Part shown: piece by piece, positions 1 through 64,000 of the stretch
Numbering within the stretch: the stretch's first letter is position 1
Layout of the letters: each line of letters starts with the position of its first letter
IMG/VR virus record: IMGVR_UViG_3300032287_001974
Coordinates: 1 to 64,000 of that record
Length of the DNA stretch: 64,000 nucleotides
Source of the DNA: a virus
Strand: one strand, 5' to 3'
Program-made: the position numbers and the translations under genes
Notes under the pieces: generated by a model
Told to the model about the DNA's origin: nothing
Databases searched by the model: none
What the model saw: the letters and a program-made list of their open reading frames with translations, nothing else

Positions 1-41
1 CCTGGCATATAGCCAGCTCAGCAACAAGCAACCAACCCAAC

Positions 42-74
42 AAAAAAACCTCACGCCCGAAGACGTGAGGTTTC
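42..74 (-). terminator. Intrinsic terminator for the minus-strand early genes
   Basis: AAACCTCACG/CGTGAGGTTT stem next to an A7 run (U-tract on the minus strand), just past the stop of 85..492. Confidence 0.75.
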
Positions 75-84
75 TCTGCAAAAC

Positions 85-492
85 TTAAGGCGCTTGCACT
101 AGCCGAAGGGCGTGATAGGCACCTAACTCATCGTGGCTTGAGCGAACAACCTCTAGGATGCCGTTGTCAAGCAACTTGAAGCGAAGAGTGAAGTCACCGT
201 CGAGAGTGAGAGACGACCAAACATCCTTTACGGATTCAGGCTCCCATCCACCTCTGCCGGCTAGGCGTCGCCATGTTGCGCCCGAATACTCGACCTCAAC
301 CATGTACTCGCCTAGAGTCTTGTCACCTAGCCATTGTTCGATGACATACTCAACATGGTCGACTTGTTCGGTGAAACAGTCGCCATAGCAATACTCAGCG
401 GGCGTTGCCTCTCCCGTCTCATCATTCCAAACCTCGCAAATGCAGTCGCTAGTAAGCGTGCCGTTTGCGATTACCGTTGATTCCTGAACCAT
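85..492 (-). CDS. Hypothetical early protein
   Basis: 135 aa ORF with GAGGGAG RBS and an upstream promoter motif. Confidence 0.75.
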   Translation of the reverse strand: MVQESTVIANGTLTSDCICEVWNDETGEATPAEYCYGDCFTEQVDHVEYVIEQWLGDKTLGEYMVEVEYSGATWRRLAGRGGWEPESVKDVWSSLTLDGDFTLRFKLLDNGILEVVRSSHDELGAYHALRLVQAP

Positions 493-533
493 GATTCTCC
501 CTCAGTTGTGTAGCCCTTGTTGACTACAAGACA

Positions 534-568
534 AGACTATTAGGTAATAGCCTTGCTATCAGAGATAG
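534..568 (-). promoter_or_regulatory. Early promoter motif, copy 1 (CTATCTCTGATAG-N16-TAGTCT)
   Basis: Same motif and identical 16-nt spacing at 1486-1520 and 2769-2803, each upstream of a minus-strand operon. Confidence 0.7.
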
Positions 569-600
569 CTAATCCGTTACCAAACCGTTATACATGCCCT

Positions 601-670
601 CAACCCAACAAACAGCCAACCAGCCGCCTATTATTTAGGGGGATCGGCTGGTTGGCTGTTTGTTGGGTTG
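601..670. repeat. Perfect 26-bp inverted repeat with 18-nt spacer
   Basis: 601-626 is the exact reverse complement of 645-670. Confidence 0.95.
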
Positions 671-680
671 GCCTCCCATG

Positions 681-760
681 CCTCTCAGCGGGGCTGTGCG
701 CCCCGCTGAGGGCTTTTGGGAACACCCAGCCACTCCGAGGGGGCGGAGTGGCTGGGGGCT
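681..760 (-). other. Pair of GC-rich hairpins (terminator or sRNA), module copy 1
   Basis: CTCAGCGGGG/CCCCGCTGAG and CCCAGCCACTCCG/CGGAGTGGCTGGG stems joined by GGGAACA; same layout at 1651-1730. Confidence 0.6.
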
Positions 761-762
761 TT

Positions 763-918
763 CTATGCGTGCCAGTAGTCCCATTCTTGGTCACGCAAAA
801 CTTGTGCTCCTTCGATACAGTCGGCGCACTCCAAATCGTAACCCTCGCGGTCGATTAGTTCCTCGACTTCTTGGTCACAAGTTGGGCAAGTGATTGCTTC
901 GTCGTTTTGTTCGGTCAT
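763..918 (-). CDS. Small CxxC...CxxC zinc-finger protein
   Basis: CPTC and CADC; the ATG at 918 overlaps the upstream stop (ATGA). Confidence 0.65.
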   Translation of the reverse strand: MTEQNDEAITCPTCDQEVEELIDREGYDLECADCIEGAQVLRDQEWDYWHA

Positions 919-1130
919 GGCGTTACCTCCTGCGGTTCTTTGAGCCATTCATTTATTCTAGTGCGGAAGCCCTCGAAACTCATTTCTATCGTGGGCGTGT
1001 TGCTGGCGTAGTCCCAGACATTTATCAGGTCGTGGGGCTCGGTGTGGTTCTTGTTGCTTACTTCGATTAGAGCACCGCCAGACCACTCAAAACGCAAGTG
1101 CTCGGTTTCGGCGATTAGTTTGATTTCCAT
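915..1130 (-). CDS. Hypothetical early protein
   Basis: 71 aa ORF with GGAGGG RBS. Confidence 0.7.
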   Translation of the reverse strand: MEIKLIAETEHLRFEWSGGALIEVSNKNHTEPHDLINVWDYASNTPTIEMSFEGFRTRINEWLKEPQEVTP

Positions 1131-1195
1131 TTAGTTCCCTCCAAAGGATTATTAGGTGAGCCAGTTTTAGGACTTGGCTCAGGTCACAGGAAAAT

Positions 1196-1426
1196 CTAGA
1201 ACCCTAGACTTTTGACTACCCAGAAATCGCCGTCTTTCCAGCGGTTTCGGGTCGCCAGACTACCAACGCCAGCGACCCTGATTTCCCTGACGCCATCAGC
1301 GTCAGTGGTTACCTCAGTCACTTCACCGGTAATGCTGGTGTCGGTTAGCCCGTGGCGTAGTGCCACCTTAGCACCGACTACAACCTGAGCCAACAACTCA
1401 GTCTGTTCGACTTGTAAAGTTTCCAT
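1196..1426 (-). CDS. Hypothetical early protein
   Basis: 76 aa ORF, first gene after promoter copy 2. Confidence 0.7.
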   Translation of the reverse strand: METLQVEQTELLAQVVVGAKVALRHGLTDTSITGEVTEVTTDADGVREIRVAGVGSLATRNRWKDGDFWVVKSLGF

Positions 1427-1485
1427 GTTCTCACCCTCTCTCCGTAGGCTCCCGCACTTTGCGTTTCCTCTCGCCTACAAAAACT

Positions 1486-1520
1486 AATCTAGTGCCTAAT
1501 AGCCCTGCTAACAGACATAG
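1486..1520 (-). promoter_or_regulatory. Early promoter motif, copy 2 (CTATGTCTGTTAG-N16-TAGATT)
   Basis: Motif conserved three times. Confidence 0.7.
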
Positions 1521-1559
1521 CAGAAAAATAGTTATAACAGATTGGTAACGACACGCCCG

Positions 1560-1647
1560 ACCCAACAAGTTATCAAATCGTTATAAAGCAATCGGCAACC
1601 CTAGTAATAGGCCGATTGCTTTATAACGATTTGATAACTTGTTGGGT
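1560..1647. repeat. Perfect 37-bp inverted repeat with 14-nt spacer
   Basis: 1560-1596 is the exact reverse complement of 1611-1647. Confidence 0.95.
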
Positions 1648-1650
1648 TGG

Positions 1651-1730
1651 TGCCCCTGCTGGCATGGGGGATACCAGCAGGGGCAGGGGGAACACCCGCC
1701 CTTGACTAGGGGGAGCCAAGGGCGGGGGCT
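1651..1730 (-). other. Pair of GC-rich hairpins with C5 loops (minus strand), module copy 2
   Basis: TGCCCCTGCTGG/CCAGCAGGGGCA and CCCGCCCTTG/CAAGGGCGGG stems; both loops contain GGGGG on the plus strand. Confidence 0.6.
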
Positions 1731-1731
1731 T

Positions 1732-1941
1732 TTATCCCAGCAAGCGTTTTACTTGCGGGGCGAATGTTAGCAGGACTGCTAGGACTGAACCGATTAGCAA
1801 GCCGTTAGCGAATGTCTCGCTGACTGTTTGGCTTGGTTCACCGCCTAGCAGGATTAGCACGCCGTAGAGCACGCACCAGAGAACAGCAACAACAGGAACC
1901 GCGAGCGCGCCTAGCACTGCTCGGCGAATGTAATACTTCAT
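1732..1941 (-). CDS. Small two-TM membrane protein
   Basis: Two hydrophobic stretches. Confidence 0.7.
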   Translation of the reverse strand: MKYYIRRAVLGALAVPVVAVLWCVLYGVLILLGGEPSQTVSETFANGLLIGSVLAVLLTFAPQVKRLLG

Positions 1942-2081
1942 TAGTTCGCCACCTTTTCACGCTCGGCATTGGCGCAGGTGTAGCAGATTTCGCCGATGCG
2001 GTCTAGGCACTCCAAGAGTAGAGCGTCTACCCCAGAGTGAACGATTGACTCGATCGAGCCACAAACAGAACATTTATTCAT
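1941..2081 (-). CDS. 46 aa zinc-finger protein (not in ORF track)
   Basis: MNKCSVCGS...ICYTCANAEREKVAN; AAGGAG RBS; TAATG overlap with the next gene. Confidence 0.65.
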   Translation of the reverse strand: MNKCSVCGSIESIVHSGVDALLLECLDRIGEICYTCANAEREKVAN

Positions 2082-2136
2082 TTGATACTCCTTGATTAGG
2101 GAGAGAGCAGGGGCTTGCGCCCCCGCTCTGCTCGTA

Positions 2137-2436
2137 TTACTTGACTAGGTAAACCTCGCCTTTAGCGTGGATTTCGCTAACTGCGTCTAGCGGGATAGAG
2201 CGGATTGCTCGCTCTGGAGTTGTCTTGCTTGCGACTACATCAAGGACAACTAGCAAACCTTTTGACTTAGCGTCATAGGCGGGGTCTCCACCTTTTAGTT
2301 TGCTTGCGAAGTTGGTTGTTGCCAACATCTTGCGGGTCTCACCTGTGGTGCGCTTGGTGAAAACAACCGAGAACATTTTGCCGTTGAGGGAGCGGAGGAA
2401 GTCCTCCACCCCCTCACGCTGAATTGAGAGCGACAC
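2137..2436 (-). CDS. WYL_2-like / SH3 beta-barrel phage protein
   Basis: FSVVFTKRTTGETRKMLAT...RSIPLDAV pattern typical of phage WYL_2 (DUF2693) proteins. Confidence 0.6.
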   Translation of the reverse strand: MSLSIQREGVEDFLRSLNGKMFSVVFTKRTTGETRKMLATTNFASKLKGGDPAYDAKSKGLLVVLDVVASKTTPERAIRSIPLDAVSEIHAKGEVYLVK

Positions 2437-2687
2437 TAGTTGTCGGTCCCAAAGTCGGCTTCGGCTTTTGCTCGCTCGGCTTTTGCCTTGCGGGTAGCCT
2501 TGCTCTCGGCAAGTGTGGCAACGAGCAACTTTTTGAGTTGCTTCGCTTGAGCAGGTGATAGCAACACGCTAACGCCCTGTCCGTTGTCGGCGGTGAACCG
2601 AACGGAGATGTCGCCATCGCTGTCTGCGTAGGCGGTAATGCGGGCGTTCTCTTCACTGTAGAGATGCGCCGATAGTGAGATAGCCAT
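2436..2687 (-). CDS. Hypothetical early protein
   Basis: 83 aa ORF coupled to the next gene. Confidence 0.7.
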   Translation of the reverse strand: MAISLSAHLYSEENARITAYADSDGDISVRFTADNGQGVSVLLSPAQAKQLKKLLVATLAESKATRKAKAERAKAEADFGTDN

Positions 2688-2768
2688 AAGGCTAGCCCCC
2701 TAACTCCCTTGCGGGATAGGTCTAGGTAATCGCCTAGCCGATTAGTTAGTTCCCTCTAACTACTACTA

Positions 2769-2803
2769 ACACTAGTGCCAAACAAGCCTACTAACAGACA
2801 TAG
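2769..2803 (-). promoter_or_regulatory. Early promoter motif, copy 3 (CTATGTCTGTTAG-N16-TAGTGT)
   Basis: Motif conserved three times. Confidence 0.7.
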
Positions 2804-2830
2804 ATTATAACGGAATGATAACGACTACTC

Positions 2831-2880
2831 TCGAACACTTGTTCGAACAGGGGGGTAGGGTTAATCGAACATCTGTTCGA
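2831..2880. promoter_or_regulatory. Two actinobacterial LexA (SOS) boxes
   Basis: TCGAAC-ACTT-GTTCGA at 2831-2846 and TCGAAC-ATCT-GTTCGA at 2865-2880, both perfect matches to TCGAAC-N4-GTTCGA. Confidence 0.8.
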
Positions 2881-3101
2881 ACACCCCGCCAGGTGTCAGG
2901 AACGGTTGAGGGTGCTAAAAGGTAGGCAGTAGCCTAAAACGGCGGGGGTAGCGGGCACGGCGGATCCGGCGCGCAGCGGGCCCTGCGGGTTTCTTTGTTC
3001 CCACCTACCTGCACATTTGCATCAAATATTTGAATAGCTACTTAAATAGATGATTGGAAGAGTTGAAGTAGCTTTGTCTGCTGCGCCGCCGAATTTCAAG
3101 C

Positions 3102-3129
3102 TTGACATGCAAAAAAACTTAAGTATAAT
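3102..3129 (+). promoter_or_regulatory. Consensus SigA promoter
   Basis: TTGACA-N16-TATAAT at the head of the plus-strand arm. Confidence 0.75.
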
Positions 3130-3176
3130 CGAAGGTTTACAGGGCTATAGCTACTCAGCTAGTCCATAATGGAGTA

Positions 3177-3365
3177 ATGGAACCAGGACGTCAATTCGGT
3201 AAGCTAATCAACTTCACTCGTCGCCGCGCTCAGAAGCGTGATGAGCAGATCAGTCAGAGTACTCCCTTCGGTCCAATGAGCGCATTCCGCGATGACGCAG
3301 AGAACCGCATCAAGCATCAGGAAGTAAAGAACCTAGAAGAGCAAGCCAAGAAAGAAGATAAGTAA
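3177..3365 (+). CDS. Small hypothetical protein (N-terminal GRQF motif)
   Basis: GGAG RBS; first of a chain of coupled ORFs. Confidence 0.7.
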   Translation: MEPGRQFGKLINFTRRRAQKRDEQISQSTPFGPMSAFRDDAENRIKHQEVKNLEEQAKKEDK

Positions 3366-3637
3366 TGGCATCTGCAGAAAGTCAAGACCCTAAAAACCCA
3401 GATTACTACGATTACGGTAATGGGAATGGAAAGTATTTAGATGACCATGACAAAAAGGTCATGCACCCTAGCTCTGGGATTAAAGGGTTTGAGTGGCACC
3501 CAGCGGGCGTCAATCCAGATAACGGTAAGAAGTTCTTGAAGCACCACACCTATATCGATTACAAGAATGGCTGCCGCAACTGTGAGCGACTAGAAGACGC
3601 GCGCATTCACCCTAACGGCTCTAAGCCCTGGGAGTAA
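3365..3637 (+). CDS. Hypothetical protein
   Basis: TAATG coupling; His/Cys motifs. Confidence 0.7.
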   Translation: MASAESQDPKNPDYYDYGNGNGKYLDDHDKKVMHPSSGIKGFEWHPAGVNPDNGKKFLKHHTYIDYKNGCRNCERLEDARIHPNGSKPWE

Positions 3638-3638
3638 G

Positions 3639-3821
3639 ATGGCCGGCCGCGTTCACGAATTCCAATCGGGTGTATTTACCCCAAAAAGGCCCGTTTTTGA
3701 AGCTGGAGTAAGTAGAGTCAACGATCGTATCTTTACTGGTCCTAGAGGTGCTGTTCAGCGGTACAATGTTTCTATTGCGGCATCGGACGTCGCACGCAAC
3801 CCTTACAGAGGAAATTTCTAA
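3639..3821 (+). CDS. Small hypothetical protein
   Basis: GGAG RBS, coupled to the next gene. Confidence 0.65.
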   Translation: MAGRVHEFQSGVFTPKRPVFEAGVSRVNDRIFTGPRGAVQRYNVSIAASDVARNPYRGNF

Positions 3822-4012
3822 TGGAGTCTAAAGACAATCAGTTTGGCGACATGTCTCACATTCGCAAGACCAATCCAATCAACGCCAAGGATCCAATCCC
3901 AAACTGCGTTAACTGCAAGGGTGTCCTCCACAACGGCTTCTACGGCGACTACAACTACTGCGACGACTGCGTGGTAGACTTGGAAGATCGCGCAATGGGT
4001 AAGGATAAATAA
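3821..4012 (+). CDS. Small zinc-finger protein
   Basis: CVNC...CDDC. Confidence 0.65.
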   Translation: MESKDNQFGDMSHIRKTNPINAKDPIPNCVNCKGVLHNGFYGDYNYCDDCVVDLEDRAMGKDK

Positions 4013-4344
4013 TGGCTGAAAAGAAACCAGCAAGCAAGGCTAAGACCAAAGCCGGTACTACTAAAGACGGCAAGAAGGTCTACGGCCCATTCAAGGGTTC
4101 TGCTAAGAATGGCGGACGCCCTATGATGTCTGTCGTAAACAAAGACGGATCTCGCACGTCTGTAGATGCTGCTAAGTTCAAGTATGAGCAGAAGCACGGT
4201 AAGCTTCCAAAGGGCACCGACGTTGACCACAAGAACAACAATCACTCGGACGACAAGATGTCAAACCTTCGCCCACTTAAGCACGGAGCTAACACCGCTA
4301 AGGAAAACAAGCGTCGTGCCGGCAAGAAAGAGAACGACAAGTAA
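4012..4344 (+). CDS. HNH endonuclease-like basic protein
   Basis: DVDHKNNNHSDDKMSNLRPL...ANTAKEN HNH motif. Confidence 0.75.
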   Translation: MAEKKPASKAKTKAGTTKDGKKVYGPFKGSAKNGGRPMMSVVNKDGSRTSVDAAKFKYEQKHGKLPKGTDVDHKNNNHSDDKMSNLRPLKHGANTAKENKRRAGKKENDK

Positions 4345-4535
4345 TGGACCCAAAGTTTCCACAGATTGATAAGGCTGCAATGACTAAGCAGCTTCAAGAC
4401 GAGTCCGCTGACTATGTTGCCTCTCAGCCAAAAGAGCGCAATCAAGGCTACCTATCTAGCGGTGTCAATCGACTTGTTCGCGGCTCTCAGAACATTGTTT
4501 CAAGTGGCCCCCTAAAAGACCCCTACAAAATTTAA
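4344..4535 (+). CDS. Small hypothetical protein
   Basis: TAATG coupling. Confidence 0.65.
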   Translation: MDPKFPQIDKAAMTKQLQDESADYVASQPKERNQGYLSSGVNRLVRGSQNIVSSGPLKDPYKI

Positions 4536-4544
4536 GGAATAGTA

Positions 4545-4757
4545 ATGGACCCGAAAGACGACCAGTTCGCTGAACTTCGTAAGCTGCAGAGTGAGCACGA
4601 CCCATCTAACCTAGAAGCATGCCCTGACTGTGGCGCTGCTTCGACTATGGGTAAAGACATCTGGGGCAAGGACGTCAGACTGCATCGTGCAGATCGCGGC
4701 AATGGCATGTATGGCTATGATGTCGTAGACCACAGTAAAGACAAAGACGCCAAGTAA
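4545..4757 (+). CDS. Small hypothetical protein (CPDC)
   Basis: AAGGA RBS. Confidence 0.65.
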   Translation: MDPKDDQFAELRKLQSEHDPSNLEACPDCGAASTMGKDIWGKDVRLHRADRGNGMYGYDVVDHSKDKDAK

Positions 4758-4909
4758 TGTATCCAAATCAGACCCAGACTCCAGGCGCTTCTATGGGCGC
4801 TGCGACCCCAACCGGCGATGAGAGCAGCAAGCCTACTGAAGCCCCAGCCGCCACCGGCTCTGCCCCGCCCATTGCTAGCTCCGCGACTTCTGGCGTTGAA
4901 GGCTACTAA
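4757..4909 (+). CDS. 50 aa low-complexity Pro/Ala/Thr protein (not in track)
   Basis: MYPNQTQTPG...GVEGY; TAATG coupling. Confidence 0.55.
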   Translation: MYPNQTQTPGASMGAATPTGDESSKPTEAPAATGSAPPIASSATSGVEGY

Positions 4910-4922
4910 ACAAATAATTTAG

Positions 4923-4957
4923 TTTAGACCGTTAAAATTTCCCCTAGGGGCGATACT
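4923..4957 (+). promoter_or_regulatory. Putative late promoter TTTAGACCG-N20-GATACT
   Basis: Member of a motif family found about 12 times, mostly upstream of structural or lysis genes. Confidence 0.6.
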
Positions 4958-5015
4958 TGTTATTAGCGTCCCGATCAGGCGCTGTAATTACTTCTCTAGA
5001 GATTAAGGAAAAAAC

Positions 5016-6224
5016 ATGGCAACAGATTCTAGCGGCCAGCAAGCCGTAGATTTCGTATGGGGAAAATTCCCTATGCAGCCAAACGATGACCGTGCGGCTA
5101 CAATCAGCAACACTGGTGGAACCACTGGTTCTACTCAGACTCAGAACAAGACTTACGTTGTTACTGCGGCTTCGGCTTCAGGTGGCGTTGTAACTTACAC
5201 ATCTGCTAACACTCTTCAGGTAGGCGAAATCGTAACCATCACTGGTCTATCGACTTCTGCATTCAACTTGACTAACGTAGCAGTTGGTACTGTGTCGTCT
5301 TCACAGTTCACTGTAACTAACGCAGCTACTGGAACCGCTGTTACTGGCGCTACTGCTGTTGCTACCGCTGCTGCTGGACGCCTTCCAGGCGTTGGTGCAG
5401 ACTACAGCTGGTCGGCTACTACTCAGGTTGCTTCAGACCGCCTAAACCCTGCTCTTGACGGACACTCAGACGCAGAGGCCGGATGGTCAGGCTACCCTCT
5501 ATTCGTTGCTGGCGAAGGTAACTTCATCGTTACTGCTGCATCTGGTAACGGAACCACAGTCACCTACACCTCACAGAACTTCTTGACTGCTGGCGAAACT
5601 GTAAACATCACTGGTCTAACTGCTTCGGCATACAACCTTACTAGCGCTACTGTTGCAACTGCTAACGCTACTTCGTTCACAGTTACTAACTCTGCTAACG
5701 CTGGTCTTGTTACTGGCCAGTACGGCAAGGTTCAGGCAACGGATGCACTAACAGCTGCTGACGGTGTCGGACTTGGTAACATCATCGTTCCTAACGTTCT
5801 AGGTGAGCTAACAACAGTGGCTCTTGATGAGCTAAAGGACGCTGGTTACGAAACCGCCAACATTACCAACACCACAGGCGTTACAAACACCGCTACACAG
5901 CCTACTCGTATTAACGTAACCTCGACTACCGCGGCTACTGTATACGTAAGCGGCGGTACTGGAACATGGCCTGTTGGAACCAAGGTTACCATTGCTACCG
6001 GTACGGGCATCCCAACTGCTCTCGTCGGTACTTGGTCGGTAACCGGAGGTAGCGGAAGCACCCTAGTTATCGCCGGTACTGGTTGGACCGTAGCCGACAC
6101 TGGCTCGATCACCCCTGGAACTAAGTTGACCGGTGCGACTCTGACCGTTAAGACTCAGAGCGTTGCCGCTAACGCAGCAAGCATTGGTACTGGTTCAGCA
6201 ATTACCATCACCTCCTGGGCTTAA
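5016..6224 (+). CDS. Virion structural/decoration protein with repeated beta-domains and a split PASTA domain
   Basis: Two VTAASxxGxxVTYTS..L..GE.V.ITGL..SA.NLT repeats; VPNVLGELTTVALDELKDAG...VKTQSVAA PASTA-like halves; strong RBS and own terminator. Confidence 0.65.
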   Translation: MATDSSGQQAVDFVWGKFPMQPNDDRAATISNTGGTTGSTQTQNKTYVVTAASASGGVVTYTSANTLQVGEIVTITGLSTSAFNLTNVAVGTVSSSQFTVTNAATGTAVTGATAVATAAAGRLPGVGADYSWSATTQVASDRLNPALDGHSDAEAGWSGYPLFVAGEGNFIVTAASGNGTTVTYTSQNFLTAGETVNITGLTASAYNLTSATVATANATSFTVTNSANAGLVTGQYGKVQATDALTAADGVGLGNIIVPNVLGELTTVALDELKDAGYETANITNTTGVTNTATQPTRINVTSTTAATVYVSGGTGTWPVGTKVTIATGTGIPTALVGTWSVTGGSGSTLVIAGTGWTVADTGSITPGTKLTGATLTVKTQSVAANAASIGTGSAITITSWA

Positions 6225-6237
6225 TCACCCTAAAGAA

Positions 6238-6270
6238 GAGCCCCAGCCAATCGGCTGGGGTTTTTTCTTT
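6238..6270 (+). terminator. Intrinsic terminator
   Basis: CCCCAGCC-AATC-GGCTGGGG followed by a T-tract. Confidence 0.85.
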
Positions 6271-6309
6271 TAGCAGTAATTAATTATTAAAACGCTCTAC
6301 AATCGAAGC

Positions 6310-7059
6310 ATGGCAGAAAACATCGAGCGCGCAGCGCAGAATCAAATATCTAATGCCGCTGGCTCAAGTCGCGGACAAAACGGCGTAATTGCCGGAATTC
6401 TTACGGGTAACTATCTCAGGGAGAGACGCGACCGCAACCGTGCTGGTCGACCAGGTGCAAACGGTGAACCTAGCCAGGCTCACTGGGAGAACATGGATGC
6501 TTACGCTAACCGTGAGCACCAGCGCCGTCTAGACTTCCTACAAAAAGCCCAATATGGCGACGGGGATGGTACTCCTGGCCCTGATGGTGCCCCTGCTCGT
6601 AGAAGTGGATCCCCAGAGGGAACGTTTGCTCACAACATTGAGTATGGCGACCGTGGTATCAAAGTAGGTTACACTCAGCGCAGAGCAGAAGCCGCAGCAG
6701 CTGCCGATAAGCCAGCTGCAAAGGGTCGCACTCGCCAGACCGCAGGAACCCCGCCTAAAGCCTCTACAGGCTCTAAGACTCGTGGTGCTCAGGCAGGTGC
6801 TGCAATTGGTGGCGCTATCGGAACTGCTCTAGGAGCCGCAGCTGTTAAGAACCCTGCAGGTGCCGCAGTGGGTGGCGAAATTGGCGCTAAGGCTGGAGAA
6901 GCTATTGGTAGCGCCGTGTCAAACACTATTGCTAAGTCTAAGGAAAAGAAGGCTGCTGCATCTTCGGGCAGTGCTGCTGGCTCTAGTTCTTCGCCAAAGC
7001 CTACTCAGCCGGCTGGCTCTAGCTACACCACTGACATTAAGTTCGGTACTACTAAGTAA
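6310..7059 (+). CDS. Gly/Ala-rich protein with glycine zipper (possible ejected/internal protein)
   Basis: GAQAGAAIGGAIGTALGAA...GAAVGGEIGAKAGEAIG; leaderless start 6 nt after TACAAT. Confidence 0.65.
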   Translation: MAENIERAAQNQISNAAGSSRGQNGVIAGILTGNYLRERRDRNRAGRPGANGEPSQAHWENMDAYANREHQRRLDFLQKAQYGDGDGTPGPDGAPARRSGSPEGTFAHNIEYGDRGIKVGYTQRRAEAAAAADKPAAKGRTRQTAGTPPKASTGSKTRGAQAGAAIGGAIGTALGAAAVKNPAGAAVGGEIGAKAGEAIGSAVSNTIAKSKEKKAAASSGSAAGSSSSPKPTQPAGSSYTTDIKFGTTK

Positions 7060-7173
7060 ATGAAGCCTTCAGGTAGAACGCGTGAGTTCCGCGACGCACT
7101 TATGCGTGTCGGAGATTATGCTATTGCCGGTCAGCGAACTAACCTAATCCAATGGGGAAGGTGGACACCGTGA
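7060..7173 (+). CDS. 37 aa hypothetical protein (not in track)
   Basis: MKPSGRTREFRDAL...WTP, adjacent to the upstream stop. Confidence 0.5.
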   Translation: MKPSGRTREFRDALMRVGDYAIAGQRTNLIQWGRWTP

Positions 7174-7319
7174 AAAAAGAATTTAAGACGGCCGTTTTTA
7201 AGCCAGTTCAAATAAATGACTCACGCTTCGGTATCCGAAAGATTTACCTGAACACTCTAGAAAAACCAAGTATCCTTACATACAATAACCCCGGCAGACA
7301 CTGGTGGGGAACTAAATAG
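7170..7319 (+). CDS. 49 aa hypothetical protein (not in track)
   Basis: GTG start overlaps the upstream TGA; KKEFKTAVFKP resembles 3639..3821. Confidence 0.5.
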   Translation: MKKEFKTAVFKPVQINDSRFGIRKIYLNTLEKPSILTYNNPGRHWWGTK

Positions 7320-7376
7320 CCTGTTTTATTTGGTTTAATAGTTTATCCTTGACCTGAAGCATTTGAAAGGACCGTA

Positions 7377-7706
7377 ATGGCCACCTATACCCCTAAGAGA
7401 CTCGCTGGACCAGCGCAGCTGACCACCTCTGCTGTTGCTGTTTACACCGCACCTAGCACAGCAGTTATTAAGCAGATTATCATCAATAACACTTCGGCCT
7501 CTGCCGTTGCAGTTACTGCGCACATTCTTCCAGTAAGCGCTTCCGCGAGCGCGGCTAACGCAATTATCAGCTCTCTTACAGTTGCACCTTACTCGCAGCT
7601 TATCTGGGCAGCGGATATCCCAATCACCACAGGTGAAAAGCTATCCATGCTTGCTGCTACCGGGTCAGTGATTACTTATCTAGTAAGCGGAATCGAGATC
7701 GTCTAA
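7377..7706 (+). CDS. Virion fibre-associated beta-sandwich protein
   Basis: YTAPSTAVIKQIIINN...GIEIV pattern common in phage minor structural proteins. Confidence 0.6.
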   Translation: MATYTPKRLAGPAQLTTSAVAVYTAPSTAVIKQIIINNTSASAVAVTAHILPVSASASAANAIISSLTVAPYSQLIWAADIPITTGEKLSMLAATGSVITYLVSGIEIV

Positions 7707-7849
7707 TGGCGCGCCCGGGCGATGTGACCTCTTACGGCACTACAATCCTTACCAGCAATGACGACGGTCAGCGCAACATCTATGTTTCTACCGCCGCACC
7801 TATATCTTCGGACGGTCAAAATGGAGATGTCTGGATCGTCTACGCTTAA
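7706..7849 (+). CDS. 47 aa fibre adaptor peptide (not in track)
   Basis: RNIYVSTAAPISSDGQNGDVWIVY, a P...G..GD.W fibre motif; TAATG coupling. Confidence 0.65.
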   Translation: MARPGDVTSYGTTILTSNDDGQRNIYVSTAAPISSDGQNGDVWIVYA

Positions 7850-7858
7850 GGAGACCCT

Positions 7859-8608
7859 GTGCCTGACGTTTATAGAAGCAAGGTTAAGGTAGGCGGTGTT
7901 TGGTATACCGTTTCCGCTACTTATGTAAAAGTAGCCGGTACTTGGAGAACAGCCACAGGTGTCTACTCTAAAGTAAATGGGGCCTGGGTAACTGCTTACC
8001 CCTATCCTCTTTCTGCCGATACTTCTTTAACTAACCTTAGAGTTAATGGTGTACTGGTCGGTAATGGCGGCACATTTAACGCGGCCACGGGCACAACTTC
8101 AGTATCCATCTCTGCTACCATCGCAGCCGGAGCTACTGCTACTGGCTTAGGTACTGTGTCAGTTGCCTACGCAAACAACCCAAATACCAAGAGCATTGTA
8201 GTAACCGCTGAAAACGGGTCTACCACCGCTACTTATACGGTTAACATCGCAGTAGGAGCTCCTCCGACAGTCACTGTGTACTACAAGTACTGTACTAGCT
8301 CGTCCTCTACGGCGATCACTTCAGGTAGCTACACAGACACTACAACCACAAGTGCAAGCACGGCTTGCGCTAATCGCTACGCACAACTGGGCTATCCATA
8401 CACTTGGCAATGTGGCGCTACCGTCCCCGCTGATCCCGACTGTCTAGCCACTTGTACTTCATGCTGTCAAGATACCGGAACGTTCACCTGTGCCCCCTAC
8501 GGCGTTGGAAGAGTTAGGTACATTTTCCCTCAGTACGACCCCTGCTGCGGCAGAACCTGTCCCGACCGAGTTTACTACGTAGACAACGCGCCTTGCATAG
8601 GCGAGTAG
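7859..8608 (+). CDS. Fibre/spike protein: KVxGxW repeats, cadherin-like beta-sandwich, 12-Cys C-terminal domain
   Basis: KVGGVW/KVAGTW/KVNGAW; SADTSLTNL...IVVTAENGSTTATYTVNI; AAGGAG RBS with GTG start. Confidence 0.7.
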   Translation: MPDVYRSKVKVGGVWYTVSATYVKVAGTWRTATGVYSKVNGAWVTAYPYPLSADTSLTNLRVNGVLVGNGGTFNAATGTTSVSISATIAAGATATGLGTVSVAYANNPNTKSIVVTAENGSTTATYTVNIAVGAPPTVTVYYKYCTSSSSTAITSGSYTDTTTTSASTACANRYAQLGYPYTWQCGATVPADPDCLATCTSCCQDTGTFTCAPYGVGRVRYIFPQYDPCCGRTCPDRVYYVDNAPCIGE

Positions 8609-8629
8609 TTAAAGCTGTATACTTTTACT

Positions 8630-8992
8630 ATGTTTGAAAAAGTAAAGGCAATAGTAGAAATAAAGGTTGGCGATGACCTTGTACAGGCCATTTATATAAC
8701 TGACCTTGACAAAGCCCGCCACTGGCTAATTATTGCCGAGAACCCTGTGCTTATAGTTGAGGTCACAGGTATGGCCTGGGAACCTGCACGCGGCGCTCGC
8801 TGGACCGGCACAGAATTTGAATCGGTGACGCACCACCTACTTCTCCCAGATATGCTGTATTTTGCTTTTGTGGTGGACGGTGTATGTGTGTATGTTGAGT
8901 TGCTAGACCCCTCTTTCACAGAAAAAGCGGCCGTTGCTGCGGCTTATAGAACCGGACCGAGTTTTGAGGTGCACTATGGTCGACCTGAGTGA
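8630..8992 (+). CDS. Putative fibre chaperone, copy 1
   Basis: GARWTGTEF motif; leaderless start 6 nt after TATACT; modules shared with 22350..22739. Confidence 0.55.
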   Translation: MFEKVKAIVEIKVGDDLVQAIYITDLDKARHWLIIAENPVLIVEVTGMAWEPARGARWTGTEFESVTHHLLLPDMLYFAFVVDGVCVYVELLDPSFTEKAAVAAAYRTGPSFEVHYGRPE

Positions 8993-9260
8993 GTGGGAAA
9001 AGTACAAGGCTAACCCCGAAGAGTATTCTAAATCGCTTGTGGAGTCTAGAGCGGGCGAAGTAAGCAAAGAATCTAGGCCCTGGGACTTCCTTAATCCCCA
9101 CACTGAATACGTCTCTAAAGAAGAGGCGGCTATCCGCTTAGACATCTGTAAGTCATGCCCCGAACTTATACAGAGTTTATTGCAGTGTAAAAAGTGCGGC
9201 TGCTTTATGAAAGCCAAAACTATGATTAAGCATTCTGAGTGTCCGCTGCATAAATGGTAA
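8976..9260 (+). CDS. Small Cys-rich (DUF6171-like) protein, copy 1
   Basis: RLDICKSCPEL...QCKKCGCFMKAKT...CPLHKW; ATG at 8976 has a GAGGT RBS. Confidence 0.75.
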   Translation: MVDLSEWEKYKANPEEYSKSLVESRAGEVSKESRPWDFLNPHTEYVSKEEAAIRLDICKSCPELIQSLLQCKKCGCFMKAKTMIKHSECPLHKW

Positions 9261-9346
9261 TTTAGATGTAGGTTCAGGCCACTTGTAAAGTCAAAAAGTG
9301 CGACACTTTTACTAATGCTTTTTGGCCGAACTTAATAGGATTTATA

Positions 9347-9616
9347 ATGACCGTTGCAGAGCTAGCTACCACGCTCGCCGCTTTTGCTACGGTGCTAGCT
9401 TTTGTAGGTACCCTAATTGCGCGAATTATGCGCAACCACACTAATAAGGTCGTCGGCGACTTAATTAAAGAATATCTGTCTGAACTTAAGCCAAACTCCG
9501 GGTCATCCCTTAGAGACGAAGTTAAGTGTATTAGAGATGACATGGTAGACCTTAAAGTCGATATCGCATCCCTTGAAGGCAAGTTCGACCAACACATTAA
9601 AGAAACAAACCGCTAA
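9347..9616 (+). CDS. Single-TM coiled-coil membrane protein (holin/spanin-like)
   Basis: N-terminal TM followed by PNSGSSLRD and a coiled coil, typical of actinophage lysis-associated proteins. Confidence 0.55.
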   Translation: MTVAELATTLAAFATVLAFVGTLIARIMRNHTNKVVGDLIKEYLSELKPNSGSSLRDEVKCIRDDMVDLKVDIASLEGKFDQHIKETNR

Positions 9617-9663
9617 ATCTGGTAGACTAGGTCTACTAATTCATTTAACTACTAAGGAATCCT

Positions 9664-9903
9664 ATGAACTGCGCTAATTGCCCAGAACCAGCTTTATACA
9701 AAATTGATCCTGTAGTAGCAAACGTTCGCTACTACTGTGAGAAGCACCTTCCACTTACCTACCAGGCACAGGCACACCTGGGGCTGTTTCCGCTAGATGA
9801 GCCGGCAGTCACCTCTTCTAAGAAGAAGTCGACTCCTGCAGTCGAAGAGGATCCAGTGGAAGAGCCTGTTGCAGAAGAAGCTTCTTCAGACGAAACCGAA
9901 TAA
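9664..9903 (+). CDS. Small zinc-finger protein with acidic tail
   Basis: CANC...YCEKH. Confidence 0.65.
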   Translation: MNCANCPEPALYKIDPVVANVRYYCEKHLPLTYQAQAHLGLFPLDEPAVTSSKKKSTPAVEEDPVEEPVAEEASSDETE

Positions 9904-10166
9904 TGAAAATTATTCGGGTACAGGCTGTGCAAGCCCACCCAGTGCCCAAAAGGGTACACGAGCCTTACGGCCCATTTCCGGTAGAGTTATTTGATGAGCC
10001 GGAAATTGTTTACGATTACGCTAGCGAAGATGACGACGGCTCGTCTAGTCTAGAACCTGGCGCAACCGCCCAAAATAATTACAGACCTGCTCGTTATTTT
10101 AGATGCCGACACTGCGACCTTCGCGTAACGGAAGAAGAAATAGAAGCCCACATCTGCGGAGAATAA
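9903..10166 (+). CDS. Hypothetical protein with C-terminal zinc finger
   Basis: CRHC...HIC. Confidence 0.65.
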   Translation: MKIIRVQAVQAHPVPKRVHEPYGPFPVELFDEPEIVYDYASEDDDGSSSLEPGATAQNNYRPARYFRCRHCDLRVTEEEIEAHICGE

Positions 10167-10670
10167 ATGGCTAAAAGACCAAGCATACCTAGCTGGGATG
10201 AGATCAGCCGGGGTGCGGGAGTATCTAAGGCTTGGGAAAATACCTTCCTACCACCTAAGCCGTCTACCCCGTCAGAGTGGCGTGAAACGATGATGGCGGA
10301 AGTATCCCCGCAGCCAGATGAGGGATTCGAGACCATGGACCCGGGCGGGGCCGGCTTGTCGGTAACCTCTTCTTCTAATCCAGACAGACCTCGCACATTA
10401 CAGGCCGGGTATGACTACAACACGGGCACTATGACTGTAATCTTTAGAGACGGCACATGGTGGGAGTACCGAGAAGTACCGGCCTCAATGTGGCTAAGCT
10501 TTAACTCTGCCCCGTCTAAGGGAAAGTTTTTGCGTAGTTCTGGGCTAGATAACTGGGGTGACATGGGCCCGGCAGATGTTACTAACATGCCTCGACACCG
10601 TCGCGCTCAAATGAACGATGTACAAAAATTTGCAGATTACATGTATCCTAGTAATAAACCGAATCAATAA
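10167..10670 (+). CDS. KTSC domain protein
   Basis: GYDYNTGTMTVIFRDG..WEYREVP...SAPSKGKF. Confidence 0.8.
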   Translation: MAKRPSIPSWDEISRGAGVSKAWENTFLPPKPSTPSEWRETMMAEVSPQPDEGFETMDPGGAGLSVTSSSNPDRPRTLQAGYDYNTGTMTVIFRDGTWWEYREVPASMWLSFNSAPSKGKFLRSSGLDNWGDMGPADVTNMPRHRRAQMNDVQKFADYMYPSNKPNQ

Positions 10671-10679
10671 AGGAACCCA

Positions 10680-10967
10680 ATGAAATCAATCGGATCAGTA
10701 TACGTAGACACCTTAAAACTAAAACACCCTGTACGCCCCGTCTTTGAGTGGGGCTGGTCACAAGAAACAGAGGAGCCGTTCCGAGAGAGCGCTGTCTGTG
10801 TCGTACTCTGGGTACCCTTCGTTCCCCGCGGTTACGCATTTGGTATCTGGGGCAAACCAGTTCACGAAGACATAGCACTGCAGAAAGCCATCAAAGCTTT
10901 TGACAAAGCACCTAAGCCGGAGGAGATCAAGACCTGGCAAAAGGTAGGCGAGCTTGAAGATTTTTAA
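10680..10967 (+). CDS. Hypothetical protein
   Basis: AAGGA RBS. Confidence 0.65.
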   Translation: MKSIGSVYVDTLKLKHPVRPVFEWGWSQETEEPFRESAVCVVLWVPFVPRGYAFGIWGKPVHEDIALQKAIKAFDKAPKPEEIKTWQKVGELEDF

Positions 10968-11202
10968 TAGCCGCCGAAAATGGGACAAGCCCTTCTCAGA
11001 GAGAATCTCTAAGCGGGTGTCTCGCATACCTACAAACGATCTAACCGTATGGCTAGACCAAGCTATCTATGAGCTAGGTAGATTGACCAGCGCGTATGAA
11101 AGAAATCCGGGAAAAGAAAGTGCCGGAGAATTACTTACAGCTGCAGAGGCCGTACATGCCGTTACAAACGAATTAAATAAAAGAATTACCCCCCTACTTT
11201 AA
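10954..11202 (+). CDS. Hypothetical helical protein
   Basis: 82 aa ORF upstream of the terminase. Confidence 0.6.
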   Translation: MKIFNSRRKWDKPFSERISKRVSRIPTNDLTVWLDQAIYELGRLTSAYERNPGKESAGELLTAAEAVHAVTNELNKRITPLL

Positions 11203-11235
11203 TACTTTACTATTTAGTTCTGCTATTATTAAATA

Positions 11236-11304
11236 GCCAACCTCCTCTCTCCCGTGTGGCACTTAGTAACCCTGAGTCGTGTTGGCTCAGGGTTACTTAT
11301 TTTT
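11236..11304 (+). ncRNA. Candidate sRNA/attenuator with anti-SD loop
   Basis: Extended -10 TGCTATTAT at 11221-11229; GCCA-ACCTCCTCTCTCCCGTG-TGGC hairpin; 14-bp terminator stem at 11265-11297. Confidence 0.45.
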
Positions 11305-11316
11305 AAGGTGTATTAA

Positions 11317-12897
11317 ATGAGCGATTTAGAAGATTTCTACGAAGACGACTTCGAGGAGCAAGACGGCCCCGAGGAAGAACTCATTGATGAGTACGACGAC
11401 GGGCTAGACGAACTATCCCGTGAGTTTGTAGAGACTCTCGTCGATAAAATCATGATATTTATGAAGGCCCTAGTAGGCCACGATTTGCGCGCCTACCAAA
11501 AGCCGCTGGCTCGCCGATTAATCGAATCGGTAATCATTAATGACGGCGAAGAGATTACGGCACTGGCCTCTCGTCAGTCAGGTAAGTCTGAGACAGTAGC
11601 CGACACCGTAGCAGCCCTTATGGTAATCCTCCCTCGCTTAGCTAAGATGTACCCTGATTTGTTAGGTCGGTTTAAAGACGGTCTGTGGGTAGGCCTGTTT
11701 GCCCCTGTAGAGGGCCAGGCAGAAACATTGTTTAGCCGTGTTATCTCACGACTTACCAGCGACCATGCCCTTGAGATTCTGGGAGACCCAGAGATCGATG
11801 ACGAGGCTAAGAAGGTGGCGGGTGTTACTAAGCAGGTCAGGCTAAAGAACTCGGGCTCCAGCGTTATGATGATGACGGCTAACCCACGGGCAAAGATTGA
11901 GTCTAAAACCTTCCACCTAATTGTTATCGATGAGTGTCAAGGCGCTGACGACTTTATTGTGGCTAAATCTATTGGCCCAATGCTTGCGTCTACTAACGGT
12001 ACTATGGTTAAAACAGGGACCCCAAGCACCCAGAAAAACAATTTCTATCGCGCTATACAGATGAACAAGCGCAGACAAACAGGCCGCGGATCAAAGCAAA
12101 ACCACTTCCAATGGGACTGGAAAGATGTATCTAAAGTCAGCGTAGAGTACGGCAAGTTTATTAAGAAAGAGTCGCTGCGCATTGGTGAAGACTCTGACGA
12201 GTTCCAGATGTCGTACAACTGCAAGTGGCTTCTAGAGCGCGGCATGTTTGTAACCTCAAGCGTTATGGACGAGCTGGGCGACACATCACAAGAAGTTGTG
12301 AAAGCCTGGCATAGAACTGCTTGTGTAGTGGGGATCGACCCCGCGCGTAAGATGGACTCTACTGTAGTAACTGTGCTATGGGTAGACTGGGACCGCCCAG
12401 ACGAGTTCGGTTATTTTGACCACCGAATTCTAAACTGGCTAGAGATTCAAGGTGACGATTGGGAAGATCAATATTTCCAGATAGTAAATTTCCTAGAGAA
12501 CTACAATGTATTAGCTGTGGGCGTAGACGCCAACGGAGTTGGAGATGCTGTAGCCCAGCGTCTGAGGCTACTGTTGCCCCGTTCAGAGGTGTACTCAATT
12601 GGGTCGAGTCAGCCAGAGCAGTCGAAACGCTGGAAACACCTAAAACAGTTGCTGGACCGAAGAATGGTAGGGTGGCCCGCCCACGCTAAGACGAGGCGAC
12701 TACGTACCTGGAAGCGCTTTTACCAGCAGATGACCGATCTAGAGACTAAGTTCACCGGGCCCAACTTCCTAGCCCACGCTCCAGAAGAAGCCCACGCTCA
12801 CGATGACTACGCTGACAGCCTGGCTATTGCGGTGTCTTTGACTATAGATTTGACTATGCCGCAGGTAGAAGTTTCCTCCTCACCATTTTTTAGATAA
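11317..12897 (+). CDS. terL: Terminase large subunit
   Basis: ASRQSGKS Walker A, LIVIDE Walker B, GTP coupling motif, GIDPA and HDDYADS nuclease motifs. Confidence 0.95.
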   Translation: MSDLEDFYEDDFEEQDGPEEELIDEYDDGLDELSREFVETLVDKIMIFMKALVGHDLRAYQKPLARRLIESVIINDGEEITALASRQSGKSETVADTVAALMVILPRLAKMYPDLLGRFKDGLWVGLFAPVEGQAETLFSRVISRLTSDHALEILGDPEIDDEAKKVAGVTKQVRLKNSGSSVMMMTANPRAKIESKTFHLIVIDECQGADDFIVAKSIGPMLASTNGTMVKTGTPSTQKNNFYRAIQMNKRRQTGRGSKQNHFQWDWKDVSKVSVEYGKFIKKESLRIGEDSDEFQMSYNCKWLLERGMFVTSSVMDELGDTSQEVVKAWHRTACVVGIDPARKMDSTVVTVLWVDWDRPDEFGYFDHRILNWLEIQGDDWEDQYFQIVNFLENYNVLAVGVDANGVGDAVAQRLRLLLPRSEVYSIGSSQPEQSKRWKHLKQLLDRRMVGWPAHAKTRRLRTWKRFYQQMTDLETKFTGPNFLAHAPEEAHAHDDYADSLAIAVSLTIDLTMPQVEVSSSPFFR

Positions 12898-12903
12898 ATT
12901 GCG

Positions 12904-12938
12904 TTTATCCTGCAAAATAATTAGTTTCGGGCAACACT
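12904..12938 (+). promoter_or_regulatory. Putative late promoter TTTATCCTG-N20-AACACT
   Basis: Member of the repeated motif family. Confidence 0.6.
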
Positions 12939-12972
12939 TGTATGGAGGCCTCAACCTTTTAGGAGAATATTC

Positions 12973-13371
12973 ATGTCAATAGCCCCAGCCCCAAAGTTCC
13001 CAGAGAAGCCGGGAACAACTTACGACCGTAAGGTATCTGCAGCAGTTCCTGGCCAGCGCGGCCCACTTCGTTTTGAAGAGGGTATCGGCACTGACACAGA
13101 CGTTCCAAACGAATTCTCGCGTGGAGCAATGCAGGGCTACATGCCAGCACCAGGTCGCCCAAACCGCAACCAGGCTGTCCACACAAAGACTGCTGAAGAG
13201 ACCATGAGCGAACGTGCTCACGTCGGTTCAGCATCGTGGGTAGAAGCACCTGATTTCCTTCAGGAATTCTCTAGCGGTTCGTTCCAGGACTATGGTCAGA
13301 ACACTTACGAAGAGAAGTTCGTAAGCGGTACTCACCAGCAGCACCCAAACCCTGCTCAGGTCCAGGACTAG
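12973..13371 (+). CDS. Probable virion protein
   Basis: AGGAG RBS, biased codon usage, followed by a hairpin; lies between terL and portal. Confidence 0.7.
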   Translation: MSIAPAPKFPEKPGTTYDRKVSAAVPGQRGPLRFEEGIGTDTDVPNEFSRGAMQGYMPAPGRPNRNQAVHTKTAEETMSERAHVGSASWVEAPDFLQEFSSGSFQDYGQNTYEEKFVSGTHQQHPNPAQVQD

Positions 13372-13442
13372 TAATTGCTTATTGCCCTCGCTCGCTGCTA
13401 ATAGCGGCGGGCGGGGTGTAATAGCATCTAAGGTGGTGTGTT

Positions 13443-13742
13443 ATGGCTCTAATTAAAGGCCAAGAAGTAAAGGAAACTCCTAGACAGATTCCTGCTAACC
13501 CTAAGCTGTGGAACATGACCACCACACAAGCAAAAGTTAGATTTCCTAAATACCCTTCACCTGCAGCGGCTCACTGGGTGCACTCACGTTATATGCAACT
13601 AGGCGGCCGCTTTGTCGATTCCGAGAAGGATGTAGACCCTAGATTCCGAGACTACGCCCAGGAAAAGATGGATAAGCAGGAAGAGAAAGCTAAAGTCAAA
13701 GTCACTAAAAAAGTGACCAAAAACGTCACTAAAAAACTGTAA
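13443..13742 (+). CDS. Basic hypothetical protein
   Basis: PANPKLW...YPSPAAAHW...LGGRF motif. Confidence 0.7.
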   Translation: MALIKGQEVKETPRQIPANPKLWNMTTTQAKVRFPKYPSPAAAHWVHSRYMQLGGRFVDSEKDVDPRFRDYAQEKMDKQEEKAKVKVTKKVTKNVTKKL

Positions 13743-13830
13743 ACACTCTGAACTACAAATATTTAATTACGATACACTTTAGGTGTAAAATAAAACAATG
13801 CTGATTACAACCCCGGAAGCACGCTAAAGC

Positions 13831-15537
13831 ATGTCAATTGATTTTTCCCCACCAAGCTATAGAGCTGCGTCTTCCGACCTTACCATCTCCATTTCCCCAC
13901 TGGGTCTTGTTGAGCTTGCTGATGAAGAGTTTGAGGTTCACGGTCCTCGTCTAAACCGTTACTCACTAAACTGGGCCATGTACCTAGGCCACCACACTTC
14001 TTACCGCCGCCAGGCCGGCGAATCCTCTATTGTTCTAAATTACTACCGAGCAATCACAGACTTTATTATTAACTTCACCTTTAGCAAGGGCGTACAGTTC
14101 CGCAGCGAGAAGGCCACCGAAGCTATCCTCCCAGCCCTGCTAGAGCGCGTTTGGGAAGTGGACAACAACAAAGCCACCGTCCTTTGGGAGATCGGTCAGC
14201 AGGGCGGTGTGTCAGGCGACTGCTTTATCAAGGTTGCGTACGAAGAGGGCTACCAAGACCCAGCTGGAATGATCCACCCTGGCCGTGTTCGCATCCTTCC
14301 CCTTAACTCTTCTTTTGCCTTCCCTGAGTTCCACCCTCACGACCGCGAGCGCCTCATCCGTTTTAAGCTCAAGTACCGCTTCTGGGGAACCTCGCTAGAA
14401 GGTACTCGTCAGGTCTATACCTACACTGAGATTCTTACTGACGACATGATCGAAGAGTATATTAACGACGAGTTGATCGACTCACGCCCTAACCCACTCG
14501 GCGTTATCCCAATCATTCACATCCCTAACGTACGTGTTTCTGGCTCTCCTTGGGGCCTTAGTGACTGCAACGAGATTATCAATATCAACCGCACATACAA
14601 CGAGGTTGCTACCGACATCGCCGACATCGTGAACTACCACGCTGCTCCTGTGACTGTTATTACAGGTGCTAAGGCTAGCCAGCTTGAGAAGGGCGCTAAC
14701 AAGGTTTGGGGCGGCCTTCCAAAGGACGCTAAGGTAATGAACCTTGAGGGCGGCGGCACAGGCCTCAAGGGCGCTATGGATTTCATGGATCGTCTAAAAA
14801 AGGCCATGCACGAAATGACTGGTGTGCCTGAAACGGCACTTGGTCAAGCACAGCCTATTTCAAACACCTCGGGCGTTGCGCTATCTATTCAGTTCCAGCC
14901 TTTGATGAACCGCTACCACCAGAAGATTGTGCAGTACGCGCACGGCCTAGAGCGCATTAATGAGCTTGTACTTAAGACCCTCGCTATTAAAGAGCCAGAA
15001 ACCTTTATCTTTGACCCTGACAGCGAGACTCCACCTAAGCCTGACCAGCTTATTCAGCTTGACCCTAACGACCCGCACACGTACCGCACCTACTGCCACT
15101 TCCCTCCACCGCTACCGCTAGACAAACTAATTGTGTTGAACGAAATTCAGTCGCTTCTATCCCTCGGCCTTCAGTCTAAGGAAGGCGCTTTGCGTGACCT
15201 TGGCGAGGAGTTCCCAGAGTCGAAGCTCCAGGAAATTCGTCAGGAGCTTATTGACGACGCCCTAGCAGAGGGTTCTCTAAACCTTATTAAGACAGAGATT
15301 CAAAACGAGATCATGTCGCTTACAGGAATGGCCACTGGACCTGACGGACAGGCTACCCCGGCTGCACCTGAGCAAGTTGCTATGGCTGAACAAGCCGCTG
15401 CCAGCACCCAAGTCCTAGACCCGGCTATTCTCGATAACCTACGCTTAGGTGAGCAAAAAGTCAGAACACGACTTGTCACCGAGGCTTACGGAACTCGTCT
15501 CCCACAGAGACAGGTACCGCAAGATTATGAGAAATAA
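13831..15537 (+). CDS. Portal protein (SPP1 gp6-like)
   Basis: Position and size; NPLGVIPIIHIPN, G.SD and SGVALSIQFQPL motifs. Confidence 0.9.
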   Translation: MSIDFSPPSYRAASSDLTISISPLGLVELADEEFEVHGPRLNRYSLNWAMYLGHHTSYRRQAGESSIVLNYYRAITDFIINFTFSKGVQFRSEKATEAILPALLERVWEVDNNKATVLWEIGQQGGVSGDCFIKVAYEEGYQDPAGMIHPGRVRILPLNSSFAFPEFHPHDRERLIRFKLKYRFWGTSLEGTRQVYTYTEILTDDMIEEYINDELIDSRPNPLGVIPIIHIPNVRVSGSPWGLSDCNEIININRTYNEVATDIADIVNYHAAPVTVITGAKASQLEKGANKVWGGLPKDAKVMNLEGGGTGLKGAMDFMDRLKKAMHEMTGVPETALGQAQPISNTSGVALSIQFQPLMNRYHQKIVQYAHGLERINELVLKTLAIKEPETFIFDPDSETPPKPDQLIQLDPNDPHTYRTYCHFPPPLPLDKLIVLNEIQSLLSLGLQSKEGALRDLGEEFPESKLQEIRQELIDDALAEGSLNLIKTEIQNEIMSLTGMATGPDGQATPAAPEQVAMAEQAAASTQVLDPAILDNLRLGEQKVRTRLVTEAYGTRLPQRQVPQDYEK

Positions 15538-15543
15538 TTAGGG

Positions 15544-15579
15544 TTTAGCACCAAAAAAACAAAAGTGTCAAGTCATACT
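15544..15579 (+). promoter_or_regulatory. Putative late promoter TTTAGCACC-N21-CATACT
   Basis: Repeated motif, upstream of scaffold and capsid. Confidence 0.6.
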
Positions 15580-15661
15580 TGATATTGAAAACCATTGAGT
15601 GGTCATACGAGCTACGCACTTAGGTGCATTTGGAAAACGACCTAGAGAATAAAGGAAATAT

Positions 15662-16471
15662 ATGAGCACAGCAGAAACCCCATCAGCTGCTGCAGAGGCT
15701 TTTGAAGCCGAAGCAGGAGTAACTCCGGTCGTAGTAAGCCCTGACGCTGACGCGTCAACTGCTACGGACACGTCTACCTTCACCCAGGCACAGACCGAGA
15801 AGTCATCGAAGTTTTACACTGACGACGACCTCGCTAAGGTTCGAGCACAGGAGAAGGACAAGCTCTACCCTCAGATCGAGAAGTACAAGGCAGAACTCGA
15901 AGAGCTGAAGAAGCTCCGAGACGAAGAAGTCCAGTCTAAGCTCGCTGAGAAAGAGGCCAGAGACGCGGAAGCCCGCGCCAAGGCCGAGGCAGAGATGGAC
16001 GTTCGAGACCTTCTAAAGCAGAAGGAGCAGGAGTTCAACGAGCAGTTGGAGCGTGAGCGCCAGGAGCGCGAACGCCTATTTGCAACGCTGGAGCGTGAGA
16101 AGCAATTTGCTGACATCCAGTCTTTCAAGACAGAAGTTTTGGAAGCTGAGCGGGAAAACATCATTCCCGAACTATTGGATCTTGTAGGCGGAAACACCCG
16201 CGAAGAGATCGCACAGAGCATCGAGGGCTTGAAAGAGCGCTCAGCTCGAATCCTGGAGAGTGCTCAAGCAGCAATGCAGAACGCTCGTAAGGAAATGAAG
16301 GGAACGAGCGTAACAACTCCTCCCGCCGGGCCAATGGACATTAATTCGGAGCAACGTAACTACACGGCTGATGAAATCGCAGCCATGCCGATGAACGAAT
16401 ACGCTAAATATCGACAGCGCCTACTGAGCCCAACAGCTCAGGGACGCTCCCAGGGACTGTTCGGAAACTAA
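15662..16471 (+). CDS. Capsid scaffolding protein
   Basis: Glu/Lys-rich coiled coil directly before the capsid gene; C-terminal IAAMPMNEYAKYR helix. Confidence 0.85.
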   Translation: MSTAETPSAAAEAFEAEAGVTPVVVSPDADASTATDTSTFTQAQTEKSSKFYTDDDLAKVRAQEKDKLYPQIEKYKAELEELKKLRDEEVQSKLAEKEARDAEARAKAEAEMDVRDLLKQKEQEFNEQLERERQERERLFATLEREKQFADIQSFKTEVLEAERENIIPELLDLVGGNTREEIAQSIEGLKERSARILESAQAAMQNARKEMKGTSVTTPPAGPMDINSEQRNYTADEIAAMPMNEYAKYRQRLLSPTAQGRSQGLFGN

Positions 16472-16510
16472 CCCAACCTCAACCACTAAGTCTTTAAGGA
16501 GACCCCCACA

Positions 16511-17578
16511 ATGGCATCAGGTATAACGGGTACCGGCAATCTAGCCGCAGCCCCTACCTCATACTCGGGTACTAACACCCAGCTAACTCAGGCGATTCAG
16601 CAGATCTGGTCAAAGGAAATCCTTTTCCAGGCTATGCCAATCCTTCGCTTTGAGCAGTTCGCAGTTAAGAAGACAGAACTAGGTGTTGCACCTGGTCTTC
16701 AGATTAACTTCCTGCGTTACAACAACCTCGGAGCAGCTTCACCGCTCGTTGAAGGTGTACGTATGCAGACCAACGCGCTAACCGCACAGCAGTTCTCGAT
16801 CACCGTTTCGGAGCACGGATACGCACTTGCTGTATCAGAGCTTCTTCTTAACGCTTCGTTCGACGACGTAATGGCATCGGCTTCGCGTCTTCTAGGTCGC
16901 AACATGGCTCTTTACCTAGACAAGTTGTCACGCGACACTCTATACAGCGCGACTTCAACCATCTATGGTGAGGACCGCTCAGGCCTTGCAGGTGTGAACA
17001 ACTGGTACGCTTACGGAGTTAACGGCACCACCCGTGCTTCGATGACCGGTTCGAACTTCCTAACCCCTCGCACCGTCAAGGATGCAGTTGAGACCCTCTC
17101 GACCAAGAACATCCCAAGACTAGGCGAGACCTACGTTGCGTTCGTTCACCCGCACCAGAGCCGTCGTCTACGCGACAACCCAGAGTTCATTGAAGTAACC
17201 AAGTACGCTGCACCTGGTAACTTCATGCTAGGTGAGATCGGCCGTCTATACGACACCGTATTCATCGAGACTACTCAGGTTCGCCGTACACCTAACGGTG
17301 CCGGTACCAACTACACCACCGACACAGCTGCTGCTTACACAGTAACTCCTGGTGGAGGTTACATCACTCCAAACGACTTTACCGGTAACGGTAGCTCGGA
17401 CCGCTACGACGCCATCTTCATTGGTGACAACGCATTCGGTCACGCTATCTCGCTTCCAGTAGAGCTCCGCGATGGTGGTATTCTAGACTTCGGTCGTGAG
17501 CACGCCCTTGCTTGGTACTCAATCTTCGGTCTTGGTCTAATCACTGACCAGGCTGTTGTGATTGCAGAAACCAACTAG
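16511..17578 (+). CDS. Major capsid protein (N4-gp56 family)
   Basis: Position, 355 aa, YVAFVHPHQ and GEIGRLYDTVFIETT motifs, strong codon bias. Confidence 0.92.
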   Translation: MASGITGTGNLAAAPTSYSGTNTQLTQAIQQIWSKEILFQAMPILRFEQFAVKKTELGVAPGLQINFLRYNNLGAASPLVEGVRMQTNALTAQQFSITVSEHGYALAVSELLLNASFDDVMASASRLLGRNMALYLDKLSRDTLYSATSTIYGEDRSGLAGVNNWYAYGVNGTTRASMTGSNFLTPRTVKDAVETLSTKNIPRLGETYVAFVHPHQSRRLRDNPEFIEVTKYAAPGNFMLGEIGRLYDTVFIETTQVRRTPNGAGTNYTTDTAAAYTVTPGGGYITPNDFTGNGSSDRYDAIFIGDNAFGHAISLPVELRDGGILDFGREHALAWYSIFGLGLITDQAVVIAETN

Positions 17579-17591
17579 TAGTACCCCGATT

Positions 17592-17623
17592 AGTGGGGGG
17601 TCAGAAATGGCCCCCCACTTTTC
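17592..17623 (+). terminator. Intrinsic terminator
   Basis: AGTGGGGGG/CCCCCCACT stem followed by TTT. Confidence 0.75.
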
Positions 17624-17657
17624 ACCCCCCATCAGTTACTAATCAGGAGAATACCCC

Positions 17658-18026
17658 GTGGCTACACAAAAAAAGGCAACCGACTTTACAGGACGTCAGC
17701 GCGACAAGCTTGCGCAAGAAAATCTAGAGGCTATGCAGGAACGCGCTACTGAAATGGCGCTTGCTACTGCAGAAGCAGCTTTCAAGGTTGAGAACGAAAT
17801 TCTCGACGCAACCAAGCCAAACCTAGTTGAGACTATCGTAGTAGACGACATCACAACTACAGGCGCAAGCGGCAAGACTGTCGTAATCCGAGTCGCAGAG
17901 GACATCGAATCGATGACCCTAGGCGCTGGCAATTACTACACTTTTAAGGCTGGTCAGAAGTACGAAGTGACCCCAGAGGTCGCAGCTCACCTAGAGCAAA
18001 AGGGCTACCTAGCTACTCGTTACTAG
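17658..18026 (+). CDS. Head-associated hypothetical protein
   Basis: AGGAG RBS with GTG start. Confidence 0.7.
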   Translation: MATQKKATDFTGRQRDKLAQENLEAMQERATEMALATAEAAFKVENEILDATKPNLVETIVVDDITTTGASGKTVVIRVAEDIESMTLGAGNYYTFKAGQKYEVTPEVAAHLEQKGYLATRY

Positions 18027-18070
18027 ACACAGCTTCCTACGACTCAGCGGGCCTAGTGCCCGCTGTTTCG

Positions 18071-18105
18071 TTTATCCAGACTTTTCCTTACATTTAAGGC
18101 ACCAT
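18071..18105 (+). promoter_or_regulatory. Putative late promoter TTTATCCAG-N20-CACCAT
   Basis: Repeated motif directly after the terminator at 18045-18070. Confidence 0.55.
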
Positions 18106-18135
18106 AGTTATAGTGAATCCGTTAGGGGCTATTAA

Positions 18136-19200
18136 ATGGCAACTCTCTTAGACCTAGTGGCTAAGGTAAGAACTGAACTGAACGACCAGCCTCGTCAGTT
18201 CACTAAGTCGTTCACGGGGGACGGCGCAACTAAAGACTTTGTTCTTGGTTATAAGCCAATCGATGCCAACACTCTTTTAGTTACCTCGGGTAACACAACC
18301 CTTACCAACCCAACAACCTACACAGTTGAGGCCGGGATTGGTGTCGTTCACACTGTAACCGCTCCAGCATCTAACGTAGTTCTTAAGGTAGTTGGTAGCG
18401 TTTACCGATACTTCTCTGATGCCGAAATTGAGTATTTTGTAAATACTGCTGTAACTCAGCACACCTTTAACCGCACAGACGGCTACGGTCGGCAGATGAA
18501 CATTAGCATGTTGCCAGAGGTCGAGGTCTATCCAATAACGATCTTGTCTACAATAGAGGCCCTATACGCCCTGGCAACAGACGCTTCTTTTGATATTGAC
18601 ATCCAAGCTCCAGACGGTGTCACAATCCCGCGAGCGCAGCGATACAGCCAGCTCATGGGCCTAATTGCTCAACGCCAGGAACAGTACCGCAACATTTGTT
18701 CCGCCCTTAACATCGGCCTCTGGCGTATCGAAATCGGCGTTCTGCGCCGCGTCAGCAGGACAACAAACAAGCTTGTGCCTGTTTACATGCCGCAAGAGGT
18801 TGATGACGCTAGAAAGCCGGAGAGGGTCTATTTGCAGAACGACCTTACTGGTCGCAGCCCGCTACCTACTACCGTAGGAATCTACGACCTAGTTATTGAA
18901 GAAGGCGACAACTTCTCTGTAGTCTTGGACTTCCCTGACGACACTAACTTTAACGACCTAGTTTGGAAAGCCCAGATCCGTACTTACCCAGGCTCCCCTA
19001 CTTTGTGGGCAACTATGACCACTGCCGTTAATAACTCAACGCTAAAGAAGCTCACTATCTCCTTAACTAAGGAACAGACTAAATATCTGCCAGTTCGTTG
19101 CTCATGGGACATCCAGGCCACATCAATTGCTGACCCTACACAAACTCGTACTTACCTTCGTGGTCAGGTGTTTGTAAACAAGCAGGTGACTGTAGACTAA
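18136..19200 (+). CDS. Head-to-tail adaptor/neck protein
   Basis: LVAKVRTELND...YFSDAEIEYF adaptor motifs with an inserted beta-domain and a C-terminal Ig-like domain. Confidence 0.7.
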   Translation: MATLLDLVAKVRTELNDQPRQFTKSFTGDGATKDFVLGYKPIDANTLLVTSGNTTLTNPTTYTVEAGIGVVHTVTAPASNVVLKVVGSVYRYFSDAEIEYFVNTAVTQHTFNRTDGYGRQMNISMLPEVEVYPITILSTIEALYALATDASFDIDIQAPDGVTIPRAQRYSQLMGLIAQRQEQYRNICSALNIGLWRIEIGVLRRVSRTTNKLVPVYMPQEVDDARKPERVYLQNDLTGRSPLPTTVGIYDLVIEEGDNFSVVLDFPDDTNFNDLVWKAQIRTYPGSPTLWATMTTAVNNSTLKKLTISLTKEQTKYLPVRCSWDIQATSIADPTQTRTYLRGQVFVNKQVTVD

Positions 19201-19553
19201 TGGTAGACACAATCATTGTAACTCCGGCTGCCCCCGTCACTGTAGGGGTGTACTCCGGACAGCCTGGCCCCCCAGGAGCTACTGGTGCTACTGGTGCTAC
19301 TGGTGCTACTGGTCCTGCTGGACCACAAGGACCTGCGGGAATTAATGGAACTACACAGGTTATCGCATACACCCATACGCAAAATGCGGTATCCTCTACT
19401 TGGAGCATTACACATAATCTGAGTTTCAAACCTAACGTCTCAACTACGGATTCCTCCGGATTCGGTATGGAGGGAACAGTTAGCTACACGAGCGCTACCA
19501 CTCTAACTATTGAATTTGGCTTCGGCACAACCGGATTTGCGTATCTATCTTAG
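19200..19553 (+). CDS. Collagen-like fibre protein
   Basis: GQPGPPGATGATGATGATGPAGPQGPAG followed by a YTHTQ...WSITHNL domain. Confidence 0.8.
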   Translation: MVDTIIVTPAAPVTVGVYSGQPGPPGATGATGATGATGPAGPQGPAGINGTTQVIAYTHTQNAVSSTWSITHNLSFKPNVSTTDSSGFGMEGTVSYTSATTLTIEFGFGTTGFAYLS

Positions 19554-19561
19554 GAAAGTAA

Positions 19562-21250
19562 ATGGCCCGTAATTTTTATACCCCAATCAACCTGAATGGT
19601 CTTGAACTTCAAGACGCTGCGGTAGGTAACCTATCGACTACGTCGATCAACGCCATAACTTCGGGAACTGGTCGTATCCAGTATGACTCCACCCTAAACG
19701 TCCTTAAGTACCGCGATAACTCGGGCTGGCAGACTATCTCTACCGGTGGCGGCTCGTTTACCCTCGGTAGCACTAGCATTTCGCTAGGTGGCACAGTTAC
19801 CACAGTTGCAGGTCTTACTCTTTCAGGCCCTACATTTAGCGGCACTATTACTACGCCGCTTACCACTGCTGGTTATGTAACCAATAACGGCAGCGGTGTT
19901 CTAGGGTCTGTAACCACAATCCCTAACGCTGGCCTTACTAACTCAACTATTTCTGGCGTTTCTCTGGGTGGCACCCTAGGTGCTCTTAGCCTAGGAACCG
20001 GCCTTTCTTACGACGCTGGCACTACCTACACAGGTGGCACAGCCCGTACACTAAGCGTTGCTACTGGCTCTACTTCGACTGCTGGTATTGTCTCCCTAAC
20101 TGACTCTACTTCGTCTACAAGCACTACGACTGCCGCTACCCCAAACAGCGTTAAGTCTGCATACGACTTGGCTAATGCTGCCCTACCAAAAGCTGGTGGC
20201 ACCATGTCTGGTGCTATCGCTATGGGCAGCAGCAAGATTACGGGTCTTGGAACCCCTACTGCGTCAGATGATGCGGCTACTAAAGCTTACGTTGACAACG
20301 TGTCTCAGGGCCTTAATGTGCACGATGCTGTTAACTATGCAACTACCGCTGCTCTAGGCACTACCGGTAACCTTGTCGGTGGAACTATTACTACCACTTA
20401 CGCAAACGGAACTAGCGGCGAGGGCGCGACCCTTACTATTGCTACTTCGTCTAACTGGACAGCAATCACAATTGACGGCCAGTCGCTCACTGTTACCAAC
20501 CGTGTGCTTATTAAGAACCAGTCATCCGCCCTACAGAATGGTATTTATACCGTAACCTCTGTGGGTGCTGTGGGAAATACCACTTCGTTTGTGTTTACCC
20601 GTGCAACAGACAACGATCAGGTCCCAGAACTCGAAGCCGGTGACCTAACTTACGTAATTGCGGGTACTGCAAACGGCGGTAACGGATACGTCCAGACCGC
20701 TGTAGTAACCACAGTTGGTAGCTCGTCGGTTACTTGGTCTCAGTTCTCTGGTTCATCTACCACTCTTGCAGGTGCTGGTCTTACTCCTAACGGAACTAAC
20801 CCTAACCAAATTGACGTCGGCTCTACAACACTTACCGTAACCTCAAACGCCGTCGATCTTGCAACTGTTACTCCAAGCAACTCTGGTTCGGCAAGCGCCG
20901 CTACTATCGTAGATGACATAACAGTTGACAGCTACGGTCGCGTAACTGGTGTGACTTACACGTCTGTCCCGTTCACCGCCCTGGGTACCACTACCTCTAC
21001 TGCCACAGCTACAGCCGCTTCTGGAACGATTACCTCTGCTCGCCGCGTAACCGGCGTAGGTATTGGTACTGGTACAGCAATGGTTGTAAACCACGGCCTT
21101 GGTCAATGGGTACACGCCCAGATCTTTGACACTAGCGGTAACCTAGTTGAAACTGACGTATTAAACGCCTCTACCAACAGCGGAACTACGACATTTACAT
21201 TTGCTTCTTCGCAGACCTTGACTGGATTCCAGTACGTTATTGTAGGTTAG
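19562..21250 (+). CDS. Tail/neck fibre protein
   Basis: Fibre repeat STAGIVSLTDST...AATPNSVKSAYD; ITGLGTPTASDDAATKAYVD; RVLIKNQS...NGIY. Confidence 0.85.
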   Translation: MARNFYTPINLNGLELQDAAVGNLSTTSINAITSGTGRIQYDSTLNVLKYRDNSGWQTISTGGGSFTLGSTSISLGGTVTTVAGLTLSGPTFSGTITTPLTTAGYVTNNGSGVLGSVTTIPNAGLTNSTISGVSLGGTLGALSLGTGLSYDAGTTYTGGTARTLSVATGSTSTAGIVSLTDSTSSTSTTTAATPNSVKSAYDLANAALPKAGGTMSGAIAMGSSKITGLGTPTASDDAATKAYVDNVSQGLNVHDAVNYATTAALGTTGNLVGGTITTTYANGTSGEGATLTIATSSNWTAITIDGQSLTVTNRVLIKNQSSALQNGIYTVTSVGAVGNTTSFVFTRATDNDQVPELEAGDLTYVIAGTANGGNGYVQTAVVTTVGSSSVTWSQFSGSSTTLAGAGLTPNGTNPNQIDVGSTTLTVTSNAVDLATVTPSNSGSASAATIVDDITVDSYGRVTGVTYTSVPFTALGTTTSTATATAASGTITSARRVTGVGIGTGTAMVVNHGLGQWVHAQIFDTSGNLVETDVLNASTNSGTTTFTFASSQTLTGFQYVIVG

Positions 21251-21259
21251 ACTTAACCT

Positions 21260-21796
21260 ATGGCAAGGACTATATATACGGACCTTACGGCCACTGGTCG
21301 TACATTTACCGCCGCTACCTTCTCAGGTAACCTTTCTGGAACCATAAACAGCATTACTATCTCCGGCACATCTAGCACAACCATGACGCTGCCTTCTACT
21401 ACGGCAACTATTGCTAGAACTGACGCGGCTCAGACCTTTACAGGAGTGCAGACGTTTAATGGAAACGTCATTTACCACATTGCTACAAACGCCCAAACCG
21501 CGTCCTACACCCTTGTTTTAGCGGATGATGGAAAAATAGTTGAAGTCAGCAACGCATCTGCTAACACCGTGACTATTCCATTGAACTCCGCGGTTGCTTT
21601 TCCTGTAGGAACTCAAATTACCGTTATTCAAACAGGCGCTGGACAGACAAGCTTTGCAGTTACTGCTGGTGTGACTCTTAACGCTACCCCACAAGCAACC
21701 GCAAACACCGCAAAGCTTCGTGCCCAATGGTCCTCAGTAACCCTACTCAAGCGTGACACAAATATTTGGGTTGCCATGGGCGATTTGACGTTCTAA
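21260..21796 (+). CDS. Fibre-associated protein
   Basis: SYTLVLADDGK...FPVGTQITVIQ...LRAQWSSVTLLK...W...GDL domain. Confidence 0.7.
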   Translation: MARTIYTDLTATGRTFTAATFSGNLSGTINSITISGTSSTTMTLPSTTATIARTDAAQTFTGVQTFNGNVIYHIATNAQTASYTLVLADDGKIVEVSNASANTVTIPLNSAVAFPVGTQITVIQTGAGQTSFAVTAGVTLNATPQATANTAKLRAQWSSVTLLKRDTNIWVAMGDLTF

Positions 21797-22332
21797 TGGC
21801 TATAAGTGGCGGTATTGCCGCGGGAGCAGGGAAAGAGCCTGACAGGCCTACGTCTGTGTCAGCCACGGCCGGTAATGCCTCAGCAACCGTCTCCTTTACA
21901 GCTTCCACCCATAAGGGCAAAGGAAACTCAATTGCTACGTATGTAGCTACCTCTTCCCCTACAGGAATAACTGGCACTAGCTCAACTTCACCAGTTACTG
22001 TTAACGCTCTGTCTAACGGTACTGCCTATACTTTTACTGTTGTAGCCAATGCAACCTACGGGGCTTCAACTATAACTAGTGCGGCATCAGTTGCAAGCAA
22101 CTCTGTTACCCCAGTAGCCCCAACTACCACTACTACCACTACTACCACGACAACTACAACCACCACAACCACCACAACCACTGCGGGAACTACCGCAGCC
22201 CCTAACTACAAACGTTGTACTTCTGCCCAAGTTTCTGTGGGTTGTTGTACGAGCACAAGCTGCTGTGTCGTAGGTGGTGGCGGTGTTTCTTGTGCTACCC
22301 CATCTTGTGGTGGTACGCTAACTTGTTTCTAA
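21796..22332 (+). CDS. Fibre-tip protein: FN3 domain, poly-Thr linker, 8-Cys C-terminal knot
   Basis: PDRPTSVSATAGNASATVSF...LSNGTAYTFTVVA FN3; 20 Thr codons; TAATG overlap places the start at 21796. Confidence 0.8.
   Translation: MAISGGIAAGAGKEPDRPTSVSATAGNASATVSFTASTHKGKGNSIATYVATSSPTGITGTSSTSPVTVNALSNGTAYTFTVVANATYGASTITSAASVASNSVTPVAPTTTTTTTTTTTTTTTTTTTTAGTTAAPNYKRCTSAQVSVGCCTSTSCCVVGGGGVSCATPSCGGTLTCF
22123..22182 (+). repeat. ACN x20 poly-threonine tract
   Basis: 20 consecutive Thr codons with mixed third positions. Confidence 0.9.
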
Positions 22333-22349
22333 GATGTTAGGATTTATAT

Positions 22350-22739
22350 ATGCTTACTGATGCTGATCTAGAGTTTGTGCACCAAGGCACTAATGGGGTT
22401 GCACTAGTTTGGGTTATTGACGAACAGTGCCTCTATGATTTGCCGCTATCTGTAGAGCACGCGTTTATCTTTCAAGAAGCGGACGAGGTGCTGGACGTAT
22501 CGGAAGACTACTCAGACCACGACGGCATTACAGTGGAGTTCCGTAAAAATGGCGTGACCCTAGAAACCCTGCAGACAGGTGAGTACTTCGGCAGTATTTT
22601 GCTAAGTAACCCTTTGGTATTAGACCTGCATCAGTACCCTTACGGACTGTACGTAAGCTCCCCAGACGCACTATTCCAAAACGGTGAGTTTGTTATACTT
22701 GACCACGACGTAACAGGAGAGGACCCTTTCTATGAGTAA
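22350..22739 (+). CDS. Putative fibre chaperone, copy 2
   Basis: Modules shared with 8630..8992; leaderless start 6 nt after TGTTAGGAT. Confidence 0.55.
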   Translation: MLTDADLEFVHQGTNGVALVWVIDEQCLYDLPLSVEHAFIFQEADEVLDVSEDYSDHDGITVEFRKNGVTLETLQTGEYFGSILLSNPLVLDLHQYPYGLYVSSPDALFQNGEFVILDHDVTGEDPFYE

Positions 22740-22962
22740 GAGTCGCTGGGAGCAGTACAAAGAAAAAAATGGCGTTACTCCTCTAGATTTGTTAAACCCT
22801 AAAACCATAAAAATTGATCTCACTGCCGCAACCGCGCGAATGGATATCTGTAAAAGTTGTCCAGAACTTATAGGTCTTACCCACCAGTGCAAAAAGTGTG
22901 GGTGCTTCATGGACGTTAAAACTAAGCTAGAGGCGGCTAAATGCCCTCTCGGCAAGTGGTAG
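22732..22962 (+). CDS. Small Cys-rich (DUF6171-like) protein, copy 2
   Basis: RMDICKSCPEL...QCKKCGCFMDVKT...CPLGKW. Confidence 0.8.
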   Translation: MSKSRWEQYKEKNGVTPLDLLNPKTIKIDLTAATARMDICKSCPELIGLTHQCKKCGCFMDVKTKLEAAKCPLGKW

Positions 22963-24008
22963 CGACTACTCGCTGGGACGAGTATAAAAAGAAGCACGGC
23001 GTTACGTCGCCTCTTAAGTACCCAATTGCAATGGCGCAGATTGACCCTAATGGGCTCTGCAACGTTGGCTGTTGGTTTTGCCCTGTAGGCTACGCGCCTA
23101 ACCCCGAAGTAGGCAAAAAGAACATGCCCATAGAGGTTCTTGACAGCATCCTTAAGCAGCTACACGAGGGCAAAGGTAGTTTTGTTTCTCGCGGCTTTGA
23201 TTTTATATACACCGCTCATTACAACGAGGTCCTGCTGTACAGGCACTTTGAAGAGATGTTGGCCCTCTTTCGAAAGTACGGGTTTAAAACAATGATCCTT
23301 ACTAATGGGACCCCCCTTACCCCGGCTAAGACAGACATCATAAAACAGTACCCTGATGTCGTATATGGTATTTGCTTTAATACTCCCTCAGCAAACCAAG
23401 AACGCTGGTCCAAGGCTGTAGGAATGAACGAAAAGATATTTGCCAAGCTTCTTTCTAATATTAGCTACGCTATCGAACAACTCCCTGAGATGTTTGAGAC
23501 CAAGCGCCTATCGATCCAAGTAAACGGCCTCAATAAAATGTCGTTGTTTGAGTATGGTGGTTGGATAGATAAACTACAGAACGCTCCAGAAATAGACCTA
23601 GACCCAGAAACGGGCTCCCTTGCTACAGAGGTTGCTGAATTTGAATCCCTATTCCCAGGCATGCAGGTGTACGGTATGCCAAGCCTTATTGATCGAGCAG
23701 GGCACCTAGACAAACATGGGGTTATAACTAACGCTCGTGCTATTGAGTCCTACAGCAAGGGCGACAAGACTCGTGTAGTGGGCTGTGGCAACGGCAAGGA
23801 GGTCGGCGGTAGACCTAATGGGTGGCTGCACGTAAACGCTAATGGTGACGTATTTATCTGCTGTAACGATTATGACTTTGAAAGTACATTTGCTAACGTT
23901 GCAGATAAGCCTTTAAAGGATATCTGGCACGGCTCAGAGCACACCACTATGATACAGCAAGCCTACGACACTATATGTAGGACCTGCTCAGCTGCAATTT
24001 GGGAGTAA
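22956..24008 (+). CDS. Radical SAM protein with SPASM/Twitch domain
   Basis: CNVGCWFC (CxxxCxxC); YNEVLL; LTNGT; C...WLHVNANGDVFICCND...KDIW...CRTC; start is GTG 22956 or ATG 22941. Confidence 0.9.
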   Translation: MVATTRWDEYKKKHGVTSPLKYPIAMAQIDPNGLCNVGCWFCPVGYAPNPEVGKKNMPIEVLDSILKQLHEGKGSFVSRGFDFIYTAHYNEVLLYRHFEEMLALFRKYGFKTMILTNGTPLTPAKTDIIKQYPDVVYGICFNTPSANQERWSKAVGMNEKIFAKLLSNISYAIEQLPEMFETKRLSIQVNGLNKMSLFEYGGWIDKLQNAPEIDLDPETGSLATEVAEFESLFPGMQVYGMPSLIDRAGHLDKHGVITNARAIESYSKGDKTRVVGCGNGKEVGGRPNGWLHVNANGDVFICCNDYDFESTFANVADKPLKDIWHGSEHTTMIQQAYDTICRTCSAAIWE

Positions 24009-24009
24009 C

Positions 24010-24981
24010 GTGGCAAGCATATTTATTCAACTAGCTTCATACCACGACTATGAGCTCCCCGGCACTATCTTAAACGCGCTAGAGATGTCATCGGGTAATC
24101 ACCAGATTAACTTTGGGGTTCACCACAACTACTACGAAGTAGACGATATCTTGATTCCAAATATCTCTAACGTAAAGGCCACTATAAGCAAGGCCCCCCA
24201 CAATCTAGGTATGGGCATTAGCAGAGAGATAGCGCATAACTTCTACTGCGGTGAAGACTACTATATGCAAGTAGATGCTCACACTAGGTTCAGAGAGAAC
24301 TGGGACAATAACTACATAGTCGAGATTGATTACTACAGGTCATTAGGGTTTGAGAAGCCGCTGCTGACAACCTATCCCAGAAACTACTGGTACACAGACG
24401 GCAAGATGGAGCACGATGAGGGCTGGGCAATCAGCTGCATTAGCTTTGAGGAAGATAAAGAACGGTTTGCAACCTTAAGGGTTCCTTCTCAAATGGCCTG
24501 GAGCAACCCCAAGGGAAACGTATTTAGTCGGTCCGTGTCGGGCGGCTCCATATTTACTGTAGGGCCCTTCTTTGTCCCCAACAGGCGCACACACTCAGTT
24601 GGTGAAGAGATTTTAATAGCTGCAAGGGCTTATACCCACGGGTATGACTTGCTCGTACCGAGACAGAACCAGTTGTCTCACCTTTATTACGACCACACTA
24701 AGGCGGGCGTAAACGGGCGACGTTTGGTTTGGCAAGACTTTCCTGAGAAGTCAAGTGACTTTGAAAAAATAGGGCTTGAGGAGGTTCAGTCCATATTTAA
24801 AAACAATGTCATAGGCGACCAAGGGTTTGGTACTGAACGAACTCTAGAAGAGTTTGAGGTGTTTGCTGGGTTGGATTTTGCCTCGGGAGCAGTAATTGCT
24901 AGGGAGGACGCCGGGGTTGAGACCAGACTCGCTGAGCTTTCTTGCCCAGTAGGGTTTTGGAACCCACTCTTGCGTCAATAG
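24010..24981 (+). CDS. GT60-like polypeptide N-acetylglucosaminyltransferase
   Basis: SIFIQLASYHD, SR...Y.GEDYYMQVDAHTRF..NWD (DxH), GEEI...ARAYTHGYDL, HLYY and G..RTL.EF..F.G.DF motifs of the Gnt1/GlcNAc family. Confidence 0.8.
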   Translation: MASIFIQLASYHDYELPGTILNALEMSSGNHQINFGVHHNYYEVDDILIPNISNVKATISKAPHNLGMGISREIAHNFYCGEDYYMQVDAHTRFRENWDNNYIVEIDYYRSLGFEKPLLTTYPRNYWYTDGKMEHDEGWAISCISFEEDKERFATLRVPSQMAWSNPKGNVFSRSVSGGSIFTVGPFFVPNRRTHSVGEEILIAARAYTHGYDLLVPRQNQLSHLYYDHTKAGVNGRRLVWQDFPEKSSDFEKIGLEEVQSIFKNNVIGDQGFGTERTLEEFEVFAGLDFASGAVIAREDAGVETRLAELSCPVGFWNPLLRQ

Positions 24982-25018
24982 CCCTGATTTTTTTGGCAAT
25001 ATGCGAGACACTATAAGT

Positions 25019-25110
25019 GATCAATAGACTTACCTGGTAGCAGGTAGGAACAAAAAATACCCGACAAGGTACTAGGGTAAAGCCCCCAGCAGAGGTGACT
25101 GGGGGCTTTA
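25019..25110 (+). ncRNA. Candidate ~90-nt structured sRNA
   Basis: Late-type promoter (-10 GACACT at 25007-25012), two hairpins and a terminator stem, no real ORF. Confidence 0.35.
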
Positions 25111-25166
25111 CTAATTAATTACCCGACAAAGATAACAAAATACCAGTATACTAAAAAAAGGTAATC

Positions 25167-25757
25167 ATGAGAGCACATACACCTGGCGGTAGATTTGATG
25201 CGGACTTTGAGTCCGATCGTATCAGTGAGGGAATCACTGAGGATTTAGCCAATCCCGCAGGTAACTCAGCGGACTGGTGGAAGTTCGACTCCGTGAACAA
25301 CAAGGTAGACCCTATCTATGACGTAGAACCTATCGGCACCGGAAGAACCTGGACCGGCCCGAGCGTTCTTCGAGTTATCCGCTCTACTATTACTGAGGGT
25401 TCTAACCCACTTAACCCACGTGGTTTCTACAACACAGACACGTTGCACCTTACAGTCAACATTGATGACATGTACGATGTAAGTTCAGAGCTATTCTTTG
25501 ATCGCTCTAAAATTAAACCGGCCCTTGACCTTGCAAACAAATACCGCGTTGTGTGGAAAGGGCAAGTTTACCGCCCAATCCGAACTCAACCAGCGGGCCT
25601 AGTGGCTACCCGCCACACCCTAATCGTTATTGATCTTATACAGCTAGCTCCGGATGAGCTAGTCAATGACAGTCAGTTCCTTGACTACGCTGCACCTGGC
25701 GTAGTGGGAATAGGCTATGGTAATGCACCATTCGGAAACAACCCTTACGGAGATTAA
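25167..25757 (+). CDS. Head closure/neck protein
   Basis: Position; DPIYD, GFYNTDTLHLT and RVVWKGQVYRP motifs. Confidence 0.6.
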   Translation: MRAHTPGGRFDADFESDRISEGITEDLANPAGNSADWWKFDSVNNKVDPIYDVEPIGTGRTWTGPSVLRVIRSTITEGSNPLNPRGFYNTDTLHLTVNIDDMYDVSSELFFDRSKIKPALDLANKYRVVWKGQVYRPIRTQPAGLVATRHTLIVIDLIQLAPDELVNDSQFLDYAAPGVVGIGYGNAPFGNNPYGD

Positions 25758-25979
25758 ATGCCAGTTCCAAATAAACCTGTAGTTGGAGAAACCAACTGGG
25801 GAGACAAACTTAATACTGCTCTGGACTACTTAGATAATAAAGTAGGTCCTTGGGTAGCCGTTCCTGCAACTGCTACTTCCACCGGCACTGCCGGTCAGAT
25901 AGCCTATGCTTCTGGATTTTTGTACGTATGCGTTGCTACTAACACCTGGCGTAGAACCGCCCTAACCACCTGGAGTTAA
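25758..25979 (+). CDS. Small structural protein
   Basis: WGDKLN...PATATSTGTAGQIAY...YVCVATNTWRR fibre-type motif. Confidence 0.65.
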   Translation: MPVPNKPVVGETNWGDKLNTALDYLDNKVGPWVAVPATATSTGTAGQIAYASGFLYVCVATNTWRRTALTTWS

Positions 25980-25982
25980 CCC

Positions 25983-26222
25983 ATGGCTAAAGTAAGAACT
26001 AAAGACGGCGTCGGGCACGTAGTCACTAAAAAGAAGTCTGACAAAGGTATTGGCAAGAAGGGCGACATTATTGTTGACCACACCGCCACCTCAAAAGGCA
26101 AGTACGACAAGATGAACTTGACCAAAGTAGCTAAGGCTAAAACTGTTAAAGAAGGCGTTGCTGGAACTCGTAAGTGGCACGCAGAGAACCCCCAGAAGAA
26201 AGCGAAGAAGAATGGCAAGTAA
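25983..26222 (+). CDS. Small Lys-rich basic protein
   Basis: Composition; coupled to the next gene. Confidence 0.7.
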   Translation: MAKVRTKDGVGHVVTKKKSDKGIGKKGDIIVDHTATSKGKYDKMNLTKVAKAKTVKEGVAGTRKWHAENPQKKAKKNGK

Positions 26223-26388
26223 GAAGCCGGTCTGGGAAAAGCCAGACCCTACTAAAAAAGACAAGCCGCTCAGCAAAGGCCAAAAGTCCTCTGCTAAAGC
26301 TAAGGCTAAGGCTGCTGGTCGTCCGTACCCTAATTTGATTGATAACATGGCTGCTGCCAAGAAGGCGAAGAAGAAAAATGGCAAGTGA
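26212..26388 (+). CDS. Small Lys-rich basic protein
   Basis: MASKKPVWEKP...AGRPYPNLIDNM; start at ATG 26212. Confidence 0.7.
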   Translation: MASKKPVWEKPDPTKKDKPLSKGQKSSAKAKAKAAGRPYPNLIDNMAAAKKAKKKNGK

Positions 26389-26695
26389 AGCTTGGCAGAA
26401 AAAATCTGGCAAAAATGCTAAAGGCGGCCTGAATGAAAAAGGCCGCAAGTCTTATGAGAGGGCTAACCCTGGCTCAGACCTAAAAGCCCCAGTAAAGTCT
26501 GGCGACAACCCTCGCCGCGCTTCGTTCCTAGCTCGAATGGGTGGAAACCCAGGCCCAGAACGTAAGCCCAACGGAGACCCTACCCGCCTGTTGCTATCGC
26601 TACAGGCGTGGGGAGCATCATCCAAAGCTGACGCTAAAAAGAAAGCAGCCGCCATGTCTAAGCGTCTCGACAACAAGAAGAAAGGCACTAAGTAA
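26378..26695 (+). CDS. Basic phage protein (DUF6321-like)
   Basis: AWQKKSGKNAKGGLNEKGRKSY...LKAPVK...RRASFLARM. Confidence 0.7.
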   Translation: MASEAWQKKSGKNAKGGLNEKGRKSYERANPGSDLKAPVKSGDNPRRASFLARMGGNPGPERKPNGDPTRLLLSLQAWGASSKADAKKKAAAMSKRLDNKKKGTK

Positions 26696-26919
26696 TGCCA
26701 CTAGCACCAAAGGGCTCTAAGAGCTCAATCAACAAGCAGTCAAACGCTGCTCCTAAGTACGCACCAAACAACCCTGTAGACCGCCAAGCAAAGAAGGCGT
26801 TGTCCAAGGGATCTGTGGCTAAGGGTGGTACAATTAAAGCTCCAGGCGAGATCATTGCCATGGCATCTGATAAGACGCGTAACAAAGCAAACGCCATCTC
26901 ACAGAAAAGAAATAAGTAA
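26695..26919 (+). CDS. Small basic protein
   Basis: TAATG coupling. Confidence 0.65.
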   Translation: MPLAPKGSKSSINKQSNAAPKYAPNNPVDRQAKKALSKGSVAKGGTIKAPGEIIAMASDKTRNKANAISQKRNK

Positions 26920-26984
26920 TGTCTGATTGCAAGTGCGGCAACTGCGGTTGCGGAAAGAAGGACCCTAATGGCCCTAGTTCATAA
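26919..26984 (+). CDS. 21 aa Cys-rich micropeptide (not in track)
   Basis: MSDCKCGNCGCGKKDPNGPSS; TAATG coupling. Confidence 0.45.
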   Translation: MSDCKCGNCGCGKKDPNGPSS

Positions 26985-27264
26985 CTCATATACCCTAGCG
27001 GCAACAACGCCTACCGCTATTGCTACCATCCCGTTGAACAACCCTAGAACCTCAGTTGTTGTTACTAACGTGGACACCGCCTCGGTATACCTTGGCGATT
27101 CTTCTGTTTCTACAGGAGCTAACGTAGACCGCGGAATTAGGGTTGCTACCAACACCAACCAGGAAATCTGGCTAAATGGTGGCGAGACCCTATATGCCGT
27201 TTCTCTAGCCGGAACCGCAGCCTACGCAGTTGCAGTTCTATACTCAACCGTTATCCCAGCGTAA
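26968..27264 (+). CDS. Small beta-rich structural protein
   Basis: R.SVVVTN....VYLG....G......LYAV pattern. Confidence 0.65.
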   Translation: MALVHNSYTLAATTPTAIATIPLNNPRTSVVVTNVDTASVYLGDSSVSTGANVDRGIRVATNTNQEIWLNGGETLYAVSLAGTAAYAVAVLYSTVIPA

Positions 27265-27273
27265 GGAACGTAA

Positions 27274-27573
27274 ATGAATAAGAAACCAGCGTACGAAAAA
27301 GGCAAGTACACCGAGGCCAAGGACGAGAAGAAGGACGCGGCAATGCTTAAGAAACGCGGCCTAACCTCTAAGTCTGACAAGTCTGAGTGGAAGAAGAAAG
27401 ACGACGCCCACGCCGCTAAGAAGAAGCCAAAGACTATGGCTGAAGACAAGAAGATTGACGCCAAGATGATGAACTCTATGGCTGCCAAGAAGCACTCTGC
27501 TCATGAGAAGGCTGAAGGCAAAAAAGGCGAAAAACTCGAAAACAGGATGGAAAAGAAGCCAGGCCGTAAGTAA
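27274..27573 (+). CDS. Lys/Glu-rich protein
   Basis: AAGGA RBS. Confidence 0.7.
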   Translation: MNKKPAYEKGKYTEAKDEKKDAAMLKKRGLTSKSDKSEWKKKDDAHAAKKKPKTMAEDKKIDAKMMNSMAAKKHSAHEKAEGKKGEKLENRMEKKPGRK

Positions 27574-27575
27574 CA

Positions 27576-27944
27576 ATGGCTAAAACCGACAAGGAACTTA
27601 GGCAGGTTAAGAAAGACTCTGCCACCTCTGCGCGCGTACTGCGCGTCAAGGTCCCTCAGCAACCTGGTTACAACGGCGTTGTTACCAAAAAAGAGGGTAA
27701 GAAGACGGTAAGCACTAACGCCGTAAGGGCTGTTAAGCGAACCGACGACCGCCTTGCGGACAACAGCGCTAAAGGCTTTGACCAGTCTCCTCGCGATAAG
27801 CAGTTATACAAGGCTATCGGCGCTGGTAGAAGTCAGCAGTTTAAGTCTGACTTGGAGCGCTCGCGGGTTGGAAAGCTAGAACGCGGGGTTGACATGCCAA
27901 GGAAAGGCATTGTAGGAGCACCCAAGGGCTCCGGCACAGTTTAA
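27576..27944 (+). CDS. Basic hypothetical protein
   Basis: ORF followed by a terminator at 27958-27984. Confidence 0.65.
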   Translation: MAKTDKELRQVKKDSATSARVLRVKVPQQPGYNGVVTKKEGKKTVSTNAVRAVKRTDDRLADNSAKGFDQSPRDKQLYKAIGAGRSQQFKSDLERSRVGKLERGVDMPRKGIVGAPKGSGTV

Positions 27945-28057
27945 ATATAAAAGGTTTAGCCCTGCGAAAGCGGGGCTTTTCTTTTATCCTGTAAGTGGCC
28001 CTATGCGGGGGCTGCACCAAACTTGCGCTGTACCTTGCTTATTTAATGGAGACACTC

Positions 28058-28225
28058 ATGTCTAGCCTTGACAGAGACCAACACAGATCGGTCTCACAAT
28101 TTTCCGAGATGGATTTCATCCGCGGAATGGCTGACAGCGCTACTAAGGGCCACGGCACAGCAAACTTGCTGGCGGGTCTAGCAATAGGGTTTCTAGTAAA
28201 TAAAGCAGTACGGTGGTACAAGTAG
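28058..28225 (+). CDS. Small protein with C-terminal hydrophobic helix
   Basis: GGAG RBS before ATG 28058. Confidence 0.55.
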   Translation: MSSLDRDQHRSVSQFSEMDFIRGMADSATKGHGTANLLAGLAIGFLVNKAVRWYK

Positions 28226-28551
28226 TGGCGACAACTTTTAAAGATACCGCAGCCAACTCACTTAAGACTCTCCAGTCATCTTTGACTAAGGAGATACAGT
28301 CTGACGCCCTATCTGCCGGGTGGCCTAAAATGTACGCTAACTCGCTAAGTGTTCGAATCGATAAATCAAACATTTATATCGATTACCCAGAACAGCTAGC
28401 TCAAGACATCGAGGACTTGGAGTACGGGTCTGAGTCTCAGCCGCCTAAGCCGATCTTGCGCCTATTCATAGACCGCCACTCAGAGGACTTTCAAAACATT
28501 TTTGCCGAGTCCTCGGTCAACTATCTATTTGATTCGGGGGTACTTCCTTGA
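28213..28551 (+). CDS. Neck/tail completion protein
   Basis: LEYGSE.QPPKPILR motif (HK97 gp10-like); alternative start at GTG 28225. Confidence 0.6.
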   Translation: MVQVVATTFKDTAANSLKTLQSSLTKEIQSDALSAGWPKMYANSLSVRIDKSNIYIDYPEQLAQDIEDLEYGSESQPPKPILRLFIDRHSEDFQNIFAESSVNYLFDSGVLP

Positions 28552-29159
28552 GTTTTCTATTTAGCGAAGATGAGGCCCTAAAGACTCGACTTAAGGGAAT
28601 CATTGTTTACGACGAGAAGAACAACAACCGCGAAGTAGGCGTTTGGTTTGCTAACCCTGACATTGAACAGCGCGCCCAGTCTTACCCCTACATTACTGTT
28701 GAGCTAATTGACACTGTGTGGGCTAGCTACCGTCAGGCTTCTGGCTTGATTGTGGACAACGACGCCCAAGGAACAATTGCCCCAGTAGCTGGAAAGCTAT
28801 ACACCTACGAAGTACCGGTTGCTTGGGATTTAACTTACCAAGTTACTACCTACGCCAGACACCCGCGACACGACCGCGCTATGCTGGCCCACCTGCTTAA
28901 TAAGGTATTCCCGTCAAAGCGCGGGTACTTGCCTATTAAAAATGATCTGGGAACAGAAACGGGCTATCGCCACTTGTTCCTCGATGAATACACAAAGCGA
29001 GACACTATTGAGGATGGCCGTCGGCTATACCGCAACGTGTTCACTCTCACAGTTACAAGTGAGGGAGCTGCTCTGCTTCCAACGGATGCGCCGGAAGTTG
29101 AACAAGTACTCATTAACGACACTACACAAAATATCCCGACTGACCTACAACCTCTGTAA
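28548..29159 (+). CDS. Tail terminator protein
   Basis: YPYITVE motif; position directly before the sheath. Confidence 0.65.
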   Translation: MSFLFSEDEALKTRLKGIIVYDEKNNNREVGVWFANPDIEQRAQSYPYITVELIDTVWASYRQASGLIVDNDAQGTIAPVAGKLYTYEVPVAWDLTYQVTTYARHPRHDRAMLAHLLNKVFPSKRGYLPIKNDLGTETGYRHLFLDEYTKRDTIEDGRRLYRNVFTLTVTSEGAALLPTDAPEVEQVLINDTTQNIPTDLQPL

Positions 29160-29194
29160 TATACCGCTACCTCTAACTATCAAGGAGAAAACTA

Positions 29195-30718
29195 ATGCCG
29201 TACCTACGTCCCGGTGTGTACATTGAGGAAACCCTCAATCCAAACCCACCTATCGTCGGTCCTAACTCTGACTCAGTTGCAGCCTTTGTGGGCACTTCTG
29301 ACAAGGGCCCAGTGGCCGCAACTCTAGTGACCTCATGGTCACAGTTCACAAGCCTTTATGGCTCATGGAGCACAACTGCTAGCCGTAACAAGCTAATTAC
29401 AGCTGTATACATGTTCTTTGCAAACGGCGGAAGCCGCTGCTACGTCAAGCGCGTTACTGCTGGAACCCCTGTTGTTGCTACCAGCACCTTCCTAGACAGC
29501 ACCTCTCCAACAGCAGCCAATACTTTAACCGTAAACGCGCTTAACGCTGGTGCTTGGGGCAACGACATCTGGATTGGTATCAACACCTCATCACTTGGCT
29601 CTAGCTACTTTGATCTAACTGTCTACTACAGCAGCACTGCCTCTGCAGGTAATGCAGTTGAGCGATTCACTGACATTACTATGCTAAACAGCGACCCACG
29701 TTACGCTATCTCAGTTATTAATGGAAGTTCTGCTTACATCACTGTAGTTGACGCAAGCCCATCGGACAGCCACACAGCGAGCGACAACCCAGCCCCTACT
29801 GGAGCTGGTGGAAGCGTTCCTGTAGAGCTAGCCTCTGGTGCAGATGGCACCGCCCCTACAGATGCTAACTTGGTTTCTGCGCTGACTGCTTTTGACACCA
29901 TTACTCAGAGCCTAATCCTGAACCTTCCAGGTGTTACAGGCACAACTGATGTAAACGGTGCAATCACTTACGCAGCCGGCCGTGGAGACGTGTTTGTAGT
30001 TATCGACCCTCTTGTTGATACTGTGTCAGCTCAGCTAACTCGTGCGGCTGCTTACACCAGCACTTCGTACGCAGCCGTGTACTACCCTAGCTTGGTTATT
30101 CCAGACCCAGTTAGCTCTGCACCTAACGCAATTACAACTGTCCCGACCGGAGCCGCTGTTATGGGCCGCTATGTTGCAACAGATGCTTCTCGCGGTATTT
30201 TCAAGTCTCCTGCTGGTCTAGATGCTCGTCTTTCTGGAGTTGTCTCAGTAGCACAGTTGACTAACAGCGACCTTGACGCACTAAACAGCGCCTCGGCTCC
30301 TGTAAACGCAATCCGCTACGTACCAGGTTCTGGCATCGTGGTTATGGGTGCCCGTACCCTAAAGCCAGGATACGCAGACCGTTATGTATCGGTACGCCGT
30401 AGCCTAATCTACTTAAAGAAGAGCTTGGAAGACCTAACTGGTTTTGCAATCTTCGAGCCAAACGACGAGCGTCTATGGAATCGACTAACTTCTACAGTAG
30501 AAACTTTCCTCACCGACTTCTGGCAACAGGGCGGTCTCCGCGGTCTAACCCCGGCAGACTCGTTCTACGTCAAGTGTGACGAGGAGAACAACACTACCAA
30601 CCAAATTGACAATGGAAACGTAGTGGTCGAGGTAGGCGTTGCTCTCCAGCGTCCTGCTGAATTCGTAGTTATCCGCATTAGCCAGTACGACAGCGGCGCT
30701 GTTGTAACTATTTCCTAG
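29195..30718 (+). CDS. Tail sheath protein
   Basis: YLRPGVYIEE, FFANGG, GARTL, YVSVRR, FEPND and PAEFVVIRI motifs. Confidence 0.95.
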   Translation: MPYLRPGVYIEETLNPNPPIVGPNSDSVAAFVGTSDKGPVAATLVTSWSQFTSLYGSWSTTASRNKLITAVYMFFANGGSRCYVKRVTAGTPVVATSTFLDSTSPTAANTLTVNALNAGAWGNDIWIGINTSSLGSSYFDLTVYYSSTASAGNAVERFTDITMLNSDPRYAISVINGSSAYITVVDASPSDSHTASDNPAPTGAGGSVPVELASGADGTAPTDANLVSALTAFDTITQSLILNLPGVTGTTDVNGAITYAAGRGDVFVVIDPLVDTVSAQLTRAAAYTSTSYAAVYYPSLVIPDPVSSAPNAITTVPTGAAVMGRYVATDASRGIFKSPAGLDARLSGVVSVAQLTNSDLDALNSASAPVNAIRYVPGSGIVVMGARTLKPGYADRYVSVRRSLIYLKKSLEDLTGFAIFEPNDERLWNRLTSTVETFLTDFWQQGGLRGLTPADSFYVKCDEENNTTNQIDNGNVVVEVGVALQRPAEFVVIRISQYDSGAVVTIS

Positions 30719-30729
30719 GAGGAACCTAA

Positions 30730-31329
30730 ATGGCAACCACCCAAAACGCCAAGAGTAGCATTCAACGCTTCTCTAAACTGGCTACTGATCCAATCCGTAA
30801 TTTTAGATTCCTTGTGGAATTTCAGACTACCGCGGATGGCAACCCAGCTGCCAACACCTTCATGAACTTCAGTGGAGGCTTCACTCAGATTTCAGGTCTG
30901 AACATCACTACCCAGAGCATCAGCTACCGCGAAGGCGGCATGAACACGACTCTGCACCAGGTTCCTGGTCAGACCTCGTTCCAGCCAATCACCCTTCAGC
31001 GTGGTGTTATCTACGGTAAGGATGAGTCAATCAACTGGATGAAGACCCTGTTCGCAGCTGCTGCTGGCGAAGGTATCCCGGGTTCTGGCGGAAAGAACTT
31101 CCGTTGCAACCTAGTCATCTACGTCCTTGACCACCCAATTACCGCTGACCCGCTAATCACGGCTAATGACATCGTGTCTACAAAGGCATTTAAGATGAAG
31201 TTTAAGGTACACAACGCTTGGATTCAGGCGCTGAACTTTACTGACCTTAACGCCCAAGACAACGCGCTTATGTACGAGACCATGACTCTTGTGCACGAGG
31301 GCCTTTCGGTATCTTTCGTAACTCAGTAA
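30730..31329 (+). CDS. Tail tube protein (T4 gp19-like)
   Basis: DPIRNFRFLVE, YREGG, ITLQRG and ETMTLVHEG motifs. Confidence 0.92.
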   Translation: MATTQNAKSSIQRFSKLATDPIRNFRFLVEFQTTADGNPAANTFMNFSGGFTQISGLNITTQSISYREGGMNTTLHQVPGQTSFQPITLQRGVIYGKDESINWMKTLFAAAAGEGIPGSGGKNFRCNLVIYVLDHPITADPLITANDIVSTKAFKMKFKVHNAWIQALNFTDLNAQDNALMYETMTLVHEGLSVSFVTQ

Positions 31330-31371
31330 TAAATTCTGGTAAACTAATAAATAACTAATTAGGAGCATTAC

Positions 31372-32175
31372 ATGTCTGAAGAGATTTTCACAAGCAATAC
31401 AACGGCAATTGAATCAGCTATCGCTGAGGTCAATGATACGCCGGAAGTAGAGATCGAAACCGTTGCACCATCTAATACTGACGTGCTGCTCCCCGGCGGA
31501 TTCATCGCCGGGGACGGCTCGGTAGTAAAGTACGCAGAAGTGCGTGAACTTAACGGAGTTGACGAAGAGGCAATTGCCAAAACCGGAACTCCAGGCAAGG
31601 CTCTCATGGCTATGCTACAGCGAGGTCTAGTGTCTCTTGGCGGCGAAAAAGCTACCAAAGAGGACCTAGACAAGATGCTTAGCGGAGACCGTGACGCAGT
31701 GCTTATTGGTATTCGTCGAGTAACCTTCGGTGACACTATTGACTTTGAGTTCCCTTGCGAAAACTGCAAGACAGACTTAAACGTAACCGTGAACTTAGGA
31801 ACTGACGTCCCTTACAAGAATCTTGAGGACCCTCAAGAGGGACGCACGTTTGTGTACCAGTCTAAGACCAGCGGTGAAATTAAAGTCTCTTTGCCTACTG
31901 GCCTTGTGCAGCGAAAGCTTCTTGAGAACATTGATAAGAGCCGACCTGAACTAAACACCATCCTTTTGGCTGGCTGTGTAGATTCAATTAACGGCAATGG
32001 TTCTCTGGGAGCTAGCTCTGTTCTAAAGCTTGGTATGAAAGACCGAGAGCAACTTGTCACTGAGATCATTACCAGAACCCCAGGCCCACGCCTTGGGGAG
32101 GTGAAGACGACCTGTGAGGCATGTGGCGAGGATATTCCTATGCCACTGTCGTTGGCAGATTTGTTTCGTCTATAG
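31372..32175 (+). CDS. Baseplate hub/tail assembly chaperone (T4 gp26-like)
   Basis: RELNGVDEE, GDRDAVLIGIRRVTFG and two CxxC motifs; lies between tube and tape measure. Confidence 0.75.
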   Translation: MSEEIFTSNTTAIESAIAEVNDTPEVEIETVAPSNTDVLLPGGFIAGDGSVVKYAEVRELNGVDEEAIAKTGTPGKALMAMLQRGLVSLGGEKATKEDLDKMLSGDRDAVLIGIRRVTFGDTIDFEFPCENCKTDLNVTVNLGTDVPYKNLEDPQEGRTFVYQSKTSGEIKVSLPTGLVQRKLLENIDKSRPELNTILLAGCVDSINGNGSLGASSVLKLGMKDREQLVTEIITRTPGPRLGEVKTTCEACGEDIPMPLSLADLFRL

Positions 32176-32323
32176 AGACGAAGATTACGAAGCACTACTC
32201 GACCAGTATGAAGCACTAACCAGATCATTTCCCGGATGGACGCTCTCTGACATCAGAGAGATGTCTGTAAGAGAACGTTTAAATTGGTTGTCTCGTGCAT
32301 CCAGAAATAGGATAGGTCAGTAA
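32165..32323 (+). CDS. Chaperone C-terminal extension, probably reached by +1 frameshift
   Basis: GWTLSDIREMSVRER motif, no good start of its own; TTT_CGT at 32164-32169. Confidence 0.55.
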   Translation, partial: FVYRDEDYEALLDQYEALTRSFPGWTLSDIREMSVRERLNWLSRASRNRIGQ

Positions 32324-34698
32324 TGTTAGGTTTACCGGTAGGCGGTAGCAGCCCTAAAAAGGCTAAGCTAGTCGCTGACCTTGCCGTTGAGTATACCAAG
32401 CTCAACGCTATCCTTGAAAAAACGGCAACGCTTTCTGGCACCATCTCTAAAAACCTTAAAAATTCTAAAGGTGGCGGCCCCGGCGGCGGCGCTATGCAAT
32501 TTGGCAGCAGCCCGCCCCCTCCTATAGCCGGTGGCTCTCCTCCCCCAGGCAGCTCTGCTGTAGTCGGTACCGGCCCTGGTGGCGGTGGCTTAACCACTCC
32601 TGTAGGAAACACTCAATTTAAGAGCCCTGGCGCTAGCAGCATGAGCTGGAGCGAAGTAGGCAAGAATGCTATGCGCTCTGTTGCCGAGGGTATTCCCGGC
32701 GCACTTGCCGCAGGTGGCTCAGGATTTTTACAGGCTATTAACCCTAGCGATTTTGTTGCCAACGATATGGCTCGTCGATCAATGGCTTTTTACCAGGGAA
32801 TGGGCGGACAAACAGGGGCCGATAAAGCCGGCAAGCAAATTGAAAATATGATGAACGCTGGAACCGCTACCAGCGCTCTAGATGGTGCTAACGCTGCCAT
32901 GATGGGTGCCAGTAATGGCCTTATGCCAGGCATAGGTGGTGGAGCATACAGTGGTGCTGCTGGCGTTTCTAACATTATGCCGGGTGTTGGCCTTGAGGGC
33001 GGTATGGAAGCTCAGGCTGCCCTTAATAAAGCTAGTTCTGTAAACAAGCTTCGTATGATCGGCATTCAAGTTCGTGACGCTAACGGTTTGCCTAGGGCCG
33101 TAGAGGATGTTGCACGTCAGCTTTGGGGCCAACTAAAGGGCATGACCGGCGGCGACGGCCAGGGCTCTATTACTGAGGAAGACCTTACCTTTGCTTTGCA
33201 ATCAGGTAACTCACTTGACTCAATGCTTAACCAATACTTTGGTAATGACCCAATTCTTCGTCAGTCAGTTATCCGCTACCTGTACCAGTTTGCTTCAGGA
33301 AAAGGCACAAGTAAAAAAGACCTAGAAAAAACTAACGCTAACCCCGCTGTATCCCAATCAGCAGGTAGACGAAACGCTGCCGCTTACGGCGCTATTAATG
33401 CTTACACTACCAAGGGCGCGCAGGGGGTTACAGACGCTAACGATATGGTCGCTCAGCTAGCTAGAATCGCAACTTCTTTGGAATTCCTGCTGGGCCCTGT
33501 AGTCCAGTTTACTACGTTTATGCAGACGCTTAGCGGCGGAGCCAACGGCGGTATCGGAAACCTAATCGGTGGTCTTGGAAACCTAGTTGGTCCAGCCATT
33601 GGAATGGCGCTTACAAAAGCATTTGGGCCTGTAACTAACTTTTTTAAAGGCATGTTTGGCGGTGGCACGGCTGCTGCCGGAACAACTGCTGCGGGCACAT
33701 CCGCTAAGGCTGGTACAGCTGCAGCCAGTAAACTAGGCACTAGGGCAGCGGGTCTTGCGGCTGCGCCATTTATTACTAACGTCAGTAATATGATTGGCCT
33801 TGCTACTAGAGACAAGAATGTTCCGCTAACTGAAATCGAAAAAGCTACGCTACAGCATGAGTCTGGAATTAGAGCCGCAGATGCTATGTATATACCTTCG
33901 GGCAAAGATGGCAAGCCTTGGTGGGAAGACTTTGGCGGCGGCGAGGGCGGCGACGGCCAGCTTTACGGCATGGGCGATGGTGGCACCCTTGCAAGCCCTA
34001 CCGATGGATACAGCAACAACATTACTAGTCGCTGGGGCGAGATCCGCCACCTAGTTATTGACGGCAAGAAGGTCACTACTAAGCCGCACGGCGGCATGGA
34101 TATTGGTGTTCGTGAGGGTACATCTGTAAAGGCTGTTAAAGACGGAACAGTTATTCACACCGGATATAACCCAGACGGCTTTGGTAATAACGTTATTATT
34201 CAGCACGACGATGGTTACCAAACTGTTTACGCCCACCTTAGCTCTAAGTCAATGCAGAAGGGTGACAAGGTAACTGCTGGTCAACTTGTTGGGTTGAGCG
34301 GTAACACCGGTTTCTCTAGCGGCCCTCACTTGCACTTCCAGGTACAAAAGAACATTAATGGTAAAACTTATGACCCCGCTGCTTACCTATCCGGGTCTAA
34401 GGACGTAACGGCTTCTGGCGTACACTCAGGCACTCCGGAAGACGCGGTTTCTAACGCGTTGTTCAGCTCTAGCGCCGGGTCTCTATTCTCTGGAGTAAAG
34501 CCCAAAGATGGCGGCGGTGGGTCTGAGTCTAGCGACCCTACTATCCTTCCAGTCGGGTCTGGCAGCCGTGGAGGAAATAACGTTACGGTAAACATCAACG
34601 TACCTGCCAGCGCTTCAATTAACGAGCAGACACTGGCTCGGGAAGTAAAAAGAATTCTTCAGGAAGATGAACGAGTAAAGATGGCGGTAAATAGATAA
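32323..34698 (+). CDS. Tape measure protein with C-terminal M23 peptidase
   Basis: Ala/Gly-rich helical body; HGGMD, YAHL and HLHF M23 motifs. Confidence 0.85.
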   Translation: MLGLPVGGSSPKKAKLVADLAVEYTKLNAILEKTATLSGTISKNLKNSKGGGPGGGAMQFGSSPPPPIAGGSPPPGSSAVVGTGPGGGGLTTPVGNTQFKSPGASSMSWSEVGKNAMRSVAEGIPGALAAGGSGFLQAINPSDFVANDMARRSMAFYQGMGGQTGADKAGKQIENMMNAGTATSALDGANAAMMGASNGLMPGIGGGAYSGAAGVSNIMPGVGLEGGMEAQAALNKASSVNKLRMIGIQVRDANGLPRAVEDVARQLWGQLKGMTGGDGQGSITEEDLTFALQSGNSLDSMLNQYFGNDPILRQSVIRYLYQFASGKGTSKKDLEKTNANPAVSQSAGRRNAAAYGAINAYTTKGAQGVTDANDMVAQLARIATSLEFLLGPVVQFTTFMQTLSGGANGGIGNLIGGLGNLVGPAIGMALTKAFGPVTNFFKGMFGGGTAAAGTTAAGTSAKAGTAAASKLGTRAAGLAAAPFITNVSNMIGLATRDKNVPLTEIEKATLQHESGIRAADAMYIPSGKDGKPWWEDFGGGEGGDGQLYGMGDGGTLASPTDGYSNNITSRWGEIRHLVIDGKKVTTKPHGGMDIGVREGTSVKAVKDGTVIHTGYNPDGFGNNVIIQHDDGYQTVYAHLSSKSMQKGDKVTAGQLVGLSGNTGFSSGPHLHFQVQKNINGKTYDPAAYLSGSKDVTASGVHSGTPEDAVSNALFSSSAGSLFSGVKPKDGGGGSESSDPTILPVGSGSRGGNNVTVNINVPASASINEQTLAREVKRILQEDERVKMAVNR

Positions 34699-36152
34699 TG
34701 TCTGACGCAGGACTATATAATCTTCAGAGCTCCGCAGCTAAAAGATCTGCTAACTCTAATGACAGGGACCTAAGCCCTGCACAGTACTACGCTAATCTTG
34801 GTGTAGATCCGTCGGTAAAGCCGGGAACTCCGCAGCCAAAGATTAAGGCGGGAACGATTATTACCACAGTCGGCCCGGCAAACAACTCTATTTGGGCACT
34901 CCAGACATCAAGACACGCCGCCGGCATTCCTGTAGTACCTGCCGCTTGCTACCCAAAGGGGCATAAACTTGCTGGCGGAGTCAGCATGGGAGTTACTAAG
35001 GTCCTGTCTTACGCTGACACGCAGAACCCTAGCGTCACTAAAAACTACACCTTTGTTAACCAGTCTGTTAAGATTAAGGGCCCTGACGGCGAGTGGCTGT
35101 ACTACCGCGGTTACTACATTCCTAAAGTTAAGACTGTTGTTGCCAAGCCGAGCGTAGACAATAAGCCTATTCCACTAAAGCCAAGCAGCCCTAATGAGTA
35201 TAGGTGGAACTTACCGCCTCACAAGTGGAGCCTTCCTGTACTGCCGTCTAGTGACCCTAACTTTATGCCAACTGGTTACAACCGACCTCCGTCACAAGAC
35301 CGATACCGTCGTGGCCGTTTGTGGTGGAAGTCTAGTGACCCTAACCTGTCTATCGGTACCAGCACTGACAATAGCAAAAACTCTAGTGTTGCAGGAAAAG
35401 ACGACGCTCACAAATACGGGTTTCAGTTCCTGTGGAACCCGGAAAAGTTTACTACCTCAGTTCAAGTAAACATGGATGCTACCCCCTCTGCACAAGACCG
35501 TTTTATTGGTGGCCCTGGTTACTTCCCAGCTACTGAAGTTCTCTCACTGACTATCAGGATTGACAGAACTAATGACTTTGCTTGCGCAGCTAGCATGTTT
35601 GATCGCCCCACCTGGTCGGCTCCTCCTACCCTACTTAAAAGAGATTCGGGACTGTCTCAGGACATTATTAATTTAACCAACGCAGGGCTTCTTGCAAATA
35701 ACTTTGCTAAACACCAAAACTTTGTCGATAAGTCACAAGTAGCGCAGTTTATTCAGTACTACCGCGTCAACGGCAGCTTTGCTCAAGACGAAACAAATGC
35801 GTCTATCGAAGCAAAACTTATTGACCTGTATCAGCGCGGCACTTTGGCTGATATTGAGTTTTTGCTTAGAGCTATTAACGGCTCTGGACCGGGTAGCGGT
35901 AGAAACGGTAAACCGGTTACGTGGGCCAATGGTCGAGGTATTTCTACCGCCGACATTGGGTTTCTTGTTCCTACCGTTCTAAACATTGACGTTGGTCCGT
36001 TGTCTTACCAAGGTTACGTAACTAGCTTGTCAATCGAACACGGGGCTTTCACTCAGGACATGATTCCTATTCGTTCTGACCTTACTGTTTCATTTAACCT
36101 ACTGGCTACAGTCGGCCTTACCGCACCTGAGTTGGCAGGAGGAACTAAATAA
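34698..36152 (+). CDS. Baseplate hub/tube-initiator-like protein
   Basis: FQFLWNPE...GYVTSLSIEH..F...MIPIRSDL motifs. Confidence 0.65.
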   Translation: MSDAGLYNLQSSAAKRSANSNDRDLSPAQYYANLGVDPSVKPGTPQPKIKAGTIITTVGPANNSIWALQTSRHAAGIPVVPAACYPKGHKLAGGVSMGVTKVLSYADTQNPSVTKNYTFVNQSVKIKGPDGEWLYYRGYYIPKVKTVVAKPSVDNKPIPLKPSSPNEYRWNLPPHKWSLPVLPSSDPNFMPTGYNRPPSQDRYRRGRLWWKSSDPNLSIGTSTDNSKNSSVAGKDDAHKYGFQFLWNPEKFTTSVQVNMDATPSAQDRFIGGPGYFPATEVLSLTIRIDRTNDFACAASMFDRPTWSAPPTLLKRDSGLSQDIINLTNAGLLANNFAKHQNFVDKSQVAQFIQYYRVNGSFAQDETNASIEAKLIDLYQRGTLADIEFLLRAINGSGPGSGRNGKPVTWANGRGISTADIGFLVPTVLNIDVGPLSYQGYVTSLSIEHGAFTQDMIPIRSDLTVSFNLLATVGLTAPELAGGTK

Positions 36153-36433
36153 TGACTATTCACATTGGTTCTCGATACGAAGACTCAGTAGTAGATTTTG
36201 TAGCGTTCTCTCAAGACGGGGACGCCGCTCCTATTGTCTTCTACGAGTTTTCTGACATCGGTCAGATTCAGTACGTTGAGTACACGTGGAAAGAGGGAGA
36301 CCGCCTAGACCAGGTAGCAGCTAAGTTTTACCAGTACCCCGACCACTGGTGGATCATTGCTGAATATAACCCCAACGTTACTGACCCGCAAAATATTCCC
36401 GCTGGAACAAAGTTAAGGATACCTAGTGTCTAA
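36152..36433 (+). CDS. LysM/gpX-like baseplate protein
   Basis: EGDRLDQVAAKFY....WWIIAEYNP....IPAGTKLRIP. Confidence 0.85.
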   Translation: MTIHIGSRYEDSVVDFVAFSQDGDAAPIVFYEFSDIGQIQYVEYTWKEGDRLDQVAAKFYQYPDHWWIIAEYNPNVTDPQNIPAGTKLRIPSV

Positions 36434-37739
36434 CTTTGTAAGGCTTGATTTGCCTAATAACCAGTTTAAATTTAAGCGTGTCTACAAACTTAGTTACATG
36501 CAGGAAAACTACCACCATGATTTTGCCCGTGTCTACTTTAGAGACTGGGCAATTAGCCCTACTCAACTGAGGTCCGGTTCTCCGATGGTAATTCAGTTGC
36601 ACGGTAAAAAGTTCTATGGGTATGTGCACGACGTGCGCTCCCACCAAGATAACAACAGCAACTTTACTGAGATCGGTTTTATTGGCGCATCTTGGGTGAT
36701 GAGACAGGCTAGCCAGCAAGTATACAATGACGTTACAGCTGACCAGATCGTTGTGCAAATTGCTAAGAAATACAACTTTGGATACAAAGTTACTGCGCAC
36801 CCACGCGTGTTCCCGCACATTTCTCAGGGCGGGTTAACTGACTGGGAGTTCATGGTAAAGCTAGCAAAGCAGTCTGGGTATTTCTTGCGCGCCGAAAACA
36901 CAGTTCTGTACTTCCAGCCCCTGCTAGAGGACTTTGACGGCCTGATCAACGAAGCTAAAGATTTTATTAAGGCTGACGCTGGTGTTAAGTCCGGCCCCCC
37001 TTTGTATTACTTTAAGCCAATTGTAGGGGAGACACTGGTGCACCACGGTGCAGATAAGTCAGCTGTATCAATTGCAGGTGTTAACCCAGAGACTGGTAAA
37101 CTATTTAAATACACTAAACAAACCCGATCAAAGTCCACCAGAGCAAAATCTAATCCTGAAATGTTTGATAAGCACGCCACCAACGTTGTAGCTAACAGCT
37201 ATGAGGCCGCCGTGTCTGAGGCAGTAGCTGCCGACAATAAAAGCCTTTTTCCTTATCAGGCTGACGCTCAGGTTATCGGTACCCCATCTTTGCGCCCCGG
37301 CATGCCTATACACCTATCTAATTTAGGAAAAGACTTCTCCGGCTATTGGACCATTCTTCGGGTAGAGCACGAGGTTCTTGAGGAATCTCTAAACGTTCAG
37401 GTTTACAGCACTACCCTGAGCCTAGGCACAGACTCACTTGGAGAAACCTCTAAGCCTCAATACCCTAGGCGTCCGGCCGCTAAACCTGCCCGCAACATTG
37501 TCCCTAACGTTAGGAACACCAGACTTAAGCCAGAAACCAAACTTAAAAGCAGCGGGCTCCACGTGCAGCAAACTAAAACGACTGCTTTAGTCGGACGTGT
37601 TAACCGCGCTGACCTAAAATCTAAATCATTAGTTAAGGCGGCGTGGACCTCTGTTCAGGGAAATCTGAACACCAAACAGCCGTCTCCTACATCTCCAGTG
37701 CAAAGGTTTAAGGTGAACGCTAATGCAGCACGAGGTTAG
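36426..37739 (+). CDS. Baseplate hub protein (gpD/gp27-like)
   Basis: SQGGLTDWEFMVKLA, LYFQP, G.PSLRPG and SGYWTI..VEH motifs. Confidence 0.8.
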   Translation: MSNFVRLDLPNNQFKFKRVYKLSYMQENYHHDFARVYFRDWAISPTQLRSGSPMVIQLHGKKFYGYVHDVRSHQDNNSNFTEIGFIGASWVMRQASQQVYNDVTADQIVVQIAKKYNFGYKVTAHPRVFPHISQGGLTDWEFMVKLAKQSGYFLRAENTVLYFQPLLEDFDGLINEAKDFIKADAGVKSGPPLYYFKPIVGETLVHHGADKSAVSIAGVNPETGKLFKYTKQTRSKSTRAKSNPEMFDKHATNVVANSYEAAVSEAVAADNKSLFPYQADAQVIGTPSLRPGMPIHLSNLGKDFSGYWTILRVEHEVLEESLNVQVYSTTLSLGTDSLGETSKPQYPRRPAAKPARNIVPNVRNTRLKPETKLKSSGLHVQQTKTTALVGRVNRADLKSKSLVKAAWTSVQGNLNTKQPSPTSPVQRFKVNANAARG

Positions 37740-38430
37740 GTATCCAGGTTTCTATCGGGCCGTTGTAGTAGACAATAACGACCCAAAAAACTTAGGCCGT
37801 ATTAAAATGATGGTTCCGCAAGTCTCTGGCGAGAGCGTAACTGACTGGGCATGGCCTGTGCTAGGCGGCATTTCTGGGTTTAACCCTGTCTACGGTGAGT
37901 GGCAAGCAGACTACGCTCAGACGGCCGCGAGCACTACTGCAGCCTACGCTGTGACCTTTGGGACTAATGATGGCGCATACGGCATAGACCTGGAAAACAA
38001 CAGTGAAATTCACTTTAGTTTGGCCGGTATATACAATATCCAGTTCTCGTTTCAGTTTGAGAACACTGCTGCAGCTGACCACGATGTGACTATTTGGCTT
38101 CGTAAAAACGGCGCAGACGTGCAGGGCTCTGCCGGATTTGTAGCGGTACCCAGCAAACACGGCAGTATAAACGGGCACACAATTGCTGCGTGGAACTACG
38201 TGCTTGAGTTTGCCGCCAATGATTACTTTGAAATTATGTGGCACGTAGATAATACTGCTGTGAGTATGCCGTACTACCCGCCCGGCACCTCGCCTACCCA
38301 CCCTTCTGCAGCCAGCTCCATCCTTACCGTAGCTGCCGTAGGTAAGGTAACCCCAGCTGCCTCCGGCGGGGTTTGGGCGGCTTACGAAGGCGGAGACCCT
38401 AATTTCCCACTATGGATTGGAACATTTTAA
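37723..38430 (+). CDS. Baseplate spike OB-fold protein (gpV/gp5-like) with inserted C1q-like domain
   Basis: YRAVVVDNNDPKNLGRIK..VP....TDWAWP and VWAAYEGGDPNFPLWIG halves flank an insertion. Confidence 0.8.
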   Translation: MQHEVRYPGFYRAVVVDNNDPKNLGRIKMMVPQVSGESVTDWAWPVLGGISGFNPVYGEWQADYAQTAASTTAAYAVTFGTNDGAYGIDLENNSEIHFSLAGIYNIQFSFQFENTAAADHDVTIWLRKNGADVQGSAGFVAVPSKHGSINGHTIAAWNYVLEFAANDYFEIMWHVDNTAVSMPYYPPGTSPTHPSAASSILTVAAVGKVTPAASGGVWAAYEGGDPNFPLWIGTF

Positions 38431-38837
38431 TGGCCGGATCAGTATTTACTATACCGTTTAGCTTTAACAACATTGGCCAGACCTCGGCCACTGAGGACCC
38501 AAAGCAGTACTGGAAACAGCGAATTGTTCTGGTCTTGGCTACCCGCTTTGGTGAGCGAGTGATGCGACCCGACTTTGGCAGTGACCTGTACACCGCCCTC
38601 TTTGAAAACGAGGCTATGGCCGCTGACATAGCCCAGAGAACTATTAATATCGCCTTTAATACTTGGCTCCGTGAATTACAATTAATAGAGGTTATACCTA
38701 GCTACGACTACACCACCGGCTACCTGGATGTTTATGTCAGATACAACTTGCCTACTGGGGACGAGGACAACGTATCTATTAGTACAGCTATATTCAACCG
38801 AACCGGAGACTTGATCCAGGAGATAACTAATGGCTAA
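38430..38837 (+). CDS. Baseplate wedge gp25/gpW-like protein
   Basis: LATRFGERVMRPDFGS. Confidence 0.9.
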   Translation: MAGSVFTIPFSFNNIGQTSATEDPKQYWKQRIVLVLATRFGERVMRPDFGSDLYTALFENEAMAADIAQRTINIAFNTWLRELQLIEVIPSYDYTTGYLDVYVRYNLPTGDEDNVSISTAIFNRTGDLIQEITNG

Positions 38838-40536
38838 TTCTGTAAACTACATACCGCAGGTAGACTATACCTCCCGCGACTACTCCGCTATTCGTGACGA
38901 TCTGCTTAATCTTATTAACCAGTACAATCCTGCGTGGACAAGCCGTGACCCATCTGATTTAGGTATGACACTTGTAGAACTGTTTGCCTACATGGGCGAC
39001 CTTATGAACTTCTACACTGACCGTGCCGCAAACGAGGGATTCCTAGCCACCGCTAGCCAACGTGACAGCATCTTGCAGATGGCTGCAATGTTGGGCTACG
39101 CGCCTACAAAAGCAGTAGCCGCTACTACTACATTGACGCTTACTAACTCAACCGCCTCCGCAGTTACTTTTCCGGCCAAAACTCAAGTAGCTACTACGGC
39201 AGTAGTTAATGGTTTAAACACTCAAGTTGTGTTTGAAACAGACGTCGCAGTTACCGTTGCCGCTAAAGTTTCCGGAGTTAACGGAACCGCCTCAGTAGCG
39301 GCTACCGAAGGTGTCACTACTACTCTTGAAGACCTGGGGCCATCTACTGGATCGCCAAGTCAGGTATTTAGACTTGCAAACACAGGTGTAATTAACGACA
39401 GTATCACTGTGACCGTTAACAATGTTGTTTACACTTACCTGACCTCAATGGTTGAGAGCAACAGCTTTGACACTGTGTTTACTACAATAAACGATGCCGA
39501 TGAAAACACTTACATCATCTTTGGTGACGGAGTTATGGGACGAGTCCCAGCAGCTGGAAATACTGTCTACGCCACTTACCGCACCGGTAATGGGCACGCA
39601 GGAAACGTACCAGCACAGACGCTAAAAAGTTTCCTAACTAACTCTGCGGCTGGTGTTACCGTAACTAACGGTTCTGCGGCTACTGGCGGCGCTGATGAAG
39701 AGTCTTCTGACTCTATTCGACTGAACACCCCTAGGGCCCTTAAGTCCCTAAACCGAGCTGTATCGCTTAGGGACTACGCCTACCTAGCTTTGCAGGTTTC
39801 AGGCGTAGCAAAAGCAAGCGCGGACGCAAACTCGTTTAACAGCATTATCCTGTACATGGCTCCTTCCGGAGACCCTGGAGTAAGTGCGGGTGTTGCTACC
39901 CCAGCCTTTACTGCGTTAGCGGACAAGGTAGCGGCCTACTTCATGGACAAGACGGCTCCAAACGTATCGCTGACTATTCTTCCGCCTACTTACGTCCCTG
40001 TGAACTTAGAGATCACTGTGCGAGTGCTGCCTCAGTACCAACAGAGCGTTGTAGTTGGTCAGGTCAATACTGCGCTTTCACAGCTCGTTTCTACTGATAG
40101 CTCATTCTTTGCGGACTTGATTCCAGTGCAGTACTTACTTACCAGCGCAAGCACAGTAAATGGCGTTGACTACATCACTGTAGAGCACCTACGCAAAAAC
40201 ACAAGCGAGCAATCTTTCACCGTCTCTAGCTACACCAGAACATCTAACGTGGCACAGCTAACTACAAGTGCTACGCACAACATTACTGTTGGCCAGACAA
40301 TTAAAGTCACCAACTCAGCTAACGGTGGAAACAACGTAGATACCGCTGCAGCCGTAGTAACCGCTGTGGGCGCAACTACTATCTCGTTTGCAAACACAGG
40401 CGGCAACTTGGGCGCTACTACGCCAACAGTTACATCCACTGTACGAGCCAACGTCGTTGAGACAATCTCGTGCGCAGTCAACGAAATCCCATCAAAGGGC
40501 ACCTTCACCCTAACCGGTGTCGGTGGTATTCAGTAA
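38830..40536 (+). CDS. Baseplate wedge J/gp6-like protein
   Basis: DYTSRDY, FGDGVMGRVP, GGADEES and RAVSLRDY motifs. Confidence 0.9.
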   Translation: MANSVNYIPQVDYTSRDYSAIRDDLLNLINQYNPAWTSRDPSDLGMTLVELFAYMGDLMNFYTDRAANEGFLATASQRDSILQMAAMLGYAPTKAVAATTTLTLTNSTASAVTFPAKTQVATTAVVNGLNTQVVFETDVAVTVAAKVSGVNGTASVAATEGVTTTLEDLGPSTGSPSQVFRLANTGVINDSITVTVNNVVYTYLTSMVESNSFDTVFTTINDADENTYIIFGDGVMGRVPAAGNTVYATYRTGNGHAGNVPAQTLKSFLTNSAAGVTVTNGSAATGGADEESSDSIRLNTPRALKSLNRAVSLRDYAYLALQVSGVAKASADANSFNSIILYMAPSGDPGVSAGVATPAFTALADKVAAYFMDKTAPNVSLTILPPTYVPVNLEITVRVLPQYQQSVVVGQVNTALSQLVSTDSSFFADLIPVQYLLTSASTVNGVDYITVEHLRKNTSEQSFTVSSYTRTSNVAQLTTSATHNITVGQTIKVTNSANGGNNVDTAAAVVTAVGATTISFANTGGNLGATTPTVTSTVRANVVETISCAVNEIPSKGTFTLTGVGGIQ

Positions 40537-40545
40537 GGAAATATA

Positions 40546-41031
40546 ATGCCATTAGCAAACGCTTATTACCCCGGGAACATTAAGACGGACTTTACTACAA
40601 AGGTAAACAACACCGACATCGTAGATGCGTCGCACCCTAACATCTTGCAGGATGAGGTGATCGCTATTGAGACATACCTTGGAGTTAACCCGCACGTAGG
40701 AACAAGAACCTACACCACGTCAGGCTTTACGACTGGTACCAGCCACGCCTCCGTAGCGGCTCGCCTTACCAACCTTGAAGTTGGTATCACAGGAGACGTC
40801 CACACCCAGTACGTGAAGATTGTCGGCGGAAGCACAATTACTGCGGCTACTTCAGGTACTAAAGGTTTGGTAGTCAAAGCTGCAGCTAGCCAATCAGCTA
40901 ACCTGTTGGAGTTCCAGCCTAGCGGGTCAACCACTCCAATTGCTTACATCACCGCAGCTGGCGGGCTGGTGGACACACGAGTCACCGAAGACATCGACAA
41001 CTTACACGTACTTACTTACGTATTTGGCTAA
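40546..41031 (+). CDS. Baseplate/fibre-associated protein
   Basis: H.N.LQDEVIAIETYLG motif. Confidence 0.6.
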   Translation: MPLANAYYPGNIKTDFTTKVNNTDIVDASHPNILQDEVIAIETYLGVNPHVGTRTYTTSGFTTGTSHASVAARLTNLEVGITGDVHTQYVKIVGGSTITAATSGTKGLVVKAAASQSANLLEFQPSGSTTPIAYITAAGGLVDTRVTEDIDNLHVLTYVFG

Positions 41032-41043
41032 TTAGGGATTTAA

Positions 41044-43053
41044 ATGGCGCTCTACGGCAGTAATTTTTATAACCTCTTCACCTATGGTGCGGAGACGCTC
41101 GCTGACTTTGACGCCAGACCTATCTTCTCTAATCCTACTGATTACAAAACCATTTCTGTCTGGTGGACCAAACCGTCGGGTGACTGGTCACAGCTCGTTC
41201 TAGTTAGAAGCAGCTTGGGATTCCCAGTAACTCCAGATGATGGAATTACTCTTCTAACCACAACCTTTGCTAACCACGACTCTTTGCAGCTTCCGTTTGT
41301 AGACGTTGGTGCCGACTTTGTTGGCGGACAGGGATTGGCCGAAGGCCAGACGTACTACTACTCTGTATTTGTAAAGCGCACCTCAGATAGTTTGTGGTTT
41401 AGGGCCGGTAATACACTTTGCATTTCTGTAAAAGATTATGGAACTGCATCTTTGATGTACAACTACATACCGACACCATATAAAGTTACAGACTTTAATA
41501 CTGCGTTGACCCCGTCACCAGGAACTAACAACGACCTATATAACTTCCTAAAGGTCTTTGCTTTTGAGTACGACCTCATTAAGACAACCGCCGAGAACGT
41601 TAAAAACAGATACAACATCAGACTTTTGGATGGGCGACTTATCCCACTAATGATGGACCAGTTTGGCTGGACCTACGAGTCTGAGATGGGTATTGCCCAA
41701 GGTAGACGACTGCTTCAGTACGCAGCCCAAATTTACATGACTAAGGGCTCAGTGTACGGAGTCAAAGCTTTTGCTAAAGCGTTCTCCGGCTACGGGGCTT
41801 CTTTGGGCACTGCTGTAAACCTCATGCTTACACAGGATGACTCGTCGTTTGAAGACACAGTCGGCTCTTGGAACACCGTGACTAATGGAACAGCTACGGC
41901 TATTACTGGATTGGCTGAGTCGCCTGTAGTGCCTCCGTACGCAGAGTCAACTGCGCCTTCTAATTTCCCTAACCTGCAGACTGGTATTCTCAAGATTGCC
42001 GCCAGTGCTTCTGGCGGAACCGTATCTACTTCGTGCGGTGCGTCTGCGCCTGTTACTAAAGGCATTCCAGTAACGGCAAGCACAGCGTACACCTTTAGCA
42101 TTTACGCTAGGTCTAAAACTACCGCCCGAGCAGTTTCTATAAATATTAACTGGTATGACAGAGACGGCACCCTCCTTGGCCAAGGCACGGCAGCTACCAC
42201 TACTACTTCAACTAGCGCCTGGGCTCGATTGACAAAGATCACGGCTACTGCCCCTAGCACTGCGCAGTTTGCCGTACCTACTATCTCTATCGCGAGCACC
42301 GCGGCTAACGAGGTTCACTACTTTGACGCAGCTCAGTTCCAGCTAGGGTCTTCCGCAACTGACTTTGTAGATGCCCGACGCGTAGATATTTACCTACAGC
42401 CTAACCGCATCAACTACATTAAAAACCCAAGCTTTGAGTCGGTGACTACTAACTGGTCTGTCTCTGACGCTACGGCTACTGTGTTTGCTGACGGTGCAAC
42501 TACAGGAAGCACAAACTGCCTAAAACTTGCAGTAACAGCGGCAAGCCCTACGGCCACTACTTCTTCCTATAGCAACGTGACAGCCGGCAAAGACTACACC
42601 GCGAGCGCTTACGTTAAAGGCACAGCCGGAAGAACCTCTCACATACGAATTTATTGGTATGACTCGTCTAACACATTGTTAAGTTTTTCCGCGGGTAGCG
42701 ACGTCACCTTAAGCGCTACGGCATGGCAAAGAGAAACGGTAACTGGCCTTGCGCCAACCGGTGCTGCTAAAGCTAAGGTATCTATTCGATACTCAGCAAG
42801 CACCGTGTCTGGAGACACAGTTTACGCAGACTCTGTTTTATTTGAGCCAGGTAACGTAGCTAACCCATATTTTGATGGCAGCAATGGGTACAAACAAGCC
42901 ACTGATTTGTTATGGGAAAGTAACGACACGGTCAACGGTCTGTCTATGTACTACAAGAATAGGACTAACACTACCCTGCGTTTAAAGAACATTATGGGCG
43001 ACTACATTGACGTCGGATCCCCGTGGGCACTATTTACTGGAACCATTATTTGA
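41044..43053 (+). CDS. Baseplate wedge (gpI/gp7-like) with two carbohydrate-binding-module-like repeats
   Basis: IYMTKGS motif; two NL...SFE....W / YT.S.Y / I.WYD / W.R..T..AP..A / D...F repeats. Confidence 0.75.
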   Translation: MALYGSNFYNLFTYGAETLADFDARPIFSNPTDYKTISVWWTKPSGDWSQLVLVRSSLGFPVTPDDGITLLTTTFANHDSLQLPFVDVGADFVGGQGLAEGQTYYYSVFVKRTSDSLWFRAGNTLCISVKDYGTASLMYNYIPTPYKVTDFNTALTPSPGTNNDLYNFLKVFAFEYDLIKTTAENVKNRYNIRLLDGRLIPLMMDQFGWTYESEMGIAQGRRLLQYAAQIYMTKGSVYGVKAFAKAFSGYGASLGTAVNLMLTQDDSSFEDTVGSWNTVTNGTATAITGLAESPVVPPYAESTAPSNFPNLQTGILKIAASASGGTVSTSCGASAPVTKGIPVTASTAYTFSIYARSKTTARAVSININWYDRDGTLLGQGTAATTTTSTSAWARLTKITATAPSTAQFAVPTISIASTAANEVHYFDAAQFQLGSSATDFVDARRVDIYLQPNRINYIKNPSFESVTTNWSVSDATATVFADGATTGSTNCLKLAVTAASPTATTSSYSNVTAGKDYTASAYVKGTAGRTSHIRIYWYDSSNTLLSFSAGSDVTLSATAWQRETVTGLAPTGAAKAKVSIRYSASTVSGDTVYADSVLFEPGNVANPYFDGSNGYKQATDLLWESNDTVNGLSMYYKNRTNTTLRLKNIMGDYIDVGSPWALFTGTII

Positions 43054-43079
43054 CAAACGTCCTGACTCGGACTTAGTAT
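43050..43079 (+). promoter_or_regulatory. SigA-type promoter for the replication operon
   Basis: TTGACA-N18-TAGTAT. Confidence 0.6.
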
Positions 43080-43105
43080 GGGATCTCCGTTCATAGGAGG
43101 CAAAC

Positions 43106-43690
43106 ATGAGACGAGTAACCATCGCGGTTATAGGTAACGCAAAAACAACCCGAGCCAACCTAGAGGCTCTAATCAGCGACGTAGTTGAGTCAGTAGATGA
43201 GGCTACCATCGTAACTGTGTACAACGAAGCTCCGTCTGAGGGGCTTATCTGGGCAACCCAGTACGCGCAGGACAAGGGCATAGAGTCCCTACAGTATCCA
43301 GACAACAACTATGAAACTCTAGTGGCTGACCACAAGCGGGACGAACTTCGCTTTTTTATGCTTTGGTCCGATGAGGACCCTGAGTGCCAACTAGCTGCTT
43401 CTATGGCCCAGGAGCACAACATCCCAGCATATGACCTAACTGATGGTCTTATGTTAATTTCCCTAAATCAAGCCCCAATCTCCAGGCCGGCTAAGACTGA
43501 ACCGCCAGTTATTGAGGCTGTTGTAAACCCCGCACCAACCCAACAACCGGAGCCTGATGTAGAAGAACCTGTAGAGGAAGGGCTTGAAGAGTATGATCTC
43601 GGAGAGGTCATGACCCTGGCTCTTGAAGAGGCTGGTAAAATATTTGCTCGGTCATTTGCTGCCGAGTTCATGAGACTTCTAAAGAAGTAG
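43106..43690 (+). CDS. Hypothetical protein (Rossmann-like N-terminus)
   Basis: AGGAGG RBS. Confidence 0.7.
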   Translation: MRRVTIAVIGNAKTTRANLEALISDVVESVDEATIVTVYNEAPSEGLIWATQYAQDKGIESLQYPDNNYETLVADHKRDELRFFMLWSDEDPECQLAASMAQEHNIPAYDLTDGLMLISLNQAPISRPAKTEPPVIEAVVNPAPTQQPEPDVEEPVEEGLEEYDLGEVMTLALEEAGKIFARSFAAEFMRLLKK

Positions 43691-43691
43691 C

Positions 43692-44573
43692 ATGGAAGAG
43701 CTAAGCACGTCAGCGCAACGCTGGCTACGTTTCTTTACCCAAAACCCAGAGCTGCCTTTAAATTACCTTACAATTATGAGCATGGACGTTAGTCGTGCTC
43801 GCAGTGTGGCAATCCTAAAAGAACTAAAGGAATTTGGTTTTGTTCAGGTGGTCAAGCGTATTGGTGGAGGTTCTTCACTTAAGCTTGCACGCAACGGAGC
43901 TTCCAATGCGGTAGGCTCCGGAGCTTCCAATACGGTAGGCTCTGGTTATAGCTATACAGCTAGTAGTGCTATTTCCAATAGCTATACAGCTAGTACTGCT
44001 AATAAAGCTACAAATAAATTCCTCGACGGGGTCGAGGGAGAGGAAAATAAAATGGGTGACGATTGGTTTGATAGAACCTACGGCTCTAGCGATGACCTTG
44101 CTCGTGACCGTAAGCGGCACATGGAGCAGAAGAAGGCCGAGTACACAGAGGCCCGCGAAGTCAAAGCAGCACAGCGCAAAGACAAGCACCGCTCAAACAT
44201 TGATCCGGTCAGCTGGACTTGCAAAGACGTTGCGTACGAGTTCTCTGACCGCATGGCAAACATCTGGAGCATCAAGCCGTTTAGCGTTACCCAGTCTAGG
44301 TTTGTCCAGGCACTTGCAGTATTCCGCAAACAGCACGATACCGACGGCGCGCTAGAGCTTGCTATTGTAGATCTTTTCTTCAGCACCCTGCAGCACGACA
44401 AGTACACCGATGGCAACCACCTGTGGAGAGCGTTTTTGTACAAGGCTCCGTCTCTAATCCAGACAGCACGCGAGCGCACAATTTCAGTTGAACAGCGCGA
44501 GACCGATATCATTAAGGACCAAGAGCTAACTTCTAAGAAGCTTTCACTACTAGACGAGGACGACGATGTATAA
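43692..44573 (+). CDS. Replication initiator (wHTH) carrying internal iterons
   Basis: ILKELKEFGFV wHTH; internal direct repeats; precedes the DnaC-like loader. Confidence 0.65.
   Translation: MEELSTSAQRWLRFFTQNPELPLNYLTIMSMDVSRARSVAILKELKEFGFVQVVKRIGGGSSLKLARNGASNAVGSGASNTVGSGYSYTASSAISNSYTASTANKATNKFLDGVEGEENKMGDDWFDRTYGSSDDLARDRKRHMEQKKAEYTEAREVKAAQRKDKHRSNIDPVSWTCKDVAYEFSDRMANIWSIKPFSVTQSRFVQALAVFRKQHDTDGALELAIVDLFFSTLQHDKYTDGNHLWRAFLYKAPSLIQTARERTISVEQRETDIIKDQELTSKKLSLLDEDDDV
43895..44020. repeat. Putative origin: 2x24-bp tandem repeat, 2x24-bp repeat at 30-bp spacing, AT-rich flank
   Basis: CGGAGCTTCCAATRCGGTAGGCTC at 43895 and 43919; ATAGCTATACAGCTAGTASTGCTA at 43948 and 43978. Confidence 0.75.
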
Positions 44574-45252
44574 GCCAGACGAACTTCCGGCCAGACGCCG
44601 TACCTGGGTAAAGATTGCCAGCCTTCCACCAGCCAAAATTGGCTGGACTCTAGAGGACTGCAAGGATGTGCCCGCAGAAACACTTGGCCATATAAACAAG
44701 TGGATGAAAGCTGTAAGCGCCGATAAGGTAATTCGTGCTGAGGGCAAAGAGACCTGTGGTCTTGGATTGATGCTGTACGGCCTTCCAGGGCGCGGTAAGA
44801 CCACGGTTGCCAATACCATACTCCAGGAGGTTATCCGCACCATAGACCCCGCTGTGCTCGGTATGGAGCCGGGGAAGGCCGTTTCTCGTCCTTGCTACTT
44901 CATCACCTACAACGGCCTACTGGACCTAAAAGGTTCCATTATGGAGAACCACGACAACACTGAGGAACTGCTGTACAACAGCATTTTGGGTGAGGCTGAG
45001 GATGACGCCTACAATGTCAGGCTGCTAGTTCTAGATGATGTAGGCAAGGAGCACGCCAGCGCATCAGGGTGGCAAAAGAACATGCTGCACCACGTATTGC
45101 GTACTAGGTTTAACAATGGTTTGCCAACTATTGTGACTACCAACATCCGCCTTGATGACTGGGAGGCCCACTACGGGTCCGCTACCCAATCGTTTGTTCA
45201 TGAGGCGTTTCTGTACATCAATATGGACTCAATTACGGATCTGAGGAAGTAA
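44566..45252 (+). CDS. DnaC/IstB-like AAA+ helicase loader
   Basis: GLPGRGKT, LLVLDDVGKE and PTIVTTN motifs. Confidence 0.9.
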   Translation: MYKPDELPARRRTWVKIASLPPAKIGWTLEDCKDVPAETLGHINKWMKAVSADKVIRAEGKETCGLGLMLYGLPGRGKTTVANTILQEVIRTIDPAVLGMEPGKAVSRPCYFITYNGLLDLKGSIMENHDNTEELLYNSILGEAEDDAYNVRLLVLDDVGKEHASASGWQKNMLHHVLRTRFNNGLPTIVTTNIRLDDWEAHYGSATQSFVHEAFLYINMDSITDLRK

Positions 45253-45548
45253 TGACTGTCAGACTTATTCAAGTCTTTCTTAGCCACAAGTCAGATGCCC
45301 CAGGGCCAGGGATATTCGAGGTCAGCGCGGATGAGGATAGAAACCTAACTTGCACTTGCCCTGGGTTTATGTCTAAGTCTGTGTGCAAACATACAAAGCT
45401 TGTTACTGAGCGGATTGAACGAAACAACGGCATGTACCCATTTGATTTTGTTGACGAGACTAACCAAAAAGAAATTAAGCTAGCGATGACAGACGAAAAC
45501 CTTTTTAGGGAGTTCATAATTAAACACGCTAAGATCGAGGTCTACTAA
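45252..45548 (+). CDS. SWIM zinc-finger protein
   Basis: CTCPGF....CKH. Confidence 0.8.
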   Translation: MTVRLIQVFLSHKSDAPGPGIFEVSADEDRNLTCTCPGFMSKSVCKHTKLVTERIERNNGMYPFDFVDETNQKEIKLAMTDENLFREFIIKHAKIEVY

Positions 45549-45955
45549 TGCAGAACGGCGATATTAGCAATGCAATGCCTAAGCGCATACTAGTAACGAC
45601 TGACGTTATTACCGATGAATATGAGGACAAGAAAAAAGTGCTAGGATTTGTCCCAGTAAGGTCTAAGAAGATTGAGTACAACAGGCTCGTTCTTAGTCAT
45701 CTGTATATGACCACGTTAAAGCGCGGCATTACTATGGAGTTAATCAGCTATACTCGCTCTGAAAAAGAGATGGTAGATTTGATGCTCTACTTAGACAAGA
45801 TCGGTACGAACCCGTTTCGTTATGGATCTGCTTACAAGTCGGTCGACAAGTTAGTTGCAGAACTACCTTTTAGACCAGAGGTTATCGGTGTAATAGATAT
45901 CCCAACGCGACTACTTCGGTATGGTCGTTGGGGATTGGACTTTCCTTCATTATGA
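45548..45955 (+). CDS. Hypothetical protein
   Basis: Coupled ORF in the replication operon. Confidence 0.7.
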   Translation: MQNGDISNAMPKRILVTTDVITDEYEDKKKVLGFVPVRSKKIEYNRLVLSHLYMTTLKRGITMELISYTRSEKEMVDLMLYLDKIGTNPFRYGSAYKSVDKLVAELPFRPEVIGVIDIPTRLLRYGRWGLDFPSL

Positions 45956-47178
45956 GTACAGAAGCAAAACTACTAAGTGCGGTCATAGCCGTCCGCGACT
46001 TATCCCCGCTTTTTGAGCGCAATGTCGCAGATCAGTGGTTCCCCGACGAAGAAGACCGCCGTGTGTGGACCTTTATGCGTACGCACTTCTCTAAATATGC
46101 AGAGTGCCCAAGCGCAGAGGTCATATCGGCTAACTTCCCTACCTACGTTCTTCAGCCAATCACCGACTCGATTGACTATCTGCTTGACGACCTGCTAGAT
46201 AAGCGACGTAAGAACTCGATTACGACGACGCTACGTGCTGCTGTAGACGAGATTCAAAACAATAAGAACCACGAGTCTGCGCTGATGATTATGCAGGGCG
46301 GCCTTATCCGCCTTGAAGAAGAGGGACTTAACAACACCTCTGACGTTAACCTTATCCAGACCACAGAGTCTCGATGGGAAGACTACATCTTCCGTAAGAA
46401 CAACCCAGGTTTGCTGGGCGTTGCTACCGGCTTCCCTACTATTGATGCTGTGACTAACGGGCTACAAAAGGGCCAGTTGATTGTGGTAGTCGCCACACCA
46501 AAGACCGGTAAGTCAACTCTGGCCTTGCAGATTGCAAATAACATTCACAAGCAGGGGCTATCACCAATGTTCCAGTCGTTTGAGATGACTAACCGTGAAC
46601 AGCAAGACCGTTACGACTCTATGCGCGCCTTGGTTTCGCACAATCGACTTATTACTGGTGCTCTTACTTCAGACGAAGAAAAACGATACAAAGAGTCGCT
46701 AGACAAAATGTCTGAGGATGAGGCTAATTTTTGGCTAGTGGACTCGGCACACGGCATTACTACCTCAGCCATCCACAGCAAGATTCAGACTCTACAGCCA
46801 GACGTTATCTTTATTGACGGTGTGTACTTAATGCTTGACGAGCAGACTGGTGAGTCAAACACTCCACAGGCCCTTACTGGAATCACCCGTTCCCTAAAGC
46901 GACTAGCCCAGAAAACAAATAAGCCAGTTGTAATCACTACACAAGCACTTAACTGGAAGTCTAAAAAGGGAAAGGTAACCACTGACTCGATCGGTTACTC
47001 ATCCTCATTCCTCCAAGACGCAGACGTTGTGTTTGGCCTTGAGCGCGAAGATGAGAACGTAGATGATACCCGTATCCTAAAGGTCATGGCAGCCCGTAAT
47101 AGCGGTAACGTAGAGGCTACACTTATGTGGGATTGGGCATCAGGTCTATTCCGTGAAATGAACAGCGACGACGTATGA
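45952..47178 (+). CDS. dnaB: DnaB-like replicative helicase
   Basis: GVATGFPTID, ATPKTGKS, SFEM, IFIDG and QDAD motifs; ATGA overlap places the start at 45952. Confidence 0.92.
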   Translation: MSTEAKLLSAVIAVRDLSPLFERNVADQWFPDEEDRRVWTFMRTHFSKYAECPSAEVISANFPTYVLQPITDSIDYLLDDLLDKRRKNSITTTLRAAVDEIQNNKNHESALMIMQGGLIRLEEEGLNNTSDVNLIQTTESRWEDYIFRKNNPGLLGVATGFPTIDAVTNGLQKGQLIVVVATPKTGKSTLALQIANNIHKQGLSPMFQSFEMTNREQQDRYDSMRALVSHNRLITGALTSDEEKRYKESLDKMSEDEANFWLVDSAHGITTSAIHSKIQTLQPDVIFIDGVYLMLDEQTGESNTPQALTGITRSLKRLAQKTNKPVVITTQALNWKSKKGKVTTDSIGYSSSFLQDADVVFGLEREDENVDDTRILKVMAARNSGNVEATLMWDWASGLFREMNSDDV

Positions 47179-48128
47179 GACTAGAAGAAATGGAGCGCGT
47201 ACTAGAACGCCTCAACATTGACCCTATAAACATCCGCGGGTCAGAGATTCTTGCACTATGCCCAGGCCACAAGGAGATGACCGGCAAAGAAGACCACCAC
47301 CCATCTTGGTGGATTAACGCTGAGACAGGTGCGCACATCTGCTTTTCCTGCGGGTTCAAGGGAAACATCTGGTCGCTAATTGCTTCAGTGCAGGGTCTCA
47401 AGGACGCCAACGGGCTTCTAGACTACGCAGATGCTAAGGACTGGCTATACCTTTCATTCGACAACATTTTACTTGGCTCACCTGACGAAGAAGAAACTGA
47501 AGAGTCAATCTTTAAAGAGGTAGTCGAGGTTGGTGAATCTAGACTAGCTTTGTTTACTATGCCGCCCGCTAGCGCACTAAAAGCTAGAGGCTTTACGCAG
47601 GAAGCTGCTCAGAAGTACGGGCTTATGTGGGACCCTAAGTATTCAAACTGGATAACCCCAATTCGCAACCCCTATTCAAATAAATTGCTCGGTTGGCAGG
47701 AGAAGGGCTACAAGCGACGTTATTTTAATAACTACCCGCAAGGCGTGGAAAAATCGACTACATTATTTGGGTTCAAGCAATATACAGGCGGTCGCATGAT
47801 TGTGGTCGAGTCTCCGCTCGATGTGGTTCGCTTAGAGGCCGTCGGTATCACTGGCGGAGTATCCACCTACGGTTCCATTATTTCCGCTACTCAGGTAGGC
47901 TTGATCAGAGAAGCAGACGAGATTGTGTTTGCTTTGGACAACGACGAGTCAGGAATCAACTCATCTAAGAAAATGCTGGAACTTAGCATCAAGCTCGGAT
48001 TTGAGGCCTGGTTCTTTAGCTACTCACACACTGAAATGAAAGATGTAGGCGGCATGAGCCGTAGCGAAATACTTATGGGGCTAGACAACGCTAAGCACTC
48101 CGTACACGGATTAGGAGCTATTCAATGA
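47175..48128 (+). CDS. dnaG: DNA primase (Zn finger + Toprim)
   Basis: CPGH...CFSC; VVESPLD; LDNDESG; KDVG. Confidence 0.9.
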   Translation: MRLEEMERVLERLNIDPINIRGSEILALCPGHKEMTGKEDHHPSWWINAETGAHICFSCGFKGNIWSLIASVQGLKDANGLLDYADAKDWLYLSFDNILLGSPDEEETEESIFKEVVEVGESRLALFTMPPASALKARGFTQEAAQKYGLMWDPKYSNWITPIRNPYSNKLLGWQEKGYKRRYFNNYPQGVEKSTTLFGFKQYTGGRMIVVESPLDVVRLEAVGITGGVSTYGSIISATQVGLIREADEIVFALDNDESGINSSKKMLELSIKLGFEAWFFSYSHTEMKDVGGMSRSEILMGLDNAKHSVHGLGAIQ

Positions 48129-48421
48129 GCGCACCAGATTATATGGCACAGGTTGAAAAAAACGCCAATGAGGAATGGGTAGGCGCAGCTGCCGACATTG
48201 TAGCGCGCCTAGCCGCCGCTAAAAAAACATTTACCACAGACGACGTGTGGGAAGAACTAGCCAAACTAGATGTTAGAACGCACGAGCCGCGGGCTATGGG
48301 CGCAGTCATGTCAGCCGCAAAACGTATGAAAATGGTCTCATCAACATCAACTTACGTCATTAGCACTAGACCTGAATGCCACAGCCGACCAATACGTGTT
48401 TGGGAATCATTAGTAATATGA
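48125..48421 (+). CDS. Hypothetical protein
   Basis: FTTDDVW...EPRAMGAV...HSRPIRVWES motif. Confidence 0.7.
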   Translation: MSAPDYMAQVEKNANEEWVGAAADIVARLAAAKKTFTTDDVWEELAKLDVRTHEPRAMGAVMSAAKRMKMVSSTSTYVISTRPECHSRPIRVWESLVI

Positions 48422-50001
48422 GTTTTGTAGGCACGCTACTTCCATACCAGCCCGAGGCCGTAGACAAAATGTGCGAACGAGGCAAGATGTTGGTCGCCTA
48501 CGACCTAGGACTTGGCAAGACTGTTTTGACTATTGCCGCTGTAGAACGCCTAATGGACGAACAAAAGGTTACAGAACCCGGTCTAATTATTTGCTTGTCT
48601 AGCCTTAAGTACCAGTGGGCAGCTTCTATTAAGAAGTTTACTAATGGCTCTAACCCAATTGTGATTGATGGCTCTCCTGAACAGCGTAAGCGCCAGTACG
48701 ACCGCGCTATGAAGTGGCGCACTACCGGAATCGACTACATCATTATGAATTACGAGCAGGTAGTAAATGATTGGGAGTTTGTCAGCAAACTACCTCGCGG
48801 ATTTGTAGTCTTAGACGAGGCAACAGCCATTAAGTCATTTAGATCTAAGCGAGCCAAGGCCGCTAAAAAGCTTGCAACTTGTGAGTACCGGTTTGCTTTG
48901 ACGGGTACCCCTGTCGAGAATGGCAAGCCAGAAGAGCTTTACAGCATTATGCAGTTTGTTGACGACAGCGTGCTCGGCAGGTTTGACAAATTTGACGCAA
49001 CTTTTATTGTACGTAACGCTTGGGGCGGCGTAGACCGCTACCGTAACCTGCCTACTCTTCATGAGCGTATGAAAGAAGCTTCTGTGCGTAAAGCTCAGAA
49101 AGACGCAGACGTAGCGCCGTTCCTTCCCGGGACAATTCATAAAGACCCTGTCTATGTGACGTTAGACAGAAAAGCAGCTAAGTTATACAAGCGCATCTCT
49201 GACGATCTTTTGCTAGACCTAGACAACGCCCAGACATTGTTCGGTGGTTCGTTTAACATTATGGCGCACTACGGGTTTGAGAAATCATGGGGCGGCCCTG
49301 AAGATGAGCTGCGCGGTCAAGTAATGTCAAAGGTTGGCGCACTTAAGATGCTTGCTTGTTCTCCACAGTTGCTTAAGACTAGCGCTAAGAAATTCCACAG
49401 CGGTAATGGCGAAGGTTCTGCTTATGCCGCTCAATTGGATGACGAAGGGTTGCTAGAGGCAATGCCCAATACAAAGCTAGACGTTTTTACTGCTTATGTA
49501 AAAGACTTTTTAGAACAAGACGAGAAGAATAAGCTGGTGGTATTTTGTTCCTACGTAGACATGGTGGATCTTATAGCAGACCGCGTTGGACGCGATATAA
49601 CCGTTACCTACACTGGTCAATTAGACGCTAAGACAAAGGAGAAGCATAAGAATGCTCTTAATAACGACCCTTCTGTTCGTGTTTTCGTCAGTTCTGATGC
49701 TGGCGGCTACGGTGTTGATTTACCAGCGGCGAATATGCTCATTAACTATGATCTCCCTTGGTCTTCTGGTCTTGCTACTCAGCGTAACGGCCGTATTCGT
49801 CGGGCTTCTTCTGAGTGGAAAACTATAGTTATCCAGGACTTCCTAATTGCCGGCTCAGTAGAAGTTAGGCAATTTGAGGCACTTCAGCAGAAAAATGCTA
49901 TTGCAGCCGCTGTTATAGACGGCGAGGGAATCAATAAAAACGGCGGGGTAGACCTAACTATTGGCTCACTACGCGGATTTTTGCTAGACACATCGGTATA
50001 G
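48418..50001 (+). CDS. SNF2-family helicase
   Basis: DLGLGKT, VLDEA, LTGTPVEN, GVDL and QRNGRIRR motifs. Confidence 0.92.
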   Translation: MSFVGTLLPYQPEAVDKMCERGKMLVAYDLGLGKTVLTIAAVERLMDEQKVTEPGLIICLSSLKYQWAASIKKFTNGSNPIVIDGSPEQRKRQYDRAMKWRTTGIDYIIMNYEQVVNDWEFVSKLPRGFVVLDEATAIKSFRSKRAKAAKKLATCEYRFALTGTPVENGKPEELYSIMQFVDDSVLGRFDKFDATFIVRNAWGGVDRYRNLPTLHERMKEASVRKAQKDADVAPFLPGTIHKDPVYVTLDRKAAKLYKRISDDLLLDLDNAQTLFGGSFNIMAHYGFEKSWGGPEDELRGQVMSKVGALKMLACSPQLLKTSAKKFHSGNGEGSAYAAQLDDEGLLEAMPNTKLDVFTAYVKDFLEQDEKNKLVVFCSYVDMVDLIADRVGRDITVTYTGQLDAKTKEKHKNALNNDPSVRVFVSSDAGGYGVDLPAANMLINYDLPWSSGLATQRNGRIRRASSEWKTIVIQDFLIAGSVEVRQFEALQQKNAIAAAVIDGEGINKNGGVDLTIGSLRGFLLDTSV

Positions 50002-50008
50002 TAATAGA

Positions 50009-50182
50009 ATGCCAACTTATCAATACAAATGCCCGCTCTGCCAGGCGGCTCTAGAGGTTACCAGGAGTATTCACGAGGACGACCCAGGCTACGAGTGCAG
50101 CAACTGTAAAGTTCCGTTTACCCAGGTGCTCAGCGGCATCTCACTATCATTTAAGGGGTCAGGGTGGGCGCACAAGGAGTAA
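50009..50182 (+). CDS. FmdB-family zinc ribbon protein (not in track)
   Basis: MPTYQYKCPLC...CSNC...FKGSGW. Confidence 0.85.
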   Translation: MPTYQYKCPLCQAALEVTRSIHEDDPGYECSNCKVPFTQVLSGISLSFKGSGWAHKE

Positions 50183-50187
50183 TAAAG

Positions 50188-50526
50188 ATGCCAACTAAAA
50201 TTAAGGTTGGCTCCCAGATTTGGGATATAGTAGAAAAACCTCGTAAGGGTGACCTAAGCCTTTCCGAAGACAGCTTTGGCTACACTTTGGCTCGTGAAAA
50301 TCTAATAATCCTAGATAACAGCATGTCAAACAGCCGTAAGCGCCAGACTCTCTTGCATGAGATTCTTCACGCAATTAAGTTTTCTTTTGGCAGCCCGGTC
50401 ACACCAAAAAAGACTGACGAAGCCGAAATTTGGGAGCACTACTACATAGCAATGTACGAAGAAGGGCTGCTTTTAGTTCTTCGGGATAACCCGGGGTTAC
50501 TTGCATACCTATTAAAGGAAGATTAA
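50188..50526 (+). CDS. HExxH metallopeptidase-like protein
   Basis: QTLLHEILHA; start at ATG 50188. Confidence 0.75.
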   Translation: MPTKIKVGSQIWDIVEKPRKGDLSLSEDSFGYTLARENLIILDNSMSNSRKRQTLLHEILHAIKFSFGSPVTPKKTDEAEIWEHYYIAMYEEGLLLVLRDNPGLLAYLLKED

Positions 50527-50535
50527 GGTTAAACA

Positions 50536-50793
50536 ATGGCAGCAGGAGAATCATTTAAAATGACATTTGATGAATGGCTACAGATTGGCCTTGACAACGC
50601 CTGGGTAGGGCCATCCGTGTGCTCTACGCACGACGGCATTCCAATGACTGGTGAAGAGGAAGAAGAAATGTACGAAGGGGACCCTTGCGTACACATTCTT
50701 AGACTTTACGAGGACGAGGAAACTAAGAAAGCTGTAGAGGAAAACCACTCTCCTAGCGTCTGGCGTGCAACCAACTCCGGTTTTAGTGTATAG
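50536..50793 (+). CDS. Hypothetical protein
   Basis: CSTHDG...DPCVH motif. Confidence 0.7.
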   Translation: MAAGESFKMTFDEWLQIGLDNAWVGPSVCSTHDGIPMTGEEEEEMYEGDPCVHILRLYEDEETKKAVEENHSPSVWRATNSGFSV

Positions 50794-50805
50794 TTGTACC
50801 TACAT

Positions 50806-50879
50806 CGCGGTGTGGGGCAGCTCGGTAGTCCGCTAGGCTCATAACCTAGAGATCGCAGGTTCAAATCCTGCCACCGCAA
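50806..50879 (+). tRNA. tRNA-Met (CAT), initiator-like
   Basis: Cloverleaf with CTCATAA loop, C1:A72 mismatch and TTCAAAT T-loop; no encoded CCA. Confidence 0.9.
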
Positions 50880-50895
50880 CGAAAGAAAGTGCAAT

Positions 50896-51033
50896 ATGGC
50901 AAAAGGAAAGGGCGGAGGCCCAAAGCCACCTGTTAAGGGCGGTAACTCAGACCGCAAGAACGGTAAAGCTGACAAGAAGTCTCCAAAAGTCTTTGACCCA
51001 GTAAAGCGCCGTCTTGTAACTAAAACTAAATAG
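50896..51033 (+). CDS. 45 aa basic protein (not in track)
   Basis: MAKGKGGGPKPP...KRRLVTKTK between the tRNA and tmRNA. Confidence 0.6.
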   Translation: MAKGKGGGPKPPVKGGNSDRKNGKADKKSPKVFDPVKRRLVTKTK

Positions 51034-51039
51034 TGACTA

Positions 51040-51370
51040 GGGGATGATCGGTTTCGACGGTCATTCGTAAATTGGTGAAGCAAGCAGAGATAGCGGAGTC
51101 TCTTAAAACCGCTAAAAAAATAAATGCTGAATCTCGTTCTGCATTCGCACTAGCTGCCTGATCGTAGTTAGTACCCCCAGGAAAGCAGCAGTTCTAGCTG
51201 GGCACTTGGGTTTTAAATAAATAGAACAACTTGTATCACGTCCATGCTGGAGACGTAAAACTGAAGCACCACAGGATGTGGCAGTTCGGTCCTGGAAATA
51301 TAAACTGCCTAAGCTTGTAGAAGAACAACACACTAATGATCGGACCGGGGTTCAATTCCCCGCATCTCCA
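51040..51370 (+). ncRNA. ssrA: tmRNA
   Basis: 5' GGGGATGATCGGTTTCGAC; 3' GGTTCAATTCC...CATCTCCA with G3:U70; tag ORF at 51126-51161 encodes AESRSAFALAA. Confidence 0.95.
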
Positions 51371-51432
51371 CGCTTGCAGATAAAGGGAGCGCCCAGCGGT
51401 CTGCCCGTCCTAGGCAACGGAATTCTCCCAAT

Positions 51433-51504
51433 TGATCACTAGCTCAACGGCAGAGCAACGAGCTGTTAACTCGAAGGTTCCTGGTTCGAATCCAGGGTGG
51501 TCAG
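51433..51504 (+). tRNA. tRNA-Asn (GTT)
   Basis: Cloverleaf with CTGTTAA loop and G73. Confidence 0.9.
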
Positions 51505-51506
51505 CC

Positions 51507-51580
51507 CGCGGGGTAGGGTAGTTAGGTAATCCGCCAGCTCGACTAGCTGGAAATCGTGGGTTCAAATCCCACCCCCGCAA
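51507..51580 (+). tRNA. Atypical tRNA: fMet-type body with TCGACTA anticodon loop
   Basis: CGCGGGG/CCCCGCA-A acceptor, intact D and T arms, CCAGC/GCTGG stem; the loop lacks U33 and purine 37. Confidence 0.75.
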
Positions 51581-51581
51581 C

Positions 51582-51620
51582 AAAAAAGCCCCAGGCTATA
51601 AACCTGGGGCTTTTTTATTT
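51582..51620. terminator. Bidirectional intrinsic terminator
   Basis: AAAAAAGCCCCAGG...CCTGGGGCTTTTTT between convergent units. Confidence 0.9.
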
Positions 51621-51625
51621 AGTTA

Positions 51626-51979
51626 TTACTTGACGTTGTCGTCGTCATCAAATAGATCAGAGAGGTCTCCGAAGTCGTCTAGCTCTGAGGTTTCTTTGGC
51701 TGAGGCTTTTACAGCTTCTGCAACATCCTTATTGTCAGCGGCTTGTTTAGCAACAGCAGCGCGGAAGCCTTTTTCGATGTCTTCGTCTGAGATATTTGCA
51801 TCCCAAGCTAGCTGAACACCGAAGAAGATAATAATTGATGAGAACACTGTTGCAACACCGATAAGACCACCAGCAACCCATCCAACTGACGAGCTACCAC
51901 CAACGGCAGCACCAGGGATAAACGCAAACATGACTACACCAATGGAGCGAACAATAATTTGTTTTAATTGCTTAAGCAA
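51626..51979 (-). CDS. Holin-like two-TM protein
   Basis: Two TM helices, downstream of the endolysin; TTG start with AAGGAG RBS. Confidence 0.65.
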   Translation of the reverse strand: MLKQLKQIIVRSIGVVMFAFIPGAAVGGSSSVGWVAGGLIGVATVFSSIIIFFGVQLAWDANISDEDIEKGFRAAVAKQAADNKDVAEAVKASAKETSELDDFGDLSDLFDDDDNVK

Positions 51980-52505
51980 GCGGGGTCTCCTTCTTAGGGG
52001 CTTTAGAAGTTGGAGCAGGAGCAACTACTGGAGCTTCTGCAGGGGCAGCGGTTTTTGCAGCAGCTTTAGCTGCAGCGGCTTCGCTCTTAATCATTTTTTC
52101 TAGGAAAGTGTGGGCGTCGTATACCTTGCCAGTAATGCCTCCACCGCTGGTTAGCGATAGGGTAAAGTGCAGGTGAACCCCGCTACTGGCGCTTCCAGAT
52201 GTTCCAGCCCCACCAACTGAAGCACCAGACTTAACTTTGGTGCCTACTTTAAGAGGAGACTGCTTGTCCATGTGGCAGTAGATGAAATAGTGCTTCCCAA
52301 CCTTAAGCTCAACAACCCAACCAAGGACGTCAGTCCATTTGTTTAGGGTAATCTGACCATCTCCAACAGCTGGCAGCGGTGTGCCAGCTTTGAAGCCGTT
52401 GTAGTCCACGCCTCGGTGAGGGCCTAGGCCCATAGCCTTGCGCTGAGGTGAGTGCGAGCCAAATGGGTCAGCAACCTTTTTGAACGGCAAACGGTAGTTG
52501 TACAT
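51972..52505 (-). CDS. M23 peptidase endolysin
   Basis: HRGVD, YCHM and HLHF motifs. Confidence 0.85.
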   Translation of the reverse strand: MYNYRLPFKKVADPFGSHSPQRKAMGLGPHRGVDYNGFKAGTPLPAVGDGQITLNKWTDVLGWVVELKVGKHYFIYCHMDKQSPLKVGTKVKSGASVGGAGTSGSASSGVHLHFTLSLTSGGGITGKVYDAHTFLEKMIKSEAAAAKAAAKTAAPAEAPVVAPAPTSKAPKKETPLA

Positions 52506-52536
52506 TGTAGTCCTTTCAGTACTTGTCTATTGTCTC

Positions 52537-52704
52537 TTATTCGTCGTGGTTTCGCAGGGGAAACGTAACGACCCAAGCAATAATTGCACCAATAATGGCC
52601 CAACCAACTACCGACTTAGCCGAGCCCTCAAGTACGATCCAGGCCACAAACATACCCAGAAGGGTCCATAGTTGGCCCAGCATGTCGTTAAAAAACTTTT
52701 TCAT
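52537..52704 (-). CDS. 55 aa two-TM membrane protein (not in track)
   Basis: MKKFFNDMLGQLWTLLGMFVAWIVLEGSAK...; TAATG coupling. Confidence 0.7.
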   Translation of the reverse strand: MKKFFNDMLGQLWTLLGMFVAWIVLEGSAKSVVGWAIIGAIIAWVVTFPLRNHDE

Positions 52705-52940
52705 TAGTCCTCATCCTCCTTACTGTTCTTATTAGATGCCTTAGCGCCAAAATAGCCGCCGAGAATACCTATGATTCCACCTAGGGCAGTCTGCACCAAG
52801 GTCATAACGTCCGAGGAGACCTCTACAGGTTCCCCAGTGGTTTGGGTCTCAATGGCTGCTACAACATAGTCGCCAACGATTGCAAATAGAATTGCAACCA
52901 TAACGCCAGCCGCAAGGATTAGCATTGTTTTTTCTTTCAT
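52704..52940 (-). CDS. Two-TM membrane protein
   Basis: Two hydrophobic helices; GGIIGILGGYFG. Confidence 0.7.
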   Translation of the reverse strand: MKEKTMLILAAGVMVAILFAIVGDYVVAAIETQTTGEPVEVSSDVMTLVQTALGGIIGILGGYFGAKASNKNSKEDED

Positions 52941-52942
52941 TG

Positions 52943-54784
52943 TTAGTTCTTTCTACTAGAAACGGAACTGGCAGCAGCGGCTGCTGCGCTAGTGGCTGCT
53001 CCCGTTGCCGCTTGTACTGCTGCTCCAACAGCAACTACAGCCACAACTACTTGCTTTTCCGCTAATTCACGGACTGCGGGGGACATATCAGAACCGACGT
53101 TGCCCATAAAGTTAATGGCGTCAGTAAGGGCGACTACGGCGGCTCCAAGTACAGGAACAGCAGCCAGTTCAGGATCTACCTCAATGTCGTCTGCTTGGGC
53201 AGCCACAAATAGGGCTTCAAGAGCCTGAGTATATTCAGGAGAGCCTTGTTCAGTATTTTCAAGTACCGTGTAAGCGGCTTCTACTAGCTCTTCTACCTGA
53301 GCTTCGCTAAGTTCTTGCGGATCAATCTCAGTTAGGTTTTCCATTACAGCTAAAGATTCTTCGGTGGCTGCTGCTTCGTCTGGAGGCTGTACCGGTTCGG
53401 GCTGTACCGGTGTTGGCTCTTCAACAGGTTCCTCGCTAGGCGAAGGTTCAGATGCTGGCTCTTCCTCAGATGGAACGGGGTCAACTGGCTCCTCTACTGG
53501 GGTAGCGTCTATTACCGCCTGAGTAAGGGCAGGGATAGCCGCCACAGCTGTGTTTAATCTATTGTCCGCGTTTTCTTGGTCAATAACTGCTGAATCATAA
53601 ATAGATTTAGATGCTAATTCCGCCGCTACTTTATCAATTAAAATGGCCTGAAGTGTAGGGTCATGGATCAAAGGGGCCGTGGCATCCATCACCGGTTCTT
53701 CGGTAAAGAACGTTTCTGTTTCCCAAACGGTGATGTCTTCGGACGTAACCACGTCCTCGTACGTGACGACGTCTACCCAAACAATTACCTCTTCAAACGT
53801 AGTCTCAGTAACCCAAGTGACAACATCTTCGTAAGTTGTTACCGCCTCATACGTAGTCTCTGTTATAGTCTGCTCACCAAACCAGCTTGGCGGGACAATA
53901 GTGTTGGCTGTGCCAGCGGTTGAATAAAACAGCTGTACCCATGCGCCACCGCCATTTTCGTAGTAGTACAGGGTAGTTGGGTAAAGAATGCCCGCTCTAA
54001 TCCACATTGGCTCAGAGATAGTTCCACCGCCACCTTTGTCGTACCAGTCATTAATAAGCGACATACCAGCGATGGTTAGTTTGATCCCATCGTCGCCCGG
54101 GGCGTAAAACGTGTACCAACCGTCGGAAGGGACCATAATATTGCCCTCAAATGCGACAAGAACGTCCTCTGCCTTGCCCGAGTTAAGCACCAAACCGCCG
54201 CCCCACTGGAAGTCAATGTTTTGTACATTTTGTACAGAAAGCGGGGTCTCGTTAGCCGTTGGTAGCGGCGGAGCATTGTTGTACCCCTGGCGATTATAGG
54301 ACTTAGCCATTAATCCGCCAGGAACTACTGTTGTTGTAGTGCGGGGAACATAGGTCGTAGTAGCAACTTGAGTCACTACCGGAACTTCCTGTGTGTGCGT
54401 CACAATCTCTGTGTGCGGGGTAGGAGTAACATGCTCAACAGTTGTGGTCGTAGTAATGGTTTCAATGTGTGAAACCTCACGAGTGTGGGCTACCTGCTCA
54501 GTAGGCCTTACCCAAGCAGGGTCAGGTATTAACTCGTTGTCGTATTCGCTTTGGGCGTTTGCACGGTTAACTTGAGACGCCTCATACTCAGCAAGGGTTG
54601 AGGATACTTTTTGATCTGCGGTTTCTTTTGCTAGGGTAGCGTCAGTTACCTCTTGCTGACCTGCAGCAAGAGCTAATTGTGCCTCTTCAAAACTTTGGGC
54701 GTAGGCTGGTGACTGAAATAGTAGCGGACTAAAGGCTACAAAGACTATTCCGATTGATGCTGCGATTTTTCGCAGTTTTTGCAA
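52943..54784 (-). CDS. Secreted/membrane-anchored PA14-domain protein
   Basis: Signal peptide ending AYA; IDFQWGGG...GDDGIKL...INDW...YYENGGGA PA14 motifs; Pro/Glu linker; C-terminal hydrophobic segments. Confidence 0.8.
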   Translation of the reverse strand: MQKLRKIAASIGIVFVAFSPLLFQSPAYAQSFEEAQLALAAGQQEVTDATLAKETADQKVSSTLAEYEASQVNRANAQSEYDNELIPDPAWVRPTEQVAHTREVSHIETITTTTTVEHVTPTPHTEIVTHTQEVPVVTQVATTTYVPRTTTTVVPGGLMAKSYNRQGYNNAPPLPTANETPLSVQNVQNIDFQWGGGLVLNSGKAEDVLVAFEGNIMVPSDGWYTFYAPGDDGIKLTIAGMSLINDWYDKGGGGTISEPMWIRAGILYPTTLYYYENGGGAWVQLFYSTAGTANTIVPPSWFGEQTITETTYEAVTTYEDVVTWVTETTFEEVIVWVDVVTYEDVVTSEDITVWETETFFTEEPVMDATAPLIHDPTLQAILIDKVAAELASKSIYDSAVIDQENADNRLNTAVAAIPALTQAVIDATPVEEPVDPVPSEEEPASEPSPSEEPVEEPTPVQPEPVQPPDEAAATEESLAVMENLTEIDPQELSEAQVEELVEAAYTVLENTEQGSPEYTQALEALFVAAQADDIEVDPELAAVPVLGAAVVALTDAINFMGNVGSDMSPAVRELAEKQVVVAVVAVGAAVQAATGAATSAAAAAASSVSSRKN

Positions 54785-54815
54785 TCAAATCCTTTTAGAT
54801 AAGGGGGGTAGCTCA

Positions 54816-54850
54816 ATTATCGCCGATATGCTAGCATTTTTCTCTATAAA
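54816..54850 (-). promoter_or_regulatory. Putative late promoter TTTATAGAG-N20-GATAAT for the lysis/membrane cassette
   Basis: Same motif and spacing as the plus-strand late promoters. Confidence 0.55.
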
Positions 54851-54978
54851 CCGACCGTAGCTCCCAAGAAGCTCTCTCGGGTTGTGTTATAGTGGCTCTT
54901 ACAACTAAATAGTGGTAACAATGTCACTTTGACAATAAACGACCGAGTACTAACTACCAAGGAAAGGTAGGTCGCTAA

Positions 54979-55548
54979 ATGAAGAAGATCATTGCAATCG
55001 GTGCTATCGCACTAGTAATGACAAGCTGCAGTTCATCAGCATCTGCAGTGGAAACAAAGGCTAGTGCAGTAGCCGTCGTACGGGTTGTGGAACCCGTCAG
55101 CTTTCTAACGAAAGTTAAGCACAAGCAGTTGGACTTTAAAAAAGAAATCAAACTGCGCGGCATAACTAACAAAATGGAAAGTGTAGTAAACCAGGTAAAG
55201 AGCCGTGTCGGCAAGACATGGTACGTTTTCTCTGGCGCATCGCCTAGAGGCTGGGATTGTTCCGGCCTTACATACTGGGCGTATGAACAATTAGGAATAG
55301 AAATCCCTCACTCTGCTAATAAGCAGGGCCACCTTAATAAGGGTGTAAAAGACCCAAAGGTTGGCGATATCGTGCTGTTCGGTTACAAAGGAACACGCAC
55401 TTACTACCATGCCGCACTCTACATCGGTAACGGAAAAATAATCCATGCAGGATTCCGAAAGGGTACATCTACACAGATATTAGATCTGAATGACCCTTCA
55501 CTCAAAGGCAGCAAAGTTAAATTTGTTCGTCTCGTAGAAACACTATAA
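54979..55548 (+). CDS. NlpC/P60 cell-wall peptidase with signal peptide
   Basis: YVFSGASPRGWDCSG, GDIVLF and HAALYIGNGKIIHA motifs. Confidence 0.9.
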   Translation: MKKIIAIGAIALVMTSCSSSASAVETKASAVAVVRVVEPVSFLTKVKHKQLDFKKEIKLRGITNKMESVVNQVKSRVGKTWYVFSGASPRGWDCSGLTYWAYEQLGIEIPHSANKQGHLNKGVKDPKVGDIVLFGYKGTRTYYHAALYIGNGKIIHAGFRKGTSTQILDLNDPSLKGSKVKFVRLVETL

Positions 55549-55600
55549 ACTAGACCAGTAACGGCTGGGGGCGTGCGTAAAGTGCGCCCCCAACTTTAAT

Positions 55601-55673
55601 GCCTCAATAGCTCAGTTGGTAGAGCGCCATACTTGTAATATGGATGTCGCGGGTTCGATTCCTGCTTGGGGCT
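55601..55673 (+). tRNA. tRNA-Thr (TGT)
   Basis: Cloverleaf with CTTGTAA loop and TTCGATT T-loop. Confidence 0.92.
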
Positions 55674-55693
55674 CTCAATAACTAAGGAGAACC

Positions 55694-55924
55694 ATGTCTG
55701 TCGTTGTTTACAGCAACCCTAACTGTGTCCAGTGTGAGCAAACTAAAAGATTCTTAACCCTTAAGGGCATTGAGTTTGAGTCTAAGATGATTACCGATAG
55801 CCCGGAGGTCATGCCAATTATTGAGGAGAACGGCTACAAGTCCGCCCCAGTAGTAGTGGCTGGAGACAACAGCTGGTCCGGATTTAGACTTGACAAGTTA
55901 AGCTCGCTTGTCAACGTTAAGTAG
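55694..55924 (+). CDS. nrdH: NrdH-like glutaredoxin
   Basis: VYSNPNCVQC...APVV...WSGFR. Confidence 0.9.
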   Translation: MSVVVYSNPNCVQCEQTKRFLTLKGIEFESKMITDSPEVMPIIEENGYKSAPVVVAGDNSWSGFRLDKLSSLVNVK

Positions 55925-55939
55925 TGTATCCTTGACATA

Positions 55940-56030
55940 GACACGCCAATCGGGTGTCCTATAAAAATACTGTGCTGCGGGCAGTTATATAACTAACTAA
56001 GGCACAGTTGTCGTCTAAGGAGACAACATG
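55940..56030 (+). promoter_or_regulatory. Structured 5' UTR, possible RNA thermometer
   Basis: Multiple hairpins; GTTGTC/GACAAC encloses the AAGGAG RBS next to the ATG. Confidence 0.5.
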
Positions 56031-56573
56031 AGTAGAAATCCGTACGAAGAGTACGATAACTTCAAAAAGGGCAAGGGACAATTCCCGCCAAACCCCTACG
56101 AGCCACATGATCCGTGGCCAAAGCATCCGGAATGGAAAATTCCGGAAAAACCAAAAGTAATTACCATTTCCGACCTATTCCCGCGCATTGACCGCTGGGG
56201 TATTGGCTATCTCCCACTGCTAGAGCAGCTCAAGCAAATCGCTAATGAAAAGCCGTCGTACCCTCCGTATGACATCATTGACAATAAAAACGACACCACT
56301 ACGGTATCAGTTGCTGTTGCCGGCTTTACCAAGAAAGAGCTTGAGGTCAGCATCCACGAAGGTGTGCTAAAGATCGAAGGTAAGAAGAAGGCCAAGAAAG
56401 AAACTGGCGAGGTTGTCTACCAAGGCATCGCTGCCCGTGACTTTACGCTGACCTTCGCGCTTGCAGAGTACTTCGAGGCCCAATCAGCTTCGGTAGAGGA
56501 CGGCATGCTAACTATCACGCTCTTTAAGAACGTGCCTGATGAAAAGAAACCAAAGGTAATTGACATCAGCTAG
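56028..56573 (+). CDS. Hsp20 small heat-shock protein (IbpA-like)
   Basis: SYPPYDI, VAVAGF, YQGIAARDF and EDGML motifs. Confidence 0.92.
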   Translation: MSRNPYEEYDNFKKGKGQFPPNPYEPHDPWPKHPEWKIPEKPKVITISDLFPRIDRWGIGYLPLLEQLKQIANEKPSYPPYDIIDNKNDTTTVSVAVAGFTKKELEVSIHEGVLKIEGKKKAKKETGEVVYQGIAARDFTLTFALAEYFEAQSASVEDGMLTITLFKNVPDEKKPKVIDIS

Positions 56574-56594
56574 GTAATTTGGTAACCTAGAACA

Positions 56595-56631
56595 AAGCCC
56601 GGGATACACAGATGATGCGTCCCGGGCTTTT
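56595..56631 (+). terminator. Intrinsic terminator
   Basis: AAAGCCCGGGA/TCCCGGGCTTTT. Confidence 0.75.
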
Positions 56632-56645
56632 GCTATACTTGGTAT

Positions 56646-56810
56646 ATGCCTAACGCACCTAAAACCCCAACCAGGACCATTCGTGTTTCTGATGACCTAT
56701 GGACCGCCGCTCAAGCTCAGGCCGCCGAGCAGGGGATCACGGTAACTAGTGTGCTCATTGAGGCCCTAGAAAAATTTGTTTATCCTGAACTTGACAACCG
56801 GGAGAAATAA
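56646..56810 (+). CDS. Ribbon-helix-helix DNA-binding protein (not in track)
   Basis: TPTRTIRVSDDLWTAAQ..A...G.TVTSVLIEAL; leaderless after TGCTATACT. Confidence 0.8.
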   Translation: MPNAPKTPTRTIRVSDDLWTAAQAQAAEQGITVTSVLIEALEKFVYPELDNREK

Positions 56811-56819
56811 CCTTACGTT
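56779..56819 (+). promoter_or_regulatory. Overlapping SigA (TTGACA-N17-TACGTT) and late-type (TTTATCCTG-N20-TAACCT) promoters
   Basis: Both patterns present. Confidence 0.55.
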
Positions 56820-56872
56820 TGTATTGCTAAGAGTTAGCAAACCCCAAGGGGTTTTAGACTAATAAGGAATAC

Positions 56873-57307
56873 ATGCCAATCATCACTAACGAGCCAGCAC
56901 CAGATCTGGACCCAATCCGCCGCGAAGTTCAGCAGTACGTTACCCTAAAGGACGAGGCTGAAGCAATCACTGAGCGTGTTAACACCATCAAGAAGCGCCT
57001 AACTGGTTACATCGAAGACCTAGGCGAGCCAAACGAAAAAGGCAGCATTGTTCTTACGGTTGATGATGACCGCACCGGAACCCGCTCAATCGTAAAGCAA
57101 CGTCGAGTCTCAAAGCAGTTTGACGAGGACAAGGCAAACACCATACTCCAGTCAAAAGGTGTTTTTGAAACCTGCACCAAGACCATCACCGTTCTAGATC
57201 AAGACGCAGTAATGGCCGCCTACTACGAGGGCAAGCTTACCGATGACGACATTGACACCATGTTCCCTGAAAAGGTGACCTGGGCTATCGTTTTGGAGAA
57301 GAAGTAA
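56873..57307 (+). CDS. Hypothetical coiled-coil protein
   Basis: AAGGA RBS. Confidence 0.7.
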   Translation: MPIITNEPAPDLDPIRREVQQYVTLKDEAEAITERVNTIKKRLTGYIEDLGEPNEKGSIVLTVDDDRTGTRSIVKQRRVSKQFDEDKANTILQSKGVFETCTKTITVLDQDAVMAAYYEGKLTDDDIDTMFPEKVTWAIVLEKK

Positions 57308-57519
57308 TGTCCAAAATGGCCGAGCTACATGCTCGTGGCATCTCCAACCTGCGCGACTACGTTCTTGGTCGCCAGGACGAGCGCGAGGAACTGCTACGCA
57401 TTTTGGAACAGGAGCTAACTGCCGCTGACAAAATGTACGACACCGACATGGTGGAGATATGCACTCACCTAATTCAGGCGCTTAACGTTTTCCCTGTTGA
57501 AACAGAGGAGCCGGTATGA
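57307..57519 (+). CDS. Hypothetical protein
   Basis: Coupled ORF. Confidence 0.65.
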   Translation: MSKMAELHARGISNLRDYVLGRQDEREELLRILEQELTAADKMYDTDMVEICTHLIQALNVFPVETEEPV

Positions 57520-57752
57520 GCAAATCATTTTCAGAAATTTTTGCAAAGTTTAACCCTCTAGAGATACTTAAAGAAGAAATGCGGGTAGACATAAATAACC
57601 CGTCTCCGGCCGTTGAAGAGATACTTGCATTAGGAGCACAGGCAGAACGTGTGCGAATCCACAATGCAGTATCTAAGCTTAATGTCGACTCGTTTGATGA
57701 CATCTGTTACAAAGCAGACGTGCTCGCGCTTCTAGAGGCAGACAAGAAATGA
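57516..57752 (+). CDS. Hypothetical protein
   Basis: ATGA coupling. Confidence 0.65.
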   Translation: MSKSFSEIFAKFNPLEILKEEMRVDINNPSPAVEEILALGAQAERVRIHNAVSKLNVDSFDDICYKADVLALLEADKK

Positions 57753-57925
57753 ACGAAGACATAACTAAGCAAGAGATACTTGTTTTTGTGGCTATTTTTC
57801 TTGTTATGATTGGCACCCTAGTTTATGGTTTCTTTTTTGCTGGGGTCGGAAAAGTAGATAGCTGCTGGGATAAGTACTCTACGGAAGAAGAAGCCATACT
57901 TAATTGTGAGGGAGAAAACAAGTGA
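57749..57925 (+). CDS. 58 aa single-TM protein (not in track)
   Basis: ATGA coupling; TM followed by CWDKY...AILNCE. Confidence 0.6.
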   Translation: MNEDITKQEILVFVAIFLVMIGTLVYGFFFAGVGKVDSCWDKYSTEEEAILNCEGENK

Positions 57926-58089
57926 GCATTATTGCTTATGACGCAGGTCTTAAAGACGGCAAATCTGAAACCATCCAAAAAGTGCTTGACAAAATCAGCG
58001 ATATGATGGTTGACCCGCCCATGCGCGGGGACATAGCGCTGTCAGATCTTCGCCGGTTCATTGACTCCGAGTTTTTAAAAGATAAGTAA
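57922..58089 (+). CDS. 55 aa hypothetical protein (not in track)
   Basis: GTGA coupling. Confidence 0.5.
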   Translation: MSIIAYDAGLKDGKSETIQKVLDKISDMMVDPPMRGDIALSDLRRFIDSEFLKDK

Positions 58090-58099
58090 CAGGTTCACC

Positions 58100-58570
58100 A
58101 TGGCATCAGACTTTTTTGACGAAACATTCGCTGACTTGGATAAGTTCTATCCAAACAGCAAGCGTAAGCGCCGTGAACCTGTCGCACCTAAAGCACCAGT
58201 TGTAACTAGCTGGGAAGACACATACTTTGAAAAAACTTTGCCAAATGGTAGACAACTTCAAATGTATACACTAGGCTCTTTAGCTAAGGCCCTAGGACGT
58301 TCAACCAAAACCATGAGGCAATGGTTGGACAAAGGAATACTTCCATCATCTCCTTACCGACTCCCCTCCAAGCAGGGAGCCAATGGTAAGGAGTATGCTG
58401 GGAGGCGCTTGTACAGCAAGGCTATGGTGGAGGCCGCGGTAGTGATTTTTGCTAACGCTGGACTTATGGACACAGATCGTGTAGACTGGTCTATACACCG
58501 GAATCTTGTTGACAAGATCGCCGAGGCGTGGGAAACTATCCGCGCAAAAGAAATGCAAACAACTAATTAA
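58100..58570 (+). CDS. MerR-like HTH DNA-binding protein
   Basis: YTLGSLAKALGRSTKTMRQW..KGILP...RRLYS. Confidence 0.8.
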   Translation: MASDFFDETFADLDKFYPNSKRKRREPVAPKAPVVTSWEDTYFEKTLPNGRQLQMYTLGSLAKALGRSTKTMRQWLDKGILPSSPYRLPSKQGANGKEYAGRRLYSKAMVEAAVVIFANAGLMDTDRVDWSIHRNLVDKIAEAWETIRAKEMQTTN

Positions 58571-58578
58571 GGAAAAAC

Positions 58579-59238
58579 ATGCCAGTACAGCAAAATGCCC
58601 CAGATGCCGCCAGCTACGTTGCCGACGACATTGACAACCGTCCAGAGCAGAACACTGCTACATCGACCTCAGTCCTTTCGGGCTGGGATGCCGCGGACAG
58701 CATTACCACTACGAGCGATTACCCAACTGAGGTAAAGTTCGAAGAGAACAAGCACCAGGTTTTTAAATTCCTGGACGAGAGTGGCCCATTCGCCATCTAC
58801 AAGCAGCACTTCCTAAAGCAGAAGACAAGCGGTAAGCGCTCGTACGTCTGCATCGGTGCTGATTGCCCACTATGCGTTAAGCTCCAGGACCGCCCGGAGA
58901 ACAAGCGCGCATTCACCGTTGTTACCCTCAACTCACCAGAGGGAATGCAGCGTCAGATGCTCATCTCAGGTGCACGCCTTTACCAGGCTTTGCACGCAGC
59001 TCACTACTCACCACAGGGCCCGCTTACCAAGGGCTACTGGGCGATTGTGCGCCTCGGTAAGGGTCCACAGACCACTTACACGGTAACTCCTATCAAGGAG
59101 CGCGACCTCGACGAAGACTGGAGCATCAGCCAGGAAAAGGCTGCCTCAGTAGTCTCTTCTTCAGAGGTTTACACTCGCGGACTCATCAAGGAACACTCGC
59201 TAGAGGAACTTGACGAGATCGCGGACTCGCTTATCTAG
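58579..59238 (+). CDS. ssDNA-binding protein (gp32-like)
   Basis: QHF...YVC...DCPLC zinc motif; R.GKGPQTTYTV; acidic tail. Confidence 0.75.
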   Translation: MPVQQNAPDAASYVADDIDNRPEQNTATSTSVLSGWDAADSITTTSDYPTEVKFEENKHQVFKFLDESGPFAIYKQHFLKQKTSGKRSYVCIGADCPLCVKLQDRPENKRAFTVVTLNSPEGMQRQMLISGARLYQALHAAHYSPQGPLTKGYWAIVRLGKGPQTTYTVTPIKERDLDEDWSISQEKAASVVSSSEVYTRGLIKEHSLEELDEIADSLI

Positions 59239-59252
59239 ATAACCCAGCGATT

Positions 59253-59280
59253 GGCGGGGGACTAACCTCCCCCGCCTTTT
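59253..59280 (+). terminator. Intrinsic terminator
   Basis: GGCGGGGGA/TCCCCCGCC followed by TTTT. Confidence 0.8.
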
Positions 59281-59302
59281 GCGTCAATGCCAGGATGCCA
59301 AA

Positions 59303-61285
59303 ATGAATATCATCACCACTGCTGAACAACTATCCGAGATGGTAGACCACTACCTAACTCAAGACGCGTTTGCGTTTGACGTAGAGACCGTAGGACCACG
59401 CCGAGGCATGACCCCGGTGAACGAGGTCTTATGGATCACACTAGCCACACATGGCCGATGCGATGTTATCCCTATGGGTCACCCTAATGGTGATTTTGTA
59501 GAAGAGGTATTTCCGCTCACCGGCCAGGGTGAAATAAGAAAGCAAAAAGGGCTGCCACTGCGCCCTAGCGACTACAGCCGAGACAGCAAGAAAGCCACTA
59601 AGGTTTTTGGTCCTGCCCCCCAACAGCTTTACCCAGCTGAAGTCTTTAAGGCCCTAGAGCCTCTCATGTTCAACGAACAGATTTTAACTATTGGTCACAA
59701 CCTTGTGTTTGATGTCACGTCTATCTCTAAGTACTACGCCGGTCGCATACCTACCGCACCCTACTTCGACACCATGGTTGCCTCATTTGTAGTAGACAAC
59801 AGAAACAAGAACAAGTGCGGACTTGCAGACTGTCTTAAGCGCGAGTTTGGTTACGAAATGGAAAAGGGCGTTGGTAAGGAAGTTGAGGTCTACGACTTTG
59901 ACACTGTAGCCAAGTACGCTTACCTAGACTCTAAATACACGTTCTTGCTATGGAAGTCCTTAGTGCCAAAGCTACAGGTTGCTGATCTTGACCGAGTTAT
60001 GTCACTTGAGATGGATGTGCTAGGTGTGCTTTGCGACATGAAGCTTACCGGCGCAACGATTGACATCGAGTCTCTCAAGCAACTCAAGGAAGACCTAGAG
60101 GCAAAGGTAGAAGAAGCCAAGGGCAACATCTACAGGGCTGCTGGGCGTGAGTTTAACATTAACTCTAACCAAGAAAAGCAAGCCCTACTGTATGGGGCTA
60201 AAGAAGACGGCGGTCGCGGACTAAAGGCTAAGGTCCTTACCCCAAAGGGTAACCAGAAAGACCGAGACAACGTAGACCTATCATCCTCCGACTACTCTGT
60301 GTCAGCTGAGGCACTGGAGCCCTATCGTGACAAAGACCCGTTGGTAACCGCACTTCTGGAATACGCAGATTACAACAAACTTTTGTCTACCTACGTTATC
60401 CCATACCTAGGCGGCGACATCGAGAGAACTACAGCGGGAAAGACCCGAACTGAGACCAAAGAGACCATGCTGATTAATGGGCGACTCCACGGTGACTTTA
60501 TTCAGATCGGTGCTGAGACCGGACGCTTCTCTAGCCGAAACCCTAACCTACAGAACGTCCCTGCTCCGCACACGCCTCACGGTAAAGCGATTCGTAACTT
60601 GTTCGTAGCCCCTCCAGGTCACAAGCTAGTGGTCGCCGACTACTCGCAGATTGAGCCTCGCGTTATCGCCTCGTTCTCAGAAGACCCAATTATGATGGAC
60701 AACTATCTAAACGGTAAAGACATCTACACCACCGTGGGTGAGACTATGGGCGTAGATCGCAAGGCTGGCAAGGTGCTTGTCCTGGCAATGGCTTATGGGG
60801 TTGGCCCAGACAAAATTGCCGCAAGCATCGGGTGTACTAAGACTGAGGCTAAGGACCTACTGGACCGATTTGCGCATGAGTTTAGCTCAATATCTAAATA
60901 CCGAGCAAAGGTACTAGGCGCAACTCGTCAAGGTAAGCCTGTCCCACACATCAAGACCATCACAGGACGCCGCCGTTATTTACCAGAGATCCTGTCTAGG
61001 GATAACGGGTTCAGGGCCGGTGCAGAGCGCCAAGCGTTCAACACCAAGATTCAGGGCAGTGCTGCAGACATCATCAAGATAGCCATGGTCCGTGCGCACA
61101 AAATGATTCCAAAAGGTACTAAGATTATTCTTACGGTCCACGATGAGTTGGTACTCACCACTCCAGCAGAGACCGCTGATCAAGCAGCAGAAGCGCTGCG
61201 CGAAGCGATGGAGGACATCCAAGTGCTAAAAGTACCGTTGATTGCAGACGTAAAGGTAGTAGATAGATGGGGCGAGGCAAAGTAA
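59303..61285 (+). CDS. polA: Family A DNA polymerase with 3'-5' exonuclease
   Basis: FDVET, GHNLVFD, TGRFSSRNPNLQN, ADYSQIEPR, NTKIQGSAADI and TVHDEL motifs. Confidence 0.97.
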   Translation: MNIITTAEQLSEMVDHYLTQDAFAFDVETVGPRRGMTPVNEVLWITLATHGRCDVIPMGHPNGDFVEEVFPLTGQGEIRKQKGLPLRPSDYSRDSKKATKVFGPAPQQLYPAEVFKALEPLMFNEQILTIGHNLVFDVTSISKYYAGRIPTAPYFDTMVASFVVDNRNKNKCGLADCLKREFGYEMEKGVGKEVEVYDFDTVAKYAYLDSKYTFLLWKSLVPKLQVADLDRVMSLEMDVLGVLCDMKLTGATIDIESLKQLKEDLEAKVEEAKGNIYRAAGREFNINSNQEKQALLYGAKEDGGRGLKAKVLTPKGNQKDRDNVDLSSSDYSVSAEALEPYRDKDPLVTALLEYADYNKLLSTYVIPYLGGDIERTTAGKTRTETKETMLINGRLHGDFIQIGAETGRFSSRNPNLQNVPAPHTPHGKAIRNLFVAPPGHKLVVADYSQIEPRVIASFSEDPIMMDNYLNGKDIYTTVGETMGVDRKAGKVLVLAMAYGVGPDKIAASIGCTKTEAKDLLDRFAHEFSSISKYRAKVLGATRQGKPVPHIKTITGRRRYLPEILSRDNGFRAGAERQAFNTKIQGSAADIIKIAMVRAHKMIPKGTKIILTVHDELVLTTPAETADQAAEALREAMEDIQVLKVPLIADVKVVDRWGEAK

Positions 61286-61761
61286 TGTGGCCGTTCTCTA
61301 AAGGGCCTTCAGACGAAGGCGACGATTCAGAGCAAGGGGTCGAATACGTCATGGATAAAATTCCACTGACTACACTTTTTCGTTGGTACATGTACGACAT
61401 GAATGTAGATGAGCCAAACAAGCACACTAAAGTTTTTGATCTTACTCCAGTAAGCCCAGAGGGTGACGAAAAAGAAAGACAAGAGTCTGAGGCTCGCTCT
61501 GACCAGATAGAGCCTCTATTGTCGTTTCTAAACTTGTACGCTAATATGAACGCCCGATACATATTTGAAATGCAAAAAGCTGACCTATTAGATGCTCCCG
61601 ACATGACTGAAGCAAAGCTTAAAAACGAGTCTGCAACGATTCAAGCATTTTATAGGCAAATCACTTTTGCTGGATTAGTGACTACTTTTTCAAGCGCATT
61701 AGAACTCGGGCTGGTTACAATTAACGGCTCGTACACAGAGATAGATGAAGGAATCCTATGA
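61285..61761 (+). CDS. Hypothetical protein
   Basis: TAATG coupling at 61285. Confidence 0.7.
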   Translation: MWPFSKGPSDEGDDSEQGVEYVMDKIPLTTLFRWYMYDMNVDEPNKHTKVFDLTPVSPEGDEKERQESEARSDQIEPLLSFLNLYANMNARYIFEMQKADLLDAPDMTEAKLKNESATIQAFYRQITFAGLVTTFSSALELGLVTINGSYTEIDEGIL

Positions 61762-62141
61762 GTAACTCATGGTGGGCTGACAAGCTCGGAAATCAACAAG
61801 CACCTGCACAGAGACCGGCAGCACAGCCCTACGCAGCTCCCCCAAGCTATCCGTCGCAGACACCGCCGCCAATCGCTCAGGCGACTGCTGAGGGCCACAG
61901 GCTTCCAGCTAGCGCTGTGTCGTACGACCGCTGCCCAAACTGTTCTAGCGGTAACTACGGCAAGATGCCTGGCATGCCTGAAGCTAAGGCACGCTGCTAC
62001 GACTGCGGATATCCAATTACTCAGTCAGGGTCTGGCATGCCCGGAATGCACATCCCATCTAACGGTAATACCGAAGCTGCAAAACAAATCAGCACCAGCA
62101 ATAACTTCAACCCCGGAACTATCATTGATCGGATTGGCTAA
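61758..62141 (+). CDS. Pro/Gln-rich zinc-ribbon protein
   Basis: CPNC...CYDC. Confidence 0.7.
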   Translation: MSNSWWADKLGNQQAPAQRPAAQPYAAPPSYPSQTPPPIAQATAEGHRLPASAVSYDRCPNCSSGNYGKMPGMPEAKARCYDCGYPITQSGSGMPGMHIPSNGNTEAAKQISTSNNFNPGTIIDRIG

Positions 62142-63160
62142 TGTCTAAAGCAGTAGAAGCCCTAGCGGCAAAGTTAAATAAAAAACTGGGCGACAACACT
62201 ATTGTCAGAGCTTCTGAGATTGTACCTATGACTCGGTTTACATCCGGCTCACTATCACTCGATATGATTTTGGGCGGAGGCTGGCCAACGAACCAGTGGC
62301 ATGAAATTATTGGCGAGGCAAGCAACGGTAAGACTGCGCTAGCCCTAAAGACTATTGCAGCCAATCAAAAACTTAACCCTGACTTTACTACTATTTGGGT
62401 CGCCGCAGAAGAATGGGTGCCCGAGTACGCAGAGATGTGTGGCGTAGACGCCAGTCGTGTCCACGTGTTTACTAGCAATGTCATGGAGATTGCCTTGAGT
62501 GCGGTCCTAGAGTTTGTAGAAACCAAAGAGGTAGACTGCGTAGTTATTGACTCCCTACCCGCTCTAGTACCTGCTGCGGAAGACGAGAAAGAAATGGACG
62601 AGTTCACTGTCGGTCGTGGCGCTATGCTCATGGGCAAGTTCTTCCGTAAGATGGAGAAGGCTGGTAAGCGTAGCATGCTAGGCGAAGACCGACCATTTAT
62701 CGGTCTAATCATCAATCAGTTCCGTATGAAGATCGGCGTAATGTACGGCGACCCACGCACCACCCCTGGCGGAGAAGCTAAGAACTACTTTTTCTTCACA
62801 CGCATTGACGTAAAGCGCGATGAGTGGATTGAGGTCGGTACTGGCCAGGACAAGAAAAAAGTCGGCCAAACTATTAAGTTCCAAACCCGTAAGAACAAGT
62901 CATCCCCTCCGGGGCAGTCAGCGTTCGTAGACTTCTACTTTGACGACGGTTCGGGCATTGACAAAGGCGAGTACGACTTTGCTAAAGAGATTGTATCCCT
63001 AGCCATCATTAACAAGCTAGTTACTCGTGCAGGTGCTTACTATCGGTACGCTGATCGACAGTGGCAGGGCGCAGACGCGCTGCTTAATTCCATTCGCGAA
63101 GAGGTAGATTTGCAGGAGCAGTTAACTACCGACGTTATGGGTACACTTAAGCTGGCATAA
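62141..63160 (+). CDS. recA: RecA-like recombinase
   Basis: SGSLSLD..LGGG.P, GEASNGKT, VVIDS and INQFRMKIGVMYGDPRTTPGG motifs. Confidence 0.97.
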   Translation: MSKAVEALAAKLNKKLGDNTIVRASEIVPMTRFTSGSLSLDMILGGGWPTNQWHEIIGEASNGKTALALKTIAANQKLNPDFTTIWVAAEEWVPEYAEMCGVDASRVHVFTSNVMEIALSAVLEFVETKEVDCVVIDSLPALVPAAEDEKEMDEFTVGRGAMLMGKFFRKMEKAGKRSMLGEDRPFIGLIINQFRMKIGVMYGDPRTTPGGEAKNYFFFTRIDVKRDEWIEVGTGQDKKKVGQTIKFQTRKNKSSPPGQSAFVDFYFDDGSGIDKGEYDFAKEIVSLAIINKLVTRAGAYYRYADRQWQGADALLNSIREEVDLQEQLTTDVMGTLKLA

Positions 63161-63372
63161 TGCAACGGGCAAAGAGGAACGTACAAGCTGTATGCAACAC
63201 TTGCGATAGGCCTTTTTATTCTAAAGGGATGTGTAAAAGATGCTACATGGCATTGTACAGAAGCCAATTAAGCAAACCAAAGCCAGACCGAATCACAAAC
63301 CGCAATTATGTACCAGAAACTGATGCAGAAGACCTCTGGCTATTTGTAAAGAAAGAGTTAAATATTGGCTAA
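63160..63372 (+). CDS. Small zinc-binding protein
   Basis: CNTC...KGMCKRCY. Confidence 0.65.
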   Translation: MQRAKRNVQAVCNTCDRPFYSKGMCKRCYMALYRSQLSKPKPDRITNRNYVPETDAEDLWLFVKKELNIG

Positions 63373-63709
63373 GTCAGAGGGGCAAAAACAATCCCTTAAG
63401 CACGAGAAAAGACTAGCTAAGGCAGTCGGAGGTCAGCGTAATGTTGCCTCCGGCGCGTTTTGGTTTCGCAAAGGCGACGTCCGCTCTCAGGACCTGTTGA
63501 TTGAGCATAAGTGGACGGGTAAGAAGTCGTTTACCCTTAAGTCTGACGTCTTAGAGAAGATCACTACCGAGGCCCTTCTTGACAGCCGTACGCCAGTCCT
63601 GGGGATTAGCCTAAACAACGTAAACTACGTGGTCATGGACGAAAATGACTTCTTGACTATTCGCGAATATTTGATAGACTGTTTAGAGGAGCACACCGGA
63701 GAGAAGTAG
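63365..63709 (+). CDS. Holliday junction resolvase (PD-(D/E)xK, Hjc-like)
   Basis: HEKRLAK...SGA...KGDV...LIEHK. Confidence 0.8.
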   Translation: MAKSEGQKQSLKHEKRLAKAVGGQRNVASGAFWFRKGDVRSQDLLIEHKWTGKKSFTLKSDVLEKITTEALLDSRTPVLGISLNNVNYVVMDENDFLTIREYLIDCLEEHTGEK

Positions 63710-63731
63710 GCCCGACTATTTTTGGAGCCAC

Positions 63732-64000
63732 TTGTCTGACGACGACTTTCAATTCCAGTACTTTCCATGGATGGATGACGCTAAATGCGCCGAGACTGTC
63801 CCAGGTACTAAGCCCCCGGTATCTAAGTACGATCCAGACATCTGGTTTCCCCCTCGCGATAAGAACTTGTACAAACCTATCGCTGATAAAGCTAAGTCCA
63901 TTTGCTTTGGTAAAGACGGCAAGGGCGAATGCCCTGTTCGTATGCAGTGTCTATTGAGCGCAGATGAGCGAGACGAAGTCCACGGCATCTGGGGCGGCAT
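63732..64000 (+). CDS. whiB: WhiB-family transcription factor (truncated by window end; not in track)
   Basis: WMDDAKC...DPDIWFP...AKSIC...ECPVRMQCL...HGIWGG. Confidence 0.9.
   Translation, partial: MSDDDFQFQYFPWMDDAKCAETVPGTKPPVSKYDPDIWFPPRDKNLYKPIADKAKSICFGKDGKGECPVRMQCLLSADERDEVHGIWGG

What the first reader, a model, noticed from the sequence alone, without database searches (positions are those of the whole stretch)
7859..9260. Second copy of the Cys-tipped fibre / chaperone / Cys-protein triad
Seen: the same three-gene order occurs 14 kb away with a different scaffold (cadherin-like rather than FN3) and a 12-Cys tip. Both tips start with Y-K-x-C-T-S (YKYCTS, YKRCTS) and have even Cys counts with CC doublets. 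The two small Cys proteins share a near-identical core (DICKSCPELI...QCKKCGCFM..KT....CPL.KW). Inference: each Cys-rich tip travels with its own folding pair, perhaps a cytoplasmic disulfide-forming or metal-loading module analogous in purpose to the poxvirus thiol-oxidation pathway. That would give a function to a DUF6171-like family.
Basis: partly seen in the sequence, partly recalled or inferred. Interest (0 to 1): 0.8.

Follow-up and report, generated by a model that had tools for sequence, protein, structure and literature searches.

The report
Cysteine-knot fibre tip helper cassette
This lake phage carries two copies of a three-gene set, widespread in uncultured phages: a surface protein ending in a small disulfide-type cysteine knot, followed by two small helper proteins of unknown fold. 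The helpers most likely mature that knot, but their chemistry has not been tested.

Summary
Window 7859-9260 encodes a 249-aa protein with a 12-Cys C-terminal domain, a 120-aa protein, and a DUF6171 protein (true start 8976). The same gene order recurs at 21796-22962. These are the only two Cys-dense tails and the only two DUF6171 genes in the 85.6-kb phage genome.

In 179 distinct IMG/VR DUF6171 loci, a Cys-dense tail sits exactly two genes upstream in 44%, against 1-3% at most other positions. All 54 distinct knots have an even Cys count (4-12), which argues for disulfides. The two middle proteins are linked only through a shared ~60-aa unit (hhalign 72-83%). They diverge with the knot, while DUF6171 stays about 62% identical.

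Neither helper matches a solved fold. In cyanophage P-SS2 the DUF6171 protein was not detected in virions although its neighbours were. In several lineages a thioredoxin sits in the middle-gene position.

Bacilli carry it beside arabinofuranosidase genes, and it occurs fused to glycosyltransferases and a 2OG oxygenase.

Best reading: dedicated non-virion maturation factors for the knot. An oxidase mechanism is unproven. This scan has already noted the cassette on other DNA (115 notes, one followed up).

The parts
7859..8608 (+). tip1: 249-aa surface or fibre-like protein. N-terminal KVxGxW repeats, a weak cadherin-like beta-sandwich, a Ser/Thr-rich stretch, and a C-terminal 12-Cys domain.
   Evidence: ORF and translation. 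GTG start with AAGGAG. Pfam cadherin-like E 0.002, below cut-off. 9 Cys in the last 60 aa. All 12 Cys conserved in the L089 orthologue.
8630..8992 (+). mid1: 120-aa helper, probably two copies of a ~60-aa unit (FAFVVDG...NP..V.V...W.G.EF).
   Evidence: No Pfam, NCBIfam or PHROG family. 80% identical orthologues in L089 and L090. hhalign to the short-middle family gives probability 72%, E 3.5e-5, with a second alternative alignment.
8976..9260 (+). duf1: 94-aa DUF6171 protein with six invariant Cys (CxxC-x9-CxxCGC-x12-CP...W at the C-terminus).
   Evidence: PF19668 at 32.5 bits, above 27. phrog_13558. ATG with GAGG upstream. Invariant residues.
21796..22332 (+). tip2: the first triad's client. 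fn3-like domain, poly-Thr linker, 8-Cys knot of 42 aa.
   Evidence: The start at ATG 21796 is inferred from its overlap with the stop of the upstream ORF.
22350..22739 (+). mid2: 129-aa helper, two beta-beta-alpha-beta repeats plus a hairpin.
   Evidence: AF2 pLDDT 93. Family found in 63 of 80 related loci. No solved fold above Z 5.
22732..22962 (+). duf2: 76-aa DUF6171 paralogue.
   Evidence: PF19668 at 31.1 bits. 57% identical to duf1. AF2 pLDDT 94, no solved fold.
22941..24981 (+). Neighbours of triad 2 only, not part of the core cassette: a radical SAM/SPASM enzyme and a GT60-like (PF11397) glycosyltransferase.
   Evidence: Pfam. The radical SAM gene is present in only 9 of 80 related loci and the glycosyltransferase in 26 of 80. 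These enzymes follow the linker type, not the knot.

Best explanation
Window 7859-9260 is a second, independently diverged copy of a phage cassette that makes and matures a small disulfide-bonded cysteine knot at the end of a virion surface or fibre protein.

Proposed roles:
- The knot protein (tip1) is the client.
- The middle protein is a client-specific helper that changes together with the knot.
- DUF6171 is the constant component: a tiny protein built around six invariant cysteines, probably a metal-thiolate centre. It is proposed to handle the client's cysteines by holding, pairing or shuffling them, and not to become part of the virion.

Shown: the gene linkage, the even Cys counts, the contrast in conservation, and non-detection in one virion proteome.

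Inferred: that the helpers act on the knot, that DUF6171 binds metal, and that thiol-disulfide chemistry is involved.
For: Linkage
- Two of two Cys-dense tails and two of two DUF6171 genes in this genome are paired.
- A Cys-dense tail sits at position -2 in 44% of 179 unique loci, against 1-3% at most other positions, and in 54 of 60 window-like phages.
- 52 of 54 linker-plus-knot proteins have DUF6171 within two genes, against 2 of 11 linker-only proteins.

Disulfide-type client
- 54 of 54 distinct knots have 4, 6, 8, 10 or 12 Cys and none has an odd count.
- All 12 Cys of tip1 are conserved in a 67%-identical orthologue.

Division of labour
- The DUF6171 core has median 62% identity across 67 triads, against 27% for the middle proteins and 30% for the knots.
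- Middle-protein and knot divergence correlate (Spearman 0.43, partial 0.41). For DUF6171 and knot the values are 0.19 and 0.10.

Independence from tailoring enzymes
- A 100%-complete 135-kb relative and a 90%-complete one have the triad but no PF11397, PF13640 or radical SAM gene.
- The tailoring enzymes follow the linker type.

Thiol link
- Thioredoxins above the Pfam cut-off lie directly upstream of DUF6171 in L185, L186 and L178. Thioredoxin-like CxxC proteins do so in T4-like cyanophages.

Not a virion part
- P-SS2 ORF085, whose C-terminus is DUF6171, gave 0 peptides. All of ORF076-092 around it were detected, including the Cys-rich ORF084 (PMC2784084).

Other
- Invariant residues are R, six C, G, P and W.
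- mid-DUF6171 fusion proteins exist (P0129-P0132).
Against: - No biochemical data exist for any member. No paper mentions DUF6171.
- DUF6171 shows no oxidase cofactor motif and no match to a solved fold.
- The family extends well beyond Cys knots. It follows arabinofuranosidase-like genes in 10% of sampled Bacilli. Many phage loci have no Cys-dense neighbour.
- DUF6171 is fused to GT60-like, GT-A-like and 2OG-oxygenase domains. That points to a docking role rather than a redox role.
- Small knots often fold unaided once exposed to air after lysis.
- The P-SS2 non-detection concerns one distant phage and a fairly small protein.
- The homology between mid1 and mid2 rests on moderate profile probabilities.
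Confidence: 0.5

Rival explanations
1. DUF6171 is a recognition or docking module, working like a RiPP recognition element. It binds the knot-bearing protein and brings tailoring enzymes (glycosyltransferase, prolyl-hydroxylase-like oxygenase, radical SAM) to the adjacent tether. It has no thiol chemistry of its own.
For: - Fusions to PF11397 occur in both orders (P0122 and P0128 as DUF-GT; P0124 as GT-DUF). There are also fusions to a GT-A-like domain (P0121, P0123) and to PF13640 (P0126).
- A glycosyltransferase follows DUF6171 in 26 of 80 loci and a radical SAM gene in 9 of 80.
- The DUF6171 N-terminal motif is copied onto the radical SAM enzyme in this window.
- In Bacilli the neighbour is also a carbohydrate-active enzyme.
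Against: - Complete or near-complete relatives have the triad but none of these enzymes.
- Triad 1 has no enzyme gene beside it.
- The enzymes correlate with linker chemistry, whereas DUF6171 correlates with the knot.
- Adjacent overlapping genes fuse easily, so some fusions may be incidental.
Confidence: 0.2
2. The two small proteins are structural tip subunits (an adhesin or a cap) that stay bound to the knot in the virion, as T4/S16 gp38 does on its fibre.
For: - The middle protein co-varies with the knot.
- The best, though weak, structural neighbours of mid2 are phage fibre or chaperone entries: 7ypx_a (Z 5.0, rmsd 3.1, 60 aligned) and 5yvq_B (Z 3.3).
- The genes sit inside structural modules.
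Against: - P-SS2 ORF085 was not detected in virions.
- DUF6171 is far more conserved than the presumably receptor-facing knot.
- DUF6171 occurs in Bacilli and fused to enzymes.
- Z values of 5 or below are within background for this search.
Confidence: 0.1
3. DUF6171 is a small zinc-ribbon regulator of transcription or translation for neighbouring late genes. Its position next to Cys knots reflects operon layout, not action on the knot.
For: - One source labels some members 'predicted Zn-ribbon and HTH transcriptional regulator'.
- Neighbourhoods in distant phages are diverse, including sigma-like HTH proteins.
- In Bacilli it lies in the arabinose operon.
Against: - 76 aa leaves no room for an HTH, and none was found.
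- There is one copy per knot, two per genome.
- The gene position is exact across very divergent clients.
- It is fused to enzymes.
Confidence: 0.07
4. The knot cysteines bind metal (Zn or Fe-S) in the virion rather than forming disulfides, and DUF6171 is the metal donor.
For: - DUF6171 has six invariant Cys in zinc-knuckle-like spacing.
- The bacterial forms add an N-terminal CxxC, giving eight Cys, enough for two Cys4 sites.
Against: - Knot Cys counts of 6 and 10 do not fit Cys4 sites. The strict even rule across 4-12 Cys fits pairing better.
- The knots have no His or Asp pattern.
Confidence: 0.08

Closest known systems
Tail-fibre gene followed by its dedicated assembly chaperone (Mu S/Tfa, PDB 5yvq; lambda stf-tfa; T4 gp37 with gp38 and gp57A)
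   Same: Helper genes lie directly downstream of the fibre gene and diverge with the fibre tip. The helper is not, or only transiently, in the virion.
   Different: - There are two helpers of unrelated, unnamed families.
- No Pfam or PHROG chaperone family matches.
- The structural match to Mu Tfa is only Z 3.3.
- The client is a tiny Cys knot rather than a trimeric beta-helix tip.
Poxvirus cytoplasmic disulfide pathway (E10R Erv-type FAD oxidase, A2.5L, G4L thioredoxin-fold); from general knowledge
   Same: A virus that assembles in a reducing cytoplasm and encodes its own small Cys-motif proteins next to disulfide-bonded virion proteins.
   Different: - No Erv/ALR or thioredoxin signature in duf1, duf2, mid1 or mid2.
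- No FAD site is evident.
- The folds are unmatched in the PDB.
- Only some other lineages carry a thioredoxin in the cassette.
Disulfide-linked tail fibres of freshwater cyanophage Pam3 (PMC9942802)
   Same: A lake phage whose tail structure depends on disulfides; DTT treatment detaches the fibres.
   Different: In Pam3 the disulfides join fibre to baseplate through single Cys residues. No knot domain and no dedicated helper genes are described.
Zinc-centre chaperones with thiol activity (DnaJ Cys-rich domain, Hsp33, plant DnaJ-like zinc-finger proteins); from general knowledge
   Same: Small Cys-cluster modules that hold or reshuffle client cysteines.
   Different: The motif here is CxxC-x9-CxxCGC-x12-CP, not CxxCxGxG. 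There is no sequence or fold match. Metal binding is untested.
RiPP recognition elements (PqqD-like), stand-alone or fused to tailoring enzymes; from general knowledge
   Same: DUF6171 occurs both alone and fused to different tailoring enzymes acting on one client.
   Different: There is no winged-helix fold. The triad exists in phages without those enzymes.

Membership tests
DUF6171 (PF19668) | Score above the Pfam gathering cut-off (27 bits) | tested here: met
   duf1 scores 32.5 bits and duf2 31.1 bits. Whole-genome scan gives 33.2 and 29.7 bits.
DUF6171 (PF19668) | Conserved Cys pattern CxxC...CxxCGC...CP with a terminal W | tested here: met
   R36, C40, C43, C53, C56, G57, C58, C71, P72 and W76 are invariant across phage and Bacilli members.
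Zinc ribbon or other metal-thiolate mini-domain | Two CxxC knuckles that bind a metal | not testable with these tools
   The knuckle spacing is present. No coordinates or metal data are available. Fold searches gave nothing.
Erv/ALR sulfhydryl oxidase (poxvirus E10R type) | Match to the Erv1/ALR family model (FAD-binding helical bundle with CxxC) | tested here: not met
   A Pfam scan at E up to 1 lists only DUF6171 and a weak NRDD match for the small Cys proteins, and nothing for the middle proteins.
Thioredoxin fold (poxvirus G4L, DsbA type) | Thioredoxin-family profile match with a CxxC active site | tested here: not met
   No match for mid1, mid2, duf1 or duf2. mid2 has only partial thioredoxin alignments at probability about 0.1. 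Thioredoxins do occur in this position in other lineages.
Phage tail-fibre assembly chaperone families (Caudo_TAP, DUF4376 and the like) | Profile match or clear fold match to a known fibre chaperone | tested here: inconclusive
   No Pfam or PHROG chaperone match. Best fold neighbours are 7ypx_a at Z 5.0 and 5yvq_B at Z 3.3, which is within background.
RiPP-type Cys cross-linking (radical SAM/SPASM maturase with a Cys-rich precursor) | The maturase gene travels with the Cys-rich substrate | tested here: not met
   The radical SAM gene is in 9 of 80 related loci and absent from complete relatives that have the triad. None lies next to triad 1. It reaches no NCBIfam equivalog cut-off.

The most novel reading that the evidence does not exclude
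DUF6171, with a client-specific partner (the middle protein or a thioredoxin), is a previously unknown minimal, metal-centred system for forming or isomerising disulfides in the bacterial cytoplasm. Thousands of phages would use it to make disulfide-knotted receptor-binding tips before lysis. It would be a bacterial-virus counterpart of the poxvirus pathway, built on a new fold.
Probability: 0.15. Interest if true: 0.85.

Novelty: new variant of a known kind. Interest (0 to 1): 0.6.

Why it matters
- Disulfide-rich mini-domains at phage fibre tips, and how they are made in a reducing cytoplasm, are essentially undescribed.
- The cassette gives a concrete, testable client for a very large orphan family, with more than 11,000 clusters at 50% identity.
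- If the helpers really handle cysteines, they would be a compact tool for producing knotted peptides in bacteria, and a new entry in viral oxidative folding.
- If they are docking modules instead, they would explain how phages aim glycosylation and hydroxylation at their fibre tethers.

Tried and rejected
- **DNA search.** Search of 7000-10000 against deposited phage genomes found no match.
- **Direct mid1-mid2 comparison.** BLAST E 0.48 and hhalign probability 9.7%. They are linked only through the short-middle family.
- **Fold searches.**
  - duf2 model: Foldseek found nothing at E 0.001 or better. VIA-wide best was Z 2.1.
  - mid2 model: Foldseek found nothing. VIA-wide best was Z 5.0, against a typical background of 7-8.
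- **ESM Atlas.** No usable hit for duf2 or mid2.
- **Knot domains.** No match to Pfam or to PDB sequences.
- **Literature.** No paper mentions DUF6171.
- **Complex prediction, mid2 with duf2.** No verdict: score 0.31 against a mark of 0.32, controls 0.00-0.08. This is not used as evidence either way.
- **RiPP-style cross-linking of the knot by the neighbouring radical SAM enzyme.** Rejected. The enzyme is rare among relatives, is absent beside triad 1, and even Cys counts fit pairing.
- **A shared N-terminal tag on DUF6171 and the radical SAM enzyme as a general feature.** Rejected. Homologous radical SAM enzymes start at MKYQYKISMAQIDPNG without it.
- **Scan of bacterial genome contigs by DUF6171 pattern.** This returned mostly phage fragments binned into lake MAGs. 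The Bacilli members were found with the Pfam model instead.

Full report
**What is there**

The window is most of an 85.6-kb, 97%-complete uncultured virus record. It has terminase, portal and tail-fibre genes.

At 7859-9260 three co-directional genes are tightly packed.

- tip1 (7859-8608) starts at a GTG with AAGGAG upstream. It has N-terminal KVxGxW repeats and a weak cadherin-like match (E 0.002, below cut-off). All 12 of its Cys lie in the last ~105 aa.
- mid1 (8630-8992) has no family match.
- duf1 most likely starts at ATG 8976, which has GAGG upstream and agrees with the orthologue. It overlaps mid1 by 17 nt and passes the PF19668 cut-off (32.5 against 27 bits).

The same order recurs at 21796-22962: a weak fn3 match, a poly-Thr linker, an 8-Cys knot, then mid2 and duf2.

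The window's ORFs contain 0.8% Cys overall. Only these two proteins have dense Cys tails, and the genome has exactly two DUF6171 genes. So the pairing is two of two in both directions.

duf1 and duf2 are 57% identical (E 1e-24). The tips share only YKxCTS.

**Is the cassette real beyond this genome?**

Three seeds retrieved 235 IMG/VR loci, of which 179 are unique.

- A Cys-dense tail (at least 4 Cys in the last 50 aa) sits exactly two genes upstream of DUF6171 in 71 of 161 cases (44%). Most other positions show 1-3%, and +1 shows 5.6%.
- Among window-like phages the figure is 54 of 60.
- Of proteins with a low-complexity linker plus a knot, 52 of 54 have DUF6171 within two genes. The two exceptions have it three ORFs away. 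Only 2 of 11 linker-only proteins do.
- Knots without a repeat linker, tip1 among them, also carry the helpers. The link is therefore to the knot, not to the tether.

**Nature of the knot**

After the linker, 54 distinct knots have 4 (18), 6 (26), 8 (7), 10 (2) or 12 (1) Cys, and none has an odd number. tip1's 67%-identical orthologue keeps all 12 Cys while the Ser/Thr stretch between the first two changes.

Strict parity across many unrelated knot sequences argues that every Cys is paired, that is, disulfides. It argues against Cys4 metal sites and against one-sided cross-links. No known Cys-rich family matches the knots. Disulfides in the tails of lake phages have a published precedent in Pam3 (PMC9942802).

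**The helpers**

The mid2 family is present in 63 of the 80 related loci. Its AF2 model is confident (pLDDT 93) and shows two beta-beta-alpha-beta repeats plus a hairpin.

In other lineages DUF6171 is preceded by 60-78-aa proteins with the pattern FAFVVDGEV...SSNP.VVEI...GW.WDG..F. Profile comparison links this short family to mid2 (probability 83%, E 9e-6) and to mid1 (72%, E 3.5e-5). Each match has a second alternative alignment, as expected for a duplicated unit. The two middle genes are therefore probably one superfamily, although they cannot be aligned directly.

Across phage and Bacilli members, DUF6171 keeps R36, C40, C43, C53, C56, G57, C58, C71, P72 and W76 invariant. It also folds confidently (pLDDT 94).

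Neither helper has a convincing solved-structure neighbour. For duf2 Foldseek found nothing and the VIA-wide best was Z 2.1. For mid2 the best was Z 5.0 to the Pam3 fibre and Z 3.3 to the Mu fibre chaperone, which is within background.

Across 67 distinct triads the DUF6171 core stays at median 62% identity, while middle proteins and knots drop to 27-30%. Middle-protein divergence follows knot divergence (Spearman 0.43, partial 0.41) much more than DUF6171 does (0.19, partial 0.10). The pairs are not independent, so the size of the correlations matters here, not their p-values. This pattern fits a client-specific middle protein and a generic DUF6171.

**Clues to mechanism**

1. In cyanosiphovirus P-SS2 the 186-aa ORF085, whose C-terminus is DUF6171, gave 0 peptides in the virion proteome. 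Every neighbour from ORF076 to ORF092 was detected, including the Cys-rich 2613-aa ORF084 directly upstream (PMC2784084). This fits an assembly factor rather than a virion part.
2. Thioredoxins above the Pfam cut-off (43.5, 42.5 and 32.3 bits) lie immediately upstream of DUF6171 in L185, L186 and L178, and one or two genes further upstream in L151 and L190. T4-like cyanophages have a weak thioredoxin-like CPQC/CPTC protein between a Cys-rich fibre-like protein and DUF6171.
3. Fusion proteins exist. DUF6171 is fused to PF11397 glycosyltransferases in both orders, to a GT-A-like domain, to a PF13640 oxygenase, and to a ~110-aa N-terminal extension of unassigned family. Tandem DUF6171 arrays also occur.
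4. The tailoring enzymes track tether chemistry. Thr-rich linkers have a GT60-like gene nearby in 11 of 12 loci. Pro-rich linkers have 2OG oxygenases in 27 of 35 loci.
5. A 100%-complete 135-kb relative and a 90%-complete one carry the triad but no GT60-like, PF13640 or radical SAM gene. The PF11397 search does detect the known gene in this genome. The core job of the helpers therefore does not depend on those enzymes.

DUF6171 is a very large family: 11,729 clusters at 50% identity at E 0.001 or better.

- In 30 of 301 sampled Bacilli genomes an eight-Cys form is present. In most of the 25 loci inspected it lies directly after a ~490-aa protein that I read as a GH51-type alpha-L-arabinofuranosidase (assignment from sequence motifs and my own knowledge, not a tool result). 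In some genomes genes that I read as araM, araL and an epimerase flank it.
- In more distant phage lineages, 23 of 54 and 32 of 47 loci have no Cys-dense neighbour. There DUF6171 follows Gly-rich fibres, oxygenases, sigma-like proteins and others.

The cassette therefore defines the role of one large phage branch, not of the whole family. No feature ties it to the poxvirus E10R/A2.5L/G4L proteins.

**Verdict**

The most likely explanation (about 0.5) is a dedicated, non-virion maturation pair for a disulfide knot. The middle protein would be the client-specific partner and DUF6171 the conserved cysteine- or metal-handling core.

A true oxidase or isomerase mechanism is possible (about 0.15) but unproven. 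A docking role for tailoring enzymes is the main rival (about 0.2).

This scan has already noted the same cassette on other DNA, so this copy adds a clean linker-free example rather than a first discovery. No publication was found on it.

Noticed in passing
window 22941-23033: The radical SAM ORF begins with about 30 extra residues (RWDEYKKKHGVTSPL) that mimic the DUF6171 N-terminus. Homologous enzymes in six other loci start at MKYQYKISMAQIDPNG without it. It looks like a copied or recombined 5' end.
   Followed up: partly
IMG/VR loci L002-L280 (flanks of DUF6171): Tailoring enzymes follow tether chemistry. Thr-rich linkers have a GT60-like gene nearby in 11 of 12 loci, and Pro-rich linkers have 2OG-Fe(II) oxygenases in 27 of 35. 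Some relatives carry 7-12 oxygenase genes.
   Followed up: partly
L101-L125 (Bacilli genomes): An eight-Cys DUF6171 gene lies directly after an arabinofuranosidase-like gene in about 10% of sampled Bacilli. It often overlaps that gene's stop, inside arabinose-utilisation clusters. No explanation so far.
   Followed up: partly
P0121-P0133, P0199: DUF6171 occurs fused to GT60-like (both orders), GT-A-like and 2OG-oxygenase domains and to a ~110-aa N-terminal extension of unassigned family. It also occurs as tandem arrays of 3 to 6 copies in one protein.
   Followed up: partly
window 7377-7706 and tip1 N-terminus 7859-8000: A 109-aa protein (phrog_20100) precedes tip1. The same pair, a homologous small protein followed by a Cys-rich protein with KVxGxW repeats, recurs in L130. 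tip1 may therefore attach through a partner of its own.
   Followed up: no
window 9347-9616: A holin-like gene (phrog_15431, E 6e-5; N-terminal hydrophobic segment) directly follows triad 1. It lies far from the main tail module and just upstream of the terminase block.
   Followed up: no
L002, L004, L005, L009, L012: In several relatives the knot is encoded by a separate 65-75-aa ORF (MAGCVQGL...CTSAQV...) after the fibre-like gene. This could be a split gene, a frameshift or a stand-alone knot peptide.
   Followed up: no
window 9664-9903: Another small Cys protein (MNCANCPEP...YYCEKH) with an acidic tail lies two genes after duf1. It is conserved in L089 and has no family match.
   Followed up: no
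L190 690-1163 and L151: A 157-aa protein with a CGTCTKCCEGW motif (8 Cys) sits between a thioredoxin and DUF6171. This may be a third type of Cys-handling partner.
   Followed up: no

What the first reader, a model, noticed from the sequence alone, without database searches (positions are those of the whole stretch)
21796..24981. Candidate RiPP-like maturation system for a virion fibre: Cys-knot/poly-Thr substrate, chaperone, Cys protein, radical SAM/SPASM and GT60 O-GlcNAc transferase
Seen: within the fibre gene block, an FN3 protein ends in a 20-Thr linker and an 8-Cys peptide (NYKRCTSAQVSVGCCTSTSCCVVGGGGVSCATPSCGGTLTCF). It is followed directly by a putative chaperone, a CxxC/CxxCGC protein, a radical SAM enzyme with a SPASM/Twitch domain, and a GT60-like transferase. 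Established: SPASM radical SAM enzymes install thioether or C-C crosslinks in Cys-rich peptides (sactipeptides, ranthipeptides), and GT60 enzymes transfer GlcNAc to Thr/Ser/Hyp of polypeptides, including mucin-like tracts. Inference: the phage builds a crosslinked or disulfide-knotted fibre tip on a glycosylated mucin-like stalk. This would be peptide-natural-product chemistry applied to a structural protein, possibly for receptor binding or for shielding from proteases and grazers.
Basis: partly seen in the sequence, partly recalled or inferred. Interest (0 to 1): 0.9.

Follow-up and report, generated by a model that had tools for sequence, protein, structure and literature searches.

The report
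Phage fibre tether glycosylation cassette
A phage encodes a fibre-like protein with a poly-threonine tether and a small cysteine-knot tip, followed by two tip-associated helper proteins and an enzyme pair (a BtrN-like radical SAM enzyme and a GT60 sugar transferase). Comparison with about 140 related loci ties that pair to sugar-coating of the tether, not to RiPP-style cross-linking of the cysteines.

Summary
Five co-directional genes at 21796-24981 encode an FN3 / 20-Thr / 8-Cys protein, an acidic 129-aa protein, a DUF6171 protein, a radical SAM enzyme and a PF11397 (GT60) transferase. The linkage is conserved in IMG/VR phage contigs, but it splits into two separable modules.

**Module 1: Cys tip, ~130-aa protein, DUF6171.** It often stands alone with no enzyme nearby. 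The window holds a second copy at 7859-9260. Tips have even Cys counts (4/6/8/10), as expected for disulfide pairing.

**Module 2: linker-modifying enzymes.** The gene set varies: GT60 alone, 2OG/P4H-like oxygenases, or rSAM-GT60 with or without a GalE-like SDR. Its presence tracks a Thr/Pro-rich linker (69/71 loci with a linker against 11/25 without).

**The rSAM.**
- It has one auxiliary cluster (Twitch), not a full SPASM.
- Its only significant PDB sequence relative is BtrN (profile E 2e-12).
- It sits beside GT60 in 39/42 loci.
- It is not enriched at Cys tips (35/42 against 46/54).
- It is fused to GT60 or GT2 domains in bacterial and metagenomic proteins.

The mucin-like glycosylation reading is supported. 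The RiPP-like Cys cross-linking reading is not. No biochemistry exists. The rSAM-glycosyltransferase pairing appears undescribed.

The parts
21796..22332 (+). Fibre-like substrate protein (178 aa). FN3-like domain at residues 17-92, 20-Thr tether at residues 110-129 (22123-22182), 8-Cys C-terminal tip at residues 130-178 (22183-22329).
   Evidence: ORF and translation. fn3 at E 1.2e-4, below the cut-off. Over 500 IMG/VR relatives of the FN3 part. Tips of the same Cys pattern recur in related loci.
22350..22739 (+). Acidic 129-aa protein ('acid129'). It is the tip-associated partner placed between tip and DUF6171. A chaperone role is inferred from position only.
   Evidence: No family. Conserved between tip gene and DUF6171 in most loci (alignment A2). 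AF2 model at pLDDT 91 with a duplicated beta-beta-alpha-beta unit. No significant fold match.
22732..22962 (+). DUF6171 protein (76 aa) with six invariant Cys (C-x2-C-x9-C-x2-C-x-C-x12-C), a conserved N-terminal W-x-x-Y-K...P-x-D motif and an invariant C-terminal K-W.
   Evidence: PF19668 above its cut-off and phrog_13558. Alignment A3. At least 593 IMG/VR loci.
22941..24008 (+). Radical SAM enzyme of the Twitch type. The CxxxCxxC cluster is C40/C44/C47; one auxiliary cluster is formed by C282, C307/C308, C346 and C349. An N-terminal extension (residues ~10-24, 22968-23012) mimics the DUF6171 N-terminal motif.
   Evidence: Pfam. Alignment A1 invariants. BtrN is the only PDB sequence match. AF2 model plus Foldseek and VIA. 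GT fusions. N-terminal motif in nearest relatives.
24010..24981 (+). GT60-like polypeptide HexNAc transferase (323 aa) with an invariant D89-x-H91 motif. It starts 1 nt after the rSAM stop codon.
   Evidence: PF11397 at E 4e-31 and phrog_24687 at E 7.5e-30. Alignment A4. Adjacent to the rSAM in 39/42 unique loci.
7859..8608 (+). Second Cys-tipped protein (249 aa). Weak cadherin-like domain, 12-Cys C-terminal region, no Thr/Pro linker.
   Evidence: Cadherin-like at E 2e-3, below the cut-off..
8630..8992 (+). Second tip-associated 120-aa protein, in the same position as acid129.
   Evidence: No family.
8976..9260 (+). Second DUF6171 gene. No enzyme gene follows it.
   Evidence: PF19668 at E 4.7e-9 at 9132-9257. 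Aligned in A3. ORF list.

Best explanation
The block consists of two separable modules that act on different parts of one fibre-like protein.

**Module 1 (21796-22962).** This is a small display unit. A variable anchor domain (here FN3) carries a ~45-residue, disulfide-paired Cys-knot tip, which I infer to be an adhesin or receptor-binding tip. Two dedicated partners travel with the tip wherever it occurs: the 129-aa protein and DUF6171, probably a metal-binding assembly or folding factor.

**Module 2 (22941-24981).** This is a tether-modification unit. The GT60 enzyme transfers a HexNAc, by family GlcNAc, onto the hydroxyls of the poly-Thr linker and turns it into a stiff, protease-resistant, mucin-like stalk. 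The Twitch radical SAM enzyme works in the same step series as the transferase. Most likely it is a BtrN/DesII-like oxidising or tailoring enzyme acting on the sugar, either the nucleotide sugar or the peptide-bound sugar. It does not act as a cross-linker of the cysteines.

**Shown:** gene content, domain families, Cys-ligand pattern, co-occurrence statistics and fusions.

**Inferred:** virion location, the acceptor residues, the sugar, the rSAM reaction, and the roles of the 129-aa protein and DUF6171.
For: 1. **The modules separate in nature.**
   - Many DUF6171-sampled loci carry tip, ~130-aa protein and DUF6171 with no enzyme within 3.7-5.2 kb downstream: L142, L144, L145, L149, L150, L152, L155.
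   - The window's second triad at 7859-9260 has no linker and no enzyme.
   - L060 has a poly-Thr linker, a PASTA end with 0 Cys and no DUF6171, yet keeps rSAM-GT60.
2. **Enzymes track the linker (96 unique loci).**
   - Linker against any enzyme: 69/71 against 11/25.
   - T-rich linker against GT60: 26/29 against 24/67.
   - P-rich linker against 2OG oxygenase: 31/37 against 12/59.
   - The window's only T/P tract lies about 760 bp upstream of the rSAM.
3. **The rSAM tracks glycosyl chemistry.**
   - GT60 is adjacent in 39/42 loci.
   - A GalE-like SDR is present in 26/42 rSAM loci against 1/54 loci without the rSAM.
   - Family members are fused to GT60 (P0134, P0148, P0187), to GT2 in both orders (P0204, P0228, P0144), and to the L050-type upstream protein (P0121). 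All keep the same 8 Cys.
   - The GT60-rSAM fusion is full length in 12 Syntrophorhabdaceae/Deltaproteobacteria genomes.
4. **Enzyme type.**
   - Only 5 C-terminal Cys are invariant, which fits one auxiliary cluster.
   - BtrN is the only significant PDB sequence match: E 2e-7 with the single sequence, 2.3e-12 with the profile, against 1e-2 for the next hit.
   - BtrN tops VIA-align at Z 16.2, rmsd 3.1, 220/246 residues aligned. DesII, BtrN and BlsE rank among the best Foldseek hits.
5. **The tips look disulfide-paired.** 76 of 81 unique tips have an even Cys count, and the 5 odd ones are boundary artefacts. The same tip family occurs with and without the rSAM.
6. **GT60 identity.** PF11397 at E 4e-31 and an invariant D-x-H. 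Characterised GT60 enzymes glycosylate Thr/Ser or Hyp of polypeptides (established knowledge: Dictyostelium/Toxoplasma Gnt1, T. cruzi pp-alphaGlcNAcT).
Against: - No biochemical or proteomic data exist for any member.
- Virion incorporation of the 21796 protein is inferred only from its place among fibre-like genes between the capsid and sheath genes.
- The co-occurrence counts are not corrected for phylogeny, and the two locus sets were sampled by rSAM and by DUF6171.
- Structural comparison alone does not separate sugar-acting from peptide-acting rSAMs. ChlB, SkfB, SuiB and anSME lie within 1 Z of BtrN.
- A sub-clade of the rSAM, including this one, carries an N-terminal peptide resembling the DUF6171 N-terminus. 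That hints at docking on the same partner as the tip machinery.
- This genome lacks the SDR and the 2OG genes, so the sugar-tailoring idea rests here on rSAM plus GT60 alone.
- 35/42 rSAM loci do have a Cys tip, so action on the tip cannot be excluded by genomics.
Confidence: 0.6

Rival explanations
1. RiPP-like reading. The radical SAM enzyme installs thioether or C-C cross-links in the 8-Cys tip, with DUF6171 and the 129-aa protein acting as recognition or chaperone partners. GT60 decorates the stalk independently.
For: - 35/42 rSAM loci have a Cys tip directly upstream.
- DUF6171 overlaps the rSAM start, and the rSAM N-terminus copies the DUF6171 W-x-x-Y-K motif.
- RiPP maturases (SkfB, SuiB, CteB, ChlB) score within 1 Z of the best structural match.
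- SkfB shows that a Twitch enzyme can make a thioether (established knowledge).
Against: - Cys tips are equally frequent without the rSAM (46/54; OR 0.87, p = 1).
- Most tip/DUF6171 triads have no rSAM, including the second one in this genome.
- The same 8-Cys tip family occurs with GT60 only (L162) or with no enzyme at all (L142-type).
- All tips have even Cys counts.
- L060 keeps rSAM-GT60 without any Cys tip.
- There is no RRE domain, and the full two-cluster SPASM motif is absent.
- No peptide maturase is significant by sequence; YydG/EpeE reaches only E 1e-2 against 2e-12 for BtrN.
- The family is fused to glycosyltransferases, not to peptide-binding domains.
Confidence: 0.08
2. The rSAM acts on the linker polypeptide itself rather than on the sugar. 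One option is L-to-D epimerisation, as in YydG/EpeE. Another is an O2-independent oxidation or hydroxylation of Thr/Pro that creates or alters the acceptor for GT60, which would make it an anaerobic counterpart of the P4H-Gnt1 pair.
For: - The rSAM goes with the linker (39/42 against 32/54) and with GT60 (39/42).
- GT60-rSAM fusions occur in strictly anaerobic Syntrophorhabdaceae, where an O2-dependent P4H could not work.
- YydG/EpeE is the second-best PDB sequence hit.
- anSME, a relative of BtrN, oxidises Ser/Cys side chains in proteins (established knowledge).
Against: - 14 or more rSAM loci also carry 2OG oxygenases, so the rSAM does not simply replace them.
- T-rich linkers with GT60 alone are common, for example L162, L186, L191 and L207. 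The rSAM is therefore not needed to make the acceptor.
- The strong link to a GalE-like nucleotide-sugar enzyme (26/42 against 1/54) points to sugar metabolism.
- The YydG match is weak (E 1e-2) and covers only the rSAM core.
Confidence: 0.17
3. The rSAM-GT60 pair does not modify the fibre at all. It acts on a host or target-cell molecule such as an envelope glycan or a protein, as a takeover or effector function. Its place next to fibre genes is then incidental, or reflects delivery with the virion.
For: - In Syntrophorhabdaceae the GT60-rSAM fusion sits directly after DUF2169 / pentapeptide / DUF3540 / Tox-PAAR-like genes. That is the position usually held by a T6SS cargo effector.
- PHROG files the GT under 'moron, auxiliary metabolic gene and host takeover'.
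Against: - Presence of the enzymes follows the presence and composition of the linker in the neighbouring fibre-like gene.
- The enzymes lie inside the late structural block, between the capsid and sheath genes.
- The window's only T/P tract is next to them.
Confidence: 0.1

Closest known systems
BtrN (2-deoxy-scyllo-inosamine dehydrogenase; Twitch radical SAM), with the other sugar-acting rSAMs DesII and BlsE
   Same: CxxxCxxC cluster near the N-terminus and no RRE domain. There is a single auxiliary-cluster motif: three of BtrN's four ligands align exactly and the fourth lies within 5 residues. BtrN is the only significant PDB sequence match (E 2.3e-12) and the top VIA match (Z 16.2, 220/246 aligned).
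   Different: Identity is only 17%. This enzyme is about 90 residues longer, with an insert at about residues 200-280. It is phage-encoded and coupled to a polypeptide glycosyltransferase rather than to an aminoglycoside pathway. Its substrate and reaction are unknown.
Skp1 prolyl-hydroxylation/glycosylation (PhyA P4H + Gnt1, GT60) and the GT60 polypeptide alpha-GlcNAc transferases that build Thr-rich mucins in T. cruzi and Dictyostelium
   Same: A GT60-family transferase (PF11397, D-x-H motif) lies next to a Thr tract. In sister loci a P4H-like 2OG oxygenase plus GT60 lies next to (TP)n or Pro-rich linkers.
   Different: The setting is a bacteriophage. The substrates are fibre-like proteins with long tethers, not one Pro in Skp1. 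An extra radical SAM partner is present. Sugar and linkage are untested.
Virion glycosylation in mycobacteriophages (Che8, Rita; Freeman et al. 2023, as cited in PMC11256854)
   Same: Phage-encoded glycosyltransferases are thought to decorate the phage's own structural proteins.
   Different: In those phages the capsid and tail-tube subunits are glycosylated by other GT families. Here a dedicated Thr/Pro tether of a fibre-like protein is the likely acceptor, and the enzymes include GT60, P4H-like oxygenases and an rSAM. No experiment has been done.
Sactipeptide/ranthipeptide maturases (AlbA, CteB, SkfB, PapB) and other SPASM RiPP enzymes
   Same: The radical SAM fold with a C-terminal Fe-S domain, and a Cys-rich peptide encoded nearby.
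   Different: No RRE domain and no leader peptide. There is one auxiliary cluster, not two. No significant sequence match. There is no specific co-occurrence with the Cys tip. The family is fused to glycosyltransferases.
Cellulase architecture: a small cystine-stabilised CBM1 on an O-glycosylated Thr/Pro ('PT-box') linker. Analogy from my own knowledge, not tested.
   Same: A 25-50-residue disulfide-rich end module is joined to a larger domain by a (TP)n or poly-Thr linker, which in those enzymes is O-glycosylated and protease-protected.
   Different: No sequence or fold match of the tips to CBM1 or any Pfam family. The binding target is unknown.

Membership tests
Radical SAM superfamily (PF04055) | CxxxCxxC motif that ligates the SAM-binding [4Fe-4S] cluster | tested here: met
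   C40-x3-C44-x2-C47 is invariant in 17 relatives. PF04055 at E 2.6e-9, above its cut-off.
SPASM subfamily (two auxiliary clusters) | Seven-Cys motif Cx9-15Gx4C...Cx2Cx5Cx3C...C that ligates two auxiliary [4Fe-4S] clusters | tested here: not met
   Only C282, C307, C308, C346 and C349 are conserved in the C-terminal domain. The Cx2Cx5Cx3C block is reduced to Cx2C at the very C-terminus. The Pfam SPASM model still matches (E 5.7e-11) because Twitch is a truncated SPASM.
Twitch radical SAM enzymes (BtrN-like) | A single auxiliary cluster ligated by C...C...CxxC in a shortened SPASM fold | tested here: met
   The profile alignment to BtrN covers both domains (E 2.3e-12). C307, C346 and C349 align with BtrN's cluster Cys, and C282 lies 5 residues from the fourth. 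VIA Z 16.2 over 220/246 residues. Cluster content itself is not testable here.
RiPP radical SAM maturases (sacti-/ranthipeptide type) | RRE (PqqD-like) leader-recognition domain, or a separate RRE protein | tested here: not met
   The rSAM core begins at about residue 30 here and about residue 10 in most relatives. There is no N-terminal domain. Neither neighbouring protein matched a PqqD/RRE family.
RiPP radical SAM maturases (sacti-/ranthipeptide type) | Specific genomic coupling of the enzyme to its Cys-rich precursor peptide | tested here: not met
   A Cys tip is present at 35/42 rSAM loci and at 46/54 loci without the rSAM (OR 0.87). L060, L050, L055 and L058 have the rSAM without a Cys tip.
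GT60 (CAZy) / PF11397 polypeptide GlcNAc transferases | Sequence membership above the curated threshold, plus a GT-A metal-binding D-x-H/D motif | tested here: met
   PF11397 at E 4e-31, 109 bits against a cut-off of 21. D89-x-H91, W98 and D99 are invariant in 17 sequences.
GT60 (CAZy) / PF11397 polypeptide GlcNAc transferases | UDP-GlcNAc donor and a Thr/Ser/Hyp polypeptide acceptor | not testable with these tools
   Only indirect evidence: T-rich linker against GT60, 26/29 against 24/67. A GalE-like SDR in sister loci leaves the donor open between GlcNAc and GalNAc, or Glc and Gal.
DUF6171 (PF19668) | Match above the gathering score, plus a conserved Cys core | tested here: met
   31.1 bits against a cut-off of 27. 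The second copy scores 33.2 bits. Six invariant Cys in A3.
Fibronectin type III (PF00041) | Match above the gathering score | tested here: inconclusive
   22.7 bits against a cut-off of 25. The related L060 protein reaches E 6.6e-12.
Phage tail-fibre assembly chaperones (Tfa/gp38-type) | Sequence or fold similarity to a known fibre chaperone | tested here: inconclusive
   No Pfam, PHROG or NCBIfam match. The best VIA rows are the Pam3 fibre (Z 5.1) and the Mu fibre chaperone (Z 3.4), both at noise level.

The most novel reading that the evidence does not exclude
A previously undescribed family of Twitch radical SAM enzymes is obligately partnered with polypeptide glycosyltransferases. The two are adjacent in hundreds of phage loci and fused in anaerobic Deltaproteobacteria and other metagenomic proteins. 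The family would carry out new radical chemistry on protein-linked or nucleotide sugars, or would make the glycosylation acceptor without O2. In phages it would belong to a modular, plant-extensin/mucin-like system that hydroxylates and glycosylates the tethers of knottin-tipped fibres, with DUF6171 as a dedicated factor for the cystine tip.
Probability: 0.35. Interest if true: 0.85.

Novelty: new variant of a known kind. Interest (0 to 1): 0.72.

Why it matters
If the tether is glycosylated, these abundant environmental phages build mucin- or extensin-like stalks with their own enzymes. That would extend virion glycosylation well beyond the few mycobacteriophage and chlorovirus cases. It would also give a simple, readable code: linker composition predicts the enzyme set.

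The rSAM-glycosyltransferase pairing, seen both as neighbours and as fusions, defines an unstudied enzyme family. A specific, testable hypothesis follows from its closest relative, BtrN: oxidation or tailoring of a sugar. The family has members in anaerobic bacteria at T6SS-cargo-like positions.

The tip / ~130-aa protein / DUF6171 triad gives a first genomic context to a Pfam domain of unknown function for which the paper library returned no paper. It also gives a family of 25-50-residue cystine modules that may be receptor-binding units.

Tried and rejected
- **Complex prediction**, acid129 (A2) + DUF6171 (A3): no verdict (ipSAE 0.30 against a mark of 0.32). I do not use it either way.
I obtained the context of the fusions through the search for related loci in genome contigs instead.
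- **INPHARED phages:** no nucleotide match for the block and no tblastn match for the rSAM.
- **The search for related loci with the GT60 protein** and with fusion P0187 in viral contigs returned nothing. This is a limit of the pattern step; GT60 relatives were found by tblastn inside the other loci.
- **acid129 fold:** no match in Foldseek PDB or BFVD, and only noise-level rows in VIA wide.
- **Cys tips and second-triad proteins:** Pfam at E up to 1 and the protein atlas gave no usable family.
- **DUF6171 in the atlas:** only other viral DUF6171 clusters.
- **L050 upstream protein (phrog_4417):** only a non-significant PDB hit to a mannosyltransferase (E 0.13). I do not claim it is a GT.
- **Sequencing runs:** one metagenome study holds the stretch and no RNA holder is listed.
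- **Promoter/terminator scan** of 21000-25400: at the level expected by chance.
- **Literature:** 'DUF6171' returned 0 papers. Searches on radical SAM + SPASM + phage + tail fiber, GT60 + phage, and P4H + cyanophage + glycosyltransferase returned nothing on such a system.
- **DUF6171 as the missing SPASM half or an obligate rSAM partner:** considered and dropped, because about nine in ten DUF6171 loci lack the rSAM. Distant DUF6171 genes in cultured phages (Mendera, syn9) lie among small early genes and tRNAs.

Full report
**1. What is there**

The window is 64 kb of an 85.6-kb, roughly 97%-complete IMG/VR phage record. Between the major capsid gene (16511-17578) and the tail sheath gene (29195-30718) lies a run of fibre-like genes:
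- an LtfC-like protein;
- a collagen-like protein;
- a 562-aa Phage_fiber_2 protein;
- a 178-aa fibre C-terminal-like protein.

The five genes of the finding follow. I confirmed all five at the stated coordinates.

| Coordinates | Product | Evidence |
|---|---|---|
| 21796-22332 | FN3-like domain, exactly 20 consecutive Thr (mixed ACN codons), 8-Cys end | fn3 is just sub-threshold |
| 22350-22739 | acidic 129-aa protein | no family |
| 22732-22962 | DUF6171 | |
| 22941-24008 | radical SAM + SPASM by Pfam | |
| 24010-24981 | PF11397/GT60 | E 4e-31 |

The Thr tract is the only T/P-rich tract in any ORF of 80 aa or more in the whole window.

**2. The linkage is conserved, but as two modules**

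I fetched 57 IMG/VR loci with the rSAM as query (41-71% identity). I fetched 80 of at least 593 loci with DUF6171 as query.

In rSAM loci the order is almost always the same: [variable protein ending in a (TTTTAAP)n, poly-T or (TP)n linker plus a 25-50-residue Cys-rich end] - [~130-aa protein] - DUF6171 - (2OG oxygenase, DUF194-like) - rSAM - GT60 - (GalE-like SDR).

DUF6171-sampled loci show the first three genes again and again, but what follows varies:
- nothing at all;
- GT60 alone;
- one to six P4H-like 2OG oxygenases;
- the rSAM-GT60-SDR set.

The tip can even be a free-standing 66-aa protein, as in L142 and L144. The window itself has a second tip / 120-aa / DUF6171 triad at 7859-9260. 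That triad has no linker and no enzyme.

The converse case also exists. L060 has a poly-Thr protein that ends in a PASTA domain. It has no Cys tip and no DUF6171, yet rSAM-GT60 follows directly.

**3. Counts on 96 unique loci**

| Comparison | With the feature | Without it |
|---|---|---|
| T/P-rich linker against any enzyme gene downstream | 69/71 | 11/25 |
| T-rich linker against GT60 | 26/29 | 24/67 |
| P-rich linker against 2OG oxygenase | 31/37 | 12/59 |
| rSAM against GT60 | 39/42 | 11/54 |
| rSAM against GalE-like SDR | 26/42 | 1/54 |
| rSAM against Cys tip | 35/42 | 46/54 (OR 0.87) |

Most of the 11 'no linker but enzyme' cases are PPFF-type Pro linkers that my filter missed, or truncated upstream genes. 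These loci are related, and the two sets were sampled through two of the genes. The Fisher p-values are therefore not true probabilities. Even so, the pattern recurs across many different anchors, linker types and tip types.

**4. The tips**

Of 81 unique tips, 76 have 4, 6, 8 or 10 Cys. The five odd counts come from my boundary rule: one extra N-terminal Cys in the 66-aa proteins, and one Cys cut off in the 12-Cys tip of the window's second copy.

Strict even parity is what all-paired disulfides require. Thioether links to non-Cys carbons impose no such rule. The window's tip family (C-T-S-x-x-V-S-V-G-C-C...) occurs with the rSAM (L013, L016, L017), with GT60 only (L162) and with no enzyme at all (L142-type). 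No known family or fold matched the tips.

**5. The radical SAM enzyme**

*Cys pattern.* In 17 relatives the invariant Cys are C40/C44/C47 plus only C282, C307, C308, C346 and C349. That is enough for one auxiliary cluster. The domain is a Twitch domain, not the seven-Cys SPASM of sactisynthases.

*Domain layout.* There is no RRE domain.

*Sequence comparison with PDB.* The single sequence hits only BtrN (E 2e-7). The family profile hits BtrN at 2.3e-12 over both domains, and the next hit, YydG/EpeE, reaches only 1e-2.

*Structural comparison.* I used an AF2 model (pLDDT 76.6).
- Foldseek ranks DesII, BtrN, SuiB, CteB and BlsE highest.
- VIA-align puts BtrN first (Z 16.2, rmsd 3.1, 220/246 residues aligned).
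- ChlB, SkfB, SuiB, anSME and DesII lie within one Z unit of BtrN.

Structure alone therefore cannot decide between sugar-acting and peptide-acting enzymes. The discriminating signal is the sequence match.

*Family size.* The family has 475 close homologues, all environmental or 'uncultured Caudovirales'.

**6. Fusions**

A profile search of 1.84 billion representatives found family members fused to glycosyltransferases:
- GT60-rSAM: P0134, P0148, P0187.
- GT2-rSAM: P0204, P0228.
- rSAM-GT2: P0144.
- P0121: a fusion to the same uncharacterised protein that precedes the rSAM in L050, a locus without GT60.

All of them keep the eight Cys. P0148 is not an assembly artefact. It is full length at 63-93% identity in 12 Syntrophorhabdaceae/Deltaproteobacteria genomes.

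Adjacency in phages, plus fusions in both orders with two GT families, is the strongest evidence that the rSAM works with a glycosyltransferase.

In those bacteria the fusion follows DUF2169-pentapeptide, pentapeptide, DUF3540 and Tox-PAAR-like genes. That is a T6SS cargo-like position. I note it as the basis of one rival reading.

**7. GT60, the 129-aa protein and DUF6171**

*GT60.* The GT keeps an invariant D-x-H with W-D nine residues on. That is the metal-binding motif type of the polypeptide HexNAc transferases, on my own knowledge.

*The 129-aa protein.* It folds confidently (pLDDT 91) into a duplicated beta-beta-alpha-beta unit with no significant structural relative. 'Chaperone' remains a guess from position.

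*DUF6171.* It is more conserved than the enzymes. It has six invariant Cys, an N-terminal W-x-x-Y-K...P-x-D...N-P motif and an invariant C-terminal K-W. More distant DUF6171 genes in cultured phages lie in other contexts:
- next to a P4H in cyanophage Sf-FS3;
- among small early genes in Mendera and syn9.

Only the Cys core is therefore general.

*Shared N-terminal motif.* This rSAM and its nearest relatives (P0002, P0003, P0004, P0007, P0011, P0014, P0024) carry an N-terminal extension with the same W-x-x-Y-K/L motif. It may be a docking peptide shared by DUF6171 and the rSAM. This is the one observation that links the rSAM to the tip machinery.

**8. Reading**

The most economical account is a display protein in three parts: an anchor domain, a tether and a cystine tip.
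- The tip comes with its own two factors, the 129-aa protein and DUF6171.
- The tether comes with enzymes matched to its composition: P4H-like oxygenases for Pro-rich tethers and GT60 for Thr-rich tethers.
- The rSAM, with or without the GalE-like SDR, is an optional tailoring layer on the glycan.

For this phage, which has no SDR and no 2OG gene, I infer that GT60 puts HexNAc on the 20-Thr tract. I also infer that the BtrN-like rSAM modifies that sugar or its donor.

I give this reading 0.6. The rivals get:
- 0.17 for the rSAM acting on the linker peptide;
- 0.10 for a non-virion target;
- 0.08 for the original Cys cross-linking idea.

**9. Novelty**

Virion glycosylation by phage-encoded GTs is known for mycobacteriophages (Freeman et al. 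2023, cited in PMC11256854). P4H plus GT60 is the eukaryotic Skp1 pathway. I found no paper on DUF6171, on GT60 in phages, or on an rSAM-glycosyltransferase pair or fusion.

I therefore class the block as a new variant of a known kind. The rSAM-GT family is the part most likely to hold new chemistry.

This scan had noted the same stretch, and the second triad, before on this same genome. I used those notes as leads only.

Noticed in passing
window 7859-9260: A second triad: a cadherin-like protein with a 12-Cys end, a 120-aa protein and a DUF6171 protein. It has no Thr/Pro linker and no enzyme gene after it. This is a natural control showing that the tip module is independent of rSAM/GT60.
   Followed up: yes
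window 22968-23012 (rSAM residues ~10-24): The rSAM N-terminal extension (R-W-D-E-Y-K-K-K-H-G-V-T-S-P) copies the conserved N-terminal motif of DUF6171 (R-W-E-Q-Y-K-E-K-N-G-V-T-P). The nearest rSAM relatives keep a W-x-x-Y-K/L motif, but most family members lack the extension. It may be a shared docking peptide.
   Followed up: partly
L232:1856-9869 (also L224-L235): In Syntrophorhabdaceae/Deltaproteobacteria genomes a 622-aa GT60-rSAM fusion follows DUF2169-pentapeptide, pentapeptide, DUF3540 and Tox-PAAR-like genes, a position typical of T6SS cargo. A conserved 258-aa protein of no family follows it.
   Followed up: partly
L007, L008, L170, L181, L188, L196-L198: Tip proteins with (PPFF)n linkers are followed by four to six tandem P4H-like 2OG oxygenase genes. 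This is a striking expansion matched to a Pro/Phe-rich tether.
   Followed up: no
L142:910-1110, L144:4385-4585, L145, L149: Free-standing 65-66-aa proteins that consist of little more than the 6-Cys tip. They sit directly after a fibre gene and are followed by the ~130-aa protein and DUF6171, with no enzymes.
   Followed up: partly
window 25983-27944: A run of five or six small ORFs that encode very Lys-rich (K/A/G/P) proteins of 73-122 aa, between the cassette and the tail genes. AT skew peaks here (0.29). Their function is unknown; internal or DNA-binding proteins are a guess.
   Followed up: no
window 16511-30718: The fibre-like genes and the cassette lie between the major capsid gene and the tail sheath gene, not in the baseplate region (36-43 kb). 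The 'fibre' may therefore be a head or neck appendage rather than a tail fibre.
   Followed up: no
L034:5460-6041 and the same gene in many loci ('DUF194'): A ~194-aa protein is often placed between the 2OG oxygenase and the rSAM or GT60. It has no Pfam family, and it matches phrog_2954, annotated 'ferrochelatase' (E 1e-15).
   Followed up: no
L052:965-3773: Here the rSAM stands without GT60 and is followed by genes that look like GroEL and GroES, judged by eye from their N-terminal sequences. No tool was used to check this.
   Followed up: no
window 22350-22739: The 129-aa protein's model shows an internal duplication, beta-beta-alpha-beta twice, with no known fold match at pLDDT 91.
   Followed up: partly

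What the first reader, a model, noticed from the sequence alone, without database searches (positions are those of the whole stretch)
22732..23015. Shared N-terminal peptide on the small Cys protein and the radical SAM enzyme
Seen: adjacent unrelated proteins begin with near-identical peptides, SKSRWEQYKEKNGVTPL (22732) and TTRWDEYKKKHGVTSPL (22956). The other Cys protein has SEWEKYK at its N-terminus (8976). Inference: a transferable W-x-x-YK docking or leader helix recruits different enzymes to a common partner (chaperone or fibre) and so physically links the rSAM to the pathway.
Basis: partly seen in the sequence, partly recalled or inferred. Interest (0 to 1): 0.72.

Follow-up and report, generated by a model that had tools for sequence, protein, structure and literature searches.

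The report
Zinc-ribbon protein's helix copied onto enzyme
A short tryptophan/tyrosine helix that marks the start of a very common small zinc-ribbon protein of uncultured phages has been copied onto the neighbouring radical SAM enzyme in one small lineage, where it probably acts as a tether, but it is not a tag shared by many enzymes.

Summary
The 76-aa Cys protein (22732-22962, Pfam DUF6171) and the overlapping radical SAM/SPASM enzyme (22941-24008) both start with R-W-[ED]-x-Y-K-x-K-x-G-V-T-(S)-P-L. That is 10 of 14 residues and 76% of nucleotides identical. A second DUF6171 (8976-9260) carries S-E-W-E-K-Y-K. W[DE]xYK occurs nowhere else in the six-frame translation of the window.

The peptide is the most conserved part of a large DUF6171 subfamily of uncultured phages: 120 of 120 close homologues have it, and more than 599 IMG/VR stretches match. 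Selection acts at protein level.

On the rSAM it is rare, seen in 8 of the 120 listed homologues. Seven form one clade. Only W-x-x-Y is kept, followed by a variable linker. No IMG/VR locus has it, and no other enzyme carries it.

What does move between enzymes is the whole DUF6171 module. It sits next to fibre genes, usually after a p22350-like gene. It lies directly upstream of, or is fused to, 2OG oxygenases, glycosyltransferases or rSAMs.

Best reading: about 15 codons of the DUF6171 5' end were grafted onto the adjacent rSAM and kept as a tethered docking helix. The partner is unproven; the p22350-like protein is the best candidate. The same stretch was noted twice in this scan.

The parts
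22350..22739 (+). p22350-like 129-aa acidic protein. It has no Pfam or PHROG match. Its stop overlaps the DUF6171 start. It is the candidate partner of the peptide.
   Evidence: Searches found no family. Homologues lie directly upstream of DUF6171 in 54 of 80 DUF6171-centred loci. By unique sequence, 62 of the 63 DUF6171 proteins with a p22350-like gene upstream carry the helix.
22732..22962 (+). DUF6171 zinc-ribbon protein no. 1, 76 aa. It has six invariant Cys and ends in G-K-W.
   Evidence: PF19668 scores 31.1 bits against a cut-off of 27, and phrog_13558 gives E = 3e-17. There are 745 homologues. The AF2 model has pLDDT 93.4.
22744..22785 (+). Helix-1 peptide of DUF6171 (R-W-E-Q-Y-K-E-K-N-G-V-T-P-L).
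   Evidence: It is present in 120 of 120 close homologues. The mean majority fraction is 0.92 for residues 4-23, against 0.81 for the Cys core and 0.42 for residues 24-35. Third codon positions vary freely. AF2 predicts a helix at residues 5-13, pLDDT 86-91.
22930..22933 (+). GAGG Shine-Dalgarno-like motif 7 nt upstream of the rSAM ATG at 22941.
   Evidence: Read from the sequence. The alternative ATG at 23031 has no such motif.
22941..24008 (+). Radical SAM / SPASM enzyme, 355 aa. C-x3-C-x2-C lies at residues 40-47.
   Evidence: Radical_SAM scores 37.9 bits and SPASM 43 bits. The AF2 model has pLDDT 91.2. The nearest folds are BtrN, DesII, SuiB, anSME, SkfB and CteB.
22971..23015 (+). Copy of the helix-1 peptide on the rSAM N-terminus (R-W-D-E-Y-K-K-K-H-G-V-T-S-P-L). 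A short linker follows before M-A-Q-I-D-P-N-G.
   Evidence: (19.7 bits, E = 5e-5). AF2 predicts a helix at residues 11-18 with pLDDT 55-75 for residues 1-30.
24010..24981 (+). GlcNAc-type glycosyltransferase (PF11397), the last gene of the cassette.
   Evidence: It is conserved directly after the rSAM in most loci. GT-rSAM fusion proteins exist.
8976..9260 (+). DUF6171 protein no. 2. Helix 1 (S-E-W-E-K-Y-K, 8988-9008) is separated from the R-P-W-D-F-L-N-P core motif by a linker of about 25 residues.
   Evidence: 57% identity over the core. The N-terminal profile scores 13 bits, in two pieces.
8630..8992 (+). 120-aa protein upstream of DUF6171 no. 2. It occupies the same position as p22350 but is not detectably related to it.
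   Evidence: BLASTP gives E = 0.48. The p22350-family HMM scores 3.5 bits.

Best explanation
The shared peptide is 'helix 1' of a phage DUF6171 zinc-ribbon protein. DUF6171 is a small accessory protein encoded beside tail-fibre genes, usually just after a p22350-like gene. It lies directly upstream of, or is fused to, whichever protein-modifying enzyme the phage carries: a P4H-type 2OG oxygenase, a GlcNAc-type, GT2 or GT61 glycosyltransferase, or an rSAM-SPASM enzyme. It therefore behaves like an adaptor module for these enzymes. In the lineage of this phage, about 15 codons from the 5' end of a DUF6171 gene were copied onto the 5' end of the adjacent rSAM gene. The direction of transfer is shown. 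Since then only the two aromatic residues (W-x-x-Y, then K or L) have been kept, at the end of a variable polar linker. From this I infer that the rSAM uses the copied helix as a flexible tether. The tether would bind the same site that DUF6171's helix 1 binds, keeping the enzyme in the DUF6171 complex. The partner is not identified. The p22350-like protein is the best candidate, and the DUF6171 core itself is a second one.
For: Direction and origin. The motif is in 134 of 152 DUF6171 ORFs and in 120 of 120 close homologues. It is in only 8 of the 120 listed rSAM homologues. It is in none of 83 rSAM loci from IMG/VR. The rSAM version falls within DUF6171 diversity: R-W-D-E-Y-K occurs in L148 and K-H-G-V-T-P in L101. 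The two genes are adjacent and overlap. Age. The DNA is 76% identical, with 4 synonymous changes. The extension is present in homologues at 66-80% identity, and 7 of the 8 form one clade with aLRT 93. Constraint. W and Y are invariant in 8 of 8 while neighbouring positions and the 19-31-residue linker diverge. In DUF6171, selection is at protein level. Separable module. Helix 1 is absent from about 12% of DUF6171 proteins and is joined to the core by linkers of 0 to about 25 residues. Translation. GAGG lies 7 nt before ATG 22941, and no Shine-Dalgarno motif precedes ATG 23031. Adaptor role of DUF6171. It is fused N-terminally to PF11397 GTs, a GT2-like enzyme and a PF13640 oxygenase. A 739-aa ORF (L083) combines a divergent DUF6171-like N-terminus, an unidentified region and the rSAM. 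Downstream neighbours are variable enzymes. Partner hint. 62 of the 63 DUF6171 proteins next to a p22350-like gene carry the helix. The G-V-T-P-L flavour that the rSAM copied is the p22350-associated subtype.
Against: About 110 of the 120 listed rSAM homologues work without the extension, so it is dispensable for catalysis. AF2 places helix 1 of DUF6171 with high confidence (pLDDT 86-91). In DUF6171 it may therefore be part of the fold rather than a free docking element. On the rSAM the helix has low confidence (55-75), which could reflect flexibility or simply a shallow alignment. Thirty helix-bearing DUF6171 proteins have no detectable p22350-like neighbour, so p22350 cannot be the universal partner. 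The eight extension-bearing rSAMs represent only about four independent lineages. The tree needs at least two events, because P0024 sits apart. I could not fetch the genomic context of the other extension-bearing rSAMs.
Confidence: 0.55

Rival explanations
1. Neutral leftover. The extension is a by-product of a rearrangement at the DUF6171/rSAM gene boundary. It is translated but has no function, and W-x-x-Y persists only through shared ancestry.
For: Most rSAM homologues lack it. It is confined to one small clade plus P0024. AF2 confidence is low on the rSAM. Everything except W-x-x-Y has decayed.
Against: W and Y are invariant in 8 of 8, while flanking positions show 3-5 different residues and the linker is unalignable. 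The frame stays open, and every homologue has its own start codon a few residues before the W.
Confidence: 0.2
2. Modification or recognition site. The conserved DUF6171 N-terminus is itself the acceptor or recognition peptide of the neighbouring enzymes, in the manner of a leader or of a Skp1-type site. The enzyme-borne copy would then be a pseudo-substrate or cis-activating peptide.
For: The layout is an ultra-conserved N-terminus, a hypervariable 12-mer and then a Cys-rich region, next to an rSAM-SPASM. Pro17, in the motif [T/R/K]-P-[L/W]-D, is the only N-terminal residue invariant across 42 diverse DUF6171 proteins. The commonest neighbours are P4H-type 2OG oxygenases (24 of 80) and PF11397 GlcNAc transferases (10 of 80). 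From established knowledge, these are the two enzyme types that modify a T-P-E proline of Skp1.
Against: The part shared with the rSAM is W-x-x-Y, not the Pro motif, and P0011 and P0014 have no Pro in the equivalent place. The Cys region is conserved rather than variable and folds as a confident globular domain. DUF6171 is naturally fused to the N-terminus of the enzymes. No RRE domain, protease or exporter is present. Only 6 of 80 DUF6171 loci have an rSAM next door.
Confidence: 0.12
3. Not a protein feature of the rSAM. Translation starts at ATG 23031, and the similarity upstream is a DNA or RNA-level fossil or a regulatory element between the two genes.
For: Several homologues are annotated as starting at M-A-Q-I-D-P-N-G. 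An open stretch of 30 codons is not rare by chance.
Against: GAGG lies 7 nt before ATG 22941, and no Shine-Dalgarno motif precedes ATG 23031. The changes between the two copies are synonymous or conservative. In seven other homologues the in-frame extension keeps W-x-x-Y with its own ATG. In DUF6171 the conservation is at amino-acid level, not nucleotide level.
Confidence: 0.05

Closest known systems
RiPP recognition elements (PqqD-like RRE domains) of RiPP pathways
   Same: Both are small accessory modules that occur free-standing just upstream of post-translational modification enzymes or fused to their N-terminus. The enzymes are of unrelated classes and include rSAM-SPASM enzymes. Both tie the enzyme to its target.
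   Different: DUF6171 is a six-Cys zinc-ribbon-like fold with no PDB match. Foldseek found nothing and the best VIA Z was 2.7. It is not a winged helix. No leader-bearing precursor peptide is identified. The shared element sits on the enzyme and the adaptor, not on a substrate. No binding has been shown.
Docking / COM domains of NRPS and PKS assembly lines, and short linear motifs generally
   Same: Both are short terminal helices with two or three key residues, tethered by a variable and probably disordered linker. Both are thought to hold separately encoded enzymes together.
   Different: Docking domains work as complementary pairs on successive enzymes. Here the same helix sits on two proteins, which implies a shared third partner or competition for one site. 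This comparison is inference only.
Pfam DUF6171 (PF19668) / phrog_13558
   Same: The two small Cys proteins of the window are members. They score above the Pfam gathering threshold.
   Different: The Pfam model matches only the Cys core (profile positions 31-80). The W-x-x-Y-K helix and the P-L-D-L-L-N-P motif belong to a subfamily of uncultured phages. They are missing from the cultured Synechococcus phage homologues I read. The family has no described function, and no paper in the library mentions it.
Skp1 prolyl-hydroxylation and GlcNAc pathway (PhyA P4H plus Gnt1), and phage fibre-modification cassettes noted earlier in this scan
   Same: The enzyme types next to DUF6171 are the same: PF13640 oxygenases and PF11397 GlcNAc transferases.
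   Different: This is a phage tail-fibre setting with an added rSAM-SPASM enzyme. The acceptor is unknown. This comparison bears on the cassette rather than on the shared peptide.

Membership tests
DUF6171 (PF19668) / phrog_13558 | Profile match above the curated threshold | tested here: met
   Protein 22732 scores 31.1 bits and protein 8934 scores 31.6 bits, against a cut-off of 27. phrog_13558 gives E = 3e-17 and 3e-15.
DUF6171 (PF19668) / phrog_13558 | Conserved Cys pattern C-x2-C ... C-x2-C-G-C ... C-P | tested here: met
   C40, C43, C53, C56, G57, C58, C71 and P72 are invariant in 42 diverse members.
Radical SAM / SPASM enzymes | C-x3-C-x2-C cluster motif and a C-terminal SPASM domain | tested here: met
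   C-N-V-G-C-W-F-C lies at residues 40-47. Radical_SAM scores 37.9 bits against 29.5, and SPASM 43 bits against 21.5. The fold matches BtrN, DesII, SuiB and anSME.
RiPP system with leader peptide and RRE | A PqqD-like RRE domain on the enzyme or as a separate protein | tested here: not met
   Pfam finds no RRE or PqqD in the rSAM, DUF6171 or p22350. The rSAM has only about 30 residues before its core. DUF6171 matches no PDB fold.
RiPP system with leader peptide and RRE | A precursor with a conserved leader and a variable core that is the enzyme's substrate | tested here: inconclusive
   DUF6171 has a conserved N-terminus and a variable 12-mer, but its Cys region is conserved and globular. Whether it is a substrate was not testable.
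Tethered docking helix / short linear motif | A few invariant residues in a short helix joined to the domain by a linker of variable length and sequence | tested here: met
   On the rSAM, W and Y are invariant in 8 of 8 and the distance from W to the core is 19-31 residues. In DUF6171 the linker is 0 to about 25 residues and helix-less forms exist.
Tethered docking helix / short linear motif | Demonstrated binding to a defined partner | not testable with these tools
   Only single-chain prediction was available. The one hint is co-occurrence with the p22350-like protein.
   The only non-DUF6171 hit among 8051 ORFs is this rSAM. A loose regex on 2089 ORFs gave no other convincing case. The 'longer' search returned only whole-DUF6171 fusions.

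The most novel reading that the evidence does not exclude
The W-x-x-Y helix is a portable docking tag of an undescribed phage system for tail-fibre modification. In this reading a p22350-like protein and the DUF6171 zinc ribbon form a scaffold on the nascent fibre. Interchangeable enzymes (P4H, glycosyltransferases, rSAM) are recruited to it by fusion, by coupled translation or, in this lineage, by carrying the adaptor's own helix. This would be an enzyme-borne counterpart of the leader/RRE logic of RiPP pathways.
Probability: 0.25. Interest if true: 0.65.

Novelty: new variant of a known kind. Interest (0 to 1): 0.42.

Why it matters
DUF6171 is one of the commonest small proteins in uncultured freshwater-type phages, with more than 599 IMG/VR stretches and 745 clusters, and it has no known function. 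This analysis ties it to a recurring cassette: fibre gene, p22350-like gene, DUF6171, then a variable modifying enzyme. It also shows natural DUF6171-enzyme fusions, which gives a testable role as an adaptor for virion-protein modification. The copy of its N-terminal helix on the rSAM is a natural experiment. It singles out two residues (W12 and Y15 of the rSAM, W6 and Y9 of DUF6171) as the likely contact. It also provides a 15-residue bait for finding the partner. If the helix is functional, it shows how phages can rewire which enzyme joins a modification complex by moving a very short piece of a neighbouring gene.

Tried and rejected

(2) I tried to reach those contigs in other ways. The search for related loci with P0014 and P0024 in IMG/VR returned only extension-less relatives. 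P0014 in JGI metagenomes did the same. Two degenerate DNA patterns for 'W-x-x-Y ... M-A-Q-I-D-P-N-G' in IMG/VR gave 0 hits.

(3) blastn of the region against GenBank phages gave no match. tblastn with DUF6171 found only homologues below 60% identity, in Synechococcus, Stenotrophomonas, Xanthomonas and Variovorax phages. The two I read lack helix 1.

(4) p22350 and p8630 show no detectable homology to each other. The 'same chaperone twice' idea is therefore not supported at sequence level.

(5) p22350 has no Pfam, PHROG or ESM-Atlas lead.

(6) DUF6171 has no PDB fold match by Foldseek or VIA wide.

(8) A programmed frameshift producing a DUF6171-rSAM fusion was considered. I set it aside because the 22-nt overlap contains no slippery heptamer (by eye).

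(9) The antisense ORF 22671-22997 also reads G-V-T-P. This is trivial, because GGNGTNACNCC is its own reverse complement.

(10) The representative-library search found no further cluster in which the match reaches the peptide. P0287, whose match starts at query residue 13, has an unrelated CxxCxxCC-type N-terminus.

(11) Literature searches for DUF6171 and for phage rSAM-SPASM with tail fibres found nothing relevant.
Full report
**Observation**

The window is the first 64 kb of an 85.6-kb phage-like contig. ORF 22732-22962 (76 aa) overlaps ORF 22941-24008 (355 aa) by 22 nt. Both begin with the same short peptide. In the first it is R-W-E-Q-Y-K-E-K-N-G-V-T-P-L (22744-22785). In the second it is R-W-D-E-Y-K-K-K-H-G-V-T-S-P-L (22971-23015).

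Ten of 14 residues and 32 of 42 nucleotides are identical. There are four synonymous changes, four conservative changes and one extra codon. A third ORF (ATG 8976 to 9260) starts M-V-D-L-S-E-W-E-K-Y-K.

W[DE]xYK occurs three times in the six-frame translation of the window, only at these three N-termini. I built a 23-column profile of the first protein's N-terminal motif from 120 homologues and searched all 1880 six-frame ORF pieces of the whole genome. It scored the rSAM N-terminus at 19.7 bits (E = 5e-5) and the third ORF at 13 bits (E = 0.006). The next hit scored 5 bits.

**What the genes are**

- The two small Cys proteins are DUF6171 (PF19668, above threshold; phrog_13558). They are 57% identical over the Cys core.
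- The 355-aa protein is a radical SAM enzyme with a SPASM domain. Its model is confident (pLDDT 91.2). The nearest solved folds are BtrN, DesII, SuiB, anSME, SkfB and CteB.
- The next gene (24010-24981) is a PF11397 GlcNAc-type glycosyltransferase.
- The gene before DUF6171 (22350-22739) has no family match.
- The rSAM start at ATG 22941 has GAGG 7 nt upstream. The alternative ATG 23031 (M-A-Q-I-D-P-N-G) has no such motif. The peptide is therefore most likely translated.

**The peptide within DUF6171**

All 120 listed homologues (70-86% identity, out of 745 hits) carry S-[R/K]-W-x-x-Y-K-E-K-N-G-V-T-P-L-D-[L/M]-L-N-P. Residues 4-23 are the best conserved part of the protein. Their mean majority fraction is 0.92, against 0.81 for the Cys core and 0.42 for residues 24-35.

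Across 58 distinct DNA versions, the third codon positions of Gly, Thr, Pro, Leu and Asp vary freely while the residues stay fixed. Selection therefore acts on the protein.

In more distant members the N-terminus splits into two parts. The first is an aromatic-x-x-aromatic-K helix. The second is a [T/R/K]-P-[L/W]-D-x-x-N-P motif whose Pro is invariant. The two are joined by 0 to about 25 residues.

About 12% of the DUF6171 ORFs in the loci lack the helix altogether (18 of 152). So do the homologues in the cultured Synechococcus phages QB2 and S-MbCM6. Helix 1 is thus a separable, optional N-terminal element.

AF2 models DUF6171 with pLDDT 93.4. It predicts a helix at residues 5-13 (pLDDT 86-91) and a short one at 17-20. 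The fold has no PDB match.

**The peptide within the rSAM family**

Among the 120 listed homologues of 475, about 110 begin only 9-25 residues before the first cluster Cys, typically M-x-x-Y-K-I-S-M-A-Q-I-D-P-N-G.

Eight carry an extension with W-x-x-Y: the window's own cluster (P0001), P0002, P0003, P0004, P0007, P0011, P0014 and P0024. W and Y are invariant in all eight and are followed by K, L or I. The rest has drifted beyond alignment, and the distance from W to the core is 19-31 residues. Only P0001, P0024 and P0002 still score against the DUF6171 N-terminal profile.

A quick maximum-likelihood tree of the catalytic cores places seven of the eight in one clade (aLRT 93). That clade is sister to extension-less P0005, P0006 and P0010. 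P0024 sits elsewhere, so at least two events are needed.

No rSAM in 83 IMG/VR loci has the extension, and two pattern scans found none. In the 1.84-billion-protein representative library, every other cluster matches from query residue 23 or later. The exception is P0287, whose N-terminus is unrelated.

AF2 predicts a helix at residues 11-18 of the rSAM, but pLDDT is only 55-75 for residues 1-30. The extension is therefore old and not private to this genome, yet it is confined to a small lineage. The direction of transfer was DUF6171 to rSAM.

**Is it a tag on different enzymes?**

It is not. Among 8051 ORFs from the genome and about 165 related loci, the only non-DUF6171 ORF matching the N-terminal profile is this rSAM. 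A loose regex over the first 30 residues of 2089 other ORFs of 100 aa or more gave no other convincing case.

I searched the 5.8-billion-protein database for longer proteins containing residues 1-40. Six came back, and five of them are whole DUF6171 domains fused N-terminally to enzymes. Two are fused to PF11397 glycosyltransferases, two to a GT2-like enzyme and one to a PF13640 2OG-Fe(II) oxygenase.

**Context**

rSAM-centred loci show a conserved cassette: fibre-like gene, p22350-like gene, DUF6171, rSAM, then GT. One 739-aa ORF (L083) combines a divergent DUF6171-like N-terminus, an unidentified region and the rSAM.

The 80 DUF6171-centred loci were taken from more than 599 IMG/VR stretches. 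In 54 of them a p22350-like gene lies upstream. The downstream gene varies:

| Downstream neighbour | Loci (of 80) |
|---|---|
| PF13640 oxygenase | 24 |
| PF11397 GT | 10 |
| rSAM-SPASM | 6 (5 of this family, 1 of another type) |
| GT61 | 1 |
| DUF7164 | 1 |
| Small or unknown ORFs | 12 |
| Unrelated genes (RNR, two GNAT acetyltransferases, DNA methylase) | 4 |
| Fibre-like gene | 1 |
| None detected | 21 |

These counts are not de-replicated.

By unique sequence, 62 of the 63 DUF6171 proteins with a p22350-like gene upstream carry helix 1. Thirty helix-bearing ones lack such a neighbour, and these are mostly the L-G-E-T-R-P-W subtype (L042 was reassigned by hand). The rSAM copied the G-V-T-P-L flavour, which is the p22350-associated subtype.

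**Mechanism**

Three things are shown:
- the peptide's identity as DUF6171 helix 1;
- its copying onto the rSAM in one lineage;
- the retention of W-x-x-Y.

It is also shown that DUF6171, not the bare peptide, is the module combined with different enzymes.

The rest is inferred. The rSAM-borne helix is probably a flexible tether that binds the same site as DUF6171's helix 1 and so stabilises the enzyme in the DUF6171 complex. The p22350-like protein is the leading candidate partner. My confidence in this reading is about 0.55.

There are three rivals:
- a neutral leftover of a gene-boundary rearrangement (0.2);
- a modification or recognition site, by analogy with leader peptides or the Skp1 T-P-E site, given the invariant Pro and the P4H and GlcNAc-transferase neighbours (0.12);
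- an untranslated fossil (0.05).

**Comparison with known systems**

The closest functional analogy is the RRE/PqqD accessory domain of RiPP pathways, which is free-standing or fused to unrelated enzymes. However, no RRE is present and DUF6171 has a different, unmatched fold, so this is not a member of that family. The helix-plus-linker anatomy resembles docking domains and short linear motifs, but no partner has been demonstrated. The small proteins are members of Pfam DUF6171, for which I found no literature.

**Limits**

- Only single-chain structure prediction was available, and model coordinates could not be inspected.
- The tree is a quick search.
- The locus counts include near-duplicates.

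Noticed in passing
window 22941-24981; proteins P0271, P0282, P0322, P0343, P0363, P0247; loci L073, L074: This rSAM family occurs as natural fusions with glycosyltransferases. A PF11397-like GT lies N-terminal in P0271, P0282 and P0322. GT2-like N-termini occur in P0343 and P0363. An unidentified domain of about 330 aa is fused to the rSAM in P0247, L073 and L074. The best fold matches are BtrN and DesII, which act on sugar-type small molecules. Together these suggest that the rSAM may act on the glycan added by the GT rather than forming Cys thioethers.
   Followed up: partly
loci L086-L165 (DUF6171-centred): The gene directly downstream of DUF6171 is most often a P4H-type 2OG-Fe(II) oxygenase (PF13640, 24 of 80). 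Next come a PF11397 GT (10) and rSAM-SPASM enzymes (6). The gene slot after DUF6171 looks like an exchangeable enzyme position.
   Followed up: yes
window 22350-22739 and 93 ORFs in related loci: The p22350-like protein forms a sizeable family of acidic 130-160-aa proteins. They always lie between a fibre gene and DUF6171, and they have no Pfam, PHROG or ESM-Atlas annotation.
   Followed up: partly
alignment A1 (42 DUF6171 proteins); window 22780-22782: Pro17, in the motif [T/R/K]-P-[L/W]-D, is the only N-terminal residue invariant across all DUF6171 subtypes, including the helix-less ones. Given the P4H and GlcNAc-transferase neighbours, it could be a hydroxylation or glycosylation site.
   Followed up: no
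window 22671-22997 (- strand): The 108-aa antisense ORF also reads G-V-T-P opposite the peptide. The same occurs in many related loci. This is because GGNGTNACNCC is its own reverse complement, so it is an artefact and not a gene.
   Followed up: yes
loci L127, L130, L131 (3995-4222 and 5149-5391); L013, L015, L021, L056 (minus-strand copies): Several phages carry two DUF6171 genes. One has helix 1 and lies next to the fibre and p22350-like genes. The second is helix-less (for example M-S-D-D-V-K-P-W-D-L-F) and lies elsewhere.
   Followed up: partly
L167 about 2535-2725 (Synechococcus phage S-MbCM6, KJ019063.1): An unannotated DUF6171-like ORF lies directly after a gene whose sequence looks like a 2OG-Fe(II) oxygenase. 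That assignment is by eye and was not checked against Pfam. It suggests the pairing of DUF6171 with modifying enzymes may extend to cultured T4-like cyanophages.
   Followed up: partly
window 21766-22332; L024 3-731: The fibre-associated FN3 protein has a run of about 20 Thr before a Cys-rich tail. A relative has P-T-T-T-T-A-A repeats. These look like mucin-type acceptor regions for the GT.
   Followed up: no
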